Source: a phage
Assembly: GCA_025471175.1 (NCBI GenBank)
Contig: GCA_025471175.1_4338.1
Direction: 5' to 3' (one strand)
Length of the DNA: 44,724 nucleotides
Position numbers and translations under genes: made by a program
Shown here: positions 1 to 44,724 of the stretch, one piece after another
How positions within the stretch are numbered: the stretch's first letter is position 1
Layout of the letters: each line of letters starts with the position of its first letter
The notes under the pieces: generated by a model
What the model was told of the DNA's origin: nothing
What the model saw: only the letters and a program-made list of their open reading frames with translations
Database searches by the model: none

Positions 1-31
1 AAAAAAAAATCCCGGCTGGGTCAGGGCCGGG
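1..31 (-). terminator. candidate rho-independent terminator (minus-strand transcript)
   Basis: GC hairpin cccggc-N9-gccggg at ~11-31 directly preceded on + strand by A9 (U9 after the hairpin on the minus transcript); at window edge, context incomplete. Confidence 0.45.
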
Positions 32-213
32 AGAAACAGAGAGCAGAGGGATGATACAGGAGGTTGGTGAAACCAGTATGAAGCTGCCGTTGTTGGGTGT
101 CAACAGAGATTTCCGGCTCGCGTTACCGCACATCGGCCTGACCTTGTCACAGGTCCGCGCGGGGGATGATACCCGGAATGCCCGCAATGTTGTTTATCTT
201 CTGTTGACGAAAT

Positions 214-240
214 AAAACCCGGATTCGCGGTCCGGGTTTC
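214..240 (-). terminator. candidate rho-independent terminator downstream of lysozyme gene
   Basis: 7-bp stem acccgga/tccgggt with 7-nt loop; on minus strand followed by UUUAUUU; ~40 nt past the lysozyme stop. Confidence 0.5.
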
Positions 241-277
241 GGGGTGGGGTTAGCACAAACAGCGCAGGGTGATTATA

Positions 278-766
278 TCAGCCTTTCACCGCACGTCCAA
301 TAGCAACCGCCTCTTGCCACGGTTTACCGTCGAACAGTGCCAGACGCCCGGCAGTACGTCGGCGCAGTCCAAGTAACGGTTTACCATTCTGGTTGATGAA
401 CAGTGCCAGCTTAGCCCGTAGCGTCTGCGCATCACCAGCGCGCAGCGCCTTACCCGTGCCTGTAGTAGCCGCAATCACGCCAGCACCCGCGTTAAACACC
501 AGGTCGCACACCGCATCGAACTGACCCTGCGTCAGCGAGTGATGCGCTGCGGCGTCAACGGCGGCTACTGCCTTAGCCATATCGCGATTCAGTAACAGGA
601 GGCCTTGGCCCGGGGTGATGGTCTTGCCAGGTGTTACGTCCGGCCCATAATGCCCATAGCCTATCGTCAGGTACTTCTCGTTCGGCGTAGCGCGATACGC
701 AGTTCCGCGGAATCCCTCAAACGCAGCGGTGAAATGCAATCCATTATCTGAGATATTTCGAGACAC
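278..766 (-). CDS. endolysin, phage lysozyme (GH24-like)
   Basis: ORF track 278..817 begins at TTG; better start is GTG at 764-766 with GGAGG 8 nt upstream. N-terminus ISDNGLHFTAAFEGFRGTAYRATPNEKYLTIGYGH matches the phage lysozyme signature. Confidence 0.85.
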   Translation of the reverse strand: MSRNISDNGLHFTAAFEGFRGTAYRATPNEKYLTIGYGHYGPDVTPGKTITPGQGLLLLNRDMAKAVAAVDAAAHHSLTQGQFDAVCDLVFNAGAGVIAATTGTGKALRAGDAQTLRAKLALFINQNGKPLLGLRRRTAGRLALFDGKPWQEAVAIGRAVKG

Positions 767-1016
767 GCTTATATCCTCCGTATGACAGCCACGCCTGACG
801 AATCTGGCGTAGCGCAACTAATGTGATTAACGTCTCTGGCAGCGTCGGTGACATGCTGCCCTGTAACAGGTGGATACATCCGGCAGCGCAGACGATAGCA
901 GTCAGGATGTAGAGCACCCGACCAAATAGCCCATCGTCAACGCTGGGATGATACACATTAAACAGCGATGTACCCCCTATTGCCAGCATACCGCCGAACC
1001 AGAATAACTCATTCAT
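744..1016 (-). CDS. small membrane protein, holin/antiholin candidate
   Basis: 90 aa, two hydrophobic segments by eye, ATG start, overlaps lysozyme start; directly upstream of endolysin. Confidence 0.5.
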   Translation of the reverse strand: MNELFWFGGMLAIGGTSLFNVYHPSVDDGLFGRVLYILTAIVCAAGCIHLLQGSMSPTLPETLITLVALRQIRQAWLSYGGYKRVSKYLR

Positions 1017-1317
1017 CCGAGCCTCCTCGACGTGAGATGTATTCTCCGGCGACGATACCGGAGAGGCGGGAATAGATAGGCATCCAGAGAATAGCGATAA
1101 TGAATCCGAGGCCAGCTATCTCGCGCTCCCCGGTAATGCCGAACCATTGAGCTGCGAGAGGTGCGCCAAATACAGCGCAAGTGAAGCCAGTTGCGATAAA
1201 GCAGAAGCCGTCTATGGGACCAGAAATAACGGACTTATGTTGTCGTAGCCCGATTACCCCACCGGCTAGTGCGGCGGCGAGAAGCCACCCCGTCACTGTT
1301 TCAGTAAATTTATCCAA
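1009..1317 (-). CDS. holin-like membrane protein
   Basis: 102 aa with about three hydrophobic segments and charged C-terminus; TTG start preceded by GGAGGA; 8-nt overlap with next gene. Confidence 0.5.
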   Translation of the reverse strand: MDKFTETVTGWLLAAALAGGVIGLRQHKSVISGPIDGFCFIATGFTCAVFGAPLAAQWFGITGEREIAGLGFIIAILWMPIYSRLSGIVAGEYISRRGGSDE

Positions 1318-1381
1318 GATGAATCCTCCAGGTGCGTATTAAGTATGCAGTAACTGGAGGATACCACGGGTAGGAATTATC

Positions 1382-1816
1382 TTAATAGTTGTTTGGTAAT
1401 AACCTTGCCCCAGTGTTAGTGTCGAATTGCGCGGCTACAGTAATCGCACGTGTTGCCGTATTACCTAAATACATAGCCGCCAGTGCATAAGGTGCACCGG
1501 AACCGACGGCGGCAAAACCATCCGCAACAGGGATAACCGAACTTAGTGCACAATCCCAGGATTTGTAGATCTCTACTTTGCACAACGTTTCGATGTCTTT
1601 AACCCACACCAAAGCAGAGAAATCAAAATCGTAGTGCTTAGGTACTAAAATACTATCGTCCTTCACTAAAAGGATACCAGCCTCAGCATTGCCTGCTACA
1701 CCGATAACAGCAAAATCATTCTCGTATATCTTTGTGTCTGTGTTGTAATAGTTACCCCCGCACACAACACGGGTATCACTGGCCATCGTCTTTCCGTCAA
1801 ACGCGATAGTAGTCAT
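1382..1816 (-). CDS. HslV / proteasome beta-subunit-like Ntn-hydrolase peptidase
   Basis: 144 aa; N-terminal MTTIAFDG (Thr right after Met, as HslV MTTIV); KIYENDFAVIGVAGNAEAG and FAAVGSGAPYALAAMYLG resemble HslV KVIAGFAGGTADA and IAIGSGGPYAQAAARALL; GGAGG RBS; ATGA overlap with upstream gene. Confidence 0.55.
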   Translation of the reverse strand: MTTIAFDGKTMASDTRVVCGGNYYNTDTKIYENDFAVIGVAGNAEAGILLVKDDSILVPKHYDFDFSALVWVKDIETLCKVEIYKSWDCALSSVIPVADGFAAVGSGAPYALAAMYLGNTATRAITVAAQFDTNTGARLLPNNY

Positions 1817-2106
1817 TTGTGCCTCCAGATGTATTGTCGTCTCTGGGGTTTCGTCGGAATATCATCGTACCCCAGCGATTTCCAGTAATTAAATAGCCGG
1901 TTCGCAATAGCTGCGCGTTCCTTTGTCTTGAACTCACCGAGATTCACGGCCTTTCCGTTCTGGAACCCGCAGGCGCGTATAGCTTTGCGTCGGGCCTGAA
2001 TCTCAGGGTACATCGCGTTACCCCGACGCTTGTATATCCGGGTGTTCGCTCTCGGCGACAGCGGCGCAAGGCCGCTTCGTTTCAGGATGTCAGTTGCGAG
2101 GCTCAT
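1813..2106 (-). CDS. hypothetical protein (97 aa)
   Basis: ORF track 1813..2151; start moved to ATG at 2104-2106, which overlaps the upstream stop (ATGA coupling). Confidence 0.45.
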   Translation of the reverse strand: MSLATDILKRSGLAPLSPRANTRIYKRRGNAMYPEIQARRKAIRACGFQNGKAVNLGEFKTKERAAIANRLFNYWKSLGYDDIPTKPQRRQYIWRHK

Positions 2107-2297
2107 ATTCCGAGAATCTCGCGGGCCATTTCTTCTGTAACTTTCGAACAAGGTGCGTACATTACCTGTTCGGCGAATTCACGTAACTTTGCTTCAAGTT
2201 TCAGATAAGCGTCATACTCTACATAATCGCCGTATGCATACTCAGCCATCTCAGGCTCTGGCAGACCCCACGCTTTTACCTCATATCTCTGCACCAT
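2103..2297 (-). CDS. hypothetical protein (64 aa)
   Basis: ORF track 2103..2342; internal ATG at 2295-2297 overlaps upstream stop. Confidence 0.4.
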   Translation of the reverse strand: MVQRYEVKAWGLPEPEMAEYAYGDYVEYDAYLKLEAKLREFAEQVMYAPCSKVTEEMAREILGI

Positions 2298-2575
2298 CAA
2301 TCCACCCCTTCCACATGTGTAACCGACCCACAGTTCGCGCACTCGACGTAATCAGGGAACTGGTCTTTGTATTTCTGTAACTCAGCGTTCACTTCTGCCA
2401 GTCTTGACACAAGCCCCTCTATCTCCATGTCCGTAGCGGTTATGTAGTCCTGGAAACTGTCATCCAGTTCCTTGTAATCTTCGTATCTTACATAACGCCC
2501 TTCATGCGAGTCAGGGACAGGCGTTATATCTACTGCACCTGCAAAATCTTCTGTTAAGTCGTATCGTACAACCAT
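2297..2575 (-). CDS. hypothetical protein (about 92 aa)
   Basis: ORF track 2297..2581 (GTG); ATG at 2573-2575 has AGGAGAAG upstream; acidic, CxxC near C-terminus. Confidence 0.45.
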   Translation of the reverse strand: MVVRYDLTEDFAGAVDITPVPDSHEGRYVRYEDYKELDDSFQDYITATDMEIEGLVSRLAEVNAELQKYKDQFPDYVECANCGSVTHVEGVD

Positions 2576-2577
2576 AA

Positions 2578-2781
2578 TCACTTCTCCTGTTTACCAAGTC
2601 GCTTAGGTGAGCAGATAGCGCGTACCTCTGGGTCGTTGGGCTTGTCACCCTGAAACAGAAAGTGCGCGTTCTCTGCGGCGCGTGCCGCAGCCTGGCACGC
2701 ATCCAGTGAGTAAAACGTTTCTGTTGCCGCTAGTTGTAACTGGCATGCGGTAAGTGTCCAGATAAATAAGATGCTGGTCAT
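2578..2781 (-). CDS. small putative lipoprotein
   Basis: ORF track 2578..2796; ATG at 2779-2781 overlaps upstream stop; MTSILFIWTLTAC looks like signal peptide plus lipobox Cys. Confidence 0.4.
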   Translation of the reverse strand: MTSILFIWTLTACQLQLAATETFYSLDACQAAARAAENAHFLFQGDKPNDPEVRAICSPKRLGKQEK

Positions 2782-3302
2782 TTGGTCACCCCACATTTAG
2801 AGCACTGCTGTAAGTCGCTACACCACAGAACCAAACGATAGTCATGTTCACATTCCTGTGTGTCAATCTTGTATTCCACTATGTCTGCGTATGTTCCATC
2901 CCAAATCCACGACCGCTTTTCTGCTGCTACACTGTGTTTCGGCTCCTCCCCGTTGCGATACCGGATAAATACCATAGTCCCATCCGGCACAGGTTGTCGT
3001 GCACCATAATGCGGCCTCCAGGCGTTGTACTGAGTATTTTCTTTGCAGCAACCGGATTGCTCCATGGCATCGATGTATTCTCCAATGTCACCGGTAGACT
3101 TAGCTATCTCTTTACGCAAACGAACGACGGTGCTATTGGCGATATCAAGTTCTTTCTGTAACTCAGCCACCAGCGTCGACGCATCACGTAACTGATTCTT
3201 GAGTAACAACACCTCGTGTGCCAGGTCTTCACACTGGTTGCCATTTACCAGCTGCCGTAACTGGCCAATCAGGTACTCGAATACTTCGTTTTTGTTACCC
3301 AT
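2778..3302 (-). CDS. hypothetical protein, coiled-coil N-terminus
   Basis: 174 aa; ATG with AGGAGA RBS; first gene after promoter at 3333-3361. Confidence 0.55.
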   Translation of the reverse strand: MGNKNEVFEYLIGQLRQLVNGNQCEDLAHEVLLLKNQLRDASTLVAELQKELDIANSTVVRLRKEIAKSTGDIGEYIDAMEQSGCCKENTQYNAWRPHYGARQPVPDGTMVFIRYRNGEEPKHSVAAEKRSWIWDGTYADIVEYKIDTQECEHDYRLVLWCSDLQQCSKCGVTK

Positions 3303-3332
3303 CTCTGTCTCTCCTCTCGTTTGTGTAAATGA

Positions 3333-3361
3333 ATAGTAGCCTATTCTATCCCAGTGTGCAA
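3333..3361 (-). promoter_or_regulatory. sigma70-like promoter with AATAG-N4-CTATT element
   Basis: Read on minus strand: TTGCAC-N17-TACTAT; spacer/-10 carries AATAGtagcCTATT; ~25 nt upstream of gene start 3302. Confidence 0.5.
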
Positions 3362-3436
3362 GTAAATTTTATTAGTGTTTGTATTGTTGCATCTCCTGCA
3401 ATAGTCGCTTCGATTGTTGCGTTTGGTGAAATAGAA

Positions 3437-3475
3437 CAAAAATGAGAAAAATGATACGCTGCTGTGTAGCAGCGT
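3437..3475 (-). terminator. rho-independent terminator ending the 4543-3518 operon
   Basis: Hairpin acgctgct-gtgt-agcagcgt (3456-3475) followed on minus strand by U-rich run. Confidence 0.5.
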
Positions 3476-3517
3476 AAGTCACTCAGTAAAATCCCAAACT
3501 ATTGTTACAATATAACA

Positions 3518-3718
3518 TCACACTTCCGGCGGCTCGGGTAACGGCATCCAGTGGGTAACAAACTTATCGTAGTGATTCCAGAAAGGCTTTCTCGCATCAT
3601 CAGGGACGATGTAATAATCGTGCTGCACTGCGTTATTCAACGTTTCATACCCCAGGAACTCCTTATCCGTATACCCATTGCCCGGCAGCATCCCACTACA
3701 CTTAATCCACTTACCCAT
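3518..3718 (-). CDS. hypothetical protein (66 aa)
   Basis: ORF track; ATG start; last gene before terminator. Confidence 0.45.
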   Translation of the reverse strand: MGKWIKCSGMLPGNGYTDKEFLGYETLNNAVQHDYYIVPDDARKPFWNHYDKFVTHWMPLPEPPEV

Positions 3719-3721
3719 ATC

Positions 3722-3877
3722 TCACCTCGGATTCGCAACAGACAACACAACAGACAACACACCAGCTTTCCACGCCCGCCACGCGAGACGCGTCTTAACG
3801 TTCAGGTACTCTTTCTTCGAACCCTTGTTGACCGGCAGACCCTCCACGACGGCCCACCGTTCGAATGCTTCTCTCAT
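3722..3877 (-). CDS. hypothetical small protein (51 aa)
   Basis: Below ORF-track cutoff; ATG at 3875-3877 overlaps stop of upstream small ORF (ATGA); GAGG upstream. Confidence 0.35.
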   Translation of the reverse strand: MREAFERWAVVEGLPVNKGSKKEYLNVKTRLAWRAWKAGVLSVVLSVANPR

Positions 3878-4029
3878 ACCAGAACCTCGCATTCATCCCG
3901 ATACACGAACAATAACGACCCTTTCCACTCAATCATAAAACCATAATGGTTGCTGCTGAACGCCAGAAAAACATCACCTATCGAGATACCGAAATCGATA
4001 AGCCTGCGGTCAGTTATTCGAATTCTCAT
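3874..4029 (-). CDS. hypothetical small protein (51 aa)
   Basis: Below ORF-track cutoff; ATG at 4027-4029; stop overlaps next ATG. Confidence 0.3.
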   Translation of the reverse strand: MRIRITDRRLIDFGISIGDVFLAFSSNHYGFMIEWKGSLLFVYRDECEVLV

Positions 4030-4089
4030 ACCAACCCCCACAACGCGTGCGCCACGTAAACGGCGCTGACAATTAAAATAAACGGATAG

Positions 4090-4347
4090 TTATTCACGGC
4101 AACCTCCCTCAGAGTCGTCGGCACGAGCATCATGATTCGATGCCGTTCTGAATGTTACCGCTGGTGTGCCCAGGACATTCACGGTAAAGGCTTCACCATG
4201 TGATTGCTCTAAATCCCACTCATCACCTTCCTCGTCTAAAACGTAGAGACGACCGTCGTAGTGTACTTTCAACGAATACTCGTTGCCTTTTATAAACCAA
4301 CCGCCCATTTCTGCTTTAGACTCAATACAAATTAATTCTTCCATCAC
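4090..4347 (-). CDS. hypothetical protein (85 aa)
   Basis: ORF track; AAGGG RBS before ATG. Confidence 0.45.
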   Translation of the reverse strand: MMEELICIESKAEMGGWFIKGNEYSLKVHYDGRLYVLDEEGDEWDLEQSHGEAFTVNVLGTPAVTFRTASNHDARADDSEGGCRE

Positions 4348-4534
4348 TTCGCCCTTTGAATTTAAAATTGTTGCCTATGAGCTTCATTTCATACTCTCGG
4401 TAATACGCCGTGGAACTTAACCCGTGCTCCCTGAGTAAGCTAACGACATAAGAACTTCGGTACACTGTCGATTTCTTTTCAATAATACCTAAGCTACCGT
4501 ACATCGTTTTCACCAACTGACCCTTCCTAAACAT
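4322..4534 (-). CDS. hypothetical protein (about 70 aa)
   Basis: ORF track 4322..4543 (GTG); third in-frame ATG at 4532-4534 sits 8 nt after GAGGAG. Confidence 0.45.
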   Translation of the reverse strand: MFRKGQLVKTMYGSLGIIEKKSTVYRSSYVVSLLREHGLSSTAYYREYEMKLIGNNFKFKGRSDGRINLY

Positions 4535-4569
4535 AACCATCACTCCTCTGTCTCATCCCGATAAGTGAA

Positions 4570-4598
4570 TAGTATCCTATTATGTTGGGGTGTGCAAG
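4570..4598 (-). promoter_or_regulatory. sigma70-like early promoter (leftward)
   Basis: Minus strand TTGCAC-N17-TACTAT; a ~37-nt block here is the exact reverse complement of the block at 27502-27538. Confidence 0.55.
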
Positions 4599-4644
4599 AG
4601 GATAGTTACGTTGCCGTTGTGATTCTTTCGTTTAATGGGATAGC

Positions 4645-4679
4645 GAGCGAAACGAAACGAACGTGGTGCCGAAGGCACC
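4645..4679 (-). terminator. candidate intrinsic terminator/attenuator after leader copy A
   Basis: On minus strand ggugcc-UUCG-ggcacc hairpin (forward 4665-4679) followed by acguucguuucguuucg. Confidence 0.4.
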
Positions 4680-4860
4680 AAGAGTGAGTGAGTGAGCTTG
4701 CGGTTCTGACCCACGGCAAATCAGTAACTTAGATATTTAGGCGGGAATTACAATAGACTTTGGCCCTTCCGAATGCGCCAGCGAGCCTCACTCCACACGT
4801 CGAGACGTGCTCGTTTCGCCTGCCGCGCACCGCGGTCGCTTGTTCATACTTCACAAGCTC
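4645..4860 (-). ncRNA. candidate ~200-nt leader RNA / sRNA, copy A
   Basis: Predicted transcript from promoter 4867-4895 to terminator at ~4645-4679; 5' ~110 nt homologous to copy B, including a 34-nt identical block (4830-4863). Confidence 0.3.
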
Positions 4861-4895
4861 AGGACGAGCTTAGCATATTTCTTAGTAAAAGTCAA
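4751..4895. repeat. copy A of a ~145-bp dispersed repeat (other copy 37062-37204)
   Basis: Left block caatagaNtNtggcccttccgaaNgcgNcagcg 29/33 identical; divergent ~45-nt middle; 34-nt perfect block ccgcggtcgcttgttcatacttcacaagctcagg; similar right flank. Confidence 0.7.
4867..4895 (-). promoter_or_regulatory. promoter P_A (extended -10), leftward
   Basis: Minus strand TTGACT-N17-TAAGCT with TGc before the -10; same architecture as P_B at 37176-37204. Confidence 0.5.
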
Positions 4896-4942
4896 TACCA
4901 GTAGCATCTTTTGTATCTTAGTAACTTTGTGTGGTGTTTTGG

Positions 4943-4971
4943 TTGCTTTTACAAAGTTACCGCCTTATACT
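4943..4971 (+). promoter_or_regulatory. sigma70-like early promoter (rightward)
   Basis: TTGCTT-N17-TATACT, ~30 nt upstream of the ATG at 5001. Confidence 0.45.
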
Positions 4972-5000
4972 TCGGTACATCTTACATAGGAGAACGTGAA

Positions 5001-5171
5001 ATGACTATCAATGAAGTAGCTGAACGTATTGGGGTGACGCGCCAGACAATTAATAACTGGATTAAGAGTGGAAAGTTTCCTGATTGCAGCGTTAAAGTAA
5101 TGGGTCGCCGGATGCCGGGGACATTTGACCGTAATAAAGTTGAAGCGTGGATTAAGGAGAACGTGAAATGA
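5001..5171 (+). CDS. small HTH DNA-binding protein (AlpA/excisionase-like HTH)
   Basis: ORF track 4911..5171 (TTG); ATG at 5001 with AGGAG 8 nt upstream; MTINEVAERIGVTRQTINNWIKSGKFP is a helix-turn-helix. Confidence 0.6.
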   Translation: MTINEVAERIGVTRQTINNWIKSGKFPDCSVKVMGRRMPGTFDRNKVEAWIKENVK

Positions 5172-5380
5172 TTGGGCGTATGGGTTGTTACTTTGAAAAC
5201 GGTAAAGTTAAATACTGGTTTAAGTTTGCGTCAGAAATTACCGACAGCGGTTTCTACGCAGAAATATGTAAGCCTAATCATTTGTCGGAACCGACGCGCA
5301 TTATTAAGATGCCAATCGAGGTGTTAAGTAAATGCCGTTTCTATACTTCGGAGCGTGCGTGGTTTGCCGGCGATAAATAA
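5168..5380 (+). CDS. hypothetical protein (70 aa)
   Basis: ORF track; ATGA overlap with upstream gene; same 16-nt initiation region aggagaacgtgaaatga as the gene at 5001. Confidence 0.5.
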   Translation: MIGRMGCYFENGKVKYWFKFASEITDSGFYAEICKPNHLSEPTRIIKMPIEVLSKCRFYTSERAWFAGDK

Positions 5381-5448
5381 AAGAAACCCCAACGCCAGAA
5401 CGTCGGGGTCGAAGCACAAATCATCAAAGTAAGCACAAGGATTATACA

Positions 5449-5577
5449 ATGACGAAGTTAATAGTTCCACAGCTACGCCGCCAGAAACACGGCGCTGATT
5501 TCTTCGCACCGGTAAAGATGAACCGCGCAATGCGCCGTATGCAGGAAGCCTTAGAACGTGCGGAGAAAAAGAAATGA
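5449..5577 (+). CDS. hypothetical small basic protein (42 aa)
   Basis: Below ORF-track cutoff; AAGG RBS; stop overlaps ATG of primase-helicase. Confidence 0.35.
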   Translation: MTKLIVPQLRRQKHGADFFAPVKMNRAMRRMQEALERAEKKK

Positions 5578-7835
5578 ATATTGTTTTTGCAACGCTGCGT
5601 AATACATTCGATAAAAACCCGGTAGCCCGTGAAATGCCACTGGAGCAGTTTGTAGAGTATGTCTGCGATACATCGAAGCGCCTGTCCGTAGACCCGTCAT
5701 GGACTAAGGAAGAGTACGACGCGGCCAAGATTAAGCAGAAAGCAATTGCGCCTGTTGGTGGTCGCCGTAAGAACGCGATTCTGGAAGATAGTGTGGTTAA
5801 GTTCGACTTTGACCATCTCAACCGTACTCAGTACCGCGACCTGACCCGCAAATTCAAGAACGCTCCGTTCTTCAATATTCTGCACACAACGGCGTCGCAT
5901 CAGCACGCGTGTAAAAACGGTGATTACGCCTTTCGCGTTCTGGTTCCGGCTCGCACTCCGTTTAACTCTAACGACGCGTGGATGGTGCAACGTGCTATTT
6001 GTGCGGAGTTAGAAATAGACGAAGCGTTGCGCGACCACTGCACGGAAGACGGCAACCGCCTTATCTACCTGCCGCACAAAGAGTCGAAGATAACGGTTAC
6101 AGAAGGGCGTGTCATCCGTGCGGAGCGGTACATCAAGAAAGCCGAAGAGATGGGGCTGCGTAAACGTGAAGCTAAGACACTTGCCGCCGATGAGCACGGG
6201 CTTAACGCAGATATAGCGCATTTCTGCGAAGCAGAGCTTGGCCTTGACGCTTTATCTTCCGGGCGTGGGTATGAAGTGCCGTGCCCTAACGAACATCTAC
6301 ATACAGGCAAAGGCTCCACCAGCATCATGCTTGATGGTAAAGAAGTGCGCTTTGTGTGCCAGCACACGAATAACGGTGCTTGCACTGAGCTTAACCGCCG
6401 GCAACATTTGGCTTTGCGCATGTGCGGCCTGCCTGACGAGCTTAACGTAGACAAGCAACCTATCAGTATTAACAGCATTCGTGCGGCTCTGCCTGATTTA
6501 CCGGACGAAGATATTGAAGAACTACACCGCACAGAGAACGAGGAGCCTGTAACTTGTACGCTGGAAGACCTCGAAGACGAGCCGGAAGTAGAAAAAGAAC
6601 CTGCTTACCCCGTAGTAGACGGCCTTATGCAGACCAATGAGTCATTCTACATTTGCGCAAAGTCCCACACTGGTAAGTCAACATTTAGTATGGCGATTGA
6701 TGCTGCTATCGCCGCCGAAAAAAGATATGCGTTCGGCGGGGCTGAGGTCGCGGAAGGTCATGTGTTTATTTTTGCGGGTGAAGGTGCGCAGTCGTTCGAA
6801 CGACATAAAAAATCTTTGCAGATTGCCCTTGGCGATAACTTGGACCGCTTGCACATTATCGATTGTGTTGCGGAGGGGTGTAACTTACTAGACGAAGCAT
6901 GGCGACGTCAGGCGGTGAGAATGATGCGCCGTGTTGCCGGTGAAGAGAGAATTGTAAAGGTTACGTTTGATACTCTACAAACTTGCATACCGGGCTTCGA
7001 CGAGAACGACAACAGGTCGATGAAAGAAGCTGCGCAGGCGCTTAACGAAATAGCATCGACGCTTAACGCCGCGGTAGGTGCTATGGTGCACCCGACTAAA
7101 AACATCGATGAAACCGTACCATCCGAGAACGGCATGATGCCGAAGGGTGGTAGTGATTTTCACAACTCCATCGATAACGGGATGTTCCTGCATAAGCCGG
7201 ACAACGACAATAACTTAGAGATAAACCTGTATCACATAAAGAACAGAAACGGAGAACGGCAGAAAGCCAGAGGATTCGTAATACAGAAGATTCAGATAGC
7301 GGAACCGCCAGAAAAGAAAGAACCAACTCACAACTTCATGGGTCTTCCGGAAGGGTACAGTAGCGATGATGTACGCGATTTTGACGCAGGAAATCCACAT
7401 ATTGACGTCTTTGTTAACTTCAACGCCTTCTCTGTCTTCGTGAAGAAAGTAGAAGGCATGACCGACGAACAGAAGGAAGCAGTTAAAGAAAAGGTAGGCC
7501 AGTTCGAGAAACTGGATACCAAAGAAGCTACGGTTATTTACGCATTAGGTAAATTGCAGGAGCAGGGTGATGACAAGCGAGGGTTCTCCATGTCAGCTAT
7601 CGTCAAAGCCGCGAAAGAAGATAGTTACGGCGTGCCGATTAACGCTAATAACGACCTTAGAAAGAAACTGGAAGAGATGCACGAGGCCGGGGTTATAGTC
7701 TCAGGTCTGGATAACAACAACAGGCCCATACCTAAGCAGTACCGGCTGCCGTGGGGTATAAACGATAACAAGATTCCGAAGACAATATACGAGCCCAATG
7801 AGATGCTGACAGTGACAGAGGAGGATTTGGAATAG
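5574..7835 (+). CDS. putative DNA primase-helicase
   Basis: 753 aa; P-loop AKSHTGKST in C-terminal half; N-terminal half has Cys/His cluster and FDFDH-type motif suggesting a primase domain; first large gene of replication module. Confidence 0.65.
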   Translation: MNIVFATLRNTFDKNPVAREMPLEQFVEYVCDTSKRLSVDPSWTKEEYDAAKIKQKAIAPVGGRRKNAILEDSVVKFDFDHLNRTQYRDLTRKFKNAPFFNILHTTASHQHACKNGDYAFRVLVPARTPFNSNDAWMVQRAICAELEIDEALRDHCTEDGNRLIYLPHKESKITVTEGRVIRAERYIKKAEEMGLRKREAKTLAADEHGLNADIAHFCEAELGLDALSSGRGYEVPCPNEHLHTGKGSTSIMLDGKEVRFVCQHTNNGACTELNRRQHLALRMCGLPDELNVDKQPISINSIRAALPDLPDEDIEELHRTENEEPVTCTLEDLEDEPEVEKEPAYPVVDGLMQTNESFYICAKSHTGKSTFSMAIDAAIAAEKRYAFGGAEVAEGHVFIFAGEGAQSFERHKKSLQIALGDNLDRLHIIDCVAEGCNLLDEAWRRQAVRMMRRVAGEERIVKVTFDTLQTCIPGFDENDNRSMKEAAQALNEIASTLNAAVGAMVHPTKNIDETVPSENGMMPKGGSDFHNSIDNGMFLHKPDNDNNLEINLYHIKNRNGERQKARGFVIQKIQIAEPPEKKEPTHNFMGLPEGYSSDDVRDFDAGNPHIDVFVNFNAFSVFVKKVEGMTDEQKEAVKEKVGQFEKLDTKEATVIYALGKLQEQGDDKRGFSMSAIVKAAKEDSYGVPINANNDLRKKLEEMHEAGVIVSGLDNNNRPIPKQYRLPWGINDNKIPKTIYEPNEMLTVTEEDLE

Positions 7836-7843
7836 GTAAAAAG

Positions 7844-7866
7844 AAAGGGGCGTTAAGCCCCTTCAC
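7844..7866. terminator. hairpin terminator between helicase and repressor genes
   Basis: ggggc-gttaa-gcccc stem-loop; U-run on minus-strand side; repressor stop codon lies in the loop. Confidence 0.4.
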
Positions 7867-8068
7867 CAAACGCCAGCCACTTGGCGTCTACTTCAAGCAC
7901 TTCGGCTAGTTTAAACAGCGTCGCCGGTCGGACGTCCTGAGTTACTCCTAGTGCAAGCTGGTTAATCGCGCCCTGGGAAACGCCGGTCAGGACAGCCAGA
8001 CGGCGCTGGGAGATGCCGAGTTCTTTACGACGTTGTTCTACACGGGTGCCTAGTTCAGATGGTTGCAT
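7853..8068 (-). CDS. XRE-family (Cro/CI-type) HTH transcriptional regulator
   Basis: 71 aa; RKELGISQRRLAVLTGVSQGAINQLALG is a classic HTH; AAGGAG RBS; lone minus-strand gene in the plus-strand module. Confidence 0.7.
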   Translation of the reverse strand: MQPSELGTRVEQRRKELGISQRRLAVLTGVSQGAINQLALGVTQDVRPATLFKLAEVLEVDAKWLAFGEGA

Positions 8069-8095
8069 GTCAGTTACTCCTTAGTCAGTTGATAT

Positions 8096-8128
8096 GTGAA
8101 TAGTACCATATTAATTATTTTAGAAAAG
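8096..8128 (-). promoter_or_regulatory. candidate promoter of regulator gene with AATAG element
   Basis: Minus strand -10 TACTAT, weak -35; contains GTGAATAGTACC; back-to-back with promoter 8133-8161. Confidence 0.4.
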
Positions 8129-8132
8129 CCCA

Positions 8133-8161
8133 TTGACATGTGAATAGTTCGCTATTATAGT
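8133..8161 (+). promoter_or_regulatory. sigma70-like promoter with AATAG-N4-CTATT operator-like repeat
   Basis: TTGACA-N17-TATAGT; spacer tgtgAATAGttcgCTATta. Confidence 0.55.
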
Positions 8162-8189
8162 TAGCCCATACCAAACGAGAGGGGCAGAT

Positions 8190-8417
8190 ATGAACACAAT
8201 CACTGGGGCCATAGCTAAAGGTTTTCGAGCAATTTTCGGCGCTCCGCAAGAAGTGTGCACAAAACATAAATTTGTACTTTCTTGCGTAGTAGGGGATGAG
8301 TTTGATGGGTTCGATAAACTTGTTGTCTGTGACCATTGCGGGCAAGAAGCTATTCAACACTCAAACGGTAAATTTGAACTAATAGACGATAGCCTTACTG
8401 AAGGCGACGGTGAGTAA
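8190..8417 (+). CDS. hypothetical protein, Cys-rich (possible zinc ribbon)
   Basis: 75 aa; GAGAGGGG RBS; CxxHC near C-terminus. Confidence 0.5.
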   Translation: MNTITGAIAKGFRAIFGAPQEVCTKHKFVLSCVVGDEFDGFDKLVVCDHCGQEAIQHSNGKFELIDDSLTEGDGE

Positions 8418-8441
8418 CTTACACAAACAGGAGAGAAACAA

Positions 8442-8942
8442 ATGTTAGAGAAATTCTTAGTATTGCTGGAACGTTTCGTAGTTGCACATGAACTGATTGC
8501 CGCGAACAGTGCGAAACAAGTTGTTCAGGTTGCCACGCCGCTGGAAGTAGAGACGGTATCGTACACCAAAGAAGCGGTAGCTGAGTGCGCTGAAGAAGCA
8601 ACAAAAGAAATCCCGGTTGAAGGTGAAGACATCGTCGACACTAAACCGGCAGAAGAAGAGAAGCCAAAACGTAAGCCGCGTAAAGCTAAAGTAGAGGAGT
8701 CGACGCCAGAACCAGAAGAAGAGAAAGAAGAGGTCGATTACCAGTCTCTTCGTGACCAGATTCAGGCTATCGACGATGCAATTAACGAAGGTCCGAGCGA
8801 TGCCGCGTGCGACGATTCTGATGAACTGCTGGAAGAGTTCACCGGTAAGAAGATGAAGATTGCCGCGATTAAAGACGAAGACCTGGTCGAGTACCTGGAA
8901 CGCCTGACAGCAATCAAGAACAAGTATTTCGAAGAAGAATAA
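8442..8942 (+). CDS. hypothetical highly acidic protein
   Basis: 166 aa; C-terminal two thirds dominated by Glu/Asp. Confidence 0.55.
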   Translation: MLEKFLVLLERFVVAHELIAANSAKQVVQVATPLEVETVSYTKEAVAECAEEATKEIPVEGEDIVDTKPAEEEKPKRKPRKAKVEESTPEPEEEKEEVDYQSLRDQIQAIDDAINEGPSDAACDDSDELLEEFTGKKMKIAAIKDEDLVEYLERLTAIKNKYFEEE

Positions 8943-8985
8943 TTATCTCGCGGCCTTCGGGCCGCTTTAACTGAGGGTCGTAATT

Positions 8986-9258
8986 ATGATTTACCGACTC
9001 TACCGCGCCGTTGACAGGCGGGATAACACAGAGGCGTTGTGGCTGTTGCGTGCGCCGTCAGGTGCGCACCAGATGGAAGAGATGGCGTACTTAGGCAAAG
9101 TACCGCGGGCTAAAGATATAGGCCGTCATGTGTCGCAGATTAAGCGCACGACTTTTGCCAAGCCTGACTTTTATGTCTTCGAGTCGATGTATGGATGGGC
9201 CATGCATTGCCAGCACCAGACCAGACATTTAATTGACCAGTGGGAGAGCAGGGTATGA
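8986..9258 (+). CDS. hypothetical protein (90 aa)
   Basis: ORF track; stop overlaps next ATG. Confidence 0.45.
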   Translation: MIYRLYRAVDRRDNTEALWLLRAPSGAHQMEEMAYLGKVPRAKDIGRHVSQIKRTTFAKPDFYVFESMYGWAMHCQHQTRHLIDQWESRV

Positions 9259-9602
9259 CGGATAAATGGTGGCTTAATTTGCGCAGCGGTGACAAGGTTT
9301 ACACCGTCGGTGACCGCAGAAAGAACAGCGGCGTAGCTACTGTGTTACAAAACGGCAAAAAGTACATCCGCATTGCGCATGAAGCCCGGGCGCTCCGCGT
9401 GAATAAATCTTCTGGTAGGCTTGAGGATTACCCGAAAACATTAATATACAAAAGTGAAAAGCATCACATGGTCGCTGTTGACGCAAGACGTCAGTTCGCA
9501 GGAATGTTGCAACAGTTAAGCGACTTACATCGCGATGATTCTTTCACCCCCTCAGAAGAACAGCTACAGGCATTAAACTTGTATTTGGAGAGTTTACGAT
9601 GA
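9255..9602 (+). CDS. hypothetical protein (115 aa)
   Basis: ORF track 9240..9602; ATG at 9255 has GGAG upstream and ATGA overlap. Confidence 0.45.
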   Translation: MTDKWWLNLRSGDKVYTVGDRRKNSGVATVLQNGKKYIRIAHEARALRVNKSSGRLEDYPKTLIYKSEKHHMVAVDARRQFAGMLQQLSDLHRDDSFTPSEEQLQALNLYLESLR

Positions 9603-10840
9603 TTCTAAAAGAACGCGGCGGCAATAACGATGTTCACGCCTTACTTTCGCCGTCAGGTGCTAAAAAATGGCTGTCATGCGCGGCATCACTGGCCTGTGAA
9701 AAAGATATTCCTAACACGTCGGGTAAATCCGCCGTTACGGGGACAGCGTGCCACACCATAGCTGAAGTCCATCTCAACGCCTATATCCGCGGCACTGCGT
9801 TGCCGTTAGAGCGTGAAGTTGGCGCTTACGTGCTGGATGAGGGTAAAGGCCAGATTAAGGCGCTAATCAGCCCGATGAAAGGCGCGGTACTGATTACGGC
9901 GGACATGATTGAGCAGGTGCGAAAGTACACCGACTACTGCAAACCGATTATCGATGTAGCAACTTACGCCAAGCTGGAAATGCGCGTCAATCTTACTGAG
10001 GTATTGCATCCTGGGTATGAAGGCGTTGAGACGTTCGGAACCGCTGACCTTGTTGCCGTTCAGGAACTGGCTAACACTGACGGGCACATGCTTATCATCG
10101 GCGACCTGAAAACAGGACGGCATCGTGTCGAAGCGAAAGAAAACAAGCAGCTTATGCTCTACGCTCTAGGTGTTTATCGCCGACTCAAGAGACGTTATAA
10201 CATAACAACCGTTCATCTGGTCATCTTTCAGCCATACGCTGGCGGCGCGTCGGAGTGGGGCATCTCGGTTGAAGGTCTGGAACTGTTCGCTAAGTTTGCG
10301 CAGAAACGGGCGCTGTTAGCTCTTGATGCGTATTTCCGTGGTAAAAAGAACCTGAAAGCGTCGGACTTCAGGCCGTCTGTCGACGGTTGCCAATGGTGCC
10401 GTTTCTCAGAGCAGTGCGCCGCGCGTACAAAAACCGTCAACGCGGTGCTGGCGGAAGAACTGGAGGACGACTTTGCGCTGGAACTTACGCCGGAGGAACT
10501 CGTAGCTGAGTACGAGAAGTTGCCGTTGTTGCGCCAGCACATCGACAAGGTTGAGAAAGCTATGGCTGCCGCGTTGCATTCCGGTAAGAAAGTTCCTGGG
10601 TACAAGCTGGTTGAAGGTAAGATGGGCAATCGTGCGTGGAAAGACGCGGAGAAAGTAACAGAACTCTACGGCGACAAGCTGACTAAAGAAGTGCTCATGA
10701 CGCCGACCGAAGCGGTTAAAGTTGTGCCGGAAGAAGAACTGAAAGACTTCATCACACGTAAACCAGGTGCCCCATGCATCACAACGGCAGACGACAAACG
10801 GCCTGAGTGGAATCAGGTTAGTGAAGAAGATTTGGAATAA
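9599..10840 (+). CDS. PD-(D/E)XK-type nuclease, DUF2800/Cas4-like
   Basis: 413 aa; N-terminal ALLSPSGAKKWLSCAAS and C-terminal Cys cluster CQWCRFSEQC recalled as typical of DUF2800 phage nucleases. Confidence 0.55.
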   Translation: MILKERGGNNDVHALLSPSGAKKWLSCAASLACEKDIPNTSGKSAVTGTACHTIAEVHLNAYIRGTALPLEREVGAYVLDEGKGQIKALISPMKGAVLITADMIEQVRKYTDYCKPIIDVATYAKLEMRVNLTEVLHPGYEGVETFGTADLVAVQELANTDGHMLIIGDLKTGRHRVEAKENKQLMLYALGVYRRLKRRYNITTVHLVIFQPYAGGASEWGISVEGLELFAKFAQKRALLALDAYFRGKKNLKASDFRPSVDGCQWCRFSEQCAARTKTVNAVLAEELEDDFALELTPEELVAEYEKLPLLRQHIDKVEKAMAAALHSGKKVPGYKLVEGKMGNRAWKDAEKVTELYGDKLTKEVLMTPTEAVKVVPEEELKDFITRKPGAPCITTADDKRPEWNQVSEEDLE

Positions 10841-10844
10841 AGTG

Positions 10845-10873
10845 TTGACACCTGAATAGTTGGCTATTATAGT
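10845..10873 (+). promoter_or_regulatory. sigma70-like promoter with AATAG-N4-CTATT repeat
   Basis: TTGACA-N17-TATAGT; spacer cctgAATAGttggCTATta. Confidence 0.55.
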
Positions 10874-10929
10874 TCTAATCACTGGCCGGGCAGCTTCCCG
10901 GAGTAAACTAAAAACTGAGGAATCGAGAT

Positions 10930-11562
10930 ATGGGTATTAAGCTGAATCTGCGTAAAGTAAACACTGCCTGGGTTAACGTATTCGAACGCGAAAAAGACCG
11001 TGAAAACGATGATGGCTCCATCACTAAAGGCCAGTACAGCGCGACTATAATCCTGCCATCTGACCACGCGCAAATCGACGCGCTCTACGACACTGTCTAC
11101 GCTGTAGTTGAAGAAGCGTTAGGCGCAGCCGCTGCCGAGAAGTGGATGAAGTCCAACTACGGCGAAGGTAAGCACATGGATAAATGTGCAATTAAAGATA
11201 TTGCTGAACGCGACAATCCGTTTGAAGACTTCCCGGAAGGCTTCTACTTCAAAGCTAAGGCACAGAAACAGCCACTGATTGTAACATCTAAAAAAGGTGA
11301 GACTCAGGTAGAGCAGGACTTCAACGTAGACGGCGAACAGATTGAAGGTGAACAGGTTTACAGTGGCTGCGTAGCTAATGTAAGCGTTGAAATCTGGTTC
11401 AGCCAGAAATATAAAGTTCTAGGCGTTAACCTGCTGGCAATTAAATATGTTGGCGAAGGTAAAGCGTTTGGTGGTTCTAAAGTCGCCGCAAGCGTCAATG
11501 ACCTGGAAGACGATGACGATGAAAAAGATGAAGCACCTCGCCGCGAACGTCGTCGCCGTTAA
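10930..11562 (+). CDS. putative ssDNA-binding protein (DUF2815-like)
   Basis: 210 aa with acidic Asp/Glu-rich tail; sits beside the DUF2800-like nuclease and upstream of DNA polymerase. Confidence 0.45.
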   Translation: MGIKLNLRKVNTAWVNVFEREKDRENDDGSITKGQYSATIILPSDHAQIDALYDTVYAVVEEALGAAAAEKWMKSNYGEGKHMDKCAIKDIAERDNPFEDFPEGFYFKAKAQKQPLIVTSKKGETQVEQDFNVDGEQIEGEQVYSGCVANVSVEIWFSQKYKVLGVNLLAIKYVGEGKAFGGSKVAASVNDLEDDDDEKDEAPRRERRRR

Positions 11563-11582
11563 TATCTGAACCAATTTAACTG

Positions 11583-11605
11583 AGGCCCTTCATTGGGCCT
11601 TTTTA
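11583..11605 (+). terminator. rho-independent terminator
   Basis: aggccc-ttcatt-gggcct followed by TTTTT. Confidence 0.6.
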
Positions 11606-11651
11606 CTAGGGGTCGAAAATAATGTTTTTCTGTAAGCACGTATACCGATAC

Positions 11652-11777
11652 ATGAAGCCACTTCCGTGGTACGCGGATGAGTACCGCGCCGGGTACAGAC
11701 ATGTGTGGATTTGTCGTGATTGTATGAAAATAAGATTAAGCGAAACGAAGGCACTGGATTTAAGGAAAAAGAAATGA
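11652..11777 (+). CDS. possible small leader ORF (41 aa)
   Basis: ATG ORF whose TGA overlaps the polymerase ATG (ATGA); no clear SD. Confidence 0.25.
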   Translation: MKPLPWYADEYRAGYRHVWICRDCMKIRLSETKALDLRKKK

Positions 11778-14014
11778 GCTACTTATACCTGGACTTTGAA
11801 ACATTCTCCGAAGCCGATTTGAAGAAAGTTGGCGCCTACGCTTACGCCGAACATCCAACTACCGAAGTGCTAATCTGTACATATGCTTTTGACGACGAGC
11901 CTGTACAGGTATGGGACTGCACCGACGGCAGCGACATGCCGGGTGATTTGCACCGCGCACTGCGCCGTCTGGTGAAGCCGAACAGCCGCATTAAGATGGT
12001 GTGGCATAACGGCTCAATGTTCGACCGCCTCATCATGAAGCACTGCTGGGGATTTGATATTCCTGTAAGTAGCACCATCGACACGATGATTTGGGCGTTT
12101 CGCCACGCTCTGCCTGGCTCACTTGATGCATTGTGCGAAGTGCTGGGCGTATCTGCGGACAATGCAAAAGATAAACGCGGCAAGGCGCTTATTCAGCGTT
12201 TCGCTAAACCGACGCCGAAGAACTACAAAATCCGCCGCTACACCGCAGAAACACACCCGGACGAGTGGGCACTGTTCATTAAGTACGCCGTGAGCGACAT
12301 CACTGCGATGCGTGAAGTCTTCCATAAGCTGCCGCGTTGGGGTAACTCCGAGTTCGAGGACCGTGTACTGGAACTGGACCAGTTAATCAACGACCGCGGG
12401 TTTAAGGTTGACGTCGCACTGGCAGAAGCCGCAATTGAAGCCGTGGAGAAACACAAGGCACAGCTACAGGAAGAAGCCCAACGTAAATACGGCGGCTCAC
12501 TTACTGGTAAAGACTTCCTTCCGATTCTGCGTGAACTAGCACCGGCGCACCGAATCCACAATGCGCAGAAGTCAACGCTGAATGACCTGCTGGCGGATGA
12601 TGATTTGCCAGACGATGCCCGCACGATTATCGAAATGCGCCTCGGGGCCGCGTCCACGGCGTCAACGAAATATAACCCGCTGCTGTTGGGCCGCTCGTCG
12701 GACGACCGCCGCCGGGGTTGCATCCAGTATGGAGGGGCCAAGCGTACGTTACGGTTCGCGGGTAAAGGCTTCCAGCCACAGAACCTGGCGCGAGGGTACT
12801 ATCACGACGACCCGAAGAACGAAAAGAAGAAAGTACGTTATGACTGGATGTCAGAGAAGGACTGGTGGAGAGTAACACACCCATTGTCTCACGGAATCGA
12901 CCTGTTGTTAAAAGGCCGTGCGCATCGCCGTTTTGATGTGGCCAAGCTAACGGCATCGACGGTGCGCAGCTGCATAATACCGGAAGCAGGGTATAAGTTT
13001 GTCGTTGCCGACTACTCTAACGTTGAAGGCCGAGGGCTTGCGTGGCTGGCGGGTGAAGACGATTTAATAGAAGTATTTGTAAACGGGGTTGATGTGTACA
13101 AGAAACTCGCATCAACCGTGTTCAACGTTAGCTATGACGACGTAACAAAGGACCAAAGACAAATAGCCAAAGCAATGGTTCTGGGCCTCGGCTACGCGGG
13201 GGGTGTCGGTGCTTTCGTCACGTTTGCTAAAAACTTAGGTCTTGATTTGAATGATATGACACGCACTTTAGACGGAACTTTCCCGGACCATATTTGGGCC
13301 ACTACCGCACGCGGTTACGAGTGGGCACGTATCCAGGAGGCCAAGCGGCCGCCACGTCCTGGTGAAAAGGATGACCGACCATCATATATTCTTGATAAGA
13401 AAGTGTGGCGTACCTGTGACGCTTTAAAGCGTATGTACCGAGAAGCTAATCCTGCAATAGTCCAATTCTGGCGAGATATTGAAGACGCGGCAATGGCAGC
13501 TATCCGCAATCCTGGTAAAGAGTTCACCGCAGGGCCGCGGGGAGTTAAGTTTTCGCGCAACGTAGAAACAGACAACAACGGCAACAAAGTCGCGGGTTGG
13601 TGGTTGCGCATGACGTTGCCGTCTGGACGCGTTATGTCTTACCCAGGCGTCGGATTGAGTGTATCGAAAGAGACAGACGAAGATGGAAAGGTGTCTACTA
13701 ACGTGCGCATCAAGTACCAGGGCGAAAATCAGTTAACCCGTCAGTGGGGCTTTCAGTACACCTATTCCGGTAAACTGGTGGAAAACTGCACGCAGGCGCT
13801 GTGCCGTGATTTGCTGGCTAATGCGCTGCTGAACGTCGAAGCAAACGGCTACCCGATTGTGCTTCATGTTCACGATGAGATTATCTGCGAGACACCAGAT
13901 ACGCCGGAATACAATGTCGCAGAGCTTGAGCGATTGATGTGCGAATTGCCGGAATGGGCGGAGGGTTTCCCTCTTGTAGCGGAAGGTGCGGAGTTAAAAC
14001 GCTATGCTAAGTAA
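11774..14014 (+). CDS. family A DNA polymerase with 3'-5' exonuclease domain
   Basis: ORF track 11720..14014; ATG at 11774 has AAGGA RBS; LYLDFETFS exo motif; ADYSNVEGRGLA (motif A-like), RQIAKAMVLGLGYAGG (motif B-like), HVHDEI (motif C). Confidence 0.9.
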   Translation: MSYLYLDFETFSEADLKKVGAYAYAEHPTTEVLICTYAFDDEPVQVWDCTDGSDMPGDLHRALRRLVKPNSRIKMVWHNGSMFDRLIMKHCWGFDIPVSSTIDTMIWAFRHALPGSLDALCEVLGVSADNAKDKRGKALIQRFAKPTPKNYKIRRYTAETHPDEWALFIKYAVSDITAMREVFHKLPRWGNSEFEDRVLELDQLINDRGFKVDVALAEAAIEAVEKHKAQLQEEAQRKYGGSLTGKDFLPILRELAPAHRIHNAQKSTLNDLLADDDLPDDARTIIEMRLGAASTASTKYNPLLLGRSSDDRRRGCIQYGGAKRTLRFAGKGFQPQNLARGYYHDDPKNEKKKVRYDWMSEKDWWRVTHPLSHGIDLLLKGRAHRRFDVAKLTASTVRSCIIPEAGYKFVVADYSNVEGRGLAWLAGEDDLIEVFVNGVDVYKKLASTVFNVSYDDVTKDQRQIAKAMVLGLGYAGGVGAFVTFAKNLGLDLNDMTRTLDGTFPDHIWATTARGYEWARIQEAKRPPRPGEKDDRPSYILDKKVWRTCDALKRMYREANPAIVQFWRDIEDAAMAAIRNPGKEFTAGPRGVKFSRNVETDNNGNKVAGWWLRMTLPSGRVMSYPGVGLSVSKETDEDGKVSTNVRIKYQGENQLTRQWGFQYTYSGKLVENCTQALCRDLLANALLNVEANGYPIVLHVHDEIICETPDTPEYNVAELERLMCELPEWAEGFPLVAEGAELKRYAK

Positions 14015-14131
14015 ATTGATTATCGCGGTACTGGCGGGATTCGCCGCCGGTGTCTACCGTCACGAGGGTCAATACTGCATGACTGTCGCCGTATTGGGTA
14101 TGTTCATCGCAATTTATCTGTGGGTGCTGGA

Positions 14132-14221
14132 ATGAAAATTTACTGGTTATACGAAGAAGACTGTAGAATCTGTCCGCGCTGCGGGATTGAGCATACGAAA
14201 CGTGAGGGGTGCATATTATGA
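14132..14221 (+). CDS. possible zinc-ribbon peptide (29 aa)
   Basis: CRICPRCG...C; start and stop both in ATGA overlaps. Confidence 0.3.
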   Translation: MKIYWLYEEDCRICPRCGIEHTKREGCIL

Positions 14222-14370
14222 CAATGTTTGTATTTTGGACGACAGTAACCATGCTCGCACTGTTACTCGGCGCGGGAATAGCCGCGATGTTCTGTTACGG
14301 TCTGTTCTTTAAGTTTGTCGGTGTTGCCGTTCTCGGTGGGGCTTTCCTTACCTGGATGTTGCGGTCATGA
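14218..14370 (+). CDS. possible small membrane protein (50 aa)
   Basis: Hydrophobic; stop overlaps VRR-NUC ATG. Confidence 0.3.
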   Translation: MTMFVFWTTVTMLALLLGAGIAAMFCYGLFFKFVGVAVLGGAFLTWMLRS

Positions 14371-14651
14371 CTAAAGAGGGCCGCGTACAGAAATACGCAA
14401 AAGAGCGATTCGAGGCCATCGGCGGCCTCGTTCGTAAACTTTCCTACGAGGGGCGCTCGGGTGCCCCCGACCTGCTGGTAATTCTCCCTGGCGGCATCGT
14501 CTGGTTCGTCGAGGTGAAGAAAGACGAAAACGCGAAGCCGGGCCCCCACCAGCTACGAGAGCACGAGCGGATGCGTAAACGTGGTGCAAATGTTTTTGTC
14601 GTTGGGTCGTTTAAACAGGTTGACGACCTAATAGCGAACTATTATAGTTAG
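14367..14651 (+). CDS. VRR-NUC domain nuclease
   Basis: 94 aa; GAPDLLVILPGGIVWFVEVK fits the VRR-NUC PD-(D/E)XK pattern. Confidence 0.6.
   Translation: MTKEGRVQKYAKERFEAIGGLVRKLSYEGRSGAPDLLVILPGGIVWFVEVKKDENAKPGPHQLREHERMRKRGANVFVVGSFKQVDDLIANYYS
14620..14648 (+). promoter_or_regulatory. sigma70-like promoter with AATAG-N4-CTATT repeat
   Basis: TTGACG-N17-TATAGT; spacer acctAATAGcgaaCTATta; overlaps 3' end of VRR-NUC gene. Confidence 0.5.
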
Positions 14652-14681
14652 TCCCACACCAACAATATAAGGAATTGAGAA

Positions 14682-14873
14682 ATGAAACACGAATATGACC
14701 GCAAACCAGCACGTGACATCGTACCGGGCGACATGATTTTCAACGTTAAGACCCGCCAGCCTGTTGCCGTTGATACGGTGTTCGTCGAGTCGAATGGTAA
14801 ACTGGTTATCGAAGATGCGACCGGTAACGTTACGGCGTTCGGGCGTAAAGAGCTGGTGCTGGTGGCGAAATGA
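14682..14873 (+). CDS. hypothetical protein (63 aa)
   Basis: ORF track; downstream of promoter 14620-14648. Confidence 0.45.
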   Translation: MKHEYDRKPARDIVPGDMIFNVKTRQPVAVDTVFVESNGKLVIEDATGNVTAFGRKELVLVAK

Positions 14874-15799
14874 ACTATTACAATGAGTGGGATAAAGGCG
14901 CAGCCGCGTGGCTGCGTGAATTAATAAAACAGGGTCACATACCTTTTGGAGTTGTAGATGAAAGAAGCGTTACAGAAGTTAAGCCAGAAGACCTCGACGG
15001 GTTCACCCAGTGTCATTTTTTCGCTGGTATTGGCGGCTGGCCTCTCGCGCTCAGACTTGCGGGAGTTTCGGAAGATACGCCTATCTGGACGGGAAGCCCG
15101 CCTTGCCAACCGTTTAGCGCGGCAGGAAAGCAACTCGGACAGTTCGACCCGAGACACCTCGCACCTGTGTTCCTCGACCTCATCAGCGAGTGCAGCCCTC
15201 CAGTCCTCTTTGGGGAACAGGTTGCGCCAGCAATTGCAAAATCGTGGATGTGCGATTTACAAGCTCATCTGGAAGGAGAAGACTACGCCGTCGGGTTTGC
15301 TGTACTCCCAGCTTGTAGCATCGGTGCACCGCACAAACGTGACAGACTTTTCTTCGGCGCGTACAACCTGGCCCACACCGGCGGTATCACTGATAACAAA
15401 CGACGTGAACATGCGCAGCACGGACGGCAGGACGAAACCGAACAAACTGGGATGGGCCGCTGCGATGGTGACTTGGCCTACACCGACAGCGAACGACTAC
15501 AGGGGGAGTGGGGAGACAGTGATTCGCAAGGACGGGAAGGACAGGACATTCGACAAGCTGGACTACTCGACGGAGCAGGGGCCGAAAATAACACAACCTA
15601 TTCGCATCACGGCTTCTGGTCAGATGCTGACTGGCTCGGATGCCGGGATGGAAAATTCAGGCCAGTTGAATCCGGCACATTCCCGCTGGCTAATGGGATA
15701 CCCGCCAGAGTGGGACGATTGCGCGGTTACGGCAATGCCATCGTCCCGCAAGTAGCTGCTGAATTTATAAAGGCATTCATGGGGGCGGTAGATGAGTAA
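14870..15799 (+). CDS. DNA (cytosine-5)-methyltransferase
   Basis: FAGIGGW (motif I), [12 protein letters not shown] (motif IV PCQ), LFGEQV (ENV-like motif VI with N to Q), HKRDRLFF (motif VIII), GYGNAIV (motif X). Confidence 0.75.
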
Positions 15800-17216
15800 G
15801 TTTCAAAGGCGTGAATACCAGAAGCTAATGACTTCGTTCATGTTGAAACACCCTCGCTGTAATATTTGGGCTTCGATGGGTGCGGGCAAAAGTTCCGCAA
15901 CGATGTGGGTACTCAACCGCCTGTTTCGCAACGGGCAACTTACAGAAGAGGACCGCGTGTTAATCCTAGCCCCGTTACGTGTTGCGTCCGGCACGTGGCC
16001 CGCAGAACAAACTAAGTGGGGTTTCCCGTGCCTGAGTGTCGTAGATGCAACCGGTTCAGAGAAGCGCCGCATCGCGGCGCTGGAGTCGGACGCTAACGTG
16101 GTGTGCACCAACTACGAAGTTATCGAGTGGCTGATTGACTACTACGGCAAAGACGACTGGCCTTTTACGGTTATCGTTGCCGATGAAAGCACGAAGCTGA
16201 AATCATTCCGTAGCCGTTCAGGTGGAAGCAAGCGCGCAAAGGCGCTAAGTAAAGTTGCGTTCGGTAAGGTTAAGCGTTTTATCAACCTGACCGGTACGCC
16301 GTCACCTAACGGCCTCAAGGACTTGTGGGGGCAGAACTGGTTTATCGACGCTGGCGAGCGCCTCGGTTCTTCATACACTGCGTTCACCGACCGGTGGTTT
16401 AACTCGGTGCAGGAAGGTAAATCGGCTATGGCGCGAAGGTATCGGGTACGCCCGGGCGCGGATAATGAGATTCATCAGAGGATGAAAGACATTAGCCTGA
16501 CGATTGACGCCGCCGAGTGGTTTGGTTGTGAAGCACCTATTATCGTGCCGGTGGAAATTGACCTGCCGAAGAAAGCGCGTCAGGCGTACATAGATATGGA
16601 GGAGAAGCTATTCGCAGAACTGGAAAGTGGGGAAGTTGAAGCGGCTAACGCCGCGGCGAAGACGTCGAAGTGCTTGCAGATTGCATCTGGTGCCGTATAT
16701 GTGTCAGGGCCGGACGGAGAAGCAACGAAAGACTGGGAGAAAGTGCACGACACGAAGCTGGACGCGCTGGAGTCCATTGTTGAAGAGTTGCAGGGTGCGC
16801 CGTTACTGGTGGCCTATCAGTTCAAGCATGAGCTTGAGCGCATCCTGAAACGTTTCCCGCAGGCACAGGCGTTTGCCAAAGGGGCCAAGGGTAATAAGCA
16901 GATGGAAGCGTGGAACCGCGGTGAAATCGAGATTTTGTGCGTGCATCCCGCATCAGCCGGCCATGGTTTGAATTTACAGGACGGCGGCCATCATCTGGCG
17001 TTCATCTCGCAAGGCTGGAACCTTGAGCACTATTTGCAGGTCGTGGAGCGTATAGGTCCGGTCCGCCAGAAACAGGCAGGCCACGAACGACCGGTGTTCC
17101 TTTATCACATCGTTGCTAAAGACACGCTGGACGAGGTTGTTGCCGCGCGTACCGACGAGAAGAAAACGGTGCAGGAAGAGTTGCTTAATTACATGAAGAG
17201 ACGAGGTAAGAAATGA
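15792..17216 (+). CDS. SNF2-family helicase
   Basis: Walker A ASMGAGKSSAT, DEST box, C-terminal helicase motifs. Confidence 0.75.
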   Translation: MSKFQRREYQKLMTSFMLKHPRCNIWASMGAGKSSATMWVLNRLFRNGQLTEEDRVLILAPLRVASGTWPAEQTKWGFPCLSVVDATGSEKRRIAALESDANVVCTNYEVIEWLIDYYGKDDWPFTVIVADESTKLKSFRSRSGGSKRAKALSKVAFGKVKRFINLTGTPSPNGLKDLWGQNWFIDAGERLGSSYTAFTDRWFNSVQEGKSAMARRYRVRPGADNEIHQRMKDISLTIDAAEWFGCEAPIIVPVEIDLPKKARQAYIDMEEKLFAELESGEVEAANAAAKTSKCLQIASGAVYVSGPDGEATKDWEKVHDTKLDALESIVEELQGAPLLVAYQFKHELERILKRFPQAQAFAKGAKGNKQMEAWNRGEIEILCVHPASAGHGLNLQDGGHHLAFISQGWNLEHYLQVVERIGPVRQKQAGHERPVFLYHIVAKDTLDEVVAARTDEKKTVQEELLNYMKRRGKK

Positions 17217-17446
17217 AGATCAAACAACATTTGGTCAAAGAAGTATCAATAGACGGCAGCGGTGGTGTGTACATAGCGAATCACAGAGAAAAAGCGGCGG
17301 TATTATGGTCTTTTGACCCAGGCGCGACAGCCGAAAATACCGCAAAAATAAAGTTTATTAACTGGGATTTAATACAATGTAAGAATAAAACACGACTTGG
17401 ACGTTTCTTGGCTCTAGTACCGACTGTATGGAGAATTTCTAAATGA
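17213..17446 (+). CDS. hypothetical protein (77 aa)
   Basis: ORF track; ATGA overlap with helicase. Confidence 0.45.
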   Translation: MKIKQHLVKEVSIDGSGGVYIANHREKAAVLWSFDPGATAENTAKIKFINWDLIQCKNKTRLGRFLALVPTVWRISK

Positions 17447-17580
17447 ACATCATAGCCCCGATTCCGGCATTGCAAAAACGTATCAAGGAACTCGAAGAAG
17501 AGGTTCTACGACTACGCCAGCAAAGAGACGCCGCTAATGCGCAACTGGCGTTTGTACTGGAGAAGTTATCAGAAGAGTAG
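17443..17580 (+). CDS. hypothetical coiled-coil peptide (45 aa)
   Basis: ATG overlaps upstream stop; last plus-strand gene before terminator. Confidence 0.35.
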   Translation: MNIIAPIPALQKRIKELEEEVLRLRQQRDAANAQLAFVLEKLSEE

Positions 17581-17582
17581 AG

Positions 17583-17613
17583 AAAAGGCCCCGTTTGGGG
17601 CCTTAGTTTTATT
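17583..17613. terminator. bidirectional rho-independent terminator
   Basis: aggcccc-gttt-ggggcct hairpin flanked by A-run and T-run; between convergent genes. Confidence 0.6.
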
Positions 17614-20356
17614 TGGCTTCTAGCGCCGTTAGTCTTGCTTCGTGGTCGTCAACCTTGGCTGCAAGAGCGCGTAGGCACCACCAGGTCAACTCCTCTTTTC
17701 TGAATGAGTACAGTTCACCTGCTTCACGGCCCTCGACAGTGATATTGCCACCATCGTCCCGCTCTTCTTCAACAGCTTCCCACTTATCAAAACAGAATGC
17801 ACCGTACAAAGTCCAGTCAAGATTGTTAGCTGTCATTATAGCGATTGCGGCTTGAACTGTTGGGCCCGCGTGCAGACGGGCGTTATCCCCCTCCGACTGA
17901 TAACGCTCCAACCATTGCCATACGCCCGGTAGCCGCAGTATCGATGAAAACGCGGACACTTCATCAGGTGTGATGTCGCGCGGTGCCGTTTTCATCGTAG
18001 CGTCGGATGTGCTGATCGTGCCGTTTACCGCATAAATAGTCGTCCAGCGCGATGCTGGCTGCCCGAGCGCAAGGACGTTGTCGGATGTAGGTGCTAATTT
18101 CGCGGCGTCTACGAGCGCCCAGTATGTACTTTTGCTGCCGAAGCGAACCCGCAAGCCAGATAACAGGTTAAGGGCGCCGGCTGCACTCTGAACATTCGCA
18201 TCGCCTGAAGTTGGGCCGAGAAACACAAACTTACCAGTGTACGGAGATATGCGCACATGGCCTTTTTCAGAGACAAGTCTAGTTCCACTATCCGCTTGTT
18301 CCGGGAGCGCTTTATGGTCTATATAACTATCTCTTGGATTGAATACACCGCCAGTAGTTGTGTATCGACCGCCTGTGTAAGTTGTATATTCTGGACCCCA
18401 ATCAACCCCGTTCCCCTCGGTGCAGCCAATCATCCGCAATACGCGAGTATTCCCGGCGGCATAAGGCAGCGAACTTGTTGACTGGCGAGACGCGATCATG
18501 CGGGCACCGTAGCCAAATGAGGAATTCCCCCCACCAACTGTCTGGTAAGGGATCTGGCTCTCAAAGTAGGTGCTGTAAAAGTTCATGTTCCCGCAATCAT
18601 GCATGTGAACAAGAACATCGTCCCATCCCTGAATAGTCCCTGCATGAACCTGAACACCTCGCACTGGCTCGCCGGATACTTCCATGCATTCCGATGGGCG
18701 GCTAAATGGTTGAGACAGGTATTGCGATGTGGCAAGCAGATGTGTGTGGTGATACAGGCTGGTAATGTAGCAATCGAAAAATTGCGTTCCCGCCATACCA
18801 AAGTTATCTATGTCATTTCGCCGTATAGTAGAACCTACTGTTGCCTCAGAAGCGTTAGACACTCCAGTAAATACTAACTTATCACCGGATACGGATAATC
18901 CTGAATAAGTGAAATTACTGCCTCCCGATCTTAAAACCCCGGACGTTTCGAAGGTGTGGCTTGATGACCATGGGATTTCGATAGTGCTGGACGTTACCGC
19001 TGTAATTCTGAACACATCATGTGCGCGAATCGAAACGCCTTTGAACCCCTGAAAACGGCAGTGGTAGTAATTTTCATCCTCACCCTGTGCAGCCGGGGTG
19101 CCAGATACAGGTATATTTGTTTTTAAAAGTGCCGCTTTTCGCCAGTAACCAACCACCTGCAAATTGCGATATTCGTTGCCGAATGATGCCCGTGACCAGA
19201 TTCCTACATCCCACTCATCGCCCAGCCCGGTATTTGCAATGTCTTTATAACCGTCCAGCCCGTTGAAATAGGGAACAATGCGGAAGTTTTCCAGACGAAC
19301 ACAACCGGTCTCTGGCATCAATATCGCAACAGAGAATGGTTTAAGAGTCGCTCGTGTGGTGCCTGATGCGTCACCATTGGTGAAATCAAGCAGGTCATAC
19401 GACGGCGCTGGAGCAGTTGCCGTGTACGGGTCTGAGGCGGAAGGATTGACTACAACGCCGCCGCTCTTGTCCATATTGGAAACACAATCCAGGGTGTAAT
19501 TTTTAGCCCCAGTACCATACATCAGAAATGTGGTGCCGCTGGTCAGATTGGGGTTAAAGGTGGCAGTAAATCCAGACACCCATTTATTGACACCAAGTCC
19601 GATAATTCCGCCTCCAGAAACTGGAAGCAGCGTATCCGTAATTACGTAGGCATTATCGGCGCCATACACAACTTTTCCGGTGTTTAACGCCGCCTGCCAG
19701 GCGGCCCAGTCGACACTTTGCGTTAAGCTAGTTACGAATGGGTACACGGCCCGTGCGGATGGTAAGGAAGTATAAATTTCAGATAGCGGATGGTACGACC
19801 CATCACCGATGGCCCCAAACTGCTTAACATTAAGGAACAGCGCGTTATTGTCATGCTGAGTAAGGCTTACAGCACCTTGGTATGGTTGAACTACATTGAT
19901 ATTACTGTCGTCGACAAGAGGTCCCGAACTAGCAGTTGCTAATTGCTTGCGTAGAGTAATATCACCCACAGGCCGCCATGCCCCCTCGGCAATACCTCCA
20001 GCCGTTAACGGTGAAGACGCGGCTGGTATAACCTTCGGCAGCGTGCCCTCCCAGTAATACCAGTCACCATCACCACCATCAGCCATAGGCCATAAAACCG
20101 CCTTGTTACGGTCGTTCAGGGTAAGAGTACCGCCAGATGTAAAATCAAAAGACGCTGGTTCGAACCCGATATCGCGCAGAATGGCTGGCATAGTTTTTTG
20201 AACTTGGCCAGTAACCGGGTTAGTCGCATAATCAATATCGGCGCCACCTGCAACACCGCCGGATTTGCCGGTGATAACCTCGGCTTCGAAAATCTGGTGC
20301 TTCTTGGCGGTTTGTAAATCCGCCAGGCTTAAAACGTCACCGCATCCGCTTGACAT
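17609..20356 (-). CDS. tailspike / tail fiber with C-terminal intramolecular chaperone domain
   Basis: 915 aa; N-terminus DGDWYYWEGTLPKVIPAASSPLTAGGIAEGAW resembles the K1F endosialidase-type anchor; C-terminal STSDATMKTAPRD fits the S74 self-cleaving chaperone pattern; central part repetitive. Confidence 0.8.
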   Translation of the reverse strand: MSSGCGDVLSLADLQTAKKHQIFEAEVITGKSGGVAGGADIDYATNPVTGQVQKTMPAILRDIGFEPASFDFTSGGTLTLNDRNKAVLWPMADGGDGDWYYWEGTLPKVIPAASSPLTAGGIAEGAWRPVGDITLRKQLATASSGPLVDDSNINVVQPYQGAVSLTQHDNNALFLNVKQFGAIGDGSYHPLSEIYTSLPSARAVYPFVTSLTQSVDWAAWQAALNTGKVVYGADNAYVITDTLLPVSGGGIIGLGVNKWVSGFTATFNPNLTSGTTFLMYGTGAKNYTLDCVSNMDKSGGVVVNPSASDPYTATAPAPSYDLLDFTNGDASGTTRATLKPFSVAILMPETGCVRLENFRIVPYFNGLDGYKDIANTGLGDEWDVGIWSRASFGNEYRNLQVVGYWRKAALLKTNIPVSGTPAAQGEDENYYHCRFQGFKGVSIRAHDVFRITAVTSSTIEIPWSSSHTFETSGVLRSGGSNFTYSGLSVSGDKLVFTGVSNASEATVGSTIRRNDIDNFGMAGTQFFDCYITSLYHHTHLLATSQYLSQPFSRPSECMEVSGEPVRGVQVHAGTIQGWDDVLVHMHDCGNMNFYSTYFESQIPYQTVGGGNSSFGYGARMIASRQSTSSLPYAAGNTRVLRMIGCTEGNGVDWGPEYTTYTGGRYTTTGGVFNPRDSYIDHKALPEQADSGTRLVSEKGHVRISPYTGKFVFLGPTSGDANVQSAAGALNLLSGLRVRFGSKSTYWALVDAAKLAPTSDNVLALGQPASRWTTIYAVNGTISTSDATMKTAPRDITPDEVSAFSSILRLPGVWQWLERYQSEGDNARLHAGPTVQAAIAIMTANNLDWTLYGAFCFDKWEAVEEERDDGGNITVEGREAGELYSFRKEELTWWCLRALAAKVDDHEARLTALEAK

Positions 20357-20368
20357 ATAGAGTCCTCT

Positions 20369-22999
20369 TTAATTAAAACCATCGCTGAATCCGTCGGAGA
20401 AACCGCTGCCGTATGGCGCGACGCCGTCGTATTTATAGAAATCTGCTTCATAGTTAATCCCGGTAATCTTAACCGTTCTGTCGTCTCCGGGGCCAACTGT
20501 AGAAACAAGAATCATCTGAGCATTATGCCTTGCTTCGTTACCGAATGAAAACTCAGTTTTTAGTGCGCTATTCCCTGTGTATATCGCCTCTTGAGGCGCA
20601 GAGAGCATAACCACTTCACGGTCGTGGCTTCCAGGCACAACAGCAACACTTTGAACTCCGCCGTCTCTCTTCTTAAGAATCAGTGAGTGGTCATCCCCCG
20701 GAGTAAACGTAACCGGCTGAGAAAGAATAAGGGTAAGCCCATTAACGGCAACGACATAACCATCTTGAGGTGCTACTCGCGAGCCTTTAACTACGCTTAT
20801 TGCCCGTCCTGGAAGCACAAAAACCCCTTCTTCTGTCGCCGTGAATGATACCGTCACCTTCTTCAACAGGTTCTTCTGGTACCGACGGTACGCCGCCCAG
20901 TACGCCTGACGATAATTACGTATACCTTTAGAGTCATACGTTTCTGTGTTAACACCACCCTCGGCGGGAATGCTGATGGTCTCTTTTACGTTAGTATCTG
21001 GGTCGATGTAGGAGAACTTAAGACTATCGTATACCTGAGCGTCGTTGAATGTGCGCGTCCACTTTTCCGAAGCTGTTGTCTTACTTCGATGTGTGAATAC
21101 CATTTCCGGCCCCATACGCGGGCGCTCGAAATCCAGTAATATGTCTTGCCCTTTACGATATGGAGTGCAGAAAATAGCATCGGCTATTGTGCTGATGATA
21201 TCCTGCATGGTCATTTTATAGTCGTCAAAAGTGTAGCAGAATTGACCCGCCTCCACGTTACCGAAATAATTCTCAATCTCGGTCTGAGTCGCTAACAACT
21301 TGTCCATATTGGATGTTGTTAGGTTGAGATTACCTACTACCGGGTCACGGGCGAGACGTATTAATGATTGAATGGCCTGAGTATTCGGTGTCATTACGGT
21401 GTCGAATACACCATTACCGAGGTATTTGTACACCATCTCTGTGGCGACCATACGTAACTGTGGTTGCTTAATCTCTGCGGCCCGCGGCGTCTGCTTACGT
21501 GCCGAGTGTACGGTGGTACGATTGCCGTAATGTGGCGTAGTGTCACGGACCTGACCGTAAAGGTTGATATAGGAAACCTCGTCTACCACGGTGCCCTCGA
21601 AATCAAGGTCCAGGTTGGTAACACGACGGGCACGTACCTTAACTTTCGACCTCATGGGCAAGTCGGCGTAAATAGTAACTCCGGTGTAGTCGGCGGACCG
21701 ACCAGATATAACGGCCTGTTTTGAATAGATACTCCCGTATGGGGCACCGGTTTCATCGAGTAGTTGGTATTGGAGTTCAATAGTTACCGACGTACGCAAT
21801 TTACTGCCGTTGTCTTTATACATACCGTTAGCGGCAGCGATGTTGGCTACCACGCGTTCAACTTCCAGGCGGTTTAAGGTGGTCCAGTCGGTTAATGTTC
21901 TTTCATACGTATCCACGGGGCCTACCCACGTGTCACTTCTCTGGGAAAGTGAATAGGTGGTTGAGCCTAAAGCAGCCCAATTAGACGCGCCGCCGGTGTC
22001 GACCCGCAGCTCGAAGTTATCGACATAAAGAACACGAAAGTTGCCGTTGGTATTTGTTACGTCCGGAACGTCAAAGTTATTGAACGACGCGGTGTCACCA
22101 ACAGATAATATTTCCGCGAAGCCAGAATCCCCCGTGTCGTCATACAGGTATCCAATTTTTGTAGCAGAGTCATATCTCACGCGGCCCGTGTCGCTTGGGT
22201 TGACCCGAATATCGTTCTGGGCTTTAAGAACGGCTCCATCTACTTCATTAGACGCGATAGTTATATAAAGATTCTGATTGATAGGTTCCCCCACCAGAAG
22301 CTGCGGGGTATTTGTATTGTTGGGGGATGTAAACGGCGCGTACACCGCGACAGAGGTCCCCGTAATCTCCTGTACCTTAGTATCGCCGTCGGTAATATCT
22401 TCGGCCTTGATGTCCAGATACCCACGACCGGCATCGTAGTATCCGTATTCAATAATGCGACCAGATTCATCGAATATTTTATAGGTAGTCATGAGGTCAT
22501 TAGGGATGGTCTGGACTTTGCCGCAAATATCATACGACCGTTCATATGGACGGGGTTTATTGTTTCGGTCCGTCAGGCTGTTGTTGGGGGACTCAGCCTG
22601 CTGGTTCGCTAAACTCGTTTTAGGCGTTTTCTGCGACGGAGAAATCAACTTGGTAACAAATTTAAGCACACCCAAAGGGTCCAGGAGTTTACCCAGAAAA
22701 CCGCCACCGCCACCAGCGCCTTCGATAATATGGAAAACATCGTCTTCTTTCAGCGCTTCGAAATCTTCAGTTACTTCCATGTCCTCGCCGATCTCGCCAC
22801 GGTAAATACGTACAGGCACCCCGTCGGGGATGTTAGCGACGACGTATTCCATCGGCGGTACGTTGTGCCGTTCGCGGTCGAAAGTACCGTCTTCGTTACG
22901 GGTGTAATGTAATGTCAGCGCCAAAATTCTATCTCCGCATAAGTTTCGCGCAAGTCTTCCAGACGGTCTAACCGTACCTGGCGACTCGCCAGCTCGCAA
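20369..22999 (-). CDS. tail tip / host specificity protein (J-like)
   Basis: 876 aa between NlpC/P60 tail-tip gene and tailspike; N-terminal boundary uncertain (track start overlaps upstream gene by 85 nt). Confidence 0.5.
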   Translation of the reverse strand: MRAGESPGTVRPSGRLARNLCGDRILALTLHYTRNEDGTFDRERHNVPPMEYVVANIPDGVPVRIYRGEIGEDMEVTEDFEALKEDDVFHIIEGAGGGGGFLGKLLDPLGVLKFVTKLISPSQKTPKTSLANQQAESPNNSLTDRNNKPRPYERSYDICGKVQTIPNDLMTTYKIFDESGRIIEYGYYDAGRGYLDIKAEDITDGDTKVQEITGTSVAVYAPFTSPNNTNTPQLLVGEPINQNLYITIASNEVDGAVLKAQNDIRVNPSDTGRVRYDSATKIGYLYDDTGDSGFAEILSVGDTASFNNFDVPDVTNTNGNFRVLYVDNFELRVDTGGASNWAALGSTTYSLSQRSDTWVGPVDTYERTLTDWTTLNRLEVERVVANIAAANGMYKDNGSKLRTSVTIELQYQLLDETGAPYGSIYSKQAVISGRSADYTGVTIYADLPMRSKVKVRARRVTNLDLDFEGTVVDEVSYINLYGQVRDTTPHYGNRTTVHSARKQTPRAAEIKQPQLRMVATEMVYKYLGNGVFDTVMTPNTQAIQSLIRLARDPVVGNLNLTTSNMDKLLATQTEIENYFGNVEAGQFCYTFDDYKMTMQDIISTIADAIFCTPYRKGQDILLDFERPRMGPEMVFTHRSKTTASEKWTRTFNDAQVYDSLKFSYIDPDTNVKETISIPAEGGVNTETYDSKGIRNYRQAYWAAYRRYQKNLLKKVTVSFTATEEGVFVLPGRAISVVKGSRVAPQDGYVVAVNGLTLILSQPVTFTPGDDHSLILKKRDGGVQSVAVVPGSHDREVVMLSAPQEAIYTGNSALKTEFSFGNEARHNAQMILVSTVGPGDDRTVKITGINYEADFYKYDGVAPYGSGFSDGFSDGFN

Positions 23000-23280
23000 T
23001 GACTAACCATACCGTCATAGTATACTCCGGCGTGCCAGATTACACGGTTTCTGTGCCGTGTTGCCATCAGCACGGCATCGAAGTTTTGCGGAGTTTCTAC
23101 GCGTACAAGGCCTTTAGTATCTTTATGGCCTTCTTCGAAGGCGTCGTTAATCTGTGTTGGCGAAGCGACGTTAAACTCAGGCGTAAAGAGGCCTACATCC
23201 GCACGAACGTTACGGACATGGTGCCAGCAATTACGACGGCGAAAGTCGTACGGCAACCCTGTATAAGAATTAATATTCAT
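22915..23280 (-). CDS. tail assembly protein with NlpC/P60-like domain (gpK-like)
   Basis: 121 aa; Cys-His-His arrangement (NCWHH...H); ATGA overlap. Confidence 0.5.
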   Translation of the reverse strand: MNINSYTGLPYDFRRRNCWHHVRNVRADVGLFTPEFNVASPTQINDAFEEGHKDTKGLVRVETPQNFDAVLMATRHRNRVIWHAGVYYDGMVSHCELASRQVRLDRLEDLRETYAEIEFWR

Positions 23281-23792
23281 GTGGACAAAACGCCCCGTAA
23301 CAATGGGATTACTGAAGGGGTCATTAGTTCACCAGTGGCCCTTTGGTTCAACATAGGAACGCCAACGTCGGCGGTAAATAGCCCCTTTTCCTGGTTTATC
23401 GACTGCAACTCGTACACAACAGGCCCGTCAGCCGGGTAAGACAAATCGGTACTAACAAAACGGCGGAATATAAACTTAGGCAACACGGTATTATCGGGCG
23501 GTATCCTATCCATCTCATCGTCTAACTGGTTTCCAATATCGGGCAATGCGAACGATGCTCGCTGGTCCATGTCGTTATTGTTGGCGGCCCCTTTAGCCTC
23601 CATTGGTGTGGCCTCAAACGTAACTACTTCTCCGGTCTCTAACGTTGCCGTCAGGTCAGAAGTTCCGCGCACAAGTAAATACCGCTTCGAAAGAAGCGGA
23701 TGCACTATCTCCAGCGTCGTGTAGTCAATCTCGCCGTCGGGGTTGGAGGCCAGCTTACGGCGATAGGCGGCTTCTACTGATTCCTGGCTCAT
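23277..23792 (-). CDS. minor tail protein (gpL-like, by position)
   Basis: ORF track 23277..23807; ATG at 23790-23792 overlaps upstream stop. Confidence 0.35.
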   Translation of the reverse strand: MSQESVEAAYRRKLASNPDGEIDYTTLEIVHPLLSKRYLLVRGTSDLTATLETGEVVTFEATPMEAKGAANNNDMDQRASFALPDIGNQLDDEMDRIPPDNTVLPKFIFRRFVSTDLSYPADGPVVYELQSINQEKGLFTADVGVPMLNQRATGELMTPSVIPLLRGVLST

Positions 23793-24283
23793 TGCATCGG
23801 GTCCCAAATTCGTGGAAACGTTGATTGCGCGGCTCCGTATGCTTTAAGGAATCCACCTAAGCAATCCCCATAACAACCGAACAAATCCGGTAGATTCTTC
23901 GTAAGGCAGGTATCTTCCTGAATCGCAGTCCGCTCCGCGGTTGCTGTGAAAGTAATTACCCAGTTTTTACCATCGTCGGTGCTGTCGCTAATGTCCGACG
24001 TAATAAGTACCTGGTGGTCTTCGAGACCTAAACCCGTATCGTGCGGCATGATAAATGAAGACGCACCGCCGTCTATGTTGTTCATGAAGCTATAGAACGC
24101 CTGTCGCCCGAGCGACGATACGACGAGCGTAACGCTAATCGGCACTGGCTCAAAGTATGTATCACGCCCCTGTCGCGGCACGCCACCTTGCACTTCTGTA
24201 CGCCAGATATTACTCCCTCGCGTTTGGGAGTACCCCTTCGACACTATTGGTCGAAGGGACATAGGGAATCTCAAATCACTCAT
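23789..24283 (-). CDS. minor tail protein (gpM-like, by position)
   Basis: 164 aa directly after tape measure gene. Confidence 0.35.
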   Translation of the reverse strand: MSDLRFPMSLRPIVSKGYSQTRGSNIWRTEVQGGVPRQGRDTYFEPVPISVTLVVSSLGRQAFYSFMNNIDGGASSFIMPHDTGLGLEDHQVLITSDISDSTDDGKNWVITFTATAERTAIQEDTCLTKNLPDLFGCYGDCLGGFLKAYGAAQSTFPRIWDPMQ

Positions 24284-24286
24284 TGG

Positions 24287-26623
24287 TTAATACCCCGGCT
24301 GGTTTCGCGTAGCCCGGCGGGACTTGGAGATTGCACTGTTGCTGTCTTGTAACGCCGCCGATACTGTTTCACTGATGATAACACGTAACCGCCCTTCGTC
24401 GTCACGCTCTGTAACGGCGGAATCAACTCGTCCGGTGGTGTTGTTGACGATTGTCACGCTGTCACCGCCTGACTTGTTGCCGTTCTCGCCCATAATCTGG
24501 CGCATCTGTTCCGCGGTACGTACGCGTGACGCCCCTGCAGGCATAATAACTTCCGGCTTGTTACGTTCCGCGATAGTAGATAACTGACCTGCGGCTAAGT
24601 TACCGCCCTGCTCACGGGCCGAACGAATCTTACCTATGTTCGCCAGACCTGCGGCTATCGCGGCGGCGGCAGCCACCGGACCAAGTACCCAACCGACAAT
24701 AGGAATCGCGGACGCAGATTTATAAGCCTCGATGGCGGATGTGTATGTGGCTATTGTGGCCTGAGCGATAGCGAATGCTTTATACGCGGAGGACGCCTCG
24801 CCTAGCGATGACTTAATGTTGTCCGCCATCATGCCAAAAGCGTTACCGGTAGCGTTGGCACGTTTCAATGCGTACTGGTCGTTTATCGCGTTAACCGCTG
24901 CCTGGTACTGCTCCTCGTTAATCAGATTCTGTTCACGGTATCTATCAGCAACGTCCAGTTTTTGTTGTTCCTGAATCTCCAGAAGCTCAAGCTCGGCAGC
25001 ATTCTGGCCCATAATCTGAGCCATGAAGTCCTCGCCTTTCTGGTTCTTCTCCTGCCGTTCTTTCTCCCGCTTGGCGAGTTCTTCCTGACGTGCGGTGTCC
25101 GCCTCCAGCATAATTTGAGTTTTGGCGTTCTCGTATTGCTGGTCGCTAAGAAGCTGGTTGCCGTAAAACTCTTGTAGCTTGGTTAACTGTTGCTCCTGAT
25201 TAGCTTCTATTTTCTGGAATACGTCGTCATTGAGATGAATCGACTGGTAGTAGAAATCCTCCGCGGCTTTCTTCTGGCGCTCGAACGCGTCCGCAGCTTT
25301 CTTGGCGGCTTTTGCACCAGCATTATCATCTTCGGACCCGCCACCAGTACCAGTTACCTTAAATTTACTAAGCCCTTCTTCCTTAGCGGCTTCTTTGTCG
25401 ATGTCATATGCCGCGCGTTTAAGCGCGACGATATTTTGCTGAGCCTCCACCTGTTCGCGGAAACTTTTACGGGTCAGGTCCGCAACATCGCGCTGAGTAT
25501 CCAGTGCCATCCCTAGCTGGAAGTTAATGTTTTTTGCTACGTCTACAGATTCCCCTGGTGTGAAGGCTGCTTTCACCAACCGGCCAGCGTCCTGCGCCCC
25601 TTTAACCATATCTTCAAAGAAGCGCTCCATCGCGGTAAATTCTTCCGCGATGAAATCGAGCGCATCGGCTGCTGATTCCGCGATGGTTGTCGCCGTTTGT
25701 TCGCCGCTGTCGGTGATACTTTTACTGCTAAAATCCCAAAGTTCATTCAGTCCATTTATCGCGTCACCTACAAAACCAAATGCCGCGTCGAACGACATCT
25801 CTATCGCGCTTCCTACTTCCGACGCGATGTCACCCCACATACGCATCTCTGCGGCAAGTTCACCGGATGCAACCTGTGCGTTAAGTTCCTGGATTAAATC
25901 ATTGATGTATCGGATAGGTTCGGCGAGCGCACCAACATCAAGACTGGTAGCCAGTGTCATTTTTAACTGCGACCATGAGTCGCTGGCACTGGCTATGGCC
26001 CCGTTAAGTGTGTTAGCCTGGTCCGCCATAGCCCCAGCGAAGTTTACGTTACCAATGTTGAGCAGGTATTGCTCTATATCGGCAGCGCTCTTCTTAACCA
26101 CCGTAGTAGTGCCCTGGAATGTAAATTCAACATCGTCTTTGTTCTGCTTAGCCTTGATGCCGAATTCTTTAAGGCGCTCAAATTCAAACGTACTGGCGTC
26201 CGCAACGGCCTCAATCATCTGATTTAGGTCTTTACCCATAGCAGCGGCAGTGTTGCCATAGGAGCGCAACGCTTCTTCTGATGGTGTAAGACCAAGCGCC
26301 ACAAGTTTACGGAATCCCTCTACTGCCTGTTCAAGACCATACGGGGTGTCGCGCGCGAAGTCTTGCAGGATGCTTAATGCCTGTCTCGCCCCCTGCGTGC
26401 TTCCGGTTAGTGTTTTCAGGCTGGCGGACATCTTGTCCAGTTGCCGTTGGGAGTCTACCAGTTCCTGTGCGGCCTTGTACGCGGTAGCAGCGACGATGGA
26501 AGCGAGGCCCGCTACCGCGGCCCCGGCTACCTTTGCGGACTTGGAAAGGTTATCAAGACGGTCTGAGGTAGCTTTCGCGCCTTGCTCTGATACTTTTACA
26601 ACTAAACTAGCTACATCAGCCAT
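24287..26623 (-). CDS. tail tape measure protein
   Basis: 778 aa, Ala/Gln/Glu-rich helical repeats; downstream of G/GT chaperone genes. Confidence 0.85.
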   Translation of the reverse strand: MADVASLVVKVSEQGAKATSDRLDNLSKSAKVAGAAVAGLASIVAATAYKAAQELVDSQRQLDKMSASLKTLTGSTQGARQALSILQDFARDTPYGLEQAVEGFRKLVALGLTPSEEALRSYGNTAAAMGKDLNQMIEAVADASTFEFERLKEFGIKAKQNKDDVEFTFQGTTTVVKKSAADIEQYLLNIGNVNFAGAMADQANTLNGAIASASDSWSQLKMTLATSLDVGALAEPIRYINDLIQELNAQVASGELAAEMRMWGDIASEVGSAIEMSFDAAFGFVGDAINGLNELWDFSSKSITDSGEQTATTIAESAADALDFIAEEFTAMERFFEDMVKGAQDAGRLVKAAFTPGESVDVAKNINFQLGMALDTQRDVADLTRKSFREQVEAQQNIVALKRAAYDIDKEAAKEEGLSKFKVTGTGGGSEDDNAGAKAAKKAADAFERQKKAAEDFYYQSIHLNDDVFQKIEANQEQQLTKLQEFYGNQLLSDQQYENAKTQIMLEADTARQEELAKREKERQEKNQKGEDFMAQIMGQNAAELELLEIQEQQKLDVADRYREQNLINEEQYQAAVNAINDQYALKRANATGNAFGMMADNIKSSLGEASSAYKAFAIAQATIATYTSAIEAYKSASAIPIVGWVLGPVAAAAAIAAGLANIGKIRSAREQGGNLAAGQLSTIAERNKPEVIMPAGASRVRTAEQMRQIMGENGNKSGGDSVTIVNNTTGRVDSAVTERDDEGRLRVIISETVSAALQDSNSAISKSRRATRNQPGY

Positions 26624-26975
26624 CGTTTCTGCCCTCGAAAATAGCGTCTAAGCTCATGATGATGTCAGATTCAAACATGTCTATATTCTGGCCCGAAACG
26701 GTGCTGTATGCCACTAAATCCGACCATCTTAACTGTTCGCGCGGGTACATCTTGATGCCGTCGTCATCCACTCGGCGGGTAAATTTGATTTCCCGGTACT
26801 TCTCGAAGGTGGTTAATAGCTCAGGGGGGCATTCTGGCCCGGTATCCTGCGTTGCTTCCGGCGCGTCTTGCATAACCCCCATAGCAATTAGCGCGGCTTT
26901 ATGTCCGTCGGCAATGCTGTCAAACTCCCGCCGTTTGTGGCGGGTTATGAAGTTCCAACGGGCAAACTGGAGCAA
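26616..26975 (-). CDS. tail assembly chaperone T segment (expressed as G-T fusion by -1 frameshift)
   Basis: Frame is open upstream of the TTG and overlaps the 3' end of the G gene in the -1 frame. Confidence 0.5.
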   Translation of the reverse strand: MLQFARWNFITRHKRREFDSIADGHKAALIAMGVMQDAPEATQDTGPECPPELLTTFEKYREIKFTRRVDDDGIKMYPREQLRWSDLVAYSTVSGQNIDMFESDIIMSLDAIFEGRNDG

Positions 26976-26980
26976 CGCGT

Positions 26981-27397
26981 CTACTTTTCCTGCAATTGGT
27001 GAAGCTGTTCGTTGTGGAAAACAACAACGTGTTCAGCGAGGCGTTTATATTGTGAGAAAAGAGTGTTCAGGTTCTCTTTATTAAATTCATCGTCGAGACT
27101 CCAACCGTTAACCAGTTCAAGTGCTAACTGGCGGTTAAGGTCCGTCGCGGCGTCTTCCATCTTAATATTGTATTCCGAGAAATCTTTCAGTTCCTCACAT
27201 TTATCACGAAGCGGTTTCAATTTACCTAATGCCGCGCGGTACGCAAGTGTAAACGCCCTCATAGCTTTAACGGCAACGTCTGCCTCCGGTGAAACAACGT
27301 TCAGCCACTCCCCTGAATCGGTGCCGTCTTTCAGTGGTATTGGCATACGGGCGCCTTTTTCTGCCTCAGCTTCGTAATAAAAATCAGAAAGTTTCAT
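26981..27397 (-). CDS. tail assembly chaperone (gpG-like)
   Basis: 138 aa acidic protein immediately upstream of T segment and tape measure. Confidence 0.6.
   Translation of the reverse strand: MKLSDFYYEAEAEKGARMPIPLKDGTDSGEWLNVVSPEADVAVKAMRAFTLAYRAALGKLKPLRDKCEELKDFSEYNIKMEDAATDLNRQLALELVNGWSLDDEFNKENLNTLFSQYKRLAEHVVVFHNEQLHQLQEK
26984..26990 (-). other. candidate -1 programmed frameshift site
   Basis: Minus strand GGAAAAG (CAG GAA AAG TAG) directly before the G stop; -1 frame continues into T ORF. Confidence 0.45.
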
Positions 27398-27504
27398 TCT
27401 TTAATCCTTTGGTTAAGAGGTTACTGGTTAAGGTTAATGCGCCAGACGGGAACCACCCGCTTTTCGTGTGCGACACTAGGCGCAAAATAATTCTAACACA
27501 TTAC

Positions 27505-27533
27505 TTGCACACCCCAACATAATAGGATACTAT
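27505..27533 (+). promoter_or_regulatory. sigma70-like promoter of the moron
   Basis: TTGCAC-N17-TACTAT; ~37 nt identical (reverse complement) to early-left promoter region 4563-4599. Confidence 0.55.
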
Positions 27534-27574
27534 TCACTTACACCAACAATGTTAACTCAAACAGGAGCTACCCC

Positions 27575-27766
27575 ATGACAGGTATTACTATGTTCTTCTT
27601 AATCATTATCGTTTTAGTTTATTTTATCCCATTTCTCGTGGCGCATATGCGCAACCATAAAGCTAAATTAGCGATATTCATGGCTAATCTGTTTCTCGGT
27701 TGGGTTCTGCTGCCGTGGGTATTTATTTTAATCTGGGCGTGCAACTCGAATGTCAAAGAGAAGTGA
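27575..27766 (+). CDS. Imm-like superinfection immunity membrane protein
   Basis: 63 aa, two hydrophobic segments; YFIPFLVAHMRNHKAKLAIFMANLFLGWVLLPWVFILIWA matches the remembered Imm_superinfect pattern; AGGAG RBS. Confidence 0.55.
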   Translation: MTGITMFFLIIIVLVYFIPFLVAHMRNHKAKLAIFMANLFLGWVLLPWVFILIWACNSNVKEK

Positions 27767-27805
27767 GCTAGTATAGGACAAATCCTAAACACGAGGAAGT
27801 AAAGC

Positions 27806-28936
27806 ATGGCTCATAAGAAAATAACCGACGAACAGTTACGGGAAGAATTGAACGCCGGAACAAAAATTATTGATATCTCACGTAAGTATGGAATCTCAGA
27901 CCGCGTTATCCGTATCCGTAAAGCGAAGCTGGCTAAGAAAGGTGTAGGCCACGGTCGCGACGTTAGTCACCTTGTGCCTGACGGCTACAAGATTAAAGGT
28001 ACGTCGTCTCTGGTGGACGAGTTCGGCAACACTAAACTGCAATGGGTTAAGACCGACACTGACGCAGAACGTCAGGTCGAGTTGATGAAAGCTGTAATCG
28101 AGGGCATGAAGTCAGAGATTACGCCGGTTGCGCCTGTTAAAGCCGTTCGCGCCAAACGTGACGATAAACTACTTAATCTTTACACTGTATCTGATTTCCA
28201 TCTCGGTATGCTGGCCTGGGCTGACGAGAGCGGCGACGACTGGGACATGAAGATTGCAGAAGACCTGTTCTCTCGATGGTTCGACGCGGCATTCCAGAAA
28301 GCACCGGACGCGGGAACAGGAGTTATTAACCTGCTGGGCGACCTTGCGCACTTCGATAGTCTGGATGCGGTTACCCCCGCAAGTGGTCACGTTCTTGATG
28401 CGGACACTCGCTATCAGAAACTTGTCCGCTACATGATTCGTATGGTCCGCCGTGTTGTCGGTATGGCGCTGGTTAAGCATAAAAATGTTCGCTTGCTTAT
28501 CGTGCAAGGAAACCACGACGAAAGCGGAATGATTTGGTTAGCTGAGATGTTTAGTACGCTGTACGACAATGAGCCTTGTGTGTTCGTCGATACGTCGCCG
28601 GATGTTTACAAGATGGTCCAACACGGCAAAACTACGCTGTTCTTTCACCACGGGCATAAGGCGCGATTCGACGCTATCGAACCGGTAATGATTGCCAAGT
28701 TCCGCAAAGCGTTCGGCGAGAGTGTTTACAGCTACGCCCACGTAGGCCATCTGCACCACCAGAAGATTGTAGAAAGCCGTAACATGATTGTTGAGCAACA
28801 CCGCACCTTAGCGGCTAAAGACGCCTACGCCTCGCGCGGCGGATGGATGTCGGGCCGTAGTGCAAATGTAATTACTTATAGCGCCGAATATGGCGAGGTC
28901 GCACGTTTAATTATTTCACCGGAGATGCTGGGATGA
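27806..28936 (+). CDS. HTH-domain calcineurin-like metallophosphoesterase
   Basis: 376 aa; N-terminal HTH (DISRKYGISDRVIRIRKAK); phosphoesterase motifs SDFH, GDLAHFD, GNHDE, HHGH, GHLHH in canonical order. Confidence 0.65.
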   Translation: MAHKKITDEQLREELNAGTKIIDISRKYGISDRVIRIRKAKLAKKGVGHGRDVSHLVPDGYKIKGTSSLVDEFGNTKLQWVKTDTDAERQVELMKAVIEGMKSEITPVAPVKAVRAKRDDKLLNLYTVSDFHLGMLAWADESGDDWDMKIAEDLFSRWFDAAFQKAPDAGTGVINLLGDLAHFDSLDAVTPASGHVLDADTRYQKLVRYMIRMVRRVVGMALVKHKNVRLLIVQGNHDESGMIWLAEMFSTLYDNEPCVFVDTSPDVYKMVQHGKTTLFFHHGHKARFDAIEPVMIAKFRKAFGESVYSYAHVGHLHHQKIVESRNMIVEQHRTLAAKDAYASRGGWMSGRSANVITYSAEYGEVARLIISPEMLG

Positions 28937-29133
28937 AAGATATGTATGAATGCACCGATGTGAGTCCGTACGCGGAGAAAAATGGATTCGAAGTAGGCGC
29001 TGTATATGAAGGGGTCACCCTAGAGAACGGCGACGTAAGAATGTATTCGCCTAAATATCGCAGCTTCTTTGAAATAGGCAACATTAACGAGTCAGGCATA
29101 GCCAGATTTAAGAGAGTTAACAGTGACAAATAA
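28933..29133 (+). CDS. hypothetical protein (66 aa)
   Basis: ATGA overlap with upstream gene. Confidence 0.45.
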   Translation: MKDMYECTDVSPYAEKNGFEVGAVYEGVTLENGDVRMYSPKYRSFFEIGNINESGIARFKRVNSDK

Positions 29134-29353
29134 ATACAACCGCACAATGACAAACATTCACGGCAGCACTATGACAGTAGACGTTTACGATGTTCTCCGT
29201 GCCTTCGACATCCGTGACCCTGCACTACAGCACGCATTGAAGAAACTATTGTGTATGGGTCTTCGCGGGCACAAGGACACCGGAACCGACTTAGCGGAAG
29301 CAATTGAAAGTCTGGAGAAGTTACGGGAGTACCATAGTAATATTGATGAGTGA
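29123..29353 (+). CDS. small phage protein, possibly DUF3310-like
   Basis: 76 aa; GTG with AAGAGAG upstream; motif match recalled from memory only. Confidence 0.4.
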   Translation: MTNKYNRTMTNIHGSTMTVDVYDVLRAFDIRDPALQHALKKLLCMGLRGHKDTGTDLAEAIESLEKLREYHSNIDE

Positions 29354-29355
29354 GA

Positions 29356-29385
29356 AAAAGGCCCCGAAAGGGGCCTTAGTTTTAT
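29356..29385. terminator. bidirectional rho-independent terminator
   Basis: aaggcccc-gaaa-ggggcctt hairpin with A-run and T-run flanks; same stem as terminators at 17583 and 37854. Confidence 0.6.
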
Positions 29386-30014
29386 CGTTGTGACTTAATT
29401 ACAGAAACAGCTCTTGGGTATATTCTCCCATCTATGGAATCCATAAGCGGCTTAAGTTCTTCTGCTATTTCCAATTTCCGCAACGTTCTGACCTTGATGG
29501 CTTCGTCCAAATCAATAAAATCGCCTAAGTTTTCTCGCACCCCGGTTATGGGGTTGTTGACACGGCATCGTATCTTGCCGTTTGTTTTTCTATAAGTAAG
29601 ACCTATTGGTAGGTCTCCTCTAACTGCCGCGCTGTCGGTTAGGAAGTTGTTTAAAACTCTCGGGACAAAGATGCATGTCTCCGGTGAGTATTCTTTGGTG
29701 TCTGTAAGTAAATCCTTGTCTACATGCCAACCATCTACGTAATTATCTTTATACCATTTAAAGTAGTTGGAGAAATACAGCCTGTCTTCGCATACTACCA
29801 CACCTGCGTATGTTGGGTGCTTAGCACCCCCGTGGTAGCACCTGAATATCATCGCATACCAAATATCGTACACTGGGTGGTTAACAGACTTTTTGCCGTT
29901 GAAAATACTGGTGGTAAAATCAGCGTCGTTGATACCGACACCGCAGATTGTTTTACGGCATGATATCGCCCGTTTTGATGCAGGTATCTTTTCAAATTCT
30001 TCATACAGAAACAT
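29382..30014 (-). CDS. putative HNH/His-Me finger endonuclease with AP2-like domain
   Basis: 210 aa; N-terminal YDIWYAMIFRCYH and WHVDKD...N pattern; C-terminal YRKTNGKIRCRVNNPITGVRENLGDF resembles AP2-type domain; GAGGTG RBS. Confidence 0.45.
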   Translation of the reverse strand: MFLYEEFEKIPASKRAISCRKTICGVGINDADFTTSIFNGKKSVNHPVYDIWYAMIFRCYHGGAKHPTYAGVVVCEDRLYFSNYFKWYKDNYVDGWHVDKDLLTDTKEYSPETCIFVPRVLNNFLTDSAAVRGDLPIGLTYRKTNGKIRCRVNNPITGVRENLGDFIDLDEAIKVRTLRKLEIAEELKPLMDSIDGRIYPRAVSVIKSQR

Positions 30015-30039
30015 TATTCACCTCGTCAGGCTCGTGTAT

Positions 30040-30081
30040 TTATCGGATAAAGGAAAGAGAGGGCACGACCCCTCTCTTTTT
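30040..30081 (-). terminator. candidate terminator/attenuator after tail tube gene
   Basis: 8-bp stem agagaggg/ccctctct with U-rich run on minus strand. Confidence 0.4.
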
Positions 30082-30121
30082 CGCCCGCTAAAGCTATCCT
30101 TTACGCTTCTTATACCACAAG

Positions 30122-31294
30122 TTATACGTAACTGATACGTTGAATTACGATGGACGACTGGTACTGATTGCCTGTGGACTGCCCTTCTATACTTTGGGTA
30201 ATTGATTCCGGGCCAGATATTTCTGGTGTGACCGCCGTAAGTTCGGCGCGTTTCAGACTGAAAGACATAGCCCCGTTCACCCCCGCCAGAATAGAATTAA
30301 TCTCTACCTGCTGCTCGTTGATAAACTTCTGAATCATCGCCATGTCGTACAGCTTGCCGGAGATAGAGAAGGTGTTAGCCGCGCGTCCACGTTCCACGAA
30401 CGCCACGCTACTGTTGCCGAGTTCGAACTGCGCGGATGCGCTGTTGTCGTTGGTGATGGTCAGAGTATCGCAACGTAACGGCGTAGAACCGTCGAACACA
30501 GACACATCAACCGAAGAGAACGGCTCATCAGTGAAGGTTACTTGCGAGAAATCAGAACCCGCTGGCCGTGCAGAAAGAATCTCCTGACTCAGGCCAATGA
30601 ACGGGAAACTACCGGTGACCATAGCGTTAACCGCCTGCTCTACGGTGAAGCCGGAAATTTCCACGCCTTTGGTCAGCATGTACGCGTCCGGGTTACCACA
30701 CTGGCCCTTGAACCATGTCAGAATAGAGAACGTCCTACACGCATTACCGGTTTCCAGTTTGTCGCCAGTTTTTGCGTCAGTGGTTACTGTCTCTGCTGTC
30801 AGCGTGTGCTGAATACCTGCGCCCGTAACTACCAGAGTGGAAACCGCGGTCACGATAAACGGTTTTGCGTTGTCGCCGGTTAAGTCGGTGAACGCAATCA
30901 GGTCGCCAACTTCTACACCGTCAGTAATGAAGCTACCGGCAGCGCGGGTGAATGTTTTACCTGCTGGGGCGACCGTAATTTCGGCGCCAGTAATCTCTAC
31001 CCCATCTTGCCACGTAGACGTCATCGCGCCCGCGAGGAAATCATCCTGACTACGTGAGCTAAGTTCGATGGCGTACTCCCCGCTAACCTGTTTGTTACCG
31101 GTGCGGATGGATGTGGTTTCTCGGCTGCCGTCCAGTTCGTTGGAAGTCAGCGCATCGCGGGTTACAGCGGGGACACCGCCAGTGTTACGCAACGGCGACC
31201 ATACCGGGTTAGTCGGTGTTACGCCAGGGGTAGTCTCCGCCACATAGAATTGCGCGGTATTCGCGCCCTTAAAAGGAGTTGTAGCCATATTCAC
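30122..31294 (-). CDS. major tail (tube) protein, putative
   Basis: 390 aa, Thr/Ser/Gly-rich; last of the coupled neck/tail genes. Confidence 0.5.
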   Translation of the reverse strand: MNMATTPFKGANTAQFYVAETTPGVTPTNPVWSPLRNTGGVPAVTRDALTSNELDGSRETTSIRTGNKQVSGEYAIELSSRSQDDFLAGAMTSTWQDGVEITGAEITVAPAGKTFTRAAGSFITDGVEVGDLIAFTDLTGDNAKPFIVTAVSTLVVTGAGIQHTLTAETVTTDAKTGDKLETGNACRTFSILTWFKGQCGNPDAYMLTKGVEISGFTVEQAVNAMVTGSFPFIGLSQEILSARPAGSDFSQVTFTDEPFSSVDVSVFDGSTPLRCDTLTITNDNSASAQFELGNSSVAFVERGRAANTFSISGKLYDMAMIQKFINEQQVEINSILAGVNGAMSFSLKRAELTAVTPEISGPESITQSIEGQSTGNQYQSSIVIQRISYV

Positions 31295-31707
31295 AGCCTC
31301 TTGGTGAATGCAATAAAGTTAATTGACAATGGTCGTTTGGCCCATCCGTTTTCTACAATCAGCGGCCCCAGGCTAACCGATTGAACCTCGGCGCAGATGT
31401 CGTTACGTGAAAATGACTTACCTGCTTTAAACGCCGTGTTAAGTAAGTCTGCCATTTTATTGATTGGCGCGCTACCCTTCACCGATGCGTAGTTAATGTC
31501 GACCTGATAAATACCAGAGCGTTGTTCCGTGAAGAACAAATCTGCTTGCTCGGTATCCGCAAGTAACATGTAACTTGCCAGATACGGAGTATCGGTTGAC
31601 GTCGGCGCGTCGATGTTTTCAAGCGCAACCCTGATGCCGTTGGTGGTTCCGAAGGCTACCAGTGGCACGTCAAACGCTTTGGTTAAGTCCTCAAAGTAGC
31701 CCATCAT
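31291..31707 (-). CDS. tail completion / tail terminator protein, putative
   Basis: 138 aa; overlapping start/stop with neighbours. Confidence 0.4.
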   Translation of the reverse strand: MMGYFEDLTKAFDVPLVAFGTTNGIRVALENIDAPTSTDTPYLASYMLLADTEQADLFFTEQRSGIYQVDINYASVKGSAPINKMADLLNTAFKAGKSFSRNDICAEVQSVSLGPLIVENGWAKRPLSINFIAFTKRL

Positions 31708-32099
31708 TTCACCTTATTGGCTTCTTCATTAATGAGTTGCTGGAAGCGGGACACATTCACCCGGACAAATCCTTGTGGCGCCTGTTGCGACCAGCCATAC
31801 TCCAGCCGTTGTGCATACGGCAGGTTATTTGTCAGCGTGAACTCGCGCCAGTCGGCGGCTTTCAGCACAAAACTTGTAGCGTTTCCGGTTGCGGCGTTTC
31901 CTGATTTATCCGTAGCATCTGTAACCCCGGAAGCAGGAGTACCTCCAGACGCCATCCAGTTCATACGGAATCGGCCAGTATCTACCGGACTAGCCTTTAT
32001 AATAGCGGAAAACAGCTTGATAGACACCTGACGCATCACCTTCTCGGGGTTCTTCTTCGCCTTTTCCACGAACTTAGAGACATCAAGCGCGAAACTCAT
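31704..32099 (-). CDS. HK97 gp10-like tail/neck component
   Basis: 131 aa; SPVDTGRFRMNW resembles the gp10-family motif. Confidence 0.45.
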   Translation of the reverse strand: MSFALDVSKFVEKAKKNPEKVMRQVSIKLFSAIIKASPVDTGRFRMNWMASGGTPASGVTDATDKSGNAATGNATSFVLKAADWREFTLTNNLPYAQRLEYGWSQQAPQGFVRVNVSRFQQLINEEANKVK

Positions 32100-32455
32100 T
32101 TTCTCACCTGAATAAAGTAGGCCACGACATCATCGTTAACCATCTTCTTCTCGATAGCTACGACAGACCATTGCTCGCCGCCGGATTGCACCTTGTCTTC
32201 CATTTTCGGGACGACACTGCAATCCGCTTTAACAATCATGTCGCCCGCCTGAATCGTCGTACCGTTCACCAGTCCTGCGTTAACAGGAACCGGAACAGCT
32301 TTCAACGGCAGCACTTCATCCGCGGACCGGACATACTCACCGAGAACTTCATCCCACACTTTCGAGCCAGCGCGAACAAGAGATACCGTGCTACCGAATT
32401 GGGTTAGCAGGCGTGTACCGACGCCTTGCATACGTTTACTGAAAGCGGTGCTCAT
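32096..32455 (-). CDS. head completion / head-tail joining protein, putative
   Basis: ORF track 32096..32536; ATG at 32453-32455 with AGAGGTG RBS. Confidence 0.4.
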   Translation of the reverse strand: MSTAFSKRMQGVGTRLLTQFGSTVSLVRAGSKVWDEVLGEYVRSADEVLPLKAVPVPVNAGLVNGTTIQAGDMIVKADCSVVPKMEDKVQSGGEQWSVVAIEKKMVNDDVVAYFIQVRK

Positions 32456-32549
32456 TTTAGCACCTCTTGCAGCGTCAAAAGAACACCGTAACTGTGCAAG
32501 ACTACCGCGGTAAGAAAACCAAAAACTACACCACATGTGAACTTATTCA

Positions 32550-33164
32550 TCAGGCGGCCTCCAGTCTCGAAATAACCAGTAATGCGGACGGCGCTGTACC
32601 CCATGCAGTTACGGTAGCGGCTTGTGGGTATTCGCCGCCGAAGTTACTCCCGGCACTATCCCGCATAATCTGAACGGCAAACGTCTGGCCTGCGGTCGGG
32701 TTAATAGCAACACGAGACTCAATAGGAATTGTAGTATCCGCGCTTACCAGTTTAGTGGCAGCGGGCGAGCCATACTGAGCGCCGTTCAGAAGAATGCGCG
32801 ATAACAGGATAGACGTGCCGCTTGCCTCAGTGCGCCCGGCCTGTAACTTGATGCGAACGGCATAATTACCTGCGGTGTTGAACGTAACCAGCCCCGCAGC
32901 ATTAATCATTACCGGGTCAGATGCACTACCCTGAGCAGAGCCGAACGATACCTGCAACGCCGTATCTACTGCGGTAGGCGCTTGCGCTACTGTCGACGCA
33001 GCGCGGAGAACTTCAACCTCTTTAACACCCGGAATGGCGTAAATAGGTGAGTCAGCCATCTGGGTTAATACCCCGCGCAACTTCGCAGGCGTAATAAGTC
33101 CGGTCGTGTTGTCCGGTAGCTCGGAACCGATTAGCGTGAATATCTCTGATTTAGTCTTCGCCAT
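32550..33164 (-). CDS. structural protein of unknown function
   Basis: 204 aa inside head-tail gene block. Confidence 0.45.
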   Translation of the reverse strand: MAKTKSEIFTLIGSELPDNTTGLITPAKLRGVLTQMADSPIYAIPGVKEVEVLRAASTVAQAPTAVDTALQVSFGSAQGSASDPVMINAAGLVTFNTAGNYAVRIKLQAGRTEASGTSILLSRILLNGAQYGSPAATKLVSADTTIPIESRVAINPTAGQTFAVQIMRDSAGSNFGGEYPQAATVTAWGTAPSALLVISRLEAA

Positions 33165-33166
33165 TT

Positions 33167-33679
33167 TTAACCCCGGTACACGTTAAACGAGAAACCATTG
33201 TTAAGACCACCACACAATAACGGGCGTAAAGCGTCGTCAGCAGCGGTAATCGCGGTCGTAGCGCCACTGTTGCCATTGTTGAAGTAGGTCACGGTCACCG
33301 CGCCTTCTACGCGCTCAGTCTGCACGGAGCGCCCATCAGAGTTAGCCCGCACCTCAGTACCCGCACCGTATGTAACAGCGGCAATTACCTGCGCCCGGAT
33401 TAACTGCGACGGGATAACATTATCCGCTACAGGGAAACCATTCAACGTTACACCAGTGCGAGGGTACGCCAGAGACTGTTCGGCGGATACTCGACGACCG
33501 CACATCTGCGGTTCTGCAAGCCCTACATAAGTAGCACCGTTGCGTAAGGCCACCTCTGCTGCGGTATCGTCTTCCGGCAGCTCAAGGCCATAATTAGCCG
33601 CTAACGCACGGGCGTCAGCCAGACTAATGTAACTGTCGGCATTTGGGACGATCACCCCAGTTTCCACGATTAGCGGCAT
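33167..33679 (-). CDS. head-tail connector/adaptor protein, putative
   Basis: 170 aa; position and composition. Confidence 0.4.
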   Translation of the reverse strand: MPLIVETGVIVPNADSYISLADARALAANYGLELPEDDTAAEVALRNGATYVGLAEPQMCGRRVSAEQSLAYPRTGVTLNGFPVADNVIPSQLIRAQVIAAVTYGAGTEVRANSDGRSVQTERVEGAVTVTYFNNGNSGATTAITAADDALRPLLCGGLNNGFSFNVYRG

Positions 33680-33682
33680 AAA

Positions 33683-33862
33683 TTATTCCTCTGACTTACG
33701 GCGACGACGCTTAGTACCACCGCCGTTGTTGTGCGCTTCTTCGTTGTCCGGTTGTGCTGCAACCAGCGCATCCGCTTCCACAACACCGCGGACGGGCATT
33801 ACCTGGCCATCGACAATATCGACGTGGGTGTACTTTTCACGGATTACATAATTATCTGCCAT
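33683..33862 (-). CDS. hypothetical small protein (59 aa)
   Basis: Below ORF-track cutoff; AAGGAAAGG RBS; basic C-terminal tail. Confidence 0.35.
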   Translation of the reverse strand: MADNYVIREKYTHVDIVDGQVMPVRGVVEADALVAAQPDNEEAHNNGGGTKRRRRKSEE

Positions 33863-33898
33863 GACCTTTCCTTATTACGGCCCCGAAGGGCCGTTGTA

Positions 33899-34246
33899 TT
33901 AAGACACGGTTACTTTAGTGCTGCTGGAGATAATATTACCATACACGTCGTGAACAACCACTTTATACGTACCTGAATCGGCGGTAGTGGTGGACGCCTT
34001 CGCATAGGAAGCCGCGTTTGCCCCGGCGATAGCGTTGTTGTTCTTGTACCACTGGTAGGAATACGGCTCCAGACCACCAGTAACAACTACGGTCAGTGTC
34101 ATAGTCTGCCCGGCTGTAACTGCTGTGGTGGCGCTCAGTGCGGTAGAAAAAGACGCTGGAGAGATGTTTGCCATGTCGATTTCAACCTGACCGTCAGAGT
34201 CTTCATCAGAAACACCGGTAATACGACGTTTAATTACATCAACCAT
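33899..34246 (-). CDS. Ig-like domain protein (possible decoration protein)
   Basis: 115 aa; YSYQWYKNN...SGTYKVVV is an Ig-like signature; AAGGAG RBS. Confidence 0.5.
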   Translation of the reverse strand: MVDVIKRRITGVSDEDSDGQVEIDMANISPASFSTALSATTAVTAGQTMTLTVVVTGGLEPYSYQWYKNNNAIAGANAASYAKASTTTADSGTYKVVVHDVYGNIISSSTKVTVS

Positions 34247-34258
34247 TTTTAATCTCCT

Positions 34259-34558
34259 TTAGCTTACAGTTCCTGCGTTTTTAAGCGCGGTTAACAGGTT
34301 CGCTACGGTAGTGCGCAGCGCGGTAACATCGGTTAGGAGTTTGTTGTACTCCACTACAAGCGCGCCGAACTCGGCTTTAGTCGGTTCAGCAGCGGACTGC
34401 TCCCCTGCGGCTGCGGTAACGGCCGCAGGTGCATCCACAGTAGCTGACTTTTTAACCCCACCAACTACGCTGGTAGTAGCAGGTGCGACAGGGATATCAA
34501 AGTCGCCGAAATCGACATTCTGAAGGCTGCGCGGCAAGCCTTTTCCGGTCTTGGCCAT
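34259..34558 (-). CDS. hypothetical structural protein (99 aa)
   Basis: Ala/Thr-rich with helical C-terminus; between capsid terminator and Ig-like gene. Confidence 0.45.
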   Translation of the reverse strand: MAKTGKGLPRSLQNVDFGDFDIPVAPATTSVVGGVKKSATVDAPAAVTAAAGEQSAAEPTKAEFGALVVEYNKLLTDVTALRTTVANLLTALKNAGTVS

Positions 34559-34569
34559 AATTTACCTCT

Positions 34570-34601
34570 TAGTAAATGAAAAGAGGGACCGAAGTCCCTC
34601 T
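34570..34601 (-). terminator. rho-independent terminator after major capsid gene
   Basis: agagggac-cgaa-gtccctct hairpin followed on minus strand by UUUCAUUUACU. Confidence 0.55.
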
Positions 34602-34619
34602 CGATTATATCTTATAACC

Positions 34620-35669
34620 TTAAGCACCGTCACCAGTTACCAGGAAGGCAATCGGTACATGCTTACGGTCAACCACACGGTTCCAGTTGGAGGCGTTCGC
34701 CAGGTCCTGCCAGGAAGCAGAGCGTGCTACAGTCTCGGTGCCGTTACCAGTGATTACCGCGCTGGTGAAGCTGTAGCCAAACGGATGCAGCAACCAGGTC
34801 TTACGGGTCCACAGGGTTTCGACACCACCACCGTTACCGCGAGACGCTTCGCGCTCATATTCCAGCGGGTTGGACGGAGAGCCTTCGCCGTAACCGATAG
34901 CGCCGTTGCCGAAGATAATGGAGATGAACTTACGTCTCGGGCCGGTGCCGACTACGGTCATGCTGTCGTCAACAATCACGCGGTAGCCCTGGTAAGTAGC
35001 AAACATGGTGTTGTTATCGGCGTCGCGGATGAAGTCGATAAGCTGCTGTTTACGTGCCTGCGCATATACGAAGCTGTGCATCGCGATAGCGCCCAACACT
35101 TCACCGCCGTTGCCCATCAGCGCATCACCCATAGTCTGGGTAGCGTCGATGAACGCGCCCGAGTCGAAGCCCGGGGTGGCGGACACGTCCACTACCATGT
35201 CGTTCTGCTCGTGGTATGCGTCGGTAGCGGCTACGTTGTCGTTGTACAGACCGAGCGCGGTAGCAATCAGACGGCGTTGTGCCTGACGCTGCCAGAAGTT
35301 ATCCAGACGGGACGCTACGGATTGCAGCGGGTTCTGGCTGGTCAGTTCAACAGTCAAATCCGCCTGGCCGAAACCTTCGTTCAGATAAGCCACGCGAACA
35401 TCCATCTCACCGGTTTGCACGTTACGTGGGGTGGCGACATCCTGATACACATCGTTCGAGTAGTTCGGTTCGATAGAGGTATCAATCGCTTTCCAGTACG
35501 GCAGAACAGCTTTGTTGGACGGGCCGTTTGCGATAGCGGCGGCGTACGGAGTCGAGGTAAGGATACCGGACTGGAAGAACGCGGTTTTCTCTACCGGGTC
35601 CTCTGTCATGTAGGACAGGATTACCGATTCTTTACCAGTTACGATATCGCCGATAGTAGTAATTGCCAT
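34620..35669 (-). CDS. major capsid protein
   Basis: 349 aa immediately after scaffold gene with overlapping stop/start; followed by strong terminator. Confidence 0.8.
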   Translation of the reverse strand: MAITTIGDIVTGKESVILSYMTEDPVEKTAFFQSGILTSTPYAAAIANGPSNKAVLPYWKAIDTSIEPNYSNDVYQDVATPRNVQTGEMDVRVAYLNEGFGQADLTVELTSQNPLQSVASRLDNFWQRQAQRRLIATALGLYNDNVAATDAYHEQNDMVVDVSATPGFDSGAFIDATQTMGDALMGNGGEVLGAIAMHSFVYAQARKQQLIDFIRDADNNTMFATYQGYRVIVDDSMTVVGTGPRRKFISIIFGNGAIGYGEGSPSNPLEYEREASRGNGGGVETLWTRKTWLLHPFGYSFTSAVITGNGTETVARSASWQDLANASNWNRVVDRKHVPIAFLVTGDGA

Positions 35670-36373
35670 TATTTTTTCCTCAGGGCTTTAAGTTGCCGTT
35701 CAAATTCGGCAGGGTTCGATTCGTACAGAGCGATACGCTCCGCTTCACTCATGTCTTTAAACGCTGGTGCGGCCCCGCCGCCTTTGCTACCGGAAGCCCC
35801 GCCGCCGGAAGCTGCATTTGCTTTAATCAAATGCGAAAACGCTTTGTGTTCGCGCAGGTATTTGCGGAACTGTTCCGGGTCAGTCGTGATTACGTTGCCA
35901 TCTGCACCGACAAACTTAGTAACCACATCATCGCCGTCAAACTCGGTCTTAACGAACGGAGCAAGAATGTCTACGGCTTCCGGTGTGATGAAATCACCTG
36001 CGAAAGAGCCTAACACCGCTTTACGTTCGCTGCCGAGGATGCGCTCTGCCATTTTGGAGATGCGACCATCTTTCTCGGCTAACACCGGGTCATACTGGCT
36101 ACGAATCGTCTTTTCGAACTCGTCCATCTTACCAGCGGCTTTTAACGCCTCCCGGTGTGCGCGCTGCCGTTCTTCTTCGGCCTCTTTTGCTTTACGTGCG
36201 GCTTCTTTCTTCTCCACCAGCAATGCTTCCTGATTGGCCTTAAGTCCGGCAACTTCTTTCTCAATCATCGCCTGAACTTCTTCAGCGGTGAACATTTTTG
36301 GAGCGTCGCCACCGCCAGATTTATCTTCTGCCCCAGCTTCTTCCTGGAACGGATAGTGTAAAAAACGATTCAT
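35669..36373 (-). CDS. scaffolding protein
   Basis: ORF track 35669..36427 (TTG); ATG at 36371-36373 more likely; Ala/Lys/Glu-rich coiled coil. Confidence 0.55.
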   Translation of the reverse strand: MNRFLHYPFQEEAGAEDKSGGGDAPKMFTAEEVQAMIEKEVAGLKANQEALLVEKKEAARKAKEAEEERQRAHREALKAAGKMDEFEKTIRSQYDPVLAEKDGRISKMAERILGSERKAVLGSFAGDFITPEAVDILAPFVKTEFDGDDVVTKFVGADGNVITTDPEQFRKYLREHKAFSHLIKANAASGGGASGSKGGGAAPAFKDMSEAERIALYESNPAEFERQLKALRKK

Positions 36374-36455
36374 AGTCAGTATGTCCCCTGGACGTTGGAA
36401 TCCGGGCCTCCCGGATTTACATGTCAAGAATAAATTATTCCAACATACAAGGCAA

Positions 36456-36719
36456 CTATTCCAGAATATTCCTCACGTAATCCTGCAACATGAACACTTT
36501 CAGTCTCAGTTGCCGTACACATTCGGCGTTCTGAACGTCGATAGCTAAATCCTCGTCAGCGTCGCTACTTGGCGGTGCCAGTTTGCACGGCGGCTGCATC
36601 ATCGTCGTATCCGGGGATGGAATTGGCGTTGGCAACGGCGTGGGACTTGAGCAGGACGCGAGCATCGTCGAAAGTGCACACGCTGCGGCCAGGCGTTTTA
36701 ATGTACTTAACGACTTCAC
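36456..36719 (-). CDS. o-spanin (Rz1-like lipoprotein), embedded
   Basis: 87 aa; LSTMLASC lipobox, Pro-rich; out of frame within the i-spanin gene. Confidence 0.55.
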   Translation of the reverse strand: MKSLSTLKRLAAACALSTMLASCSSPTPLPTPIPSPDTTMMQPPCKLAPPSSDADEDLAIDVQNAECVRQLRLKVFMLQDYVRNILE

Positions 36720-36951
36720 GGGTAATCACCTCTGATTTCGTCTTGCCTTCGTTGTCAGCGGCGGCGGCCTTAGATTCGTCCTGCTGCTGCCGTTGTGTTT
36801 TCTTCACTAACTCAGCCTGCGCTTTCTGCTGTTGCTGCGAAACGAGATTCGCCCGGCCTTCGTTCCAGCCGCTGCGATACTGGTAGATTCCGTAGCCGTA
36901 TGTCAGGAGGATGAAACATGCTCCAGCTACGACAGTTGCGTTAAGATTCAT
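36565..36951 (-). CDS. i-spanin (Rz-like)
   Basis: 128 aa; N-terminal TM segment then Gln/Lys-rich coiled coil; contains embedded lipoprotein ORF. Confidence 0.6.
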   Translation of the reverse strand: MNLNATVVAGACFILLTYGYGIYQYRSGWNEGRANLVSQQQQKAQAELVKKTQRQQQDESKAAAADNEGKTKSEVITREVVKYIKTPGRSVCTFDDARVLLKSHAVANANSIPGYDDDAAAVQTGTAK

Positions 36952-36960
36952 GTTTCTCCT

Positions 36961-36997
36961 TTCTCGATAAGTAAAGCCCCGCCTTAAAGCGGGGCGC
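36961..36997 (-). terminator. candidate intrinsic terminator/attenuator between P_B leader and late genes
   Basis: Stem gccccgc/gcggggc (forward 36976-36995) followed on minus strand by UUUACUUAU; ~15 nt upstream of spanin RBS. Confidence 0.4.
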
Positions 36998-37169
36998 TAG
37001 TCCTTATCATTTAAACATAGAAACGGCGTAATCTCAGTAAACCAGTTACTTTTTACACAAGCAATAGAGTATGGCCCTTCCGAACGCGTCAGCGTAACTA
37101 CACTCAGGACTTACGTCCCGCTCCGTTACCTGCCCGCGCCGCGGTCGCTTGTTCATACTTCACAAGCTC
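36961..37169 (-). ncRNA. candidate ~200-nt leader RNA / sRNA, copy B
   Basis: Predicted transcript from P_B (37176-37204) to hairpin 36976-36995; homologous to copy A; no other promoter seen before the late operon. Confidence 0.3.
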
Positions 37170-37204
37170 AGGTGGAGCTTATCATATTTTCAGTGAAAAG
37201 TCAA
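37062..37204. repeat. copy B of the ~145-bp dispersed repeat
   Basis: See copy A; 34-nt identical block at 37139-37172. Confidence 0.7.
37176..37204 (-). promoter_or_regulatory. promoter P_B (extended -10), candidate late promoter
   Basis: Minus strand TTGACT-N17-TAAGCT with TGa before -10; same as P_A. Confidence 0.5.
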
Positions 37205-37218
37205 CTATTCGAATAGTT
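37203..37218. promoter_or_regulatory. perfect 16-bp palindrome, candidate regulator binding site
   Basis: AACTATTCGAATAGTT is its own reverse complement; abuts the -35 of P_B, centre ~41 bp upstream of predicted TSS; shares GAATAGT with the early promoter elements. Confidence 0.5.
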
Positions 37219-37269
37219 TATTCCAACGTTTACAATTGAGTGGAATAACTGGAATACGTAAATAAATAG

Positions 37270-37299
37270 TTTACAGACACCAACATAATAGGGTACTAT
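37270..37299 (+). promoter_or_regulatory. sigma70-like promoter with AATAG element
   Basis: TTTACA-N18-TACTAT; other strand reads AATAGtaccCTATT; AGGAGA RBS then ATG 37327. Confidence 0.5.
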
Positions 37300-37326
37300 T
37301 CAGTTAAATTAAACAGGAGATGATAA

Positions 37327-37848
37327 ATGGTTACTACAGTAATTACTTTCCCTGCGTATGTAGGGGCGAAAATATGCAGGGCTAAAAATGATGTTCGCTA
37401 CTATTTGAACGCTTTTTACATAGACCCTGAAGGATTGATAGTGTCTACGGACGGTCATAGATTGTTCTGCGACAATGTGAAGACCAACGTTGAGAAAGGG
37501 ACTCTCATAGACATCAAAGGGAGAGAGCCTTCTAAATTTAACTACGCAGAGGTAAACCACGACAACGGCAGTGTATCTTTCTATGACGATAATCGTGCGC
37601 TTATATGTACACTTCCGGTAGATGTTGTAGAAGGAAACTTTCCTGACTGGAGACGCGTGGCGCACATCACACCGGGTGTTGTCGACAGTATAGGGTTCAC
37701 TCTGCGCTATTTGGCAGACGCGTACAAGATTTCTAAGGCATACAAAAATGAAATTGCTCGTTTCGATTTCCAGGACCAAACCAGAGGATGCAAAATACAA
37801 TTTTCAAACACGGCCTTTATGGTGTTAATGCCTGCGCGATTTAAATAA
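37327..37848 (+). CDS. truncated DNA polymerase III beta sliding clamp (DnaN)-like protein
   Basis: 173 aa; DVRYYLNAF...STDGHRLFC, GNFPDWRRV, IGFTLRYLADA and C-terminal FMVLMPARFK parallel E. coli DnaN VRYYLNGM...TDGHRLAV, GRFPDYRRV, IGFNVSYVLDVL and YVVMPMRL (recalled from memory). Confidence 0.55.
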   Translation: MVTTVITFPAYVGAKICRAKNDVRYYLNAFYIDPEGLIVSTDGHRLFCDNVKTNVEKGTLIDIKGREPSKFNYAEVNHDNGSVSFYDDNRALICTLPVDVVEGNFPDWRRVAHITPGVVDSIGFTLRYLADAYKISKAYKNEIARFDFQDQTRGCKIQFSNTAFMVLMPARFK

Positions 37849-37853
37849 AACTA

Positions 37854-37877
37854 AGGCCCCATTACAGGGCCTTTTAT
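37854..37877. terminator. bidirectional rho-independent terminator
   Basis: aggccc-cattaca-gggcct then TTTTAT; between convergent genes. Confidence 0.55.
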
Positions 37878-38338
37878 CATTCTGGCTTAGTAACCTTCGC
37901 CGCTTTACTTACCACCTCTACACCATCGGCATCAGTAACCTTGACGAAGTAATCACCTGCCGCGTTGACAGTAAGAGACAAAGCTTCTTCTGGTGCGTTA
38001 ACGACTTCCTTCCCGTCTTTGTACCAGGTCAGCGAATATGGTGCTTTACCTGCCTTAACTTCGACAGTGATAGTTGCGCTGCCGTCTGCCAGTTCCTGGT
38101 CCTGCGGTTGCACAGAGAAATACACATCGCCCGCGTCCGCCAGATACGGAATCTCGTAAAGCATACCAGCCGCTGGTAGCGCAATGCCTGTTTTATCAGC
38201 AAACGGCATATCGTCTACGGGCGTACCTAGTACACTTTCGTCCCCAATAGACACCACGTTCTCACCGGAGCCAGACACGCGAGCAAACTGGACAACGCGA
38301 CGCGACGGTACATCAGTTACTTTGAAAAAGCCCATCAT
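37877..38338 (-). CDS. Ig-like domain protein
   Basis: 153 aa; YSLTWYKDGKEV...GDYFVKV is an Ig-like signature; start overlaps head morphogenesis stop. Confidence 0.5.
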   Translation of the reverse strand: MMGFFKVTDVPSRRVVQFARVSGSGENVVSIGDESVLGTPVDDMPFADKTGIALPAAGMLYEIPYLADAGDVYFSVQPQDQELADGSATITVEVKAGKAPYSLTWYKDGKEVVNAPEEALSLTVNAAGDYFVKVTDADGVEVVSKAAKVTKPE

Positions 38339-39414
38339 TATTCCCCTTTCAGATAATCAGCAACACGTTTATCGAGTTCCGCCATCTGCTTAAGCGTGAG
38401 CGGATTCCCGAAACCATCTACAGATATTACGCGAAACTCCTCCGGTGATATACCGCTGTTGCGGAAAATCTTACCGCGAACAGGTCCGAGTGCTTCATCC
38501 ACGAACCATGCCGGTTGCTGTTTCAGGAACTCGTAATAGGTGGTGTCTGCGCTTACCTGCATACCACCGTCCGCACCCTTAGCCGCGCGTTTTGCACCTT
38601 TATCTAGGAAGTCGAACTCCGAACTGATTACCGGTGCAGTGGTACTTCGACATCCAAAATGGGCGGGGGGCATCGGACCTTTACCGATTTCCCACGTCAT
38701 CCCGTCTCTGGCCCTGCAAATCGTACTGGTACGGCTGTCCAGCGTTGACACCCATTCGTATTTCTCGATGATGTCGTCGTTCTGGCGGTATGTCTCGTTG
38801 CGGGCTTCGTTGGATACGTGAGACAGCGCGGTGCGGATTACCGTAGCCGCGTTGCGTTCAGAGATGTCCGCCAGCCCACCAGCGCCTACGACATTTTTAA
38901 CAATCTGCCGTGTGGTTTGGCCCTGAACAAACCCCATCTTAACGCCGGTTACGAGGCGCGCGGCCTCCGTTTCACCCCAGCCTGCCATCAGCTTAGTGAA
39001 ATCGACGGGCTTGTCGCTTAACGACAGCGGCTGAAACTCGGCAGCAGCCCACACCTGTTCGGCGGTAGGCGTAACAAATTCCGCGTCAACGTTGGCGGTC
39101 AGTGTTTTTACGTTCCACTCAGCCTCATATGCGGCCAGTTCCTTAAGGTCTTCTGTCAGCTTTGTTTGCCAGTCACCGGTAAGCGCGGTAAGTGCTTCTT
39201 CAAGGTCGTGTAACAGTTTATTCAGTCGCGCGGTGCTTCGCCCGTCGTCACCGAATAACAGCACCTGCCGTTTTATTTCGTCCCGCATCTCCTTAATGAA
39301 CGGCGCGAGGTCTTTCACCTCACCGGATGCAGTGCGTTGCAGCCATATCTGGTGGCTGATTAGGGATGTAAGTAAGCTCATAGATAAACCCTGTGACGCT
39401 AAAGTTAATAGCAT
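38338..39414 (-). CDS. head morphogenesis protein (SPP1 gp7 / Mu F-like)
   Basis: 358 aa; TLDSRTSTICRARDGMTWEIGKGPMPPAHFGCRST matches the family motif. Confidence 0.8.
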   Translation of the reverse strand: MLLTLASQGLSMSLLTSLISHQIWLQRTASGEVKDLAPFIKEMRDEIKRQVLLFGDDGRSTARLNKLLHDLEEALTALTGDWQTKLTEDLKELAAYEAEWNVKTLTANVDAEFVTPTAEQVWAAAEFQPLSLSDKPVDFTKLMAGWGETEAARLVTGVKMGFVQGQTTRQIVKNVVGAGGLADISERNAATVIRTALSHVSNEARNETYRQNDDIIEKYEWVSTLDSRTSTICRARDGMTWEIGKGPMPPAHFGCRSTTAPVISSEFDFLDKGAKRAAKGADGGMQVSADTTYYEFLKQQPAWFVDEALGPVRGKIFRNSGISPEEFRVISVDGFGNPLTLKQMAELDKRVADYLKGE

Positions 39415-39440
39415 ACTATAAGAAAGCCCCTTTCGGGGCT
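39415..39440 (-). terminator. candidate partial terminator after portal gene
   Basis: agcccc-tttc-ggggct followed by U-rich stretch on minus strand. Confidence 0.4.
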
Positions 39441-39450
39441 ATATGTGAAC

Positions 39451-40932
39451 TTACTGCTGAGTGGCGTCTTGTTGCTGCGCCTCCTGCGGAATCTCACCTG
39501 TCACCTGAGTAACAGCACCTAACGGCAGCGGTGTATCCTCGATAGCGTTCTGAATGTCTTCATCAGTCCAGTCGGTTACGCCAGCCTTACGCAGCGCGGC
39601 GTAATAAGCAGTGGCGGGTAACAAGCCAGCGTTAATATCCGCCATCCACTGCGCGCGGTCCTGAGCGGTCATAGGTTGCAGGAAGAACTCCATATTCAGT
39701 TTGAACTCAATCTCTGTGCCTTCACGCAACCCTAGCATCGCAGCTACCCAGCGCAGCGCATCGGTATACGCCATGCTTACGTTACGTGCGATTGTCGCCA
39801 TAACAGACGTATCAGCGCCACGTTGCAGACGGGCCGATTCAGCGGTGATTTGCTGAGTCGGGGTGATAAGCTGCGCGCCAATCTGGATGGCTTGGTTCTC
39901 TTTATCCAGCATGTTCTGCTTAGCGAGGTTGTTCTCTCCGGCCTGAACCAGAAACGCATTGCCGCCGTAACCGATGTTATGGCCCGAACGTGAACCCATT
40001 CGCACGCCGTGGGGGTTGGCCTCTTTCCACTGCTCCATGCTCATATTCTCACCCGGGGCGATGAACAAAGTAGGCTGGCCTACTACGAAGCTGGATTCCT
40101 CATTGTCCGCGCTGTTGCGGAAATGCCCGATATTAAGTTCAGCCAACGGCAGCAAAGGCGCATCGTCTACAGTGGCGTCGTTGTTGCTTGCTCCGATGAA
40201 CGTGAACGGGATTTTGCCGCGTAACTGTTCGCCAAGTTCCGGGAATATTTCGATTACTTCATCCTGGGTACCACCTCCGGCATCGAAGCGATAGATTCGC
40301 TGGCGATAGCGGCTGTCAATCAGGTCAAGGACACGGTATTGCTCACCGAACTTGGTTTCAAACTCTGCTCCCGGTTCAGAGTATTCCCATACCTCACGCA
40401 GCACGACCATCGTTACGCGGTTCACCGAACCGATGCGGGTCAGTCGCCAGTTAATGATGTTCTCCGCAGTGTAGAATGCGATGACCGGGTTTAATAGTCC
40501 TGCGTTCTGTTCTGCTGCCGTTGCCGCGGCTGTCTCCGGGGCGTCAACCAGCAACCCACCACGGCCTACCGAGTCAATCTCCATCAGCGTGTCCTGCGCG
40601 TGCTGCCACAGCCCGACACCAGAACCGTCGGCGTTACGTAACAGGTACTCCAGTTCAGGTGGAATAATTTGCTCGGGGTCTTTGCGCATGACACTGCCGA
40701 CCATCCCGGCCAGGGTACGTTTAGTGAAGTTGTAGCAGATAGCACCGTTCTCATATTCTTCCTGGCGCTGGGCCGCGTAGGTTGGGCCTGGTTCGTTCTT
40801 TCCGACGTTGCGAAGATAGCGGATAAGGTCGCCTTCCAGTGCGTGACGTACCTTCTGCCATTTATCGAAGTGATGCAGCCATTCCCGGTGTTTAGTCTTA
40901 ACACCCTGATTCTGACCGTTCATAGTTAACAT
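39451..40932 (-). CDS. portal protein
   Basis: 493 aa between terminase large subunit and head morphogenesis gene; acidic Gln-rich C-terminus. Confidence 0.8.
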   Translation of the reverse strand: MLTMNGQNQGVKTKHREWLHHFDKWQKVRHALEGDLIRYLRNVGKNEPGPTYAAQRQEEYENGAICYNFTKRTLAGMVGSVMRKDPEQIIPPELEYLLRNADGSGVGLWQHAQDTLMEIDSVGRGGLLVDAPETAAATAAEQNAGLLNPVIAFYTAENIINWRLTRIGSVNRVTMVVLREVWEYSEPGAEFETKFGEQYRVLDLIDSRYRQRIYRFDAGGGTQDEVIEIFPELGEQLRGKIPFTFIGASNNDATVDDAPLLPLAELNIGHFRNSADNEESSFVVGQPTLFIAPGENMSMEQWKEANPHGVRMGSRSGHNIGYGGNAFLVQAGENNLAKQNMLDKENQAIQIGAQLITPTQQITAESARLQRGADTSVMATIARNVSMAYTDALRWVAAMLGLREGTEIEFKLNMEFFLQPMTAQDRAQWMADINAGLLPATAYYAALRKAGVTDWTDEDIQNAIEDTPLPLGAVTQVTGEIPQEAQQQDATQQ

Positions 40933-40944
40933 TGAATAATCCTC

Positions 40945-42195
40945 TTAAAGTGCGAAAGTCACCGGGATGTTTATTACTGGTTTAACCACCGGCATCTCGT
41001 AAACTACAGGATAGCCGAGAGCATCCGCCATATGGTCAATGATGCCATCTTTAGCGGGCTCCCCGTTATCGTCGTATGCCTGCTGCTCCAGCGTCTTCGC
41101 TATCTCAGGGCATAAGTGGTCGTTAACCCACAGCTTACCTTTTTCCAGCGCGGTATTCACCGCTAAAACACGGTCTTTAACAGGGGGGTTGGCGGATTTA
41201 GCGCGAACATCAAACCCTGCCTGCTGTAGTAACGCAATATCGGAGATTGACGCCGAGTTGGTTTTGCGGTTCTTGCCGCTGGCGTCTGGGTAAACGACGA
41301 TGCGGTGGCCTTGCGACTTCCACTTCTCAGTAATTACACGCACGGTGTCCGGCGTGTCAAACAAGCCTTTCAGTTCTGCTACCGCGTGCCAGCCGTCCTT
41401 ACGCTGCACATACACGGCGCTGGCGTTCTTTGTAACGTTGAAGTCCTGCCCGATGTACAGTGTGTCGCCGGGTTGAATCGTCTCTTTGCTACGATGCTTA
41501 CGGCGGTCGTATGCGTAGTACACGCTGCCGGAAGTCAGGTTGACGAATTCCCCATTCAGGTAGGCGTTAATCAACTGCGCCGGGTACGTCTCGGTCAGCG
41601 AGCTAATGTAATCCGGTGGCAGGAACCTGGCGTTCTCATGAGTTGACGCCTGCACCATAGAGTAGCTAGGTGTCGGGTTCTCTTTGAACTTGGCATAGAC
41701 GAACTTGAATCCCTCCGGTGTCGTGGTAACGGAGATGTGGTTTACCACTCCAGGGATAACCAGACGCATACGGGCTACGATTTTGTTCCACGCCAGTTCC
41801 GCTTTCTCGCGGCTCAGAACGTCCAGTTCATCAACGACCGCCGCGGCTATTTTGAAACCGACGATAGAGCCTGGGTTATCCATCGAACGGCAGATTACTG
41901 TACCGATTACTGTCTTACCTCTCGTAACGACGACCTCTTTGTCGCCGGATTTAACCAGCACATCAAGGCCTAGGAGGTTAGCAGCTTCCTCGAATGTCGG
42001 GTAGAAGATGTCGCGGATAGCCGGGTAGGTCGGGCCGAAGTAACCAAGGCGCGTACCGGGGTGCTTAAGCATGAATGTAAGCAGGTCCAGACAGCCAACA
42101 AACGTCTTACCGCTACCGAAGCCACCGACATATGCCTTGTATTTGTTATCGCAGTTCAGGAACAGCGCCTGTGGCGCGGATAGCTGAATACTCAT
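40945..42195 (-). CDS. terminase large subunit
   Basis: 416 aa; Walker A YVGGFGSGKT, Walker B VVDELD. Confidence 0.9.
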   Translation of the reverse strand: MSIQLSAPQALFLNCDNKYKAYVGGFGSGKTFVGCLDLLTFMLKHPGTRLGYFGPTYPAIRDIFYPTFEEAANLLGLDVLVKSGDKEVVVTRGKTVIGTVICRSMDNPGSIVGFKIAAAVVDELDVLSREKAELAWNKIVARMRLVIPGVVNHISVTTTPEGFKFVYAKFKENPTPSYSMVQASTHENARFLPPDYISSLTETYPAQLINAYLNGEFVNLTSGSVYYAYDRRKHRSKETIQPGDTLYIGQDFNVTKNASAVYVQRKDGWHAVAELKGLFDTPDTVRVITEKWKSQGHRIVVYPDASGKNRKTNSASISDIALLQQAGFDVRAKSANPPVKDRVLAVNTALEKGKLWVNDHLCPEIAKTLEQQAYDDNGEPAKDGIIDHMADALGYPVVYEMPVVKPVINIPVTFAL

Positions 42196-42737
42196 TCCCC
42201 TACCTCACCCATGTTCGTGGTAACGATTTTACCTACCGGCTCCGCTACGGTGAACACAATCTCAGTCGGCGCAGTTTCTTCGGAGGATTCAACAGGTTTC
42301 TCTTTGCTTAAGCCCAGCTTAGCCGCAGCAAACGTAGCGGAGATACCGGCAGCGCCTGTCTCAGTGAAATACGCCTCTTCCAGCGCCTGAGCGGTTTCAT
42401 AGGCTTCTGCAAACGCCGGAATCTCACGCAACCACAGCTTAATAATAGGGATAGTTACGCCGATGTGTAAGGCGAAGCGGGCCAGTGACGGGGGTTTATC
42501 CTGAATCAGCGGGCGTTCGTCACCCTTGGACGTAGGTACGAGTTCCCATGAGTTGCGGTCAAAGAACCGGATTAACTCGTCGCAATAGTCCGGGTCCCAC
42601 AATGCCGCAGAATTACGGGATGATTGATAAAGACTCTGTTTACCGCGCGGTCGTTTACGGCGACGGTTTGCGCTAACAGCTTCTTCATGCGCAGCTTGCA
42701 CCACCTCTGGCGATGGCCGCTTAAGTTTCAGCTTCAT
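42192..42737 (-). CDS. terminase small subunit, putative
   Basis: ORF track 42192..42776 (GTG); ATG at 42735-42737 follows AAGGGGA; overlaps terminase large start. Confidence 0.55.
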   Translation of the reverse strand: MKLKLKRPSPEVVQAAHEEAVSANRRRKRPRGKQSLYQSSRNSAALWDPDYCDELIRFFDRNSWELVPTSKGDERPLIQDKPPSLARFALHIGVTIPIIKLWLREIPAFAEAYETAQALEEAYFTETGAAGISATFAAAKLGLSKEKPVESSEETAPTEIVFTVAEPVGKIVTTNMGEVGE

Positions 42738-42864
42738 AGAATCCCCTTGCATATGCGTCTGACCATCAGAGCGCACCAGACGCGCCCTACGCGTCTAAAG
42801 GGATTATATAAGGGGATTGGGCGGGATGTACAGAAAAGCCCTCCGTAGAGGGCTTGATGGTTGG

Positions 42865-43020
42865 TTACCCGGTGATATCTCCGCCGTCTACCAGTGCTAA
42901 CGGGATTCTCACTTCACCGTTGAATGTTTCGGCGTACCAGAACTTCTCACATTGCGTTACGCTGAAAACATCAAGTTCTGATGTAGCGCCTGTCTTCCAG
43001 TACACCGTTAACTTTTTCAT
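42865..43020 (-). CDS. hypothetical small protein (51 aa)
   Basis: Below ORF-track cutoff; ATG overlaps upstream stop; followed by hairpin aagccctc-cgtag-agggctt. Confidence 0.35.
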   Translation of the reverse strand: MKKLTVYWKTGATSELDVFSVTQCEKFWYAETFNGEVRIPLALVDGGDITG

Positions 43021-43253
43021 ACATCACCCTCCTCTTTAGCAATGCGTTGCTCAGTTTTAGTGATACCACGGCGCGTGAATAACACCGGGCTTGTCTTAAC
43101 GTGCGTCATCAGACGGTTGTTATAAATTACATGGCGCTCGCAATCAACGTCTTTGCTGTACTTCGCAATCGTCATTTCGTTGATGCCGGTTTGTCGGCAT
43201 GTCTCCGCCATCGAGCCGTATTCTTTAATCAGGTTCGGAATGCTGGTAATCAT
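43017..43253 (-). CDS. small HTH DNA-binding protein
   Basis: ORF track 43017..43277; ATG at 43251-43253 in ATGA overlap; helix-turn-helix like N-terminus. Confidence 0.45.
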   Translation of the reverse strand: MITSIPNLIKEYGSMAETCRQTGINEMTIAKYSKDVDCERHVIYNNRLMTHVKTSPVLFTRRGITKTEQRIAKEEGDV

Positions 43254-43420
43254 CCTAAGAAATTCCTCGTCGTCCACATTGCATTTGGGTATTTATTATC
43301 GCGGTCCTGCACTATGGCAATCATGTTACCGCGCTGCACCAGGCAGAAGTGTCGTTGTTGCTCGCCGTTGTAGCGACGCCAGATTGCTTCTTCGATTGCC
43401 GCGTTAATGTCACTGAACAT
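43250..43420 (-). CDS. hypothetical small protein (56 aa)
   Basis: Below ORF-track cutoff; translationally coupled to downstream HTH gene. Confidence 0.3.
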   Translation of the reverse strand: MFSDINAAIEEAIWRRYNGEQQRHFCLVQRGNMIAIVQDRDNKYPNAMWTTRNFLG

Positions 43421-43676
43421 TAGTATCTACCCCACAGAAATCCAACCAATAGCCCAATGAAGTAACTAAGACCGACCAGACTGATAACCACCTAGAGACT
43501 CATACTATCACCCCACTATCTCATCGCCTAGCCACGCCGTTTCTCTGATATCGTCGACCACACAAGCGGCGTGCTCACGGCTAATTGCAAAAATGTAGAA
43601 GCTAAACTTCTTCCCGTCGGCGTCGATGTGGTTAACCGAGTATGGTTTCCATAGGACGCCATCGATAACTACTGGT

Positions 43677-44081
43677 TTAGGCGACCCCATACGCTTCGCC
43701 GCATTTAATGCATGTGACGCGATGTAACCCACCAACCACATGTAGGTAGTAGTCATGTGCACAAGGCTTTTCGTCCGCCCTCAACTTATCAAGAAGCAAC
43801 TTAAACGCCTCCAGTTGAAACTCACCGTTAATTGACAGTTGCCCACCTAACGTCTGTTTCTCTGACTCAAGCACCATAATACGGCGCTCGAGTGATGCGA
43901 TTGTGATTTTAGGCATTGGGCCACCTTTGTTCAGGTTGAAGCGGTTAATCAGTTCGCGGCGGCGCTCCATAAGATTATCTACCTGCCGTAAGTGGTGCTC
44001 TATGTGGGCATCAATCCACGCTATTTCAGATTCACCGGTCGCCGCTTCTACGCTAAGTTTCTCGTATTCGTTGTTAGTCAC
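43677..44081 (-). CDS. hypothetical protein with C-terminal Cys/His cluster
   Basis: 134 aa; GTG start; CAHDYYLHVVGGLHRVTCIKCGEAYG suggests zinc binding. Confidence 0.45.
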   Translation of the reverse strand: MTNNEYEKLSVEAATGESEIAWIDAHIEHHLRQVDNLMERRRELINRFNLNKGGPMPKITIASLERRIMVLESEKQTLGGQLSINGEFQLEAFKLLLDKLRADEKPCAHDYYLHVVGGLHRVTCIKCGEAYGVA

Positions 44082-44268
44082 TTTCTACAATCTCCCATGT
44101 AACGCCGTGTGCACACTCGCCATCGTCTCTAGGATATATGCAAATAGTGTCACCAACATCATCGGTAATGTCGACGAAACCAAACCTATCTGGGTTCCGC
44201 GCGTCGTACACTTTATCTTTAGTTACGTAGTCACATTCTTCGCTCACTTCAACCGCTTTAACTTTCAT
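44074..44268 (-). CDS. hypothetical acidic protein (64 aa)
   Basis: ORF track 44074..44283; ATG at 44266-44268 preceded by GGGAGAGAAGAA. Confidence 0.4.
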   Translation of the reverse strand: MKVKAVEVSEECDYVTKDKVYDARNPDRFGFVDITDDVGDTICIYPRDDGECAHGVTWEIVESD

Positions 44269-44420
44269 TTCTTCTCTCCCCACATGCGATTGAGATACTT
44301 GTTCTTGTCCGGCCCCGGGAAACTGTTACGTTTCATCAGTTCCTCGCGTGTCGGGATCGGGGCGTGACTGACTTTACGGCCTACTCGTAATGGCTTGCCT
44401 GTTGGACCTTGTTCGCTCAT
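44265..44420 (-). CDS. hypothetical small protein (51 aa)
   Basis: Below ORF-track cutoff; ends GEKK with TGA overlapping next ATG; same 16-nt junction as next gene. Confidence 0.3.
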   Translation of the reverse strand: MSEQGPTGKPLRVGRKVSHAPIPTREELMKRNSFPGPDKNKYLNRMWGEKK

Positions 44421-44566
44421 TTCTTCTCTCCCACATAAGCTGCTTTAAGTGCCTTCATCGCCGCAGCCCAGAACGAATCCGCAGGAATGCTTCCACCCAG
44501 GTTACTAACGGCGATGCGTGCCATCAGTTGCGCGTCTTCGAATGCTTCTTTATCTGTGATTTTCAT
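44417..44566 (-). CDS. hypothetical small protein (49 aa)
   Basis: Below ORF-track cutoff; AAGGAG RBS; ends GEKK with identical junction. Confidence 0.3.
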
Positions 44567-44724
44567 TTTCCAAACACTCCTTTAGTTTTCAGATTATTGC
44601 GGTAGAACTGCATCACATGTTCGTTATGGAAGTTACTCATCTTCTCTACTCCGTTCTCGTTGTCGATGGAGTAAATATAATTGGTGTCAGAGTAATAGTC
44701 AACTAGTCATTGCAGAAAATAGAT

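Follow-up and report, generated by a model that had tools for sequence, protein, structure and literature searches.

Two minus-strand gene runs in a single phage genome, 32 kb apart, begin with the same type of predicted promoter followed by homologous untranslated segments, which raises the question of what this shared leader is and what it does to the transcripts that carry it. The window (the whole stretch of DNA analysed, 44,724 nucleotides, contig GCA_025471175.1_4338.1) is the complete 44.7-kb genome of a Kagunavirus (Guernseyvirinae). The queried region is 95–97% identical to Escherichia phages Schulenburg, fPoEco01, and fFiEco02, with Schulenburg at about 97%; the annotated plus strand of Schulenburg corresponds to the minus strand of the window. 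The phage is virulent, and its host is E. coli.

Gene context of the twin units

The two copies are referred to here as copy A and copy B, and the gene runs that they head as units A and B. Their surroundings are defined by the following genes:

36565–36951, minus strand: i-spanin gene, the first of unit B (ORF list and Schulenburg annotation)
34620–35669, minus strand: major capsid protein gene of unit B (ORF list and Schulenburg annotation)
37327–37848, plus strand: gene upstream of copy B, RusA-like or clamp-like by PHROGs
4322–4543, minus strand: first gene of unit A, encoding a small protein (ORF list, PHROGs)
744–1317, minus strand: two holins at the end of unit A (ORF list, PHROGs)
278–817, minus strand: endolysin at the end of unit A (ORF list, PHROGs)

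Copy B is placed in the gap between the plus-strand gene at 37327–37848 and the i-spanin gene, from which unit B proceeds through o-spanin, scaffold, major capsid, connector, and tail genes (ORF list, Schulenburg annotation). Copy A lies in a divergent region, with plus-strand HTH and helicase-primase genes on one side and, on the other, a minus-strand run of small genes that closes with the two holins and the endolysin. Both units contain lysis genes. The only regulators found in the Schulenburg annotation and in PHROGs scans are a Cro-like repressor (7853–8068) and an excisionase-like HTH protein (4911–5171); neither the curated Schulenburg annotation nor PHROGs scans of 20 small ORFs returned a Q-like or N-like protein.

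A dispersed repeat with its own predicted promoters

Promoter and leader together occupy 37054–37204 (copy B) and 4743–4895 (copy A), both on the minus strand, and a repeat search identified them as the longest dispersed direct repeat in the window, with a spacing of 32,309 nt. The homology reported in the preliminary description, including a 34-nt identical block, was recovered as two repeat families, D2 (4826–4895 vs 37135–37204, 86% identity) and D3 (4751–4783 vs 37062–37094, 88% identity), and pairwise alignment gave the identical block as CCTGAGCTTGTGAAGTATGAACAAGCGACCGCGG. A third match to the end of the leader, at 8380–8412 (family D3), is attributed to chance because it falls inside the plus-strand gene 8190–8417.

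Each copy opens with a predicted promoter:

37176–37204, minus strand: promoter P_B, with -35 TTGACT at 37199–37204, a 17-nt spacer, and extended -10 TGATAAGCT at 37176–37184
4867–4895, minus strand: promoter P_A, TTGACT-N17-TGCTAAGCT

The pattern TTGACT-N14-TGnTAnnnT has exactly two matches in the window, 4867–4895 and 37176–37204, both on the minus strand, and the promoter with its 17-nt spacer and TG extension is kept in 56 of the 59 distinct copies from related phages, so that the same extended -10 promoter does precede both leaders, as had been proposed. In Jerseyvirus, the promoter takes the form TAGACT/TTGACT...TGnTACGCT. A generic promoter scan missed both sites because TAAGCT matches TATAAT at just three of six positions, but the near-consensus -35 and the TG make P_A and P_B credible host sigma-70 extended -10 promoters. 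The -10 hexamer is repeated at approximately -1 to +5 (TAAGCT..TGAGCT in Kagunavirus, TACGCT-ACC-TACGCT in Jerseyvirus); the Kagunavirus repeat, TGAGCT, is without the key conserved A at its second position.

The leader is a structured RNA

The transcribed part of the element is very probably a real, conserved, structured leader RNA. Its length ranges from 105 to 118 nt (about 110), and its predicted parts are as follows:

37054–37169, minus strand: leader RNA of copy B, with predicted +1 at G 37169 (covariance model R1, 136.3 bits, E = 9e-36)
37147–37167, minus strand: hairpin P1 of copy B (MFE fold, covariation)
37080–37144, minus strand: irregular hairpin P2a/P2b/P3/P4 of copy B (MFE fold, covariation)
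37062–37082, minus strand: tail of copy B, CGGAAGGGCCAUACUCUAUUG (MFE fold, covariation)
4743–4860, minus strand: leader RNA of copy A (model R1, 97.3 bits, E = 7.5e-25)

In this fold, a 6-bp 5′ hairpin (P1), which begins about 2 nt from the predicted +1 in all variants, is followed by an irregular hairpin of about 23 bp and by a near-invariant, apparently unpaired tail, UUCGGAAGGGCC-N4-UCUAUUG. Numbered from the predicted +1 at 37169, the elements of the model are P1 (GCUUGU/ACAAGC), a GA linker, P2a (CCG/CGG), P2b (GGYGCG/CGCRUU), P3 (CAG-GNAAC/GUUNC-G-CUG), and P4, a variable apical hairpin closed by a tetraloop. The long hairpin holds conserved internal loops, with GGAG opposite GAGUGUAG; GGA motifs are present in the loops of the leader. 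Copy A shares P1 and P2 with copy B, whereas its inner stems and apical hairpin (GCACGU-CUCG-ACGUGU) differ, and its tail, GGAAGGGCCAAAGUCUAUUG, lies at 4751–4770.

The structure was derived from, and evaluated on, 36 distinct 125-nt cores from an IMG/VR pattern scan and a phage database. In a structure-blind MAFFT alignment, 93% of the cells pair, compared with 32–39% when the partners are slid. RNAalifold on this plain alignment missed the apical hairpin because of misalignment, which was resolved by a hand-derived structure and realignment to the covariance model built from it, R1; the window and the Schulenburg genome each have exactly two matches to this model. In a combined alignment of 43 distinct variants including Jerseyvirus, 95.5% of the cells pair (28–42% in slid controls), double compensatory changes occur at 14 of the 28 pairs, and the covariation score is 0.398 against 0.02–0.04 for the slid controls; no shuffle reached the observed values. 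This alignment is fitted to the model, but the MAFFT alignment and single-sequence folds of six sequence types, each folding independently, agree on the architecture.

Base pairs are thus kept by compensatory substitution in related phages, and on one strand: the frequent G-U pairs, which would be C-A on the other strand, imply that the structure exists on the minus-strand transcript only. The most distant examples are those of Jerseyvirus, where P1 is (A)CGCU/AGCG(U) and P3 is UCGCG/CGCGA, so that the stem sequences are wholly different while the architecture is the same; the tail reads CGGAAGGGCC-GAGC-UAUAUUG. Variants of copy A in other Kagunaviruses already display obvious compensatory changes.

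These comparisons refine the stems that had been read from the window. The 6-bp P1 stem-loop GCUUGU/ACAAGC stands, with CGCU/AGCG in its place in Jerseyvirus. For the central region, where each copy had been credited with its own compensatory stem, the stem of copy B (gtaac/gttac, that is, GUAAC/GUUAC) does covary, with its second pair being UA in 18 variants, AU in 14, and GC in 11, but for copy A another pairing is better supported than cgagc/gctcg, whose fifth pair does not form in the natural variants GAGCCUCG and GAGUCUCG: alifold favours GGC-AGGC/GNCU-C-GCU. An alternative register, or a small GGAA-loop hairpin, is possible for the 3′ strand of P2 in variants with CGU...UCCGG. Six base pairs could link the P1 loop (AGUAUG) to the tail (CAUACU) in copy B of the window, but this pseudoknot was rejected, as other B and A variants break it with no compensatory change. 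Finally, the R1 E-values of the two copies and the count of the tail pattern in the window (2 observed vs 0.00–0.23 expected) exclude a chance origin of the twin units.

Distribution of the leader among Guernseyvirinae

Of 183 records of phages infecting E. coli, Salmonella, Shigella, and Raoultella, 164 have the 171-nt core of copy B at 95% identity or more. Its flanks are less conserved: the 701-nt region around it is 60–90% identical in most records. At capsid-anchored loci, R1 finds one copy about 1.4 kb upstream of the major capsid gene in every Kagunavirus-like contig, and Jerseyvirus contigs, including those of phages Jersey and SETP3, have matches of 37–41 bits (E about 1e-8) at the same position. 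In Kagunavirus and Jerseyvirus, essentially every genome has copy B in front of the spanin-scaffold-capsid unit.

Copy A, on the other hand, is recognisable in only about 43 records and is more variable, with identity down to 77%. In other Kagunaviruses and Jerseyviruses, site A is occupied by unrelated promoter-leader modules, which have TTGACA-N17-TAAGTT or TAAGGT promoters and are not matched by R1. Some of these unrelated leaders carry a tail-like GGGC-N4-YUAUUC motif within a loop. Copy A is a diverged, swappable duplicate that heads the left unit ending in holins and endolysin.

At the borders of the distribution, the Guernseyvirinae-like L089 and L106 keep GCGACCGCG-CGGAAGGGCC and are devoid of the long hairpin, L110 and L111 keep only ..GGGGAUAGUCUAUUC, and no part of the element was found in L087, L097, and L099. 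Apart from chance matches within coding DNA, which R1 does not recognise, every contig returned by two IMG/VR pattern scans was Kagunavirus-like or Jerseyvirus-like, and a host or prophage origin was rejected, as the element has no match in 5,426 complete E. coli genomes. By these searches, the leader is a new, previously undescribed RNA family confined to Kagunavirus and Jerseyvirus. The original observation is hence confirmed, and extended from one genome to a subfamily-wide RNA family supported by covariation.

Relationship to known RNA families and coding potential

A search of the whole window against Rfam 15 gave no matches at the gathering threshold, and the best sub-threshold matches reach at most 16 bits, with E-values of about 1 or more. 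As a control, the HK022 put RNA also returns nothing, since Rfam is without a put model, and a direct comparison is therefore the relevant test for put. The HK022 put regions were located between nun and cI and between cro and cII; R1 has no match in them at E-values up to 10, and the put core (GUCGGG..CGGCG..GGAUGA..CAAUG, from a putL/putR alignment) has no match in the window at up to three mismatches. Membership of the put family is rejected on these grounds and on length (105–118 nt vs ~70 nt), in agreement with the earlier statement that by sequence the element is neither lambda qut/6S nor put.

The paired arrangement also recalls the nut sites (boxA plus boxB) and the rrn leaders, where cis-acting RNA signals made of a hairpin and a conserved linear motif head two phage operons. 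However, boxA (UGCUCUUUAACAA or CGCUCUUA) has 16 matches in the window at up to three mismatches, compared with 12.7 expected, and none of them lies in either leader; unlike boxB, the leader has variable apical loops, and no N-like protein accompanies it. With counts at chance level, boxA-dependent antitermination of the nut/rrn type was rejected. Another resemblance is with the eps-associated RNA (EAR) of Bacillus, a cis-acting structured RNA of about 120 nt proposed to make the polymerase termination-resistant, although EAR is bacterial, is located inside an operon, and has an unrelated fold.

The leader region is also annotated as a 36-codon ORF for a "hypothetical protein" in several GenBank records (e.g., Schulenberg_008), and in the commonest variant of copy B an ATG in the P1 loop indeed opens such a frame. 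It is nevertheless most improbable that a small protein is encoded here: 18 of the 59 distinct copies have no ATG at this place, the remaining ones give ORFs of 9–48 codons, shifted in frame and unrelated in sequence, and the substitutions track base-pairing rather than codons.

Downstream hairpins, predicted terminators, and candidate internal promoters

Whether the leader bears on termination depends on the hairpins that follow it and on the organisation of the units downstream, for which the following features were identified:

36966–36995 (core 36976–36995), minus strand: hairpin B, GCCCCGC-UUUAAG-GCGGGGC, then UUUACUUAUC (terminator scan)
4664–4680, minus strand: hairpin A, UGGUGCC-UUC-GGCACCA, then CGUUCGUUUCGUUUCG, a weak, interrupted U tract
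4558–4587, minus strand: promoter-like motif TTGCAC-N17-TACTAT, which includes the palindrome AATAG-N4-CTATT, located past leader A and before the first gene
34581–34602, minus strand: in-line intrinsic terminator past the major capsid gene, GAGAGGGAC-UUCG-GUCCCUCUU followed by UUCAUUUACU
29358–29377, both strands: bidirectional terminator, AAGGCCCC-UUUC-GGGGCCUU followed by UUUCUC (repeat family D4)
3455–3476, minus strand: in-line terminator inside unit A, a 9-bp stem followed by UCAUUUUUCU

Hairpins A and B lie 175–197 nt from the predicted transcription start, are both followed by U-rich sequence, and pass a simple terminator scan. The hairpin and U-rich tract noted about 200 nt downstream of each promoter are thus present, but their role as terminators is doubtful. 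Hairpin B, directly upstream of the spanin ribosome-binding site (RBS), is terminator-like in Kagunavirus; its U-rich tail CUUAUC, however, pairs with the upstream GAUAAG to form a lower stem (GAUAAG/CUUAUC). The homologous hairpin of Jerseyvirus has a covarying lower stem (UAUACG/CGUAUA), followed by UUAGCGUAUAAAG, without a U tract. With the U-rich tail engaged in a covarying stem and no U tract in Jerseyvirus, the conserved feature seems to be an extended hairpin adjoining the RBS, which is not clearly a terminator. Hairpin A is about 100 nt from the RBS, with the promoter-like motif at 4558–4587 in between, and other A-type variants hold GGGUGGGC-UAAC-GCCCACCC in its place, with no U tract. 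Motifs of the 4558–4587 type are present in six copies in the window (0.07 expected; repeat families D1 and D5), and have been predicted as "phage promoters" (PMC9825357).

A promoter scan of the minus strand between promoter B and the spanin start codon found no other promoter-like site, including the interval between hairpin B and the spanin gene. The suggestion that the spanin-capsid-tail operon has no other promoter therefore holds up to the spanin start, but candidate internal promoters are found further on. A TATAAT at 34604–34609 would make transcripts begin within the stem of the 34581–34602 terminator. The bidirectional terminator, in line with unit B, precedes an opposite-strand cassette, beyond which a promoter-like site precedes the tail chaperone. 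Within unit A, the terminator at 3455–3476 is followed by a further class-I promoter motif at 3331–3348, and a U9 terminator directly past the endolysin by a new promoter candidate at 44674–44702; the strong in-line terminators include one at 1–30. The promoter-like sites after in-line terminators are thus 34604–34633, 27527–27555, 3331–3348, and 44674–44702. Two further tiny promoter-terminator units occur at 1–300.

Because candidate promoters follow the in-line terminators, the expression of distal genes need not depend on read-through, and the two "leftward operons" are better described, as far as sequence signals go, as several transcription units. The proposal that late expression would need read-through is not sustained by this arrangement, nor by the motif at 4558–4587 in unit A; read-through of the terminators appears plausible, yet it is not demonstrably required. 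Published RNA-seq of Kagunavirus is at gene level only and does not address the leaders (PMC12645636).

Possible modes of action of the leader

Conservation of the leader's shape across a phage subfamily suggests that these leaders probably control how host RNA polymerase or RNases handle the transcripts. The features to be explained are the placement at +1, the two homologous copies, the combination of covarying stems with invariant unpaired nucleotides, the wide conservation, and the absence of a recognisable transcription factor. The put RNAs of phage HK022 are approximately 70 nt long, fold into two stem-loops, and suppress pausing and termination without any additional factor, through the zinc-binding domain of the β′ subunit of RNA polymerase. 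To our knowledge, nut and put are the only precedents for paired homologous RNA signals heading phage operons. Since the leaders have no boxA and no N protein was found, the single most likely mechanism is that of a cis-acting element that modifies the transcribing polymerase, working like put without being a member of its family; its probability is estimated at roughly one in three. The nascent leader would fold co-transcriptionally and, by analogy with put, act in cis on the polymerase that made it. If the folded leader stayed attached to the elongation complex, this complex would resist pausing and termination both at the leader hairpin and further on, at the in-line terminators (34581–34602, and 3455–3476 in unit A), and both lysis-containing units might be transcribed through without any phage Q-type or N-type protein.

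Several observations agree with this put-like mode of action. The covarying structure is strand-specific, copy B is more conserved than its flanks, P_A and P_B are the only promoters of their type in the genome, and in-line terminators precede needed genes in units that both contain lysis genes. That the element hardly varies among phages infecting E. coli, Salmonella, Shigella, and Raoultella is consistent with its target being a conserved host component, for instance RNA polymerase. As in HK022, there are two homologous structured RNAs per genome, near the 5′ ends of phage units and on the sense strand—an arrangement that recalls putL/putR and nutL/nutR, with putL also starting at +1—and the RNAs are made of two stem-loops with conserved unpaired bases, differ between copies by compensatory changes, and come with no apparent phage antiterminator protein. 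The leader, however, shows no similarity to put in sequence, structure, or model, and holds a 23-bp hairpin and an invariant 3′ tail. It is also found in virulent Guernseyvirinae, heading lysis and capsid units, whereas put belongs to lambdoid temperate phages and their early operons. Other points against it are the non-canonical downstream hairpin of Jerseyvirus, the promoter-like site after each in-line terminator, the separate promoter-like motif between leader A and its first gene, and the unrelated leaders that occupy site A in many Kagunaviruses.

The main rival, itself somewhat doubtful, is a leader that stabilises or processes the message. The 5′ hairpin would shield the heavily used scaffold/capsid mRNA from 5′-end-dependent decay (RppH, RNase E), and/or cleavage, by RNase III in the ~23-bp hairpin and by RNase E at the tail (UAUU), would give the mature message a stable 5′ end, comparable to T7 mRNAs or the ompA 5′ UTR. 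P1 lies next to the predicted +1 in all variants, and the long hairpin comprises about two helical turns with internal loops, so that the combination resembles the 5′-terminal and irregular hairpins of these highly expressed leaders. Furthermore, the part of unit B before the first strong terminator codes for those proteins of which the phage needs most, a second extended hairpin adjoins the RBS and covaries between genera, and no antitermination would be needed, consistent with the candidate internal promoters. A simple 5′ stabiliser does not explain, however, why the ~25-nt unpaired tail, which has no counterpart in T7 or ompA, and the internal-loop sequences are near-invariant across genera, nor why site A leaders are freely swapped for unrelated ones; cleavage by RNase III would strip off the supposedly protective hairpin, and the leader is found at predicted transcript 5′ ends only, not between genes as in T7.

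Three further explanations are each considered unlikely. An analogue of lambda PR′-qut-6S-tR′, in which a constitutive promoter would make a ~200-nt RNA stopping at the hairpin until an earlier-made phage protein loads on the polymerase and allows read-through into late genes, matches the sigma-70 promoter, the predicted untranslated RNA of about 195–200 nt, which in Kagunavirus would end at the GC-rich hairpin and its U-rich sequence, and the lysis and capsid genes of the unit; the -10 repeat could be a sigma-dependent pause signal. The failure to find a Q-like or N-like protein in the Schulenburg annotation and in the 20 small ORFs scanned argues against it, and Q works through DNA sites and needs no RNA structure, while here there are two copies whose stems covary and whose sequence is free to change; in addition, the Jerseyvirus hairpin has no U tract, and the Kagunavirus hexamer repeat does not have the key A. 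A sensor or attenuator, whether riboswitch-like or protein-binding, would let a bound metabolite or a host or phage protein set the fate of the downstream hairpin or RBS, and so time late expression. The element has the size, the conserved internal loops, and the invariant single-stranded segment usual in leaders that bind a ligand or a protein, and it lies within a ~200-nt untranslated leader that ends with a hairpin beside the RBS. Nevertheless, manual comparison of A, B, and phiEc4-type copies found no shared way for the element to pair alternatively with the downstream hairpin, the hairpin of copy A is remote from its RBS, with a promoter-like motif between them, and no Rfam riboswitch matches even at E = 10. 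As for a free-standing small RNA, either terminated at about 200 nt or cleaved off past the tail, it could regulate host RNAs in trans, or titrate a host RNA-binding protein or a defence system by acting as a decoy or sponge. A strong predicted promoter followed by a compact structured RNA with GGA loop motifs, the exchangeability of site A, reminiscent of accessory and anti-defence loci, and the other tiny units at 1–300 would suit this role, but the only matches to an antisense target of the tail in the phage genome are the elements themselves, the absence of the element from E. coli genomes implies that it mimics no host RNA by sequence, and the fixation of copy B, the most conserved copy, at the head of the capsid unit argues for a role in cis.

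The interpretation originally attached to the locus, a resemblance to lambda PR′-qut-6S-tR′ or to put, is in consequence partly supported as an analogy, unsupported as family membership, and weakened in the details of the terminators.

Implications for gene expression in Guernseyvirinae

Kagunavirus and Jerseyvirus are among the phages most often isolated for therapy and biocontrol of E. coli and Salmonella. We know of no RNA polymerase, sigma factor, or recognisable antiterminator encoded by Guernseyvirinae. An RNA supported by covariation, located at the predicted +1 of the capsid/lysis transcript and near-invariant over hundreds of isolates, is thus a candidate for the control of late expression. 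In many GenBank records the element is overlain by a "hypothetical protein" that is very probably spurious; an Rfam entry for the element would be warranted.

A put-like action of the leader would carry a broader, still tentative implication: the element may represent a second class of self-sufficient antiterminator and anti-pausing RNA, structurally unrelated to put, which together with the TGnTAAGCT promoters would constitute the late (lysis and capsid) switch of Guernseyvirinae without any phage transcription protein. Should the polymerase itself be its target, put would be the only earlier phage RNA of this kind, and the leader would provide a compact part for terminator-proof transcription units.

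Sequence elements of the leader RNAs and their promoters

The promoters of both structured leader RNAs, leader B at the head of the spanin-scaffold-capsid unit and its homologue leader A at the head of the left unit, carry a repeat of the -10 hexamer shortly 3′, at the transcription start (37164-37184 and 4855-4875, minus strand), as does the Jerseyvirus sequence (L112:2013-2040). This repeat reads TAAGCT-N5-TGAGCT in Kagunavirus, where it is also an inverted repeat (AAGCTC-N5-GAGCTT), versus TACGCT-ACC-TACGCT in Jerseyvirus, both hexamers having changed jointly, and it could act as a sigma-dependent pause signal or as an operator. Adjoining the -35 element of P_B, the leader B promoter, is a perfect 12-bp palindrome, CTATTCGAATAG (37205-37225, minus strand), with GAATACTTTATTC at the equivalent position in Jerseyvirus. 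It is absent from copy A and may represent a late-promoter-specific protein site.

At the other end of the B copies, the 5′ half of P1, the 5′-terminal hairpin, recurs directly 3′ of the near-invariant tail (37050-37066, minus strand; L112:2110-2124), the Kagunavirus version being GCUUGUG/UUGCUUGUGU and the Jerseyvirus one GCUUUCAG/UUGCUUUCAGU; only UUGU is left of it in the A copies. This second copy could be a rival partner for the P1 3′ strand, closing the entire domain.

Many GenBank records annotate a 36-codon "hypothetical protein" over leader B (e.g., Schulenberg_008, L001:6328-6438; Bas70-76). Since neither its start, nor its frame, nor its length is conserved, it is very probably a mis-annotated RNA element.

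Other promoters and terminators

A second promoter class, TTGACA/TTGCAC-N17-TATAGT/TACTAT, is repeated upstream of many genes on both strands of the window.

Sites of the second promoter class
3331-3348, minus strand
4558-4587, minus strand
8089-8118
8133-8162, plus strand
10845-10874, plus strand
14620-14649, plus strand
27505-27540, plus strand
37271-37306, plus strand

The palindrome GAATAG-N4-CTATTAT inside their spacer is probably a common operator, for the Cro-like (7853-8068) or the HTH (4911-5171) protein. In the fBC-Eco01 paper this motif is reported as a "phage RNA polymerase promoter"; the phages themselves, however, have no polymerase gene.

Two tiny promoter-to-terminator units, both candidate small RNAs, directly follow the endolysin stop.

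Units within 1-300, minus strand
First: TTGGAC-N16-TGATATAAT, ~60 nt, hairpin AACCCGGA..UCCGGGUU + UUAUUU
Second: TTGACA-N17-CATACT, ~60 nt, CCCGGC..GCCGGG + U9

One bidirectional terminator (AAGGCCCC-loop-GGGGCCTT + AGTTTTAT) occurs in three copies, at the borders of convergent gene blocks.

Bidirectional terminator copies
17585-17604
29358-29377
37853-37873

A promoter-like GTGACG-N18-TATAAT (34604-34633, minus strand) ends 1 nt short of the post-capsid terminator stem. RNAs from this site would start within the stem and thereby escape the terminator, and the site possibly supplies transcription of the connector and tail genes.

Leaders in other Guernseyvirinae-like lineages

Different structured leaders precede the spanin gene in other lineages (L089:1420-1560, L106:1580-1720; L110:1350-1530, L111:1240-1420). 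One type, possibly enclosed by GCGAC/GUCGC, retains GCGACCGCG-CGGAAGGGCC-N4-UCUGUUA without the long hairpin that follows P1; another retains only GGGGAUAGUCUAUUC, 3′ of unrelated hairpins. Judging from these partially retained motifs, GGG..UCUAUU may therefore be the shared functional core.

Follow-up and report, generated by a model that had tools for sequence, protein, structure and literature searches.

A perfect 16-bp palindrome abuts a promoter that points towards the virion genes of a coliphage, and the question raised by this locus is whether a regulator binds there and switches the promoter on. An earlier note on this DNA had read the palindrome as a class II activator site sharing its half-site with elements in at least eight early promoters, so that a single phage protein might repress the early promoters and activate the late one. 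The window, by which we mean the whole stretch of DNA analysed (44,724 nucleotides; contig GCA_025471175.1_4338.1 of assembly GCA_025471175.1), is a near-complete genome of a Kagunavirus (Guernseyvirinae) coliphage. Of all that is described below, the palindrome is the least important part.

Genome context and gene map

The 3 kb surrounding the palindrome share 95% identity with the Escherichia phages Ivi and fFiEco02; they matched 333 phage records, all belonging to the Kagunavirus/Jerseyvirus group. The gene map was drawn from the annotation of two relatives, fFiEco02 and SETP3, and from scans against Pfam and PHROGs. The replication genes occupy the plus strand, nearly all others the minus strand, and 8% of the window is non-coding.

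5001-17446, plus strand: replication genes
27397-17609, minus strand: tail genes
36951-29382, minus strand: spanins, scaffold, capsid and tail tube
44640-37877, minus strand, across the window ends: NinH-like, terminase, portal and head genes
4543-278, minus strand: small genes, holins and endolysin

No phage RNA polymerase gene is annotated in fFiEco02 or SETP3. The palindrome belongs to a 375-bp intergenic region whose identity is 95% or more in some 160 records, so that it exceeds its flanking genes in conservation; this conservation ends at about 37256, beyond which lie variable cargo genes. The literature searched yielded no transcript mapping for Guernseyvirinae and nothing usable on the transcription of MB78 or of Jerseyviruses.

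The palindrome

37203-37218, unstranded: perfect 16-bp palindrome AACTATTCGAATAGTT, made of two tail-to-tail copies of GAATAGT

The palindrome is indeed perfect and lies where the earlier note had placed it, and AACTATTCGAATAGTT has a single match in the window even when three mismatches are allowed. Its symmetry alone does not exceed what chance would give: there is one perfect palindrome of at least 16 bp in the window, against a mean of 0.9 in 200 dinucleotide-preserving shuffles of the window, 61% of which had at least one. The comparison set for this locus was made up of 10 SETP3-type sequences, the intermediate L022 and 31 distinct sequences of the Kagunavirus type. Of these 31 variants, 28 have a perfect 16-mer, a figure that is uninformative, since invariance of this degree extends over the entire 375-bp intergenic region. 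Near-invariance within this lineage would also fit a real lineage-specific dimer site, so that the observation does not discriminate. Outside the lineage, L022 retains the same promoter with AACCATTAGAATAGTT in place of the palindrome, a difference of two arm changes, and the SETP3-type Jerseyviruses, again with the same promoter, have TACTTTTTGAATAAAG instead, the distance from AAAAGTC to TATTCC being unchanged at 16 nt. With the palindromy gone in both L022 and the SETP3-type loci, the idea of the palindrome as a conserved unit has to be given up.

The half-site fared better. GAATAGT, which forms both arms of the palindrome, occurs in 11 copies in the window, 10 of them non-coding (binomial p about 1e-10), and these ten include seven arms of operator-like sites besides the two palindrome arms. 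The half-site proposed to be shared between palindrome and early promoters is therefore real at the level of this 7-mer and a true part of the regulatory vocabulary of the genome. Its polarity differs, running outward in the palindrome (CTATT-CG-AATAG) versus inward in the operators (AATAG-N4-CTATT), which means that one symmetric dimer could not read both arrangements alike; a position-weight matrix built from the eight operator-like sites gave no match at the palindrome. For a monomeric binder of the HTH_17/Xis-like kind polarity would be irrelevant, and the single-protein idea would survive. Judged by sequence comparison, the palindrome looks like a chance junction of two separate regulatory words.

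Promoter P_B and its paralogue

37176-37204, minus strand: promoter P_B, with -35 TTGACT (37204-37199), 14 nt, TG (37184-37183), one variable nt and -10 TAAGCT (37181-37176)
4664-4895, minus strand: copy 2 of a paralogous unit, with promoter TTGACT-N14-TGc-TAAGCT (4895-4867), RNA core (4861-4744) and UUCG hairpin (4680-4664)
44674-44702, minus strand: promoter TTGACT-N17-TATATT (44702-44674), upstream of the NinH-like and terminase genes; together with its dyad the feature spans 44674-44707

P_B adjoins the palindrome so closely that the latter, read on the minus strand, passes directly into TTGACT. With a spacing of 17 bp and a TG one base upstream of the -10 element, it fits a sigma70 extended -10 promoter. 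Conserved across the comparison set are the -35, the TG and, within the -10, its T, A and last T, while positions expected to make no contact vary, among them much of the spacer and the base after TG, which may be A, C, G or T; the Jerseyvirus counterpart reads T(T/A)GACT-N14-TGt-TACGCT. A search of the window for TTGAC-N15-TGnTAnnnT returned two matches only, P_B and its paralogue at 4895-4867. The promoter postulated in the earlier note is accordingly well supported as a prediction from sequence, by contacts conserved across lineages amid variable non-contact positions, by the paralogous match and by a conserved RNA downstream.

Transcription from P_B would start near 37169. The earlier note had set the palindrome about 41 bp upstream of the start, the position typical of a class II activator, and its centre at 37210.5 does fall at -41.5, provided that the start lies about 7 nt past the -10, near 37169. 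Of the three features by which a class II activator site could be tested here, two are nevertheless missing, namely a deficient core promoter and a dyad that is conserved along with the promoter. As the -35 matches at five of six positions (TTGACT) and is joined by the TG extension, and as the same core occurs at 4895-4867 without an upstream dyad, P_B does not look activator-dependent. The region upstream of copy 2 holds neither the palindrome nor the GGAATA array described below. The two copies share repeat blocks of 86% identity over 70 nt and 88% over 33 nt; copy 1 heads the spanin-scaffold-capsid operon, and copy 2 the other long minus-strand operon.

Operator-like dyads over core promoters

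3332-3345, unstranded: operator-like dyad in a minus-strand promoter TTGCAC-N17-TACTAT, upstream of the holin/endolysin block
4568-4581: operator-like dyad of the TTGCAC-N17-TACTAT type
8099-8156, unstranded: two operator-like dyads, 8099-8112 (one mismatch) and 8143-8156 (exact), in the divergent region between XRE gene and replication operon
10855-10868: operator-like dyad in a TTGACA-N17-TATAGT spacer
14630-14643: operator-like dyad in a TTGACA-N17-TATAGT spacer
27521-27534: operator-like dyad of the TTGCAC-N17-TACTAT type
37270-37300, plus strand: divergent promoter of a clamp-like gene, TTTACA-N18-TACTAT, with operator AATAGGGTACTATT at 37287-37300
37196-37209, unstranded: 9/10 operator-like site AAAAGTCAACTATT, i.e. 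AAAAG-TCAA-CTATT (minus strand AATAG-TTGA-CTTTT), centred on the P_B -35 and holding the left arm of the palindrome
44694-44707, unstranded: 9/10 dyad ACTAG-TTGA-CTATT, centred on the -35 of the TTGACT promoter 44702-44674

Seven exact copies of AATAG-N4-CTATT are present in the window (starts at 3332, 4568, 8143, 10855, 14630, 27521 and 37287), compared with 0.01 expected, and an eighth dyad at 8099-8112, AATAGTACCATATT, has one mismatch. The eight promoters listed in the earlier note could all be found again, each with its dyad in the spacer or -10 region of a promoter-like sequence. The arms of 5 bp are invariant and the 4-bp centre is variable, no two centres being the same; this is the anatomy of an operator placed over a core promoter, as had been suggested, and two of the sites flank the start of the XRE gene. 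Two classes can be distinguished. In the spacer class, TTGACA-N4-AATAG-N4-CTATT-ATAGTT (promoters 8133, 10845 and 14620), the dyad is centred near -18.5 of TTGACA-N17-TATAGT promoters, and in the -10 class, TTGCAC-N10-AATAGG-N-TACTATTCA (promoters 3361, 4598, 27505 and 37270), near -12.5 of TTGCAC-N17-TACTAT promoters. Jerseyvirus shares the conserved AATAG-N4-CTATT, which ranks first among inverted repeats both in the window and in SETP3.

As far as the text of the two papers goes, seven "phage RNA polymerase promoters" predicted by PHIRE were described for phage fBC-Eco01, with the consensus tgAATAGTa-ccTATTat-T, and seven PHIRE promoters for phage Golestan, and both papers assign their sites to a phage RNA polymerase. 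The PHIRE motif in these texts is AATAG-N4-CTATT, likewise at seven sites, and the motif is thus already published. No polymerase gene is annotated in the relative fFiEco02, and the attribution to a phage polymerase is untenable where a phage encodes none. The sites sit inside ordinary sigma70-type promoters, and a published misreading is corrected here: the repeated motif lies within host-type promoters and is not a phage-polymerase promoter. A term search in the text of the fBC-Eco01 and Golestan papers yielded no mention of a palindrome, and this text gives no description of the minus-strand TTGACT promoters or of the RNA presented below.

Weaker sites of the same kind accompany both minus-strand TTGACT promoters that precede virion genes, at 37196-37209 and at 44694-44707, each a 9/10 site centred on the -35. 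Since AAAAGTCAACTATT is centred on the -35 hexamer of P_B, occlusion would be predicted there rather than activation. SETP3 also has 9/10 sites at both orthologous promoters, with AATAGTTGACTAGT at the counterpart of 44674-44707. The register of the site at P_B differs by 3 nt between the window and SETP3, and the -35-centred sites may therefore be due to chance; one-mismatch operator matches number four in the window, compared with about 1.3 expected by our own arithmetic.

The upstream dyad and GGAATA repeats

37211-37223, unstranded: dyad GAATA-N3-TATTC, holding the right arm of the palindrome, centre near -48
37242-37256, unstranded: GGAATAACTGGAATA, a direct repeat of GGAATA at 9-bp distance (near -75 and near -84)
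36428-36440, unstranded: second exact GAATA-N3-TATTC, at the spanin/scaffold junction; the minus strand reads GGAATAATTTATTC-TTGACA, followed by a hairpin at 36417-36399

Further upstream of P_B, both lineages have retained the following plus-strand blocks: GAATA (37211-15), TATTC (37219-23), TTTAC (about 37230-34) and GGAATAACTGGAATA (37242-56). Survival of the GAATA and TATTC blocks makes GAATA-N3-TATTC a conserved dyad, which is kept as GAATA-CTT-TATTC in the SETP3-type loci and found with N4 spacing in L022. GGAATAACTGGAATA is the best conserved block upstream, identical in the Kagunavirus-type and SETP3-type consensus sequences, and unique in the window. GAATA-N3-TATTC itself has two exact copies in the window, and six matches with at most one mismatch versus 1.19 expected; the exact copy at 36428-36440 is conserved even in phage SE1, which is without the operator motif and the RNA.

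Host regulators were considered as owners of this dyad. The ARG box is TGAAT-N4-ATTCA, and a host ArgR box was rejected for wrong spacing, five bases separating GAAT and ATTC here. CRP, TyrR, IHF, DnaA and UP-element sites were rejected for want of a fit to the familiar consensus sequences used for comparison.

Candidate binding proteins

7853-8068, minus strand: XRE/HTH_3 protein, 71 aa, Pfam HTH_3 E = 2e-12, candidate operator binder
5001-5171, plus strand: HTH_17 (excisionase/PrtN-like) protein, 56 aa, Pfam HTH_17 E = 1e-9, second candidate
43017-43253, minus strand: NinH-like protein, 78 aa, Pfam Phage_NinH 26.2 bits (cut-off 29.8), third candidate

All three helix-turn-helix proteins named as candidates by the earlier note exist, XRE and HTH_17 with Pfam support and the NinH-like protein below the cut-off. 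The dyad architecture and the two sites beside its gene favour XRE as the binder of the operators, a choice that comparison between phages did not clearly bear out. Across the group XRE is bimodal, with either 95-99% or about 50% identity (49% in SETP3, 42% in SE1), and a comparison of its recognition helices in the window, SETP3 and SE1 did not single out a binder; SETP3 retains the same dyad arms though its XRE is just 49% identical. HTH_17 shows 60-100% identity in 443 records and is 77-89% conserved across genera (77% in SETP3). SE1 has XRE and the NinH-like protein (69%; the latter is also present in SETP3) and is without HTH_17, AATAG-N4-CTATT and any strong matrix match. The presence of HTH_17 hence tracks that of AATAG-N4-CTATT, with one independent loss (SE1); a single loss makes the co-occurrence a lead, not a result. 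As SE1 keeps the GAATA-N3-TATTC at 36428-36440 without HTH_17, that dyad points away from HTH_17 as its binder.

A structured leader RNA behind both promoters

37051-37170, minus strand: leader RNA core, copy 1, with a P1 hairpin, a long irregular hairpin P2-P3-P4 and single-stranded AAGGGCC..CUAUUG; 130 bits with the covariance model
4744-4861, minus strand: leader RNA core, copy 2; 106 bits with the covariance model
36976-36995, minus strand: GC-rich hairpin GCCCCGC-TTTAAG-GCGGGGC with TTTACTTAT behind it, terminator-like in this lineage; 24 nt separate its end from the spanin start codon (ATG 36951)

The predicted RNA core is about 120 nt long, with two unpaired bases between P1 and the long hairpin; P2 is formed by CCG-C-GGNGC with GCN'UUCGG, P4 is capped by a tetraloop-type loop, and diverged versions fold independently to the same shape. 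A covariance model from 21 sequences retrieved 55 instances (36 distinct), every one from DNA of the Kagunavirus/Jerseyvirus type. In the 36-sequence alignment, which was fitted to this model, 93.4% of cells were paired versus 29-44% with slid partners, and 13 pairs had changed on both sides versus 1-3 with slid partners; covariation in P2 and P3 is already visible in a MAFFT alignment that was not fitted to the model. One P2 pair was seen as C-G, U-A and A-U, three Watson-Crick types, and two adjacent G-U pairs, kept in 34 of the 36 sequences, make the RNA fit the minus strand only. Stability compared with shuffled sequences was unremarkable (z = -0.6 to -1.75) and is uninformative, so the case for the RNA rests on covariation.

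A small protein gene in the conserved intergenic DNA was rejected as an explanation, as indels interrupt or shift the only shared frame, "AFGRA..YC", which in many cases has no start codon. Rfam gave no match in the whole window at the gathering score and, under permissive thresholds, chance-level matches only (E about 1 or above) at the two RNA loci. The RNA was not found in E. coli genomes or in phages SE1 and PMBT14, SE1 having a different leader; pattern matches in bacterial genomes were at chance level except for a 738-bp Jerseyvirus contaminant, and none of those in viral sequences came from a contig longer than about 45 kb, most of these contigs measuring 41-45 kb. No description of it was found in the literature. 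Based on these comparisons, we regard the RNA as the new item: structured, non-coding, covarying, without an Rfam match and found only in Guernseyvirinae.

With the spanin start only 24 nt past the copy-1 hairpin, transcripts of the capsid operon must traverse this hairpin; there is no room for a promoter in between. Copy 2 likewise closes with a GC-rich hairpin (4680-4664). A U-rich tail follows the hairpin in Kagunavirus copy 1 only, the Jerseyvirus and copy-2 hairpins being stable and without a U-run. Further terminator-like hairpins lie inside the long minus-strand operons at 3476-3455, 239-210, 32-1, 39440-39425 and 37873-37853.

How P_B may be controlled

Four readings of the locus were weighed; they are not mutually exclusive and their confidence figures overlap. 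The one we prefer, at a rough probability of 0.45, takes the palindrome as the contact of two elements at a promoter that would be factor-independent, weakly damped, and open to a second input at the GAATA/GGAATA sites. The left arm, CTATT (37205-37209), would be the right half of the weak -35-centred 9/10 operator-like site, and the right arm, GAATA (37211-37215), the left half of the cross-lineage GAATA-N3-TATTC, with the GGAATA repeats further upstream. Both touching elements would be built from the same AT-rich word, and because CTATT and AATAG are reverse complements standing 2 bp apart, their contact gives a perfect 16-mer, in this lineage only. P_B would work with the sigma70 RNA polymerase of the host unaided. 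The binder of the strong operators, XRE or HTH_17, would shut the eight AATAG-N4-CTATT promoters and take the weak site over the P_B -35 only at high concentration, so that P_B would be damped later or less; both TTGACT promoters being weakly touched over their -35, control would lie in differential affinity, not in activation. The sites at about -48, -75 and -84 may bind a second factor (the NinH-like protein, XRE or a host protein), which would give copy 1 a regulation that copy 2 is without and which may be positive or negative in sign.

The activator proposed in the earlier note, a dimeric phage HTH protein acting as a class II activator at the palindrome (-41.5) of the late promoter and as repressor of the eight dyad promoters, now appears quite improbable. 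It would account for the centre at -41.5 if 37169 is the start, for a shared GAATAGT strongly biased to non-coding DNA and for the near-invariance of the palindrome in the Kagunavirus-type lineage, and a virulent phage depending on host polymerase needs some late switch; yet phages that retain both promoter and operator motif (L022, SETP3-type) have lost the palindromy, polarity and spacing of the half-sites are opposite to those of the operators, the -35 is good (5/6, plus TG) with a paralogue that does without the palindrome, and a 16-bp palindrome is expected by chance. What stands of the single-regulator model is thus its promoter, the operator anatomy, the half-site and the HTH proteins, and what is left without support is the conservation of the palindrome, a common polarity and the dependence on an activator. 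That the palindrome is functionless, a chance arrangement in a region conserved for promoter, RNA and recombination boundaries beside a variable gene slot, is possible though we hold it rather unlikely. Shuffles yield 0.9 such palindromes per window, invariance of the 16-mer says little where 375 bp are at least 95% identical in about 160 records, and conservation stops at about 37256 before variable cargo genes, but both arms are a 7-mer otherwise nearly confined to operators, and the right arm is cross-lineage, in a dyad that recurs exactly at 36428-36440.

Temporal control might also lie mainly at the RNA level, with a constitutive promoter, a leader that confers terminator resistance in a put-like manner or controls read-through at 36995-36976, and DNA sites of secondary importance. 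The two paralogous copies, each right after the same special promoter and heading a long operon with internal terminator-like hairpins, argue for this, as do the conserved, covarying structure, the lack of promoter room between hairpin and spanin start and the absence of a Q-like protein among the 20 small proteins scanned. We nonetheless consider it unlikely as the main mode of control: the RNA model matches nothing in HK022, the hairpins after the RNA are without U-runs in Jerseyvirus and in copy 2, promoters 3361 and 44702 could restart transcription, and SE1 has a different leader. A bolder form, to which we give a small chance only, is that both RNAs would be RNA-only, cis-acting processive antiterminators. 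Polymerase from both promoters would then read through all 32 kb of minus-strand genes for lysis, packaging, head and tail, with the capsid copy being timed by the GAATA/GGAATA sites, to which half of the palindrome belongs. If true, this would amount to a new RNA family that serves a large group of therapeutic phages as their late switch.

Several hundred sequenced phages of E. coli and Salmonella belong to the Guernseyvirinae (Kagunavirus, Jerseyvirus), and many of them were isolated for therapy or biocontrol. A testable control region is now defined, consisting of a promoter, a weak operator-like site and a conserved dyad with repeats, and a conserved, covarying non-coding RNA absent from Rfam has been brought out at the head of virion operons.

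Comparison with known systems

The eight dyads resemble the Cro/CI-type operators of lambdoid phages (434, P22, lambda), at which HTH dimers occupy dyads of 14-17 bp placed on core promoters. AATAG-N4-CTATT likewise spans 14 bp, has invariant arms around a free centre and covers the spacer or -10 at eight promoters, and two of the dyads lie in a divergent region beside a 71-aa HTH_3 gene. In contrast to those systems, this phage is a virulent one, its sites occur throughout the genome instead of in one immunity region, and the binders are candidates only. The 16-bp palindrome, with its opposite half-site polarity, is unlike such operators.

The succession of a promoter, an untranslated RNA of about 200 nt and a terminator-like hairpin, placed just before lysis and virion genes, recalls lambda PR'-6S RNA-tR'. 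It differs from the lambda Q unit in that no Q-like protein was found by PHROGs and Pfam among 20 small proteins scanned, none being annotated in fFiEco02 or SETP3 either, and in that the leader RNA covaries, is conserved in structure and is present twice, properties not known for 6S/PR' RNA. Like the put RNAs of HK022, the leaders are two paralogous structured RNAs just downstream of a promoter, each heading a long operon with internal terminators, and consist of two stem-loops with a short linker. In contrast to put, the element is larger and its function here would be a proposal only, and a search of HK022 with the RNA covariance model R1 gave nothing at E <= 10. In sequence, the promoter-RNA-hairpin unit matches neither lambda PR'/6S/tR' nor HK022 put.

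Small HTH_17 proteins of the PrtN/P-box and Xis/Cox type bind arrays of short repeats. A small HTH_17 protein and a short-repeat array upstream of a virion-gene promoter are found here as well, but the repeat sequences are unrelated and SE1 keeps GAATA-N3-TATTC without HTH_17. In some records the HTH_17 protein is labelled as a pyocin activator or an excisionase.

A structured RNA in two copies

The intergenic stretch before the spanin-scaffold-capsid operon and a second site near the HTH_17 gene, which encodes a 56-aa protein, carry paralogous copies of one structured non-coding RNA.

37051-37170 (copy 1) and 4744-4861 (copy 2), minus strand: structured non-coding RNA, paralogous copies (covariation support)
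37056-37085 and 4750-4780, minus strand: conserved single-stranded RNA tail, GGAAGGGCC-N6-UAUUG (sequence)
37159-37188 and 4850-4879, plus strand: promoter-like TTCACA-N18-CATATT (sequence)

Neither copy of the RNA found a match in Rfam, and it was seen in Kagunavirus/Jerseyvirus-type phages only. Each copy is directly preceded by a TTGACT-N14-TGn-TAAGCT promoter, and the tail contains a Shine-Dalgarno-like run followed about 10 nt on by a UUG. In copy 2 this UUG is immediately followed by UAA, giving a start-stop, while in copy 1 and in the Jerseyvirus SETP3 it begins mini-ORFs 3-6 codons long. A (CTCA)n run lies at 4682-4696, within the 3' part of copy 2; its unit number varies among phages, with more units in the compared locus L080.

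At both copies, the plus-strand sequence overlaps the -10 element of the minus-strand promoter. The predicted plus-strand promoter at copy 2 would face the HTH_17/primase operon, for which no other obvious promoter was found; in the SETP3-type loci, TTCACA-N18-CATATT was not conserved.

Lysis genes, terminators and a possible restart of transcription

The holin and endolysin genes (278-3302, minus strand) lie downstream of a TTGCAC-type promoter (3361-3333) bearing the predicted operator AATAG-N4-CTATT, and the dyad-bearing promoters therefore cannot all be simply 'early', as the earlier note had called them. Downstream of the endolysin gene, two strong minus-strand terminators were found, after which a good promoter comes next.

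Region 1-32, minus strand: terminator hairpin 10-32 and nine consecutive T (sequence)
Region 210-239, minus strand: terminator hairpin 218-236 with TTTTATTT (sequence)
44674-44707, minus strand: promoter TTGACT-N17-TATATT (sequence)

The -35 element of this promoter falls inside an operator-like dyad matching in nine of ten arm bases, and the terminators together with the promoter suggest that transcription of the packaging and head genes restarts here.

Conserved blocks and their surroundings

The GAATA-N3-TATTC dyad found upstream of the copy-1 promoter (37211-37223) has an exact twin in the spanin/scaffold junction, where a degenerate version of the operator motif, with a matrix score of 16.8, is also present.

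36399-36475, minus strand: spanin/scaffold junction, GGAATATTCTGGAATAGTTGCC..GGAATAATTTATTC-TTGACA, then hairpin AATCCGGGAGGCCCGGATT (sequence)

This junction is kept even in Salmonella phage SE1. The highly conserved intergenic block ends at about 37256, past which the content differs by phage: some carry a clamp-like gene (phrog_3007), some an HNH gene, and some nothing. The region from there onward is a variable cargo slot with conserved DNA as its boundary.

Over the whole window, perfect palindromes of at least 12 bp are rarer than expected (4 observed vs 12.4 +/- 3.3 in shuffles), a scarcity consistent with restriction-site avoidance.

At the same place upstream of the spanin gene, the leader of SE1 is of another kind, about 300 nt long and rich in hairpins (L096, its locus in our comparison, 33200-33520, minus strand); it has the ..AGTCTATTC.. 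block in common and was not detected in the covariance model search. Long structured leaders upstream of the spanin gene may be general in the subfamily. A 738-bp contig of the Taishania pollutisoli assembly (NZ_JACVEL010000048.1) is a Jerseyvirus fragment that includes the GGAATA array and the promoter as well as the RNA and the start of the spanin gene, and almost certainly represents phage contamination of that assembly.

Follow-up and report, generated by a model that had tools for sequence, protein, structure and literature searches.

A half-sized DnaN homologue with a conserved clamp-partner pocket in an accessory-gene slot of a phage genome

Described clamp systems and the phage gene

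Replication and repair in bacteria converge on the β clamp (DnaN), a hub whose peptide pocket serves as an antibiotic target. To our knowledge, all known clamp partners insert a clamp-binding motif (CBM; QLxLF or QLxLxF) into the hydrophobic cleft between clamp domains II and III. A shortened form, β*, arises in E. coli as a UV-induced product of internal initiation in dnaN and comprises domains II-III. The herpesvirus proteins UL42, UL44, PF-8 and BMRF1 possess two complete domains with a basic DNA-binding face, and their partner is the C-terminus of the viral polymerase itself. Closure of the β ring, which is held at picomolar affinity, involves the contact of Ile78 and Phe106 with Ile272 and Leu273 as well as ion pairs of Lys74, Arg96, Arg103 and Arg105 with Glu298-304, these residues making up the dimer interface (PMC11139829). 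In the same study the monomeric variant I272A/L273A bound δ more tightly than the dimer (KD ~7.5 nM versus ~460 nM), the δ-β contact being made mainly via the pocket (PMC11139829). Phage interference with the clamp network is the theme that would connect the gene described here with Twort Gp168, MuC of phage Mu and the gp45-dependent late transcription of T4; of these, MuC acts as a competitor at the clamp and upsets the control exerted through Hda (PMC12867686). While proteins of the Gp168/MuC class bind the clamp, the present protein imitates the binding site of the clamp and would bind its clients.

The window analysed here is a stretch of 44,724 nt of phage DNA (GCA_025471175.1). It carries a coding sequence at 37327..37848 on the plus strand (ATG start, stop codon included), the 173-aa product of which is referred to as the mini-clamp. 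As judged from its sequence, this product is a real, half-sized DnaN homologue. A preliminary description had reported the ORF as a truncated β-clamp homologue with five DnaN motifs, and all five were found in the order given: VRYYLN (residues 23-28), TDGHRL (41-46), GNFPDWRRV (103-111), IGFTLRYLAD (122-131) and VLMPAR (166-171). The resemblance extends beyond chance motif matches. A phmmer search of PDB sequences matched the E. coli β clamp at E=3.7e-5, aligning residues 16-116 with β 144-252 and residues 117-171 with β 312-365, and BLASTP against E. coli DnaN gave E=4e-7. Furthermore, the AlphaFold2 model (pLDDT 95.4, pTM 0.91) has the DNA-clamp/PCNA-like fold. The scores for Pfam DNA_pol3_beta_2 (17.2 bits, cutoff 27) and TIGR00663 (20.3 bits, cutoff 137.65) were below the curated thresholds, and the Pfam models of the N- and C-terminal DnaN domains were unmatched.

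According to the alignment with E. coli DnaN the protein, all on the plus strand, comprises an equivalent of domain II (residues 1-101, 37327..37629; β ~129-237), the domain II-III connector EGNFPDWRRVA (residues 102-112, 37630..37662; β D238-P249) and the C-terminal half of domain III (residues 117-173, 37675..37845; β 312-366), in agreement with the earlier view of a half-length clamp made of one domain and the end of another. In the model residues 1-101 form the strands 3-7, 30-33, 37-41, 45-50, 59-63, 73-77, 82-86 and 92-101 and the helix 8-17. The second helix of domain II is reduced to a short loop in the present clade, while longer relatives retain it; of the four helices lining the channel in domains II and III, this clade has only two. 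The alignment revealed no counterpart for β 1-~130 or 253-311. With domain I and the first half of domain III missing, the head-to-tail dimer interface is gone; every dimer-interface residue named above falls in the missing segments. Going by this alignment, ring closure in the manner of DnaN is impossible for the mini-clamp.

The mini-clamp therefore resembles DnaN (E. coli β; Pfam DNA_pol3_beta_2/_3; TIGR00663) in sequence, in fold, in the MPxR ending at the C-terminus, in the connector GxFPD[YW]RRV and in the pocket. It differs from the three-domain, 366-aa DnaN in its length of 173 aa without domain I and the N-terminal half of domain III, in the loss of one further channel helix, in its pI (8.3 versus 5.25 for β), in scoring far under the curated cutoffs and in being encoded as a phage accessory cassette. 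It shares with the I272A/L273A monomer the presentation of the pocket without a functional ring interface, and its domain II boundary is presumably about the same as the start of β*. However, these two forms have three full domains or two domains, respectively, whereas the mini-clamp also lacks half of domain III and represents a separately evolving phage family.

The partner-binding pocket and the search for ligands

The 18 pocket residues of E. coli β were taken from PMC11139829. Their counterparts in the mini-clamp are distributed over the domain II part (R24, L27, T41, G43, H44, R45, L46), the connector (P106, R110, V111) and the domain III half (T125, Y128, T152, V166, M168, P169, A170, R171), so that both subsites (I and II) of the pocket are recognisable at the sequence level. 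Identity to E. coli β amounts to 15/18 in the pocket and to 27/137 at the other aligned positions (hypergeometric p=1.6e-7); the position of T125 is Asn in β and also in the family consensus. Across the family, the commonest residue has a mean frequency of 0.80 in pocket columns compared with 0.43 elsewhere (Mann-Whitney p=7e-7), and four of the seven invariant columns are pocket residues, the other three lying within the same two motifs. P106, W108 and R109 do not change within the alignment of 39 sequences, although W108 and R109 vary in more distant subfamilies. Altered pockets were detected in the lambdoid E. coli prophage form, in which TNGHVA replaces TDGHRL, and in the Skatevirus form with FPDIDRI in the connector.

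A pocket matching the host type occurs in phages of Escherichia, Salmonella, Klebsiella, Vibrio, Burkholderia and uncultured hosts, which is more easily reconciled with a universal ligand than with a phage peptide peculiar to one lineage. It has to be taken into account that the pocket is the most conserved part of DnaN in general and that sequence detection is therefore anchored on it. Furthermore, some residues of the pocket region (G43, P106, D42) may be conserved for folding.

The preliminary description had also proposed that the fragment binds host DnaN in order to hijack or poison it. Since the retained part is the partner-binding pocket, it points to the capture of clamp clients and not of the clamp. 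A hijack of host replication is thus plausible in a different form, whereas the poisoning of DnaN itself is unsupported.

Candidate partners were sought in the phage itself. A scan of ten early-region ORFs revealed no recognisable clamp loader, the family-A polymerase of the phage lacks both strict and loose CBMs, and the mini-clamp itself contains no CBM. The window contains a single instance of the strict pattern Q[LIVM]x[LM]F, namely QVLLF at residue 50 of the head-morphogenesis protein, with ~1 occurrence expected by chance according to a rough estimate from amino-acid frequencies. This motif was rejected as a partner: Kagunavirus and Jerseyvirus keep it irrespective of the presence of the mini-clamp, and it is absent from the head-morphogenesis orthologues of Dhillonvirus and Bcep43, which are mini-clamp phages. 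The portal motifs QPTLF (window) and QLSLF (Bcep43 gp17) were discarded as well, their positions being non-homologous and the Bcep43 motif lying in an insertion.

The helicase-primase and the exonuclease both end in V[TS]EEDLE at the C-terminus. These acidic tails, possible ligands of the pocket, bear a loose likeness only to the tail of Pol III α, QVELEFD; a Serratia prophage has T7-like acidic, aromatic tails in their place.

The accessory-gene slot and the mini-clamp family

The mini-clamp gene is the sole plus-strand gene between two minus-strand structural blocks, as had been noted before, with spanin, scaffold and capsid genes in the left block and Ig-like, head-morphogenesis and portal genes in the right one. 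It is preceded by an expression block at 37255..37326 on the plus strand, predicted by consensus scan and conservation, that comprises a promoter-like site TTTACA-18-TACTAT (37270-37299, plus strand, consensus scan), a 5' UTR and the Shine-Dalgarno sequence AGGAG (37315-37319, plus strand). CATAAT, which is TATAAT in relatives, represents an alternative -10 element. The sequence CCAAyATAATAGGGyACTATTCA of this block is near-invariant before four different cargos in five phages; its conservation whatever ORF follows supports a real expression signal. Downstream, a GC-rich hairpin AAGGCCCC-ATTAC-AGGGCCTT with T-runs on both strands (37853..37873) is terminator-like on either strand and common to the mini-clamp gene and the convergent minus-strand gene for an Ig-like head decoration protein, which ends at 37877. 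As RNA the hairpin folds with -11.3 kcal/mol (z = -2.3; 7/200 shuffles fold at least as well). The promoter and terminator ascribed to the gene in the preliminary description are thus upheld as predicted signals of a stand-alone cassette.

These signals appear to delimit a slot for exchangeable cargo. The left flank (36904..37326, no strand assigned), downstream of the i-spanin gene (36565-36951, minus strand), is 94-96% identical to phages with other cargo (blastn against Golestan, S102 and slot 1 of fBC-Eco01), and on the right side homology to such phages restarts at 37835-37845. Between the common promoter and terminator the cargo is swapped precisely, relatives holding a DNA methyltransferase or small unknown ORFs instead. 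Only ~23 of the 455 phage records matching the region carry the mini-clamp gene at this site, and Kagunaviruses with ~90% identical slot flanks hold other cargo. The GC content of the cassette is 35-46% compared with ~52% in the flanks. In Escherichia phage fBC-Eco01 the identical protein is encoded in a second slot at another locus, again preceded by a copy of the upstream block. With its predicted signals, opposite orientation within a late operon, patchy presence, deviant composition and alternative cargos the cassette resembles the phage morons, and the annotators of fEg-Eco19 had marked the gene as 'possible moron gene product'. It differs from morons in that promoter, UTR and terminator are features of the slot, serving different cargos, and in that the unit from promoter to terminator was copied to a second locus in fBC-Eco01.

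Beyond this site, hundreds of clusters (50% identity) retain the truncated architecture, and their invariant motifs persist at an overall identity of ~25-30%. All 150 matches listed of 213 clusters at E<1e-30 have lengths of 141-265 aa, and all but two of these 150 cover nearly the whole profile; BFVD contains many phage models of 163-210 aa with TM 0.7-0.87. About half of the family carries an extra C-terminal tail with a Trp motif, P-x-W-[AVIL], located 10-14 residues past MPxR, and tailed members often end in Ala-Ala, resembling the ssrA/ClpX degron. The present mini-clamp has no such tail since it stops two residues after R171. On plasmids, the best 25 matches cover 60-86% of the query and the annotated ones are dnaN or DNA polymerase III subunit beta; hence, there is no clear mini-clamp among them.

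The closest relatives outside Kagunavirus (40% identity) are encoded by the first gene of repressor-controlled replication operons that hold a DUF2800 exonuclease, an Enc34-type SSB and a family-A polymerase, and the present window carries a replication module of the same type. Among 78 viral loci (28 groups at 70% identity) no universal partner gene was detected. Three contexts recurred in these loci: an operon following a CI-like repressor with DUF2800 exonuclease and SSB, to which a Serratia prophage adds the family-A polymerase; an island with ParB-like and methylase genes, some homologues adjoining ParB/KorB-like and cytosine-methylase genes; and lambdoid early regions.

Possible roles of the mini-clamp

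Since the pocket is kept and the ring-closing parts are missing, the mini-clamp probably captures host replication or repair proteins rather than encircling DNA. As to the manner of this capture, we tentatively favour a soluble, non-ring CBM receptor of ~1.5 clamp domains that would compete with the host clamp for its clients. The gene would be expressed from the conserved promoter/terminator slot inside the head-gene block, the free receptor would rival the host clamp, and the resulting competition would shift host replication and repair to the advantage of the phage, the own replication of which would rely on a clamp-independent family-A polymerase replisome. This presupposes that the pocket would bind CBM peptides, that its ligands would be host proteins and that the outcome would be competition and not recruitment. 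Extended to the many lineages with mini-clamps, it is conceivable, if rather doubtful, that such free receptors intercept the host clamp's whole set of clients (clamp loader, polymerases, Hda, mismatch repair, RecBCD) and leave the clamp itself alone, with the tailed forms acting as self-capped, short-lived decoys.

Some homologue-bearing phages, such as Bas79, have no DNA polymerase annotated in the part examined (~35 of 47 kb in Bas79) and must then use host Pol III and its clamp. A general client poison would hurt such phages, so that a selective target or recruitment becomes the more likely option for them. The position of the closest relatives in replication operons fits a positive role in replication as well as competition.

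Recruitment is the basis of a rather unlikely alternative, according to which the mini-clamp is an adaptor tethered to the phage replisome or DNA whose pocket recruits clients of the host clamp, such as Pol III core or, for the maturation of Okazaki fragments, Pol I or ligase A, with no need for a loaded ring or a loader. The conserved pocket, the homologues in phages without an annotated polymerase in the part examined and the leading position of the 40%-identity relatives in replication operons of the type present in the window are in line with such an adaptor. Furthermore, the 40 records listed (a spread sample) include eight genome-reduced seszw mutants, every one of which keeps the gene, while one of them lost a neighbouring gene. 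However, the deletion library excluded genes presumed essential by homology (PMC9825161) and the seszw gene may therefore never have been targeted. Neither a tethering surface nor a phage partner was found, and most Kagunaviruses do without the gene, having other cargo between slot flanks that are ~90% identical. Taking into account that the pI ranges from 5.7 to 9.0 within the family, a conserved basic DNA-binding face seems unlikely as well.

This range also bears on an improbable third reading, a processivity factor for the family-A polymerase of the phage, for which the higher pI of the present protein relative to β would otherwise speak: the family is not consistently basic. Such a factor could be a non-ring, DNA-binding protein of clamp fold like UL42 or UL44, or a homo-oligomeric ring, e.g. 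a tetramer of 1.5-domain subunits in which two C-terminal half-domains together make up one pseudo-domain. K64, present in 87% of the sequences at the position of the lost channel helix and aligned to β R205, and the association with family-A polymerase modules in several lineages are consistent with it. However, both ring-interface elements of DnaN and two of the four channel helices are missing, no loader was recognised in the ten early-region ORFs, and the gene is patchy among phages with ~90% identical slot flanks. Unlike in the herpesviruses, the polymerase has no motif for docking, and close relatives manage without the accessory protein. The alternative polymerase ring suggested in the preliminary description is thus not favoured, the more so as only ~23/455 records carry the gene at this site.

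We consider it very improbable that the fragment inactivates host DnaN by forming mixed rings or by capping the opened ring. It is homologous to DnaN, and clamp-inactivating phage proteins exist, e.g. Twort Gp168 (PDB 7evp, among the structural matches; PMC11139829), but the deleted segments are exactly those that form the DnaN-DnaN interface, the β dimer to be invaded is of picomolar affinity, and the protein has no CBM of its own to dock on the host pocket. A decaying, functionless remnant of a captured dnaN, which the short length, low GC content and patchy presence among close relatives might suggest, is hardly credible given the same truncated architecture with invariant motifs across hundreds of clusters, the intact reading frame, the conserved expression signals and the confidently predicted fold.

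The protein of fBC-Eco01, 100% identical to the mini-clamp, is annotated as 'DNA polymerase III sliding clamp', and other database entries use the names "DNA polymerase III beta subunit" and, in error, "RusA-like resolvase", while copies in E. coli prophages are 'hypothetical protein' (PGAP). A RusA-like Holliday-junction resolvase can be dismissed on fold and sequence: although the top PHROG match is phrog_3007 (E=3.6e-36), whose RusA-like label is repeated in many deposited genomes, Pfam RusA (PF05866) is absent even at E<=10, the sole Pfam match is DNA_pol3_beta_2, no resolvases occur among the structural matches, and the name is most plausibly an error inherited from the PHROG family label. 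The PADLOC models gave zero matches for the mini-clamp, and in NCBIfam the only match was the sub-threshold dnaN model, no model being specific to the mini-clamp. No functional study was found in the literature, in which the annotation is taken at face value (PMC9825357). In more than 200 phage genomes altogether, the mini-clamp bears the label of a functional 'DNA polymerase III sliding clamp' or of a 'RusA-like resolvase'.

If the mini-clamp indeed acts as a free CBM receptor, it would represent a new viral route to reprogramme the clamp hub, in which the docking site is mimicked in order to titrate or redirect clients. Host takeover would then proceed in a new way, by mimicry of the binding site of a hub and not of its ligands. 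The mini-clamp would furthermore provide a small, monomer-sized natural scaffold of an antibiotic-target pocket for studying and screening ligands.

The 173-aa product and its homology to DnaN

The window is from a Kagunavirus-like (Guernseyvirinae) E. coli siphophage, the late region of which is about 91% identical to the phages Ivi, fEg-Eco19 and fBC-Eco01. The mini-clamp, the 173-aa product of the open reading frame at 37327-37848 (plus strand), is encoded between minus-strand genes for the spanins, the scaffold and the major capsid protein on one flank and for an Ig-like decoration protein, a head-morphogenesis protein, the portal and the terminase on the other. A sigma-70-like site (TTTACA-18-TACTAT, 37270-37299) and the Shine-Dalgarno sequence AGGAG precede the frame, and a GC-rich hairpin scoring terminator-like on both strands (37853-37873) follows it. 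These predicted signals agree with the preliminary description, which had assigned the gene its own promoter and terminator, and all the DnaN landmark motifs it had listed for the product are present in the order claimed. A further plus-strand frame of 560 aa (34551-36233) lies opposite the genes for the major capsid protein and the scaffold; it is probably no gene but an antisense frame that happens to be free of stop codons.

The proposed relationship to DnaN was corroborated by a phmmer search of PDB sequences matching the E. coli sliding clamp (beta) at E=3.7e-5, with mini-clamp residues 16-116 aligned to beta 144-252 and 117-171 to beta 312-365, by BLASTP against E. coli DnaN (4e-7) and by an AlphaFold2 model built from 39 homologues (pLDDT 95.4, pTM 0.91). 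The protein is a clamp homologue; it does not reach the thresholds of Pfam (17.2 bits vs 27) and TIGR00663 (20.3 vs 137.65). Its best PHROG, phrog_3007 (E=3.6e-36), is labelled “RusA-like Holliday junction resolvase”. Neither Pfam nor the structure backs this identity, and both sequence and structure are those of a clamp fold, so that the label is treated here as an annotation error. The RusA-like label is also attached to the clamp-fold proteins of phrog_12598 and is repeated on homologues in many recent phage genome records.

Among GenBank phages 223 records contain a homologue, named “DNA polymerase III beta subunit/sliding clamp”, “RusA-like resolvase” or “hypothetical”; gp15 of phage Bcep43 is already annotated as “DNA Pol III b subunit fragment”. 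PADLOC and NCBIfam hold no family model for the mini-clamp. The only paper discussing it that was found in the literature searched (PMC9825357) accepts the clamp annotation at face value. The gene is publicly annotated, often misleadingly, and its pocket-only architecture, with the implications thereof, was not found in the papers searched.

The mini-clamp is no isolated fragment. A search of 1.84 billion representatives with a profile matched 213 clusters at E<1e-30, or 12,590 when the threshold was E<1e-10; the best 150 of the 213 all measure 141-265 aa, and all but two of them span nearly the whole profile. BFVD likewise contains many phage models of 163-210 aa at TM 0.7-0.87, e.g. from Serratia phage Rovert, Pantoea phages LIET2 and PSKM, and Burkholderia phages BcepNazgul and AH2.

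Loss of the ring interface and retention of the pocket

The mini-clamp comprises domain II of DnaN, the connector between domains II and III (E-G-N-F-P-D-W-R-R-V) and the C-terminal half of domain III. Nothing in it corresponds to domain I of beta (residues 1 to about 128) or to the first half of its domain III (253-311). According to the clamp review PMC11139829 the ring is closed by contacts of Ile78 and Phe106 with Ile272 and Leu273, and of Lys74, Arg96, Arg103 and Arg105 with Glu298-304; each of these residues falls into one of the two missing segments. Judging from clamp topology, it would be the sheet of the C-terminal half of domain III that packs against domain II, and the retained pieces would therefore be spatially contiguous, consistent with the rigid superposition of 160 residues at 2.4 A. 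In the clade of the window only a loop is left of the second helix of domain II, as seen in the AlphaFold2 model, while longer relatives keep this helix.

The residues of the beta cleft that receives the clamp-binding motif (QLxLF or QLxLxF) of partner proteins were transferred to the mini-clamp via the alignment, using subsite I (R152, L155, T172, G174, H175, R176, L177, P242, R246, V247, V360, M362) and subsite II (H175, N320, Y323, V344, M362, P363, M364, R365) of PMC11139829. In this pocket 15 of 18 positions are identical to E. coli beta, in contrast to 27 of the 137 other aligned positions (hypergeometric p=1.6e-7). Across a family alignment of 39 members sharing about 25-30% identity, the mean frequency of the top residue is 0.80 in pocket columns and 0.43 elsewhere (Mann-Whitney p=7e-7). 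Seven columns are invariant (T41, D42, G43, R45, P106, W108, R109): four belong to the pocket, and the remaining three fall within the same two motifs. Conservation is higher in subsite I, which receives the Leu-Phe end of the motif, than in subsite II.

Roughly half of the family representatives carry a tail of 10-35 aa beyond the M-P-x-R ending, which the window protein lacks. It contains the motif P-x-W-[AVIL], with the Trp 10-14 residues past M-P-x-R, and frequently ends in Ala-Ala-COOH, resembling in sequence an ssrA/ClpX degron. In the model of the distant tailed member P0059 (locus L011, 932-1573; overall pLDDT 91.3) the tail K-E-P-V-A-L-P-A-W-V has a pLDDT of about 82 and no regular secondary structure, which suggests that it docks on the protein body. 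The C-terminus of beta sits at the pocket, which makes it attractive to regard the tail as a self-capping pseudo-ligand; the tail may combine self-docking with a turnover signal.

A cargo slot and other gene contexts

The mini-clamp occupies this location in about 23 of the 455 phage records matching the region. Golestan and the BASEL Kagunaviruses (Bas70-76) have two small ORFs of unknown function instead (phrog_13472 and a 33-aa ORF), and Jerseyvirus S102 an N6/N4 DNA methyltransferase. Comparison of the window (36904-37326, 37835-37880) with three loci of relatives (L009 1405-2440; L010 1403-2642; L001 3436-4469 and 5925-6560) revealed that homology to phages with other cargo extends to 37302-37335, thereby taking in the promoter, the UTR and once the first codons, and restarts with the stop codon and terminator at 37835-37845. 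All cargos are preceded by a nearly invariant promoter block. The slot is a fixed expression socket in which cargos are swapped ORF-precisely between a conserved promoter, in some phages together with UTR and Shine-Dalgarno sequence, and a common hairpin scoring terminator-like on both strands. The cassette has a GC content of 35-46% vs about 52% in its flanks. In phage fBC-Eco01 a protein of 100% identity is encoded elsewhere, in a slot between the head-morphogenesis and portal genes that has its own copy of this promoter and UTR. The locus is a slot for the expression of accessory genes, and Kagunaviruses can do without the mini-clamp.

In Dhillonviruses and Bcep43 the gene likewise forms an antisense island within the head module. 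Two genes from gp15, Bcep43 encodes a portal-like protein with a C-terminal Nudix-like extension (gp17; locus L006, 6523-8607) that contains a perfect consensus motif, QLSLF, in an insertion missing from Kagunavirus and Dhillonvirus portals. This motif is not conserved across mini-clamp phages, may be due to chance and was rejected as a ligand motif.

Skatevirus-like phages (seszw, Bas79, Klebsiella 6991, Vibrio pYD38-A) have the mini-clamp as the last gene of a short operon on the opposite strand, which also encodes a ParB/KorB-like protein and, in some cases, a cytosine methylase. Among a spread sample of 40 listed records, the eight seszw mutants with reduced genomes (cf. seszw_160S, locus L015, MZ375326.1) all retain the mini-clamp and the ParB-like gene, and the smallest has lost a gene between them. 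Temperate enterobacterial phages carry the mini-clamp gene directly behind a CI-like repressor, followed by a DUF2800/PD-(D/E)XK exonuclease and an Enc34-type SSB, and in a Serratia prophage next by a family-A polymerase, a methylase and a SNF2 helicase. Further members are surrounded by early genes, with DUF932 or a DnaA-C-like protein close by. No neighbour gene is universal across the contexts compared; the common theme is early expression and DNA metabolism.

A prophage version is present in 59 of 5,426 complete E. coli genomes, named hypothetical by PGAP in the six records listed. This 188-aa variant (locus L070, 3974-4540; e.g. NZ_CP060075.1, 2047656-2048222) lies in lambdoid early regions adjoining BRO-N/ORF6N anti-repressor-like genes. 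Its pocket motifs are altered (TNGHVA vs TDGHRL, FPDMERV vs FPDWRRV), and its ligand may therefore differ.

The replication module of the temperate phages is of the same type as that of the window (5.5-17.2 kb), which encodes its own helicase-primase (5574-7835), DUF2800/PD-(D/E)XK exonuclease (9599-10840), gp2.5-like SSB (10930-11562) and 764-aa family-A polymerase (11720-14014). Helicase-primase and exonuclease end in the same kind of acidic heptapeptide, V-[TS]-E-E-D-L-E-COOH, and the SSB in a basic RRERRRR tail; in the Serratia prophage the exonuclease and SSB tails are T7-like, acidic and aromatic (…AAEFI, …AEDFV). These tails probably serve for docking to one common replisome partner, conceivably the mini-clamp pocket. 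The Pfam polymerase-domain match is confined to residues 412-508, besides a weak 3'-5' exonuclease match, and a PHROGs “endonuclease” family matches residues 482-578; the enzyme may contain an inserted domain or a strongly diverged palm/fingers region.

Possible roles of a pocket without a ring

We tentatively propose that the mini-clamp would act as a free receptor for clamp-binding motifs, competing with the host clamp for its clients. No phage protein with a conserved canonical motif was found, and a host-type pocket kept across phages of many hosts points to host clients. A less likely alternative is that the same pocket recruits host enzymes to phage DNA, a reading favoured by the replication-operon context of homologues and by their presence in phages such as Bas79, for which no DNA polymerase is annotated in the about 35 kb examined. 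A role as true processivity factor seems improbable given the missing ring interface, the lack of a recognisable clamp loader among the ten early-region ORFs scanned, a polymerase without a clamp-binding motif and the dispensability of the gene. Direct poisoning of DnaN, lacking a structural basis, is very improbable. Thus, the homology put forward in the preliminary description holds, whereas its two mechanisms, an alternative ring and poisoning of DnaN, are unlikely as formulated.

The window phage, bringing its own replication proteins, would lose little if the mini-clamp competed with the host clamp. The clamp loader is an obvious candidate client, since its delta subunit docks mainly via the pocket and, in one study, bound monomeric beta at 7.5 nM vs 460 nM for the dimer (PMC11139829). 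In brief, evolution has discarded the ring and retained the docking site.
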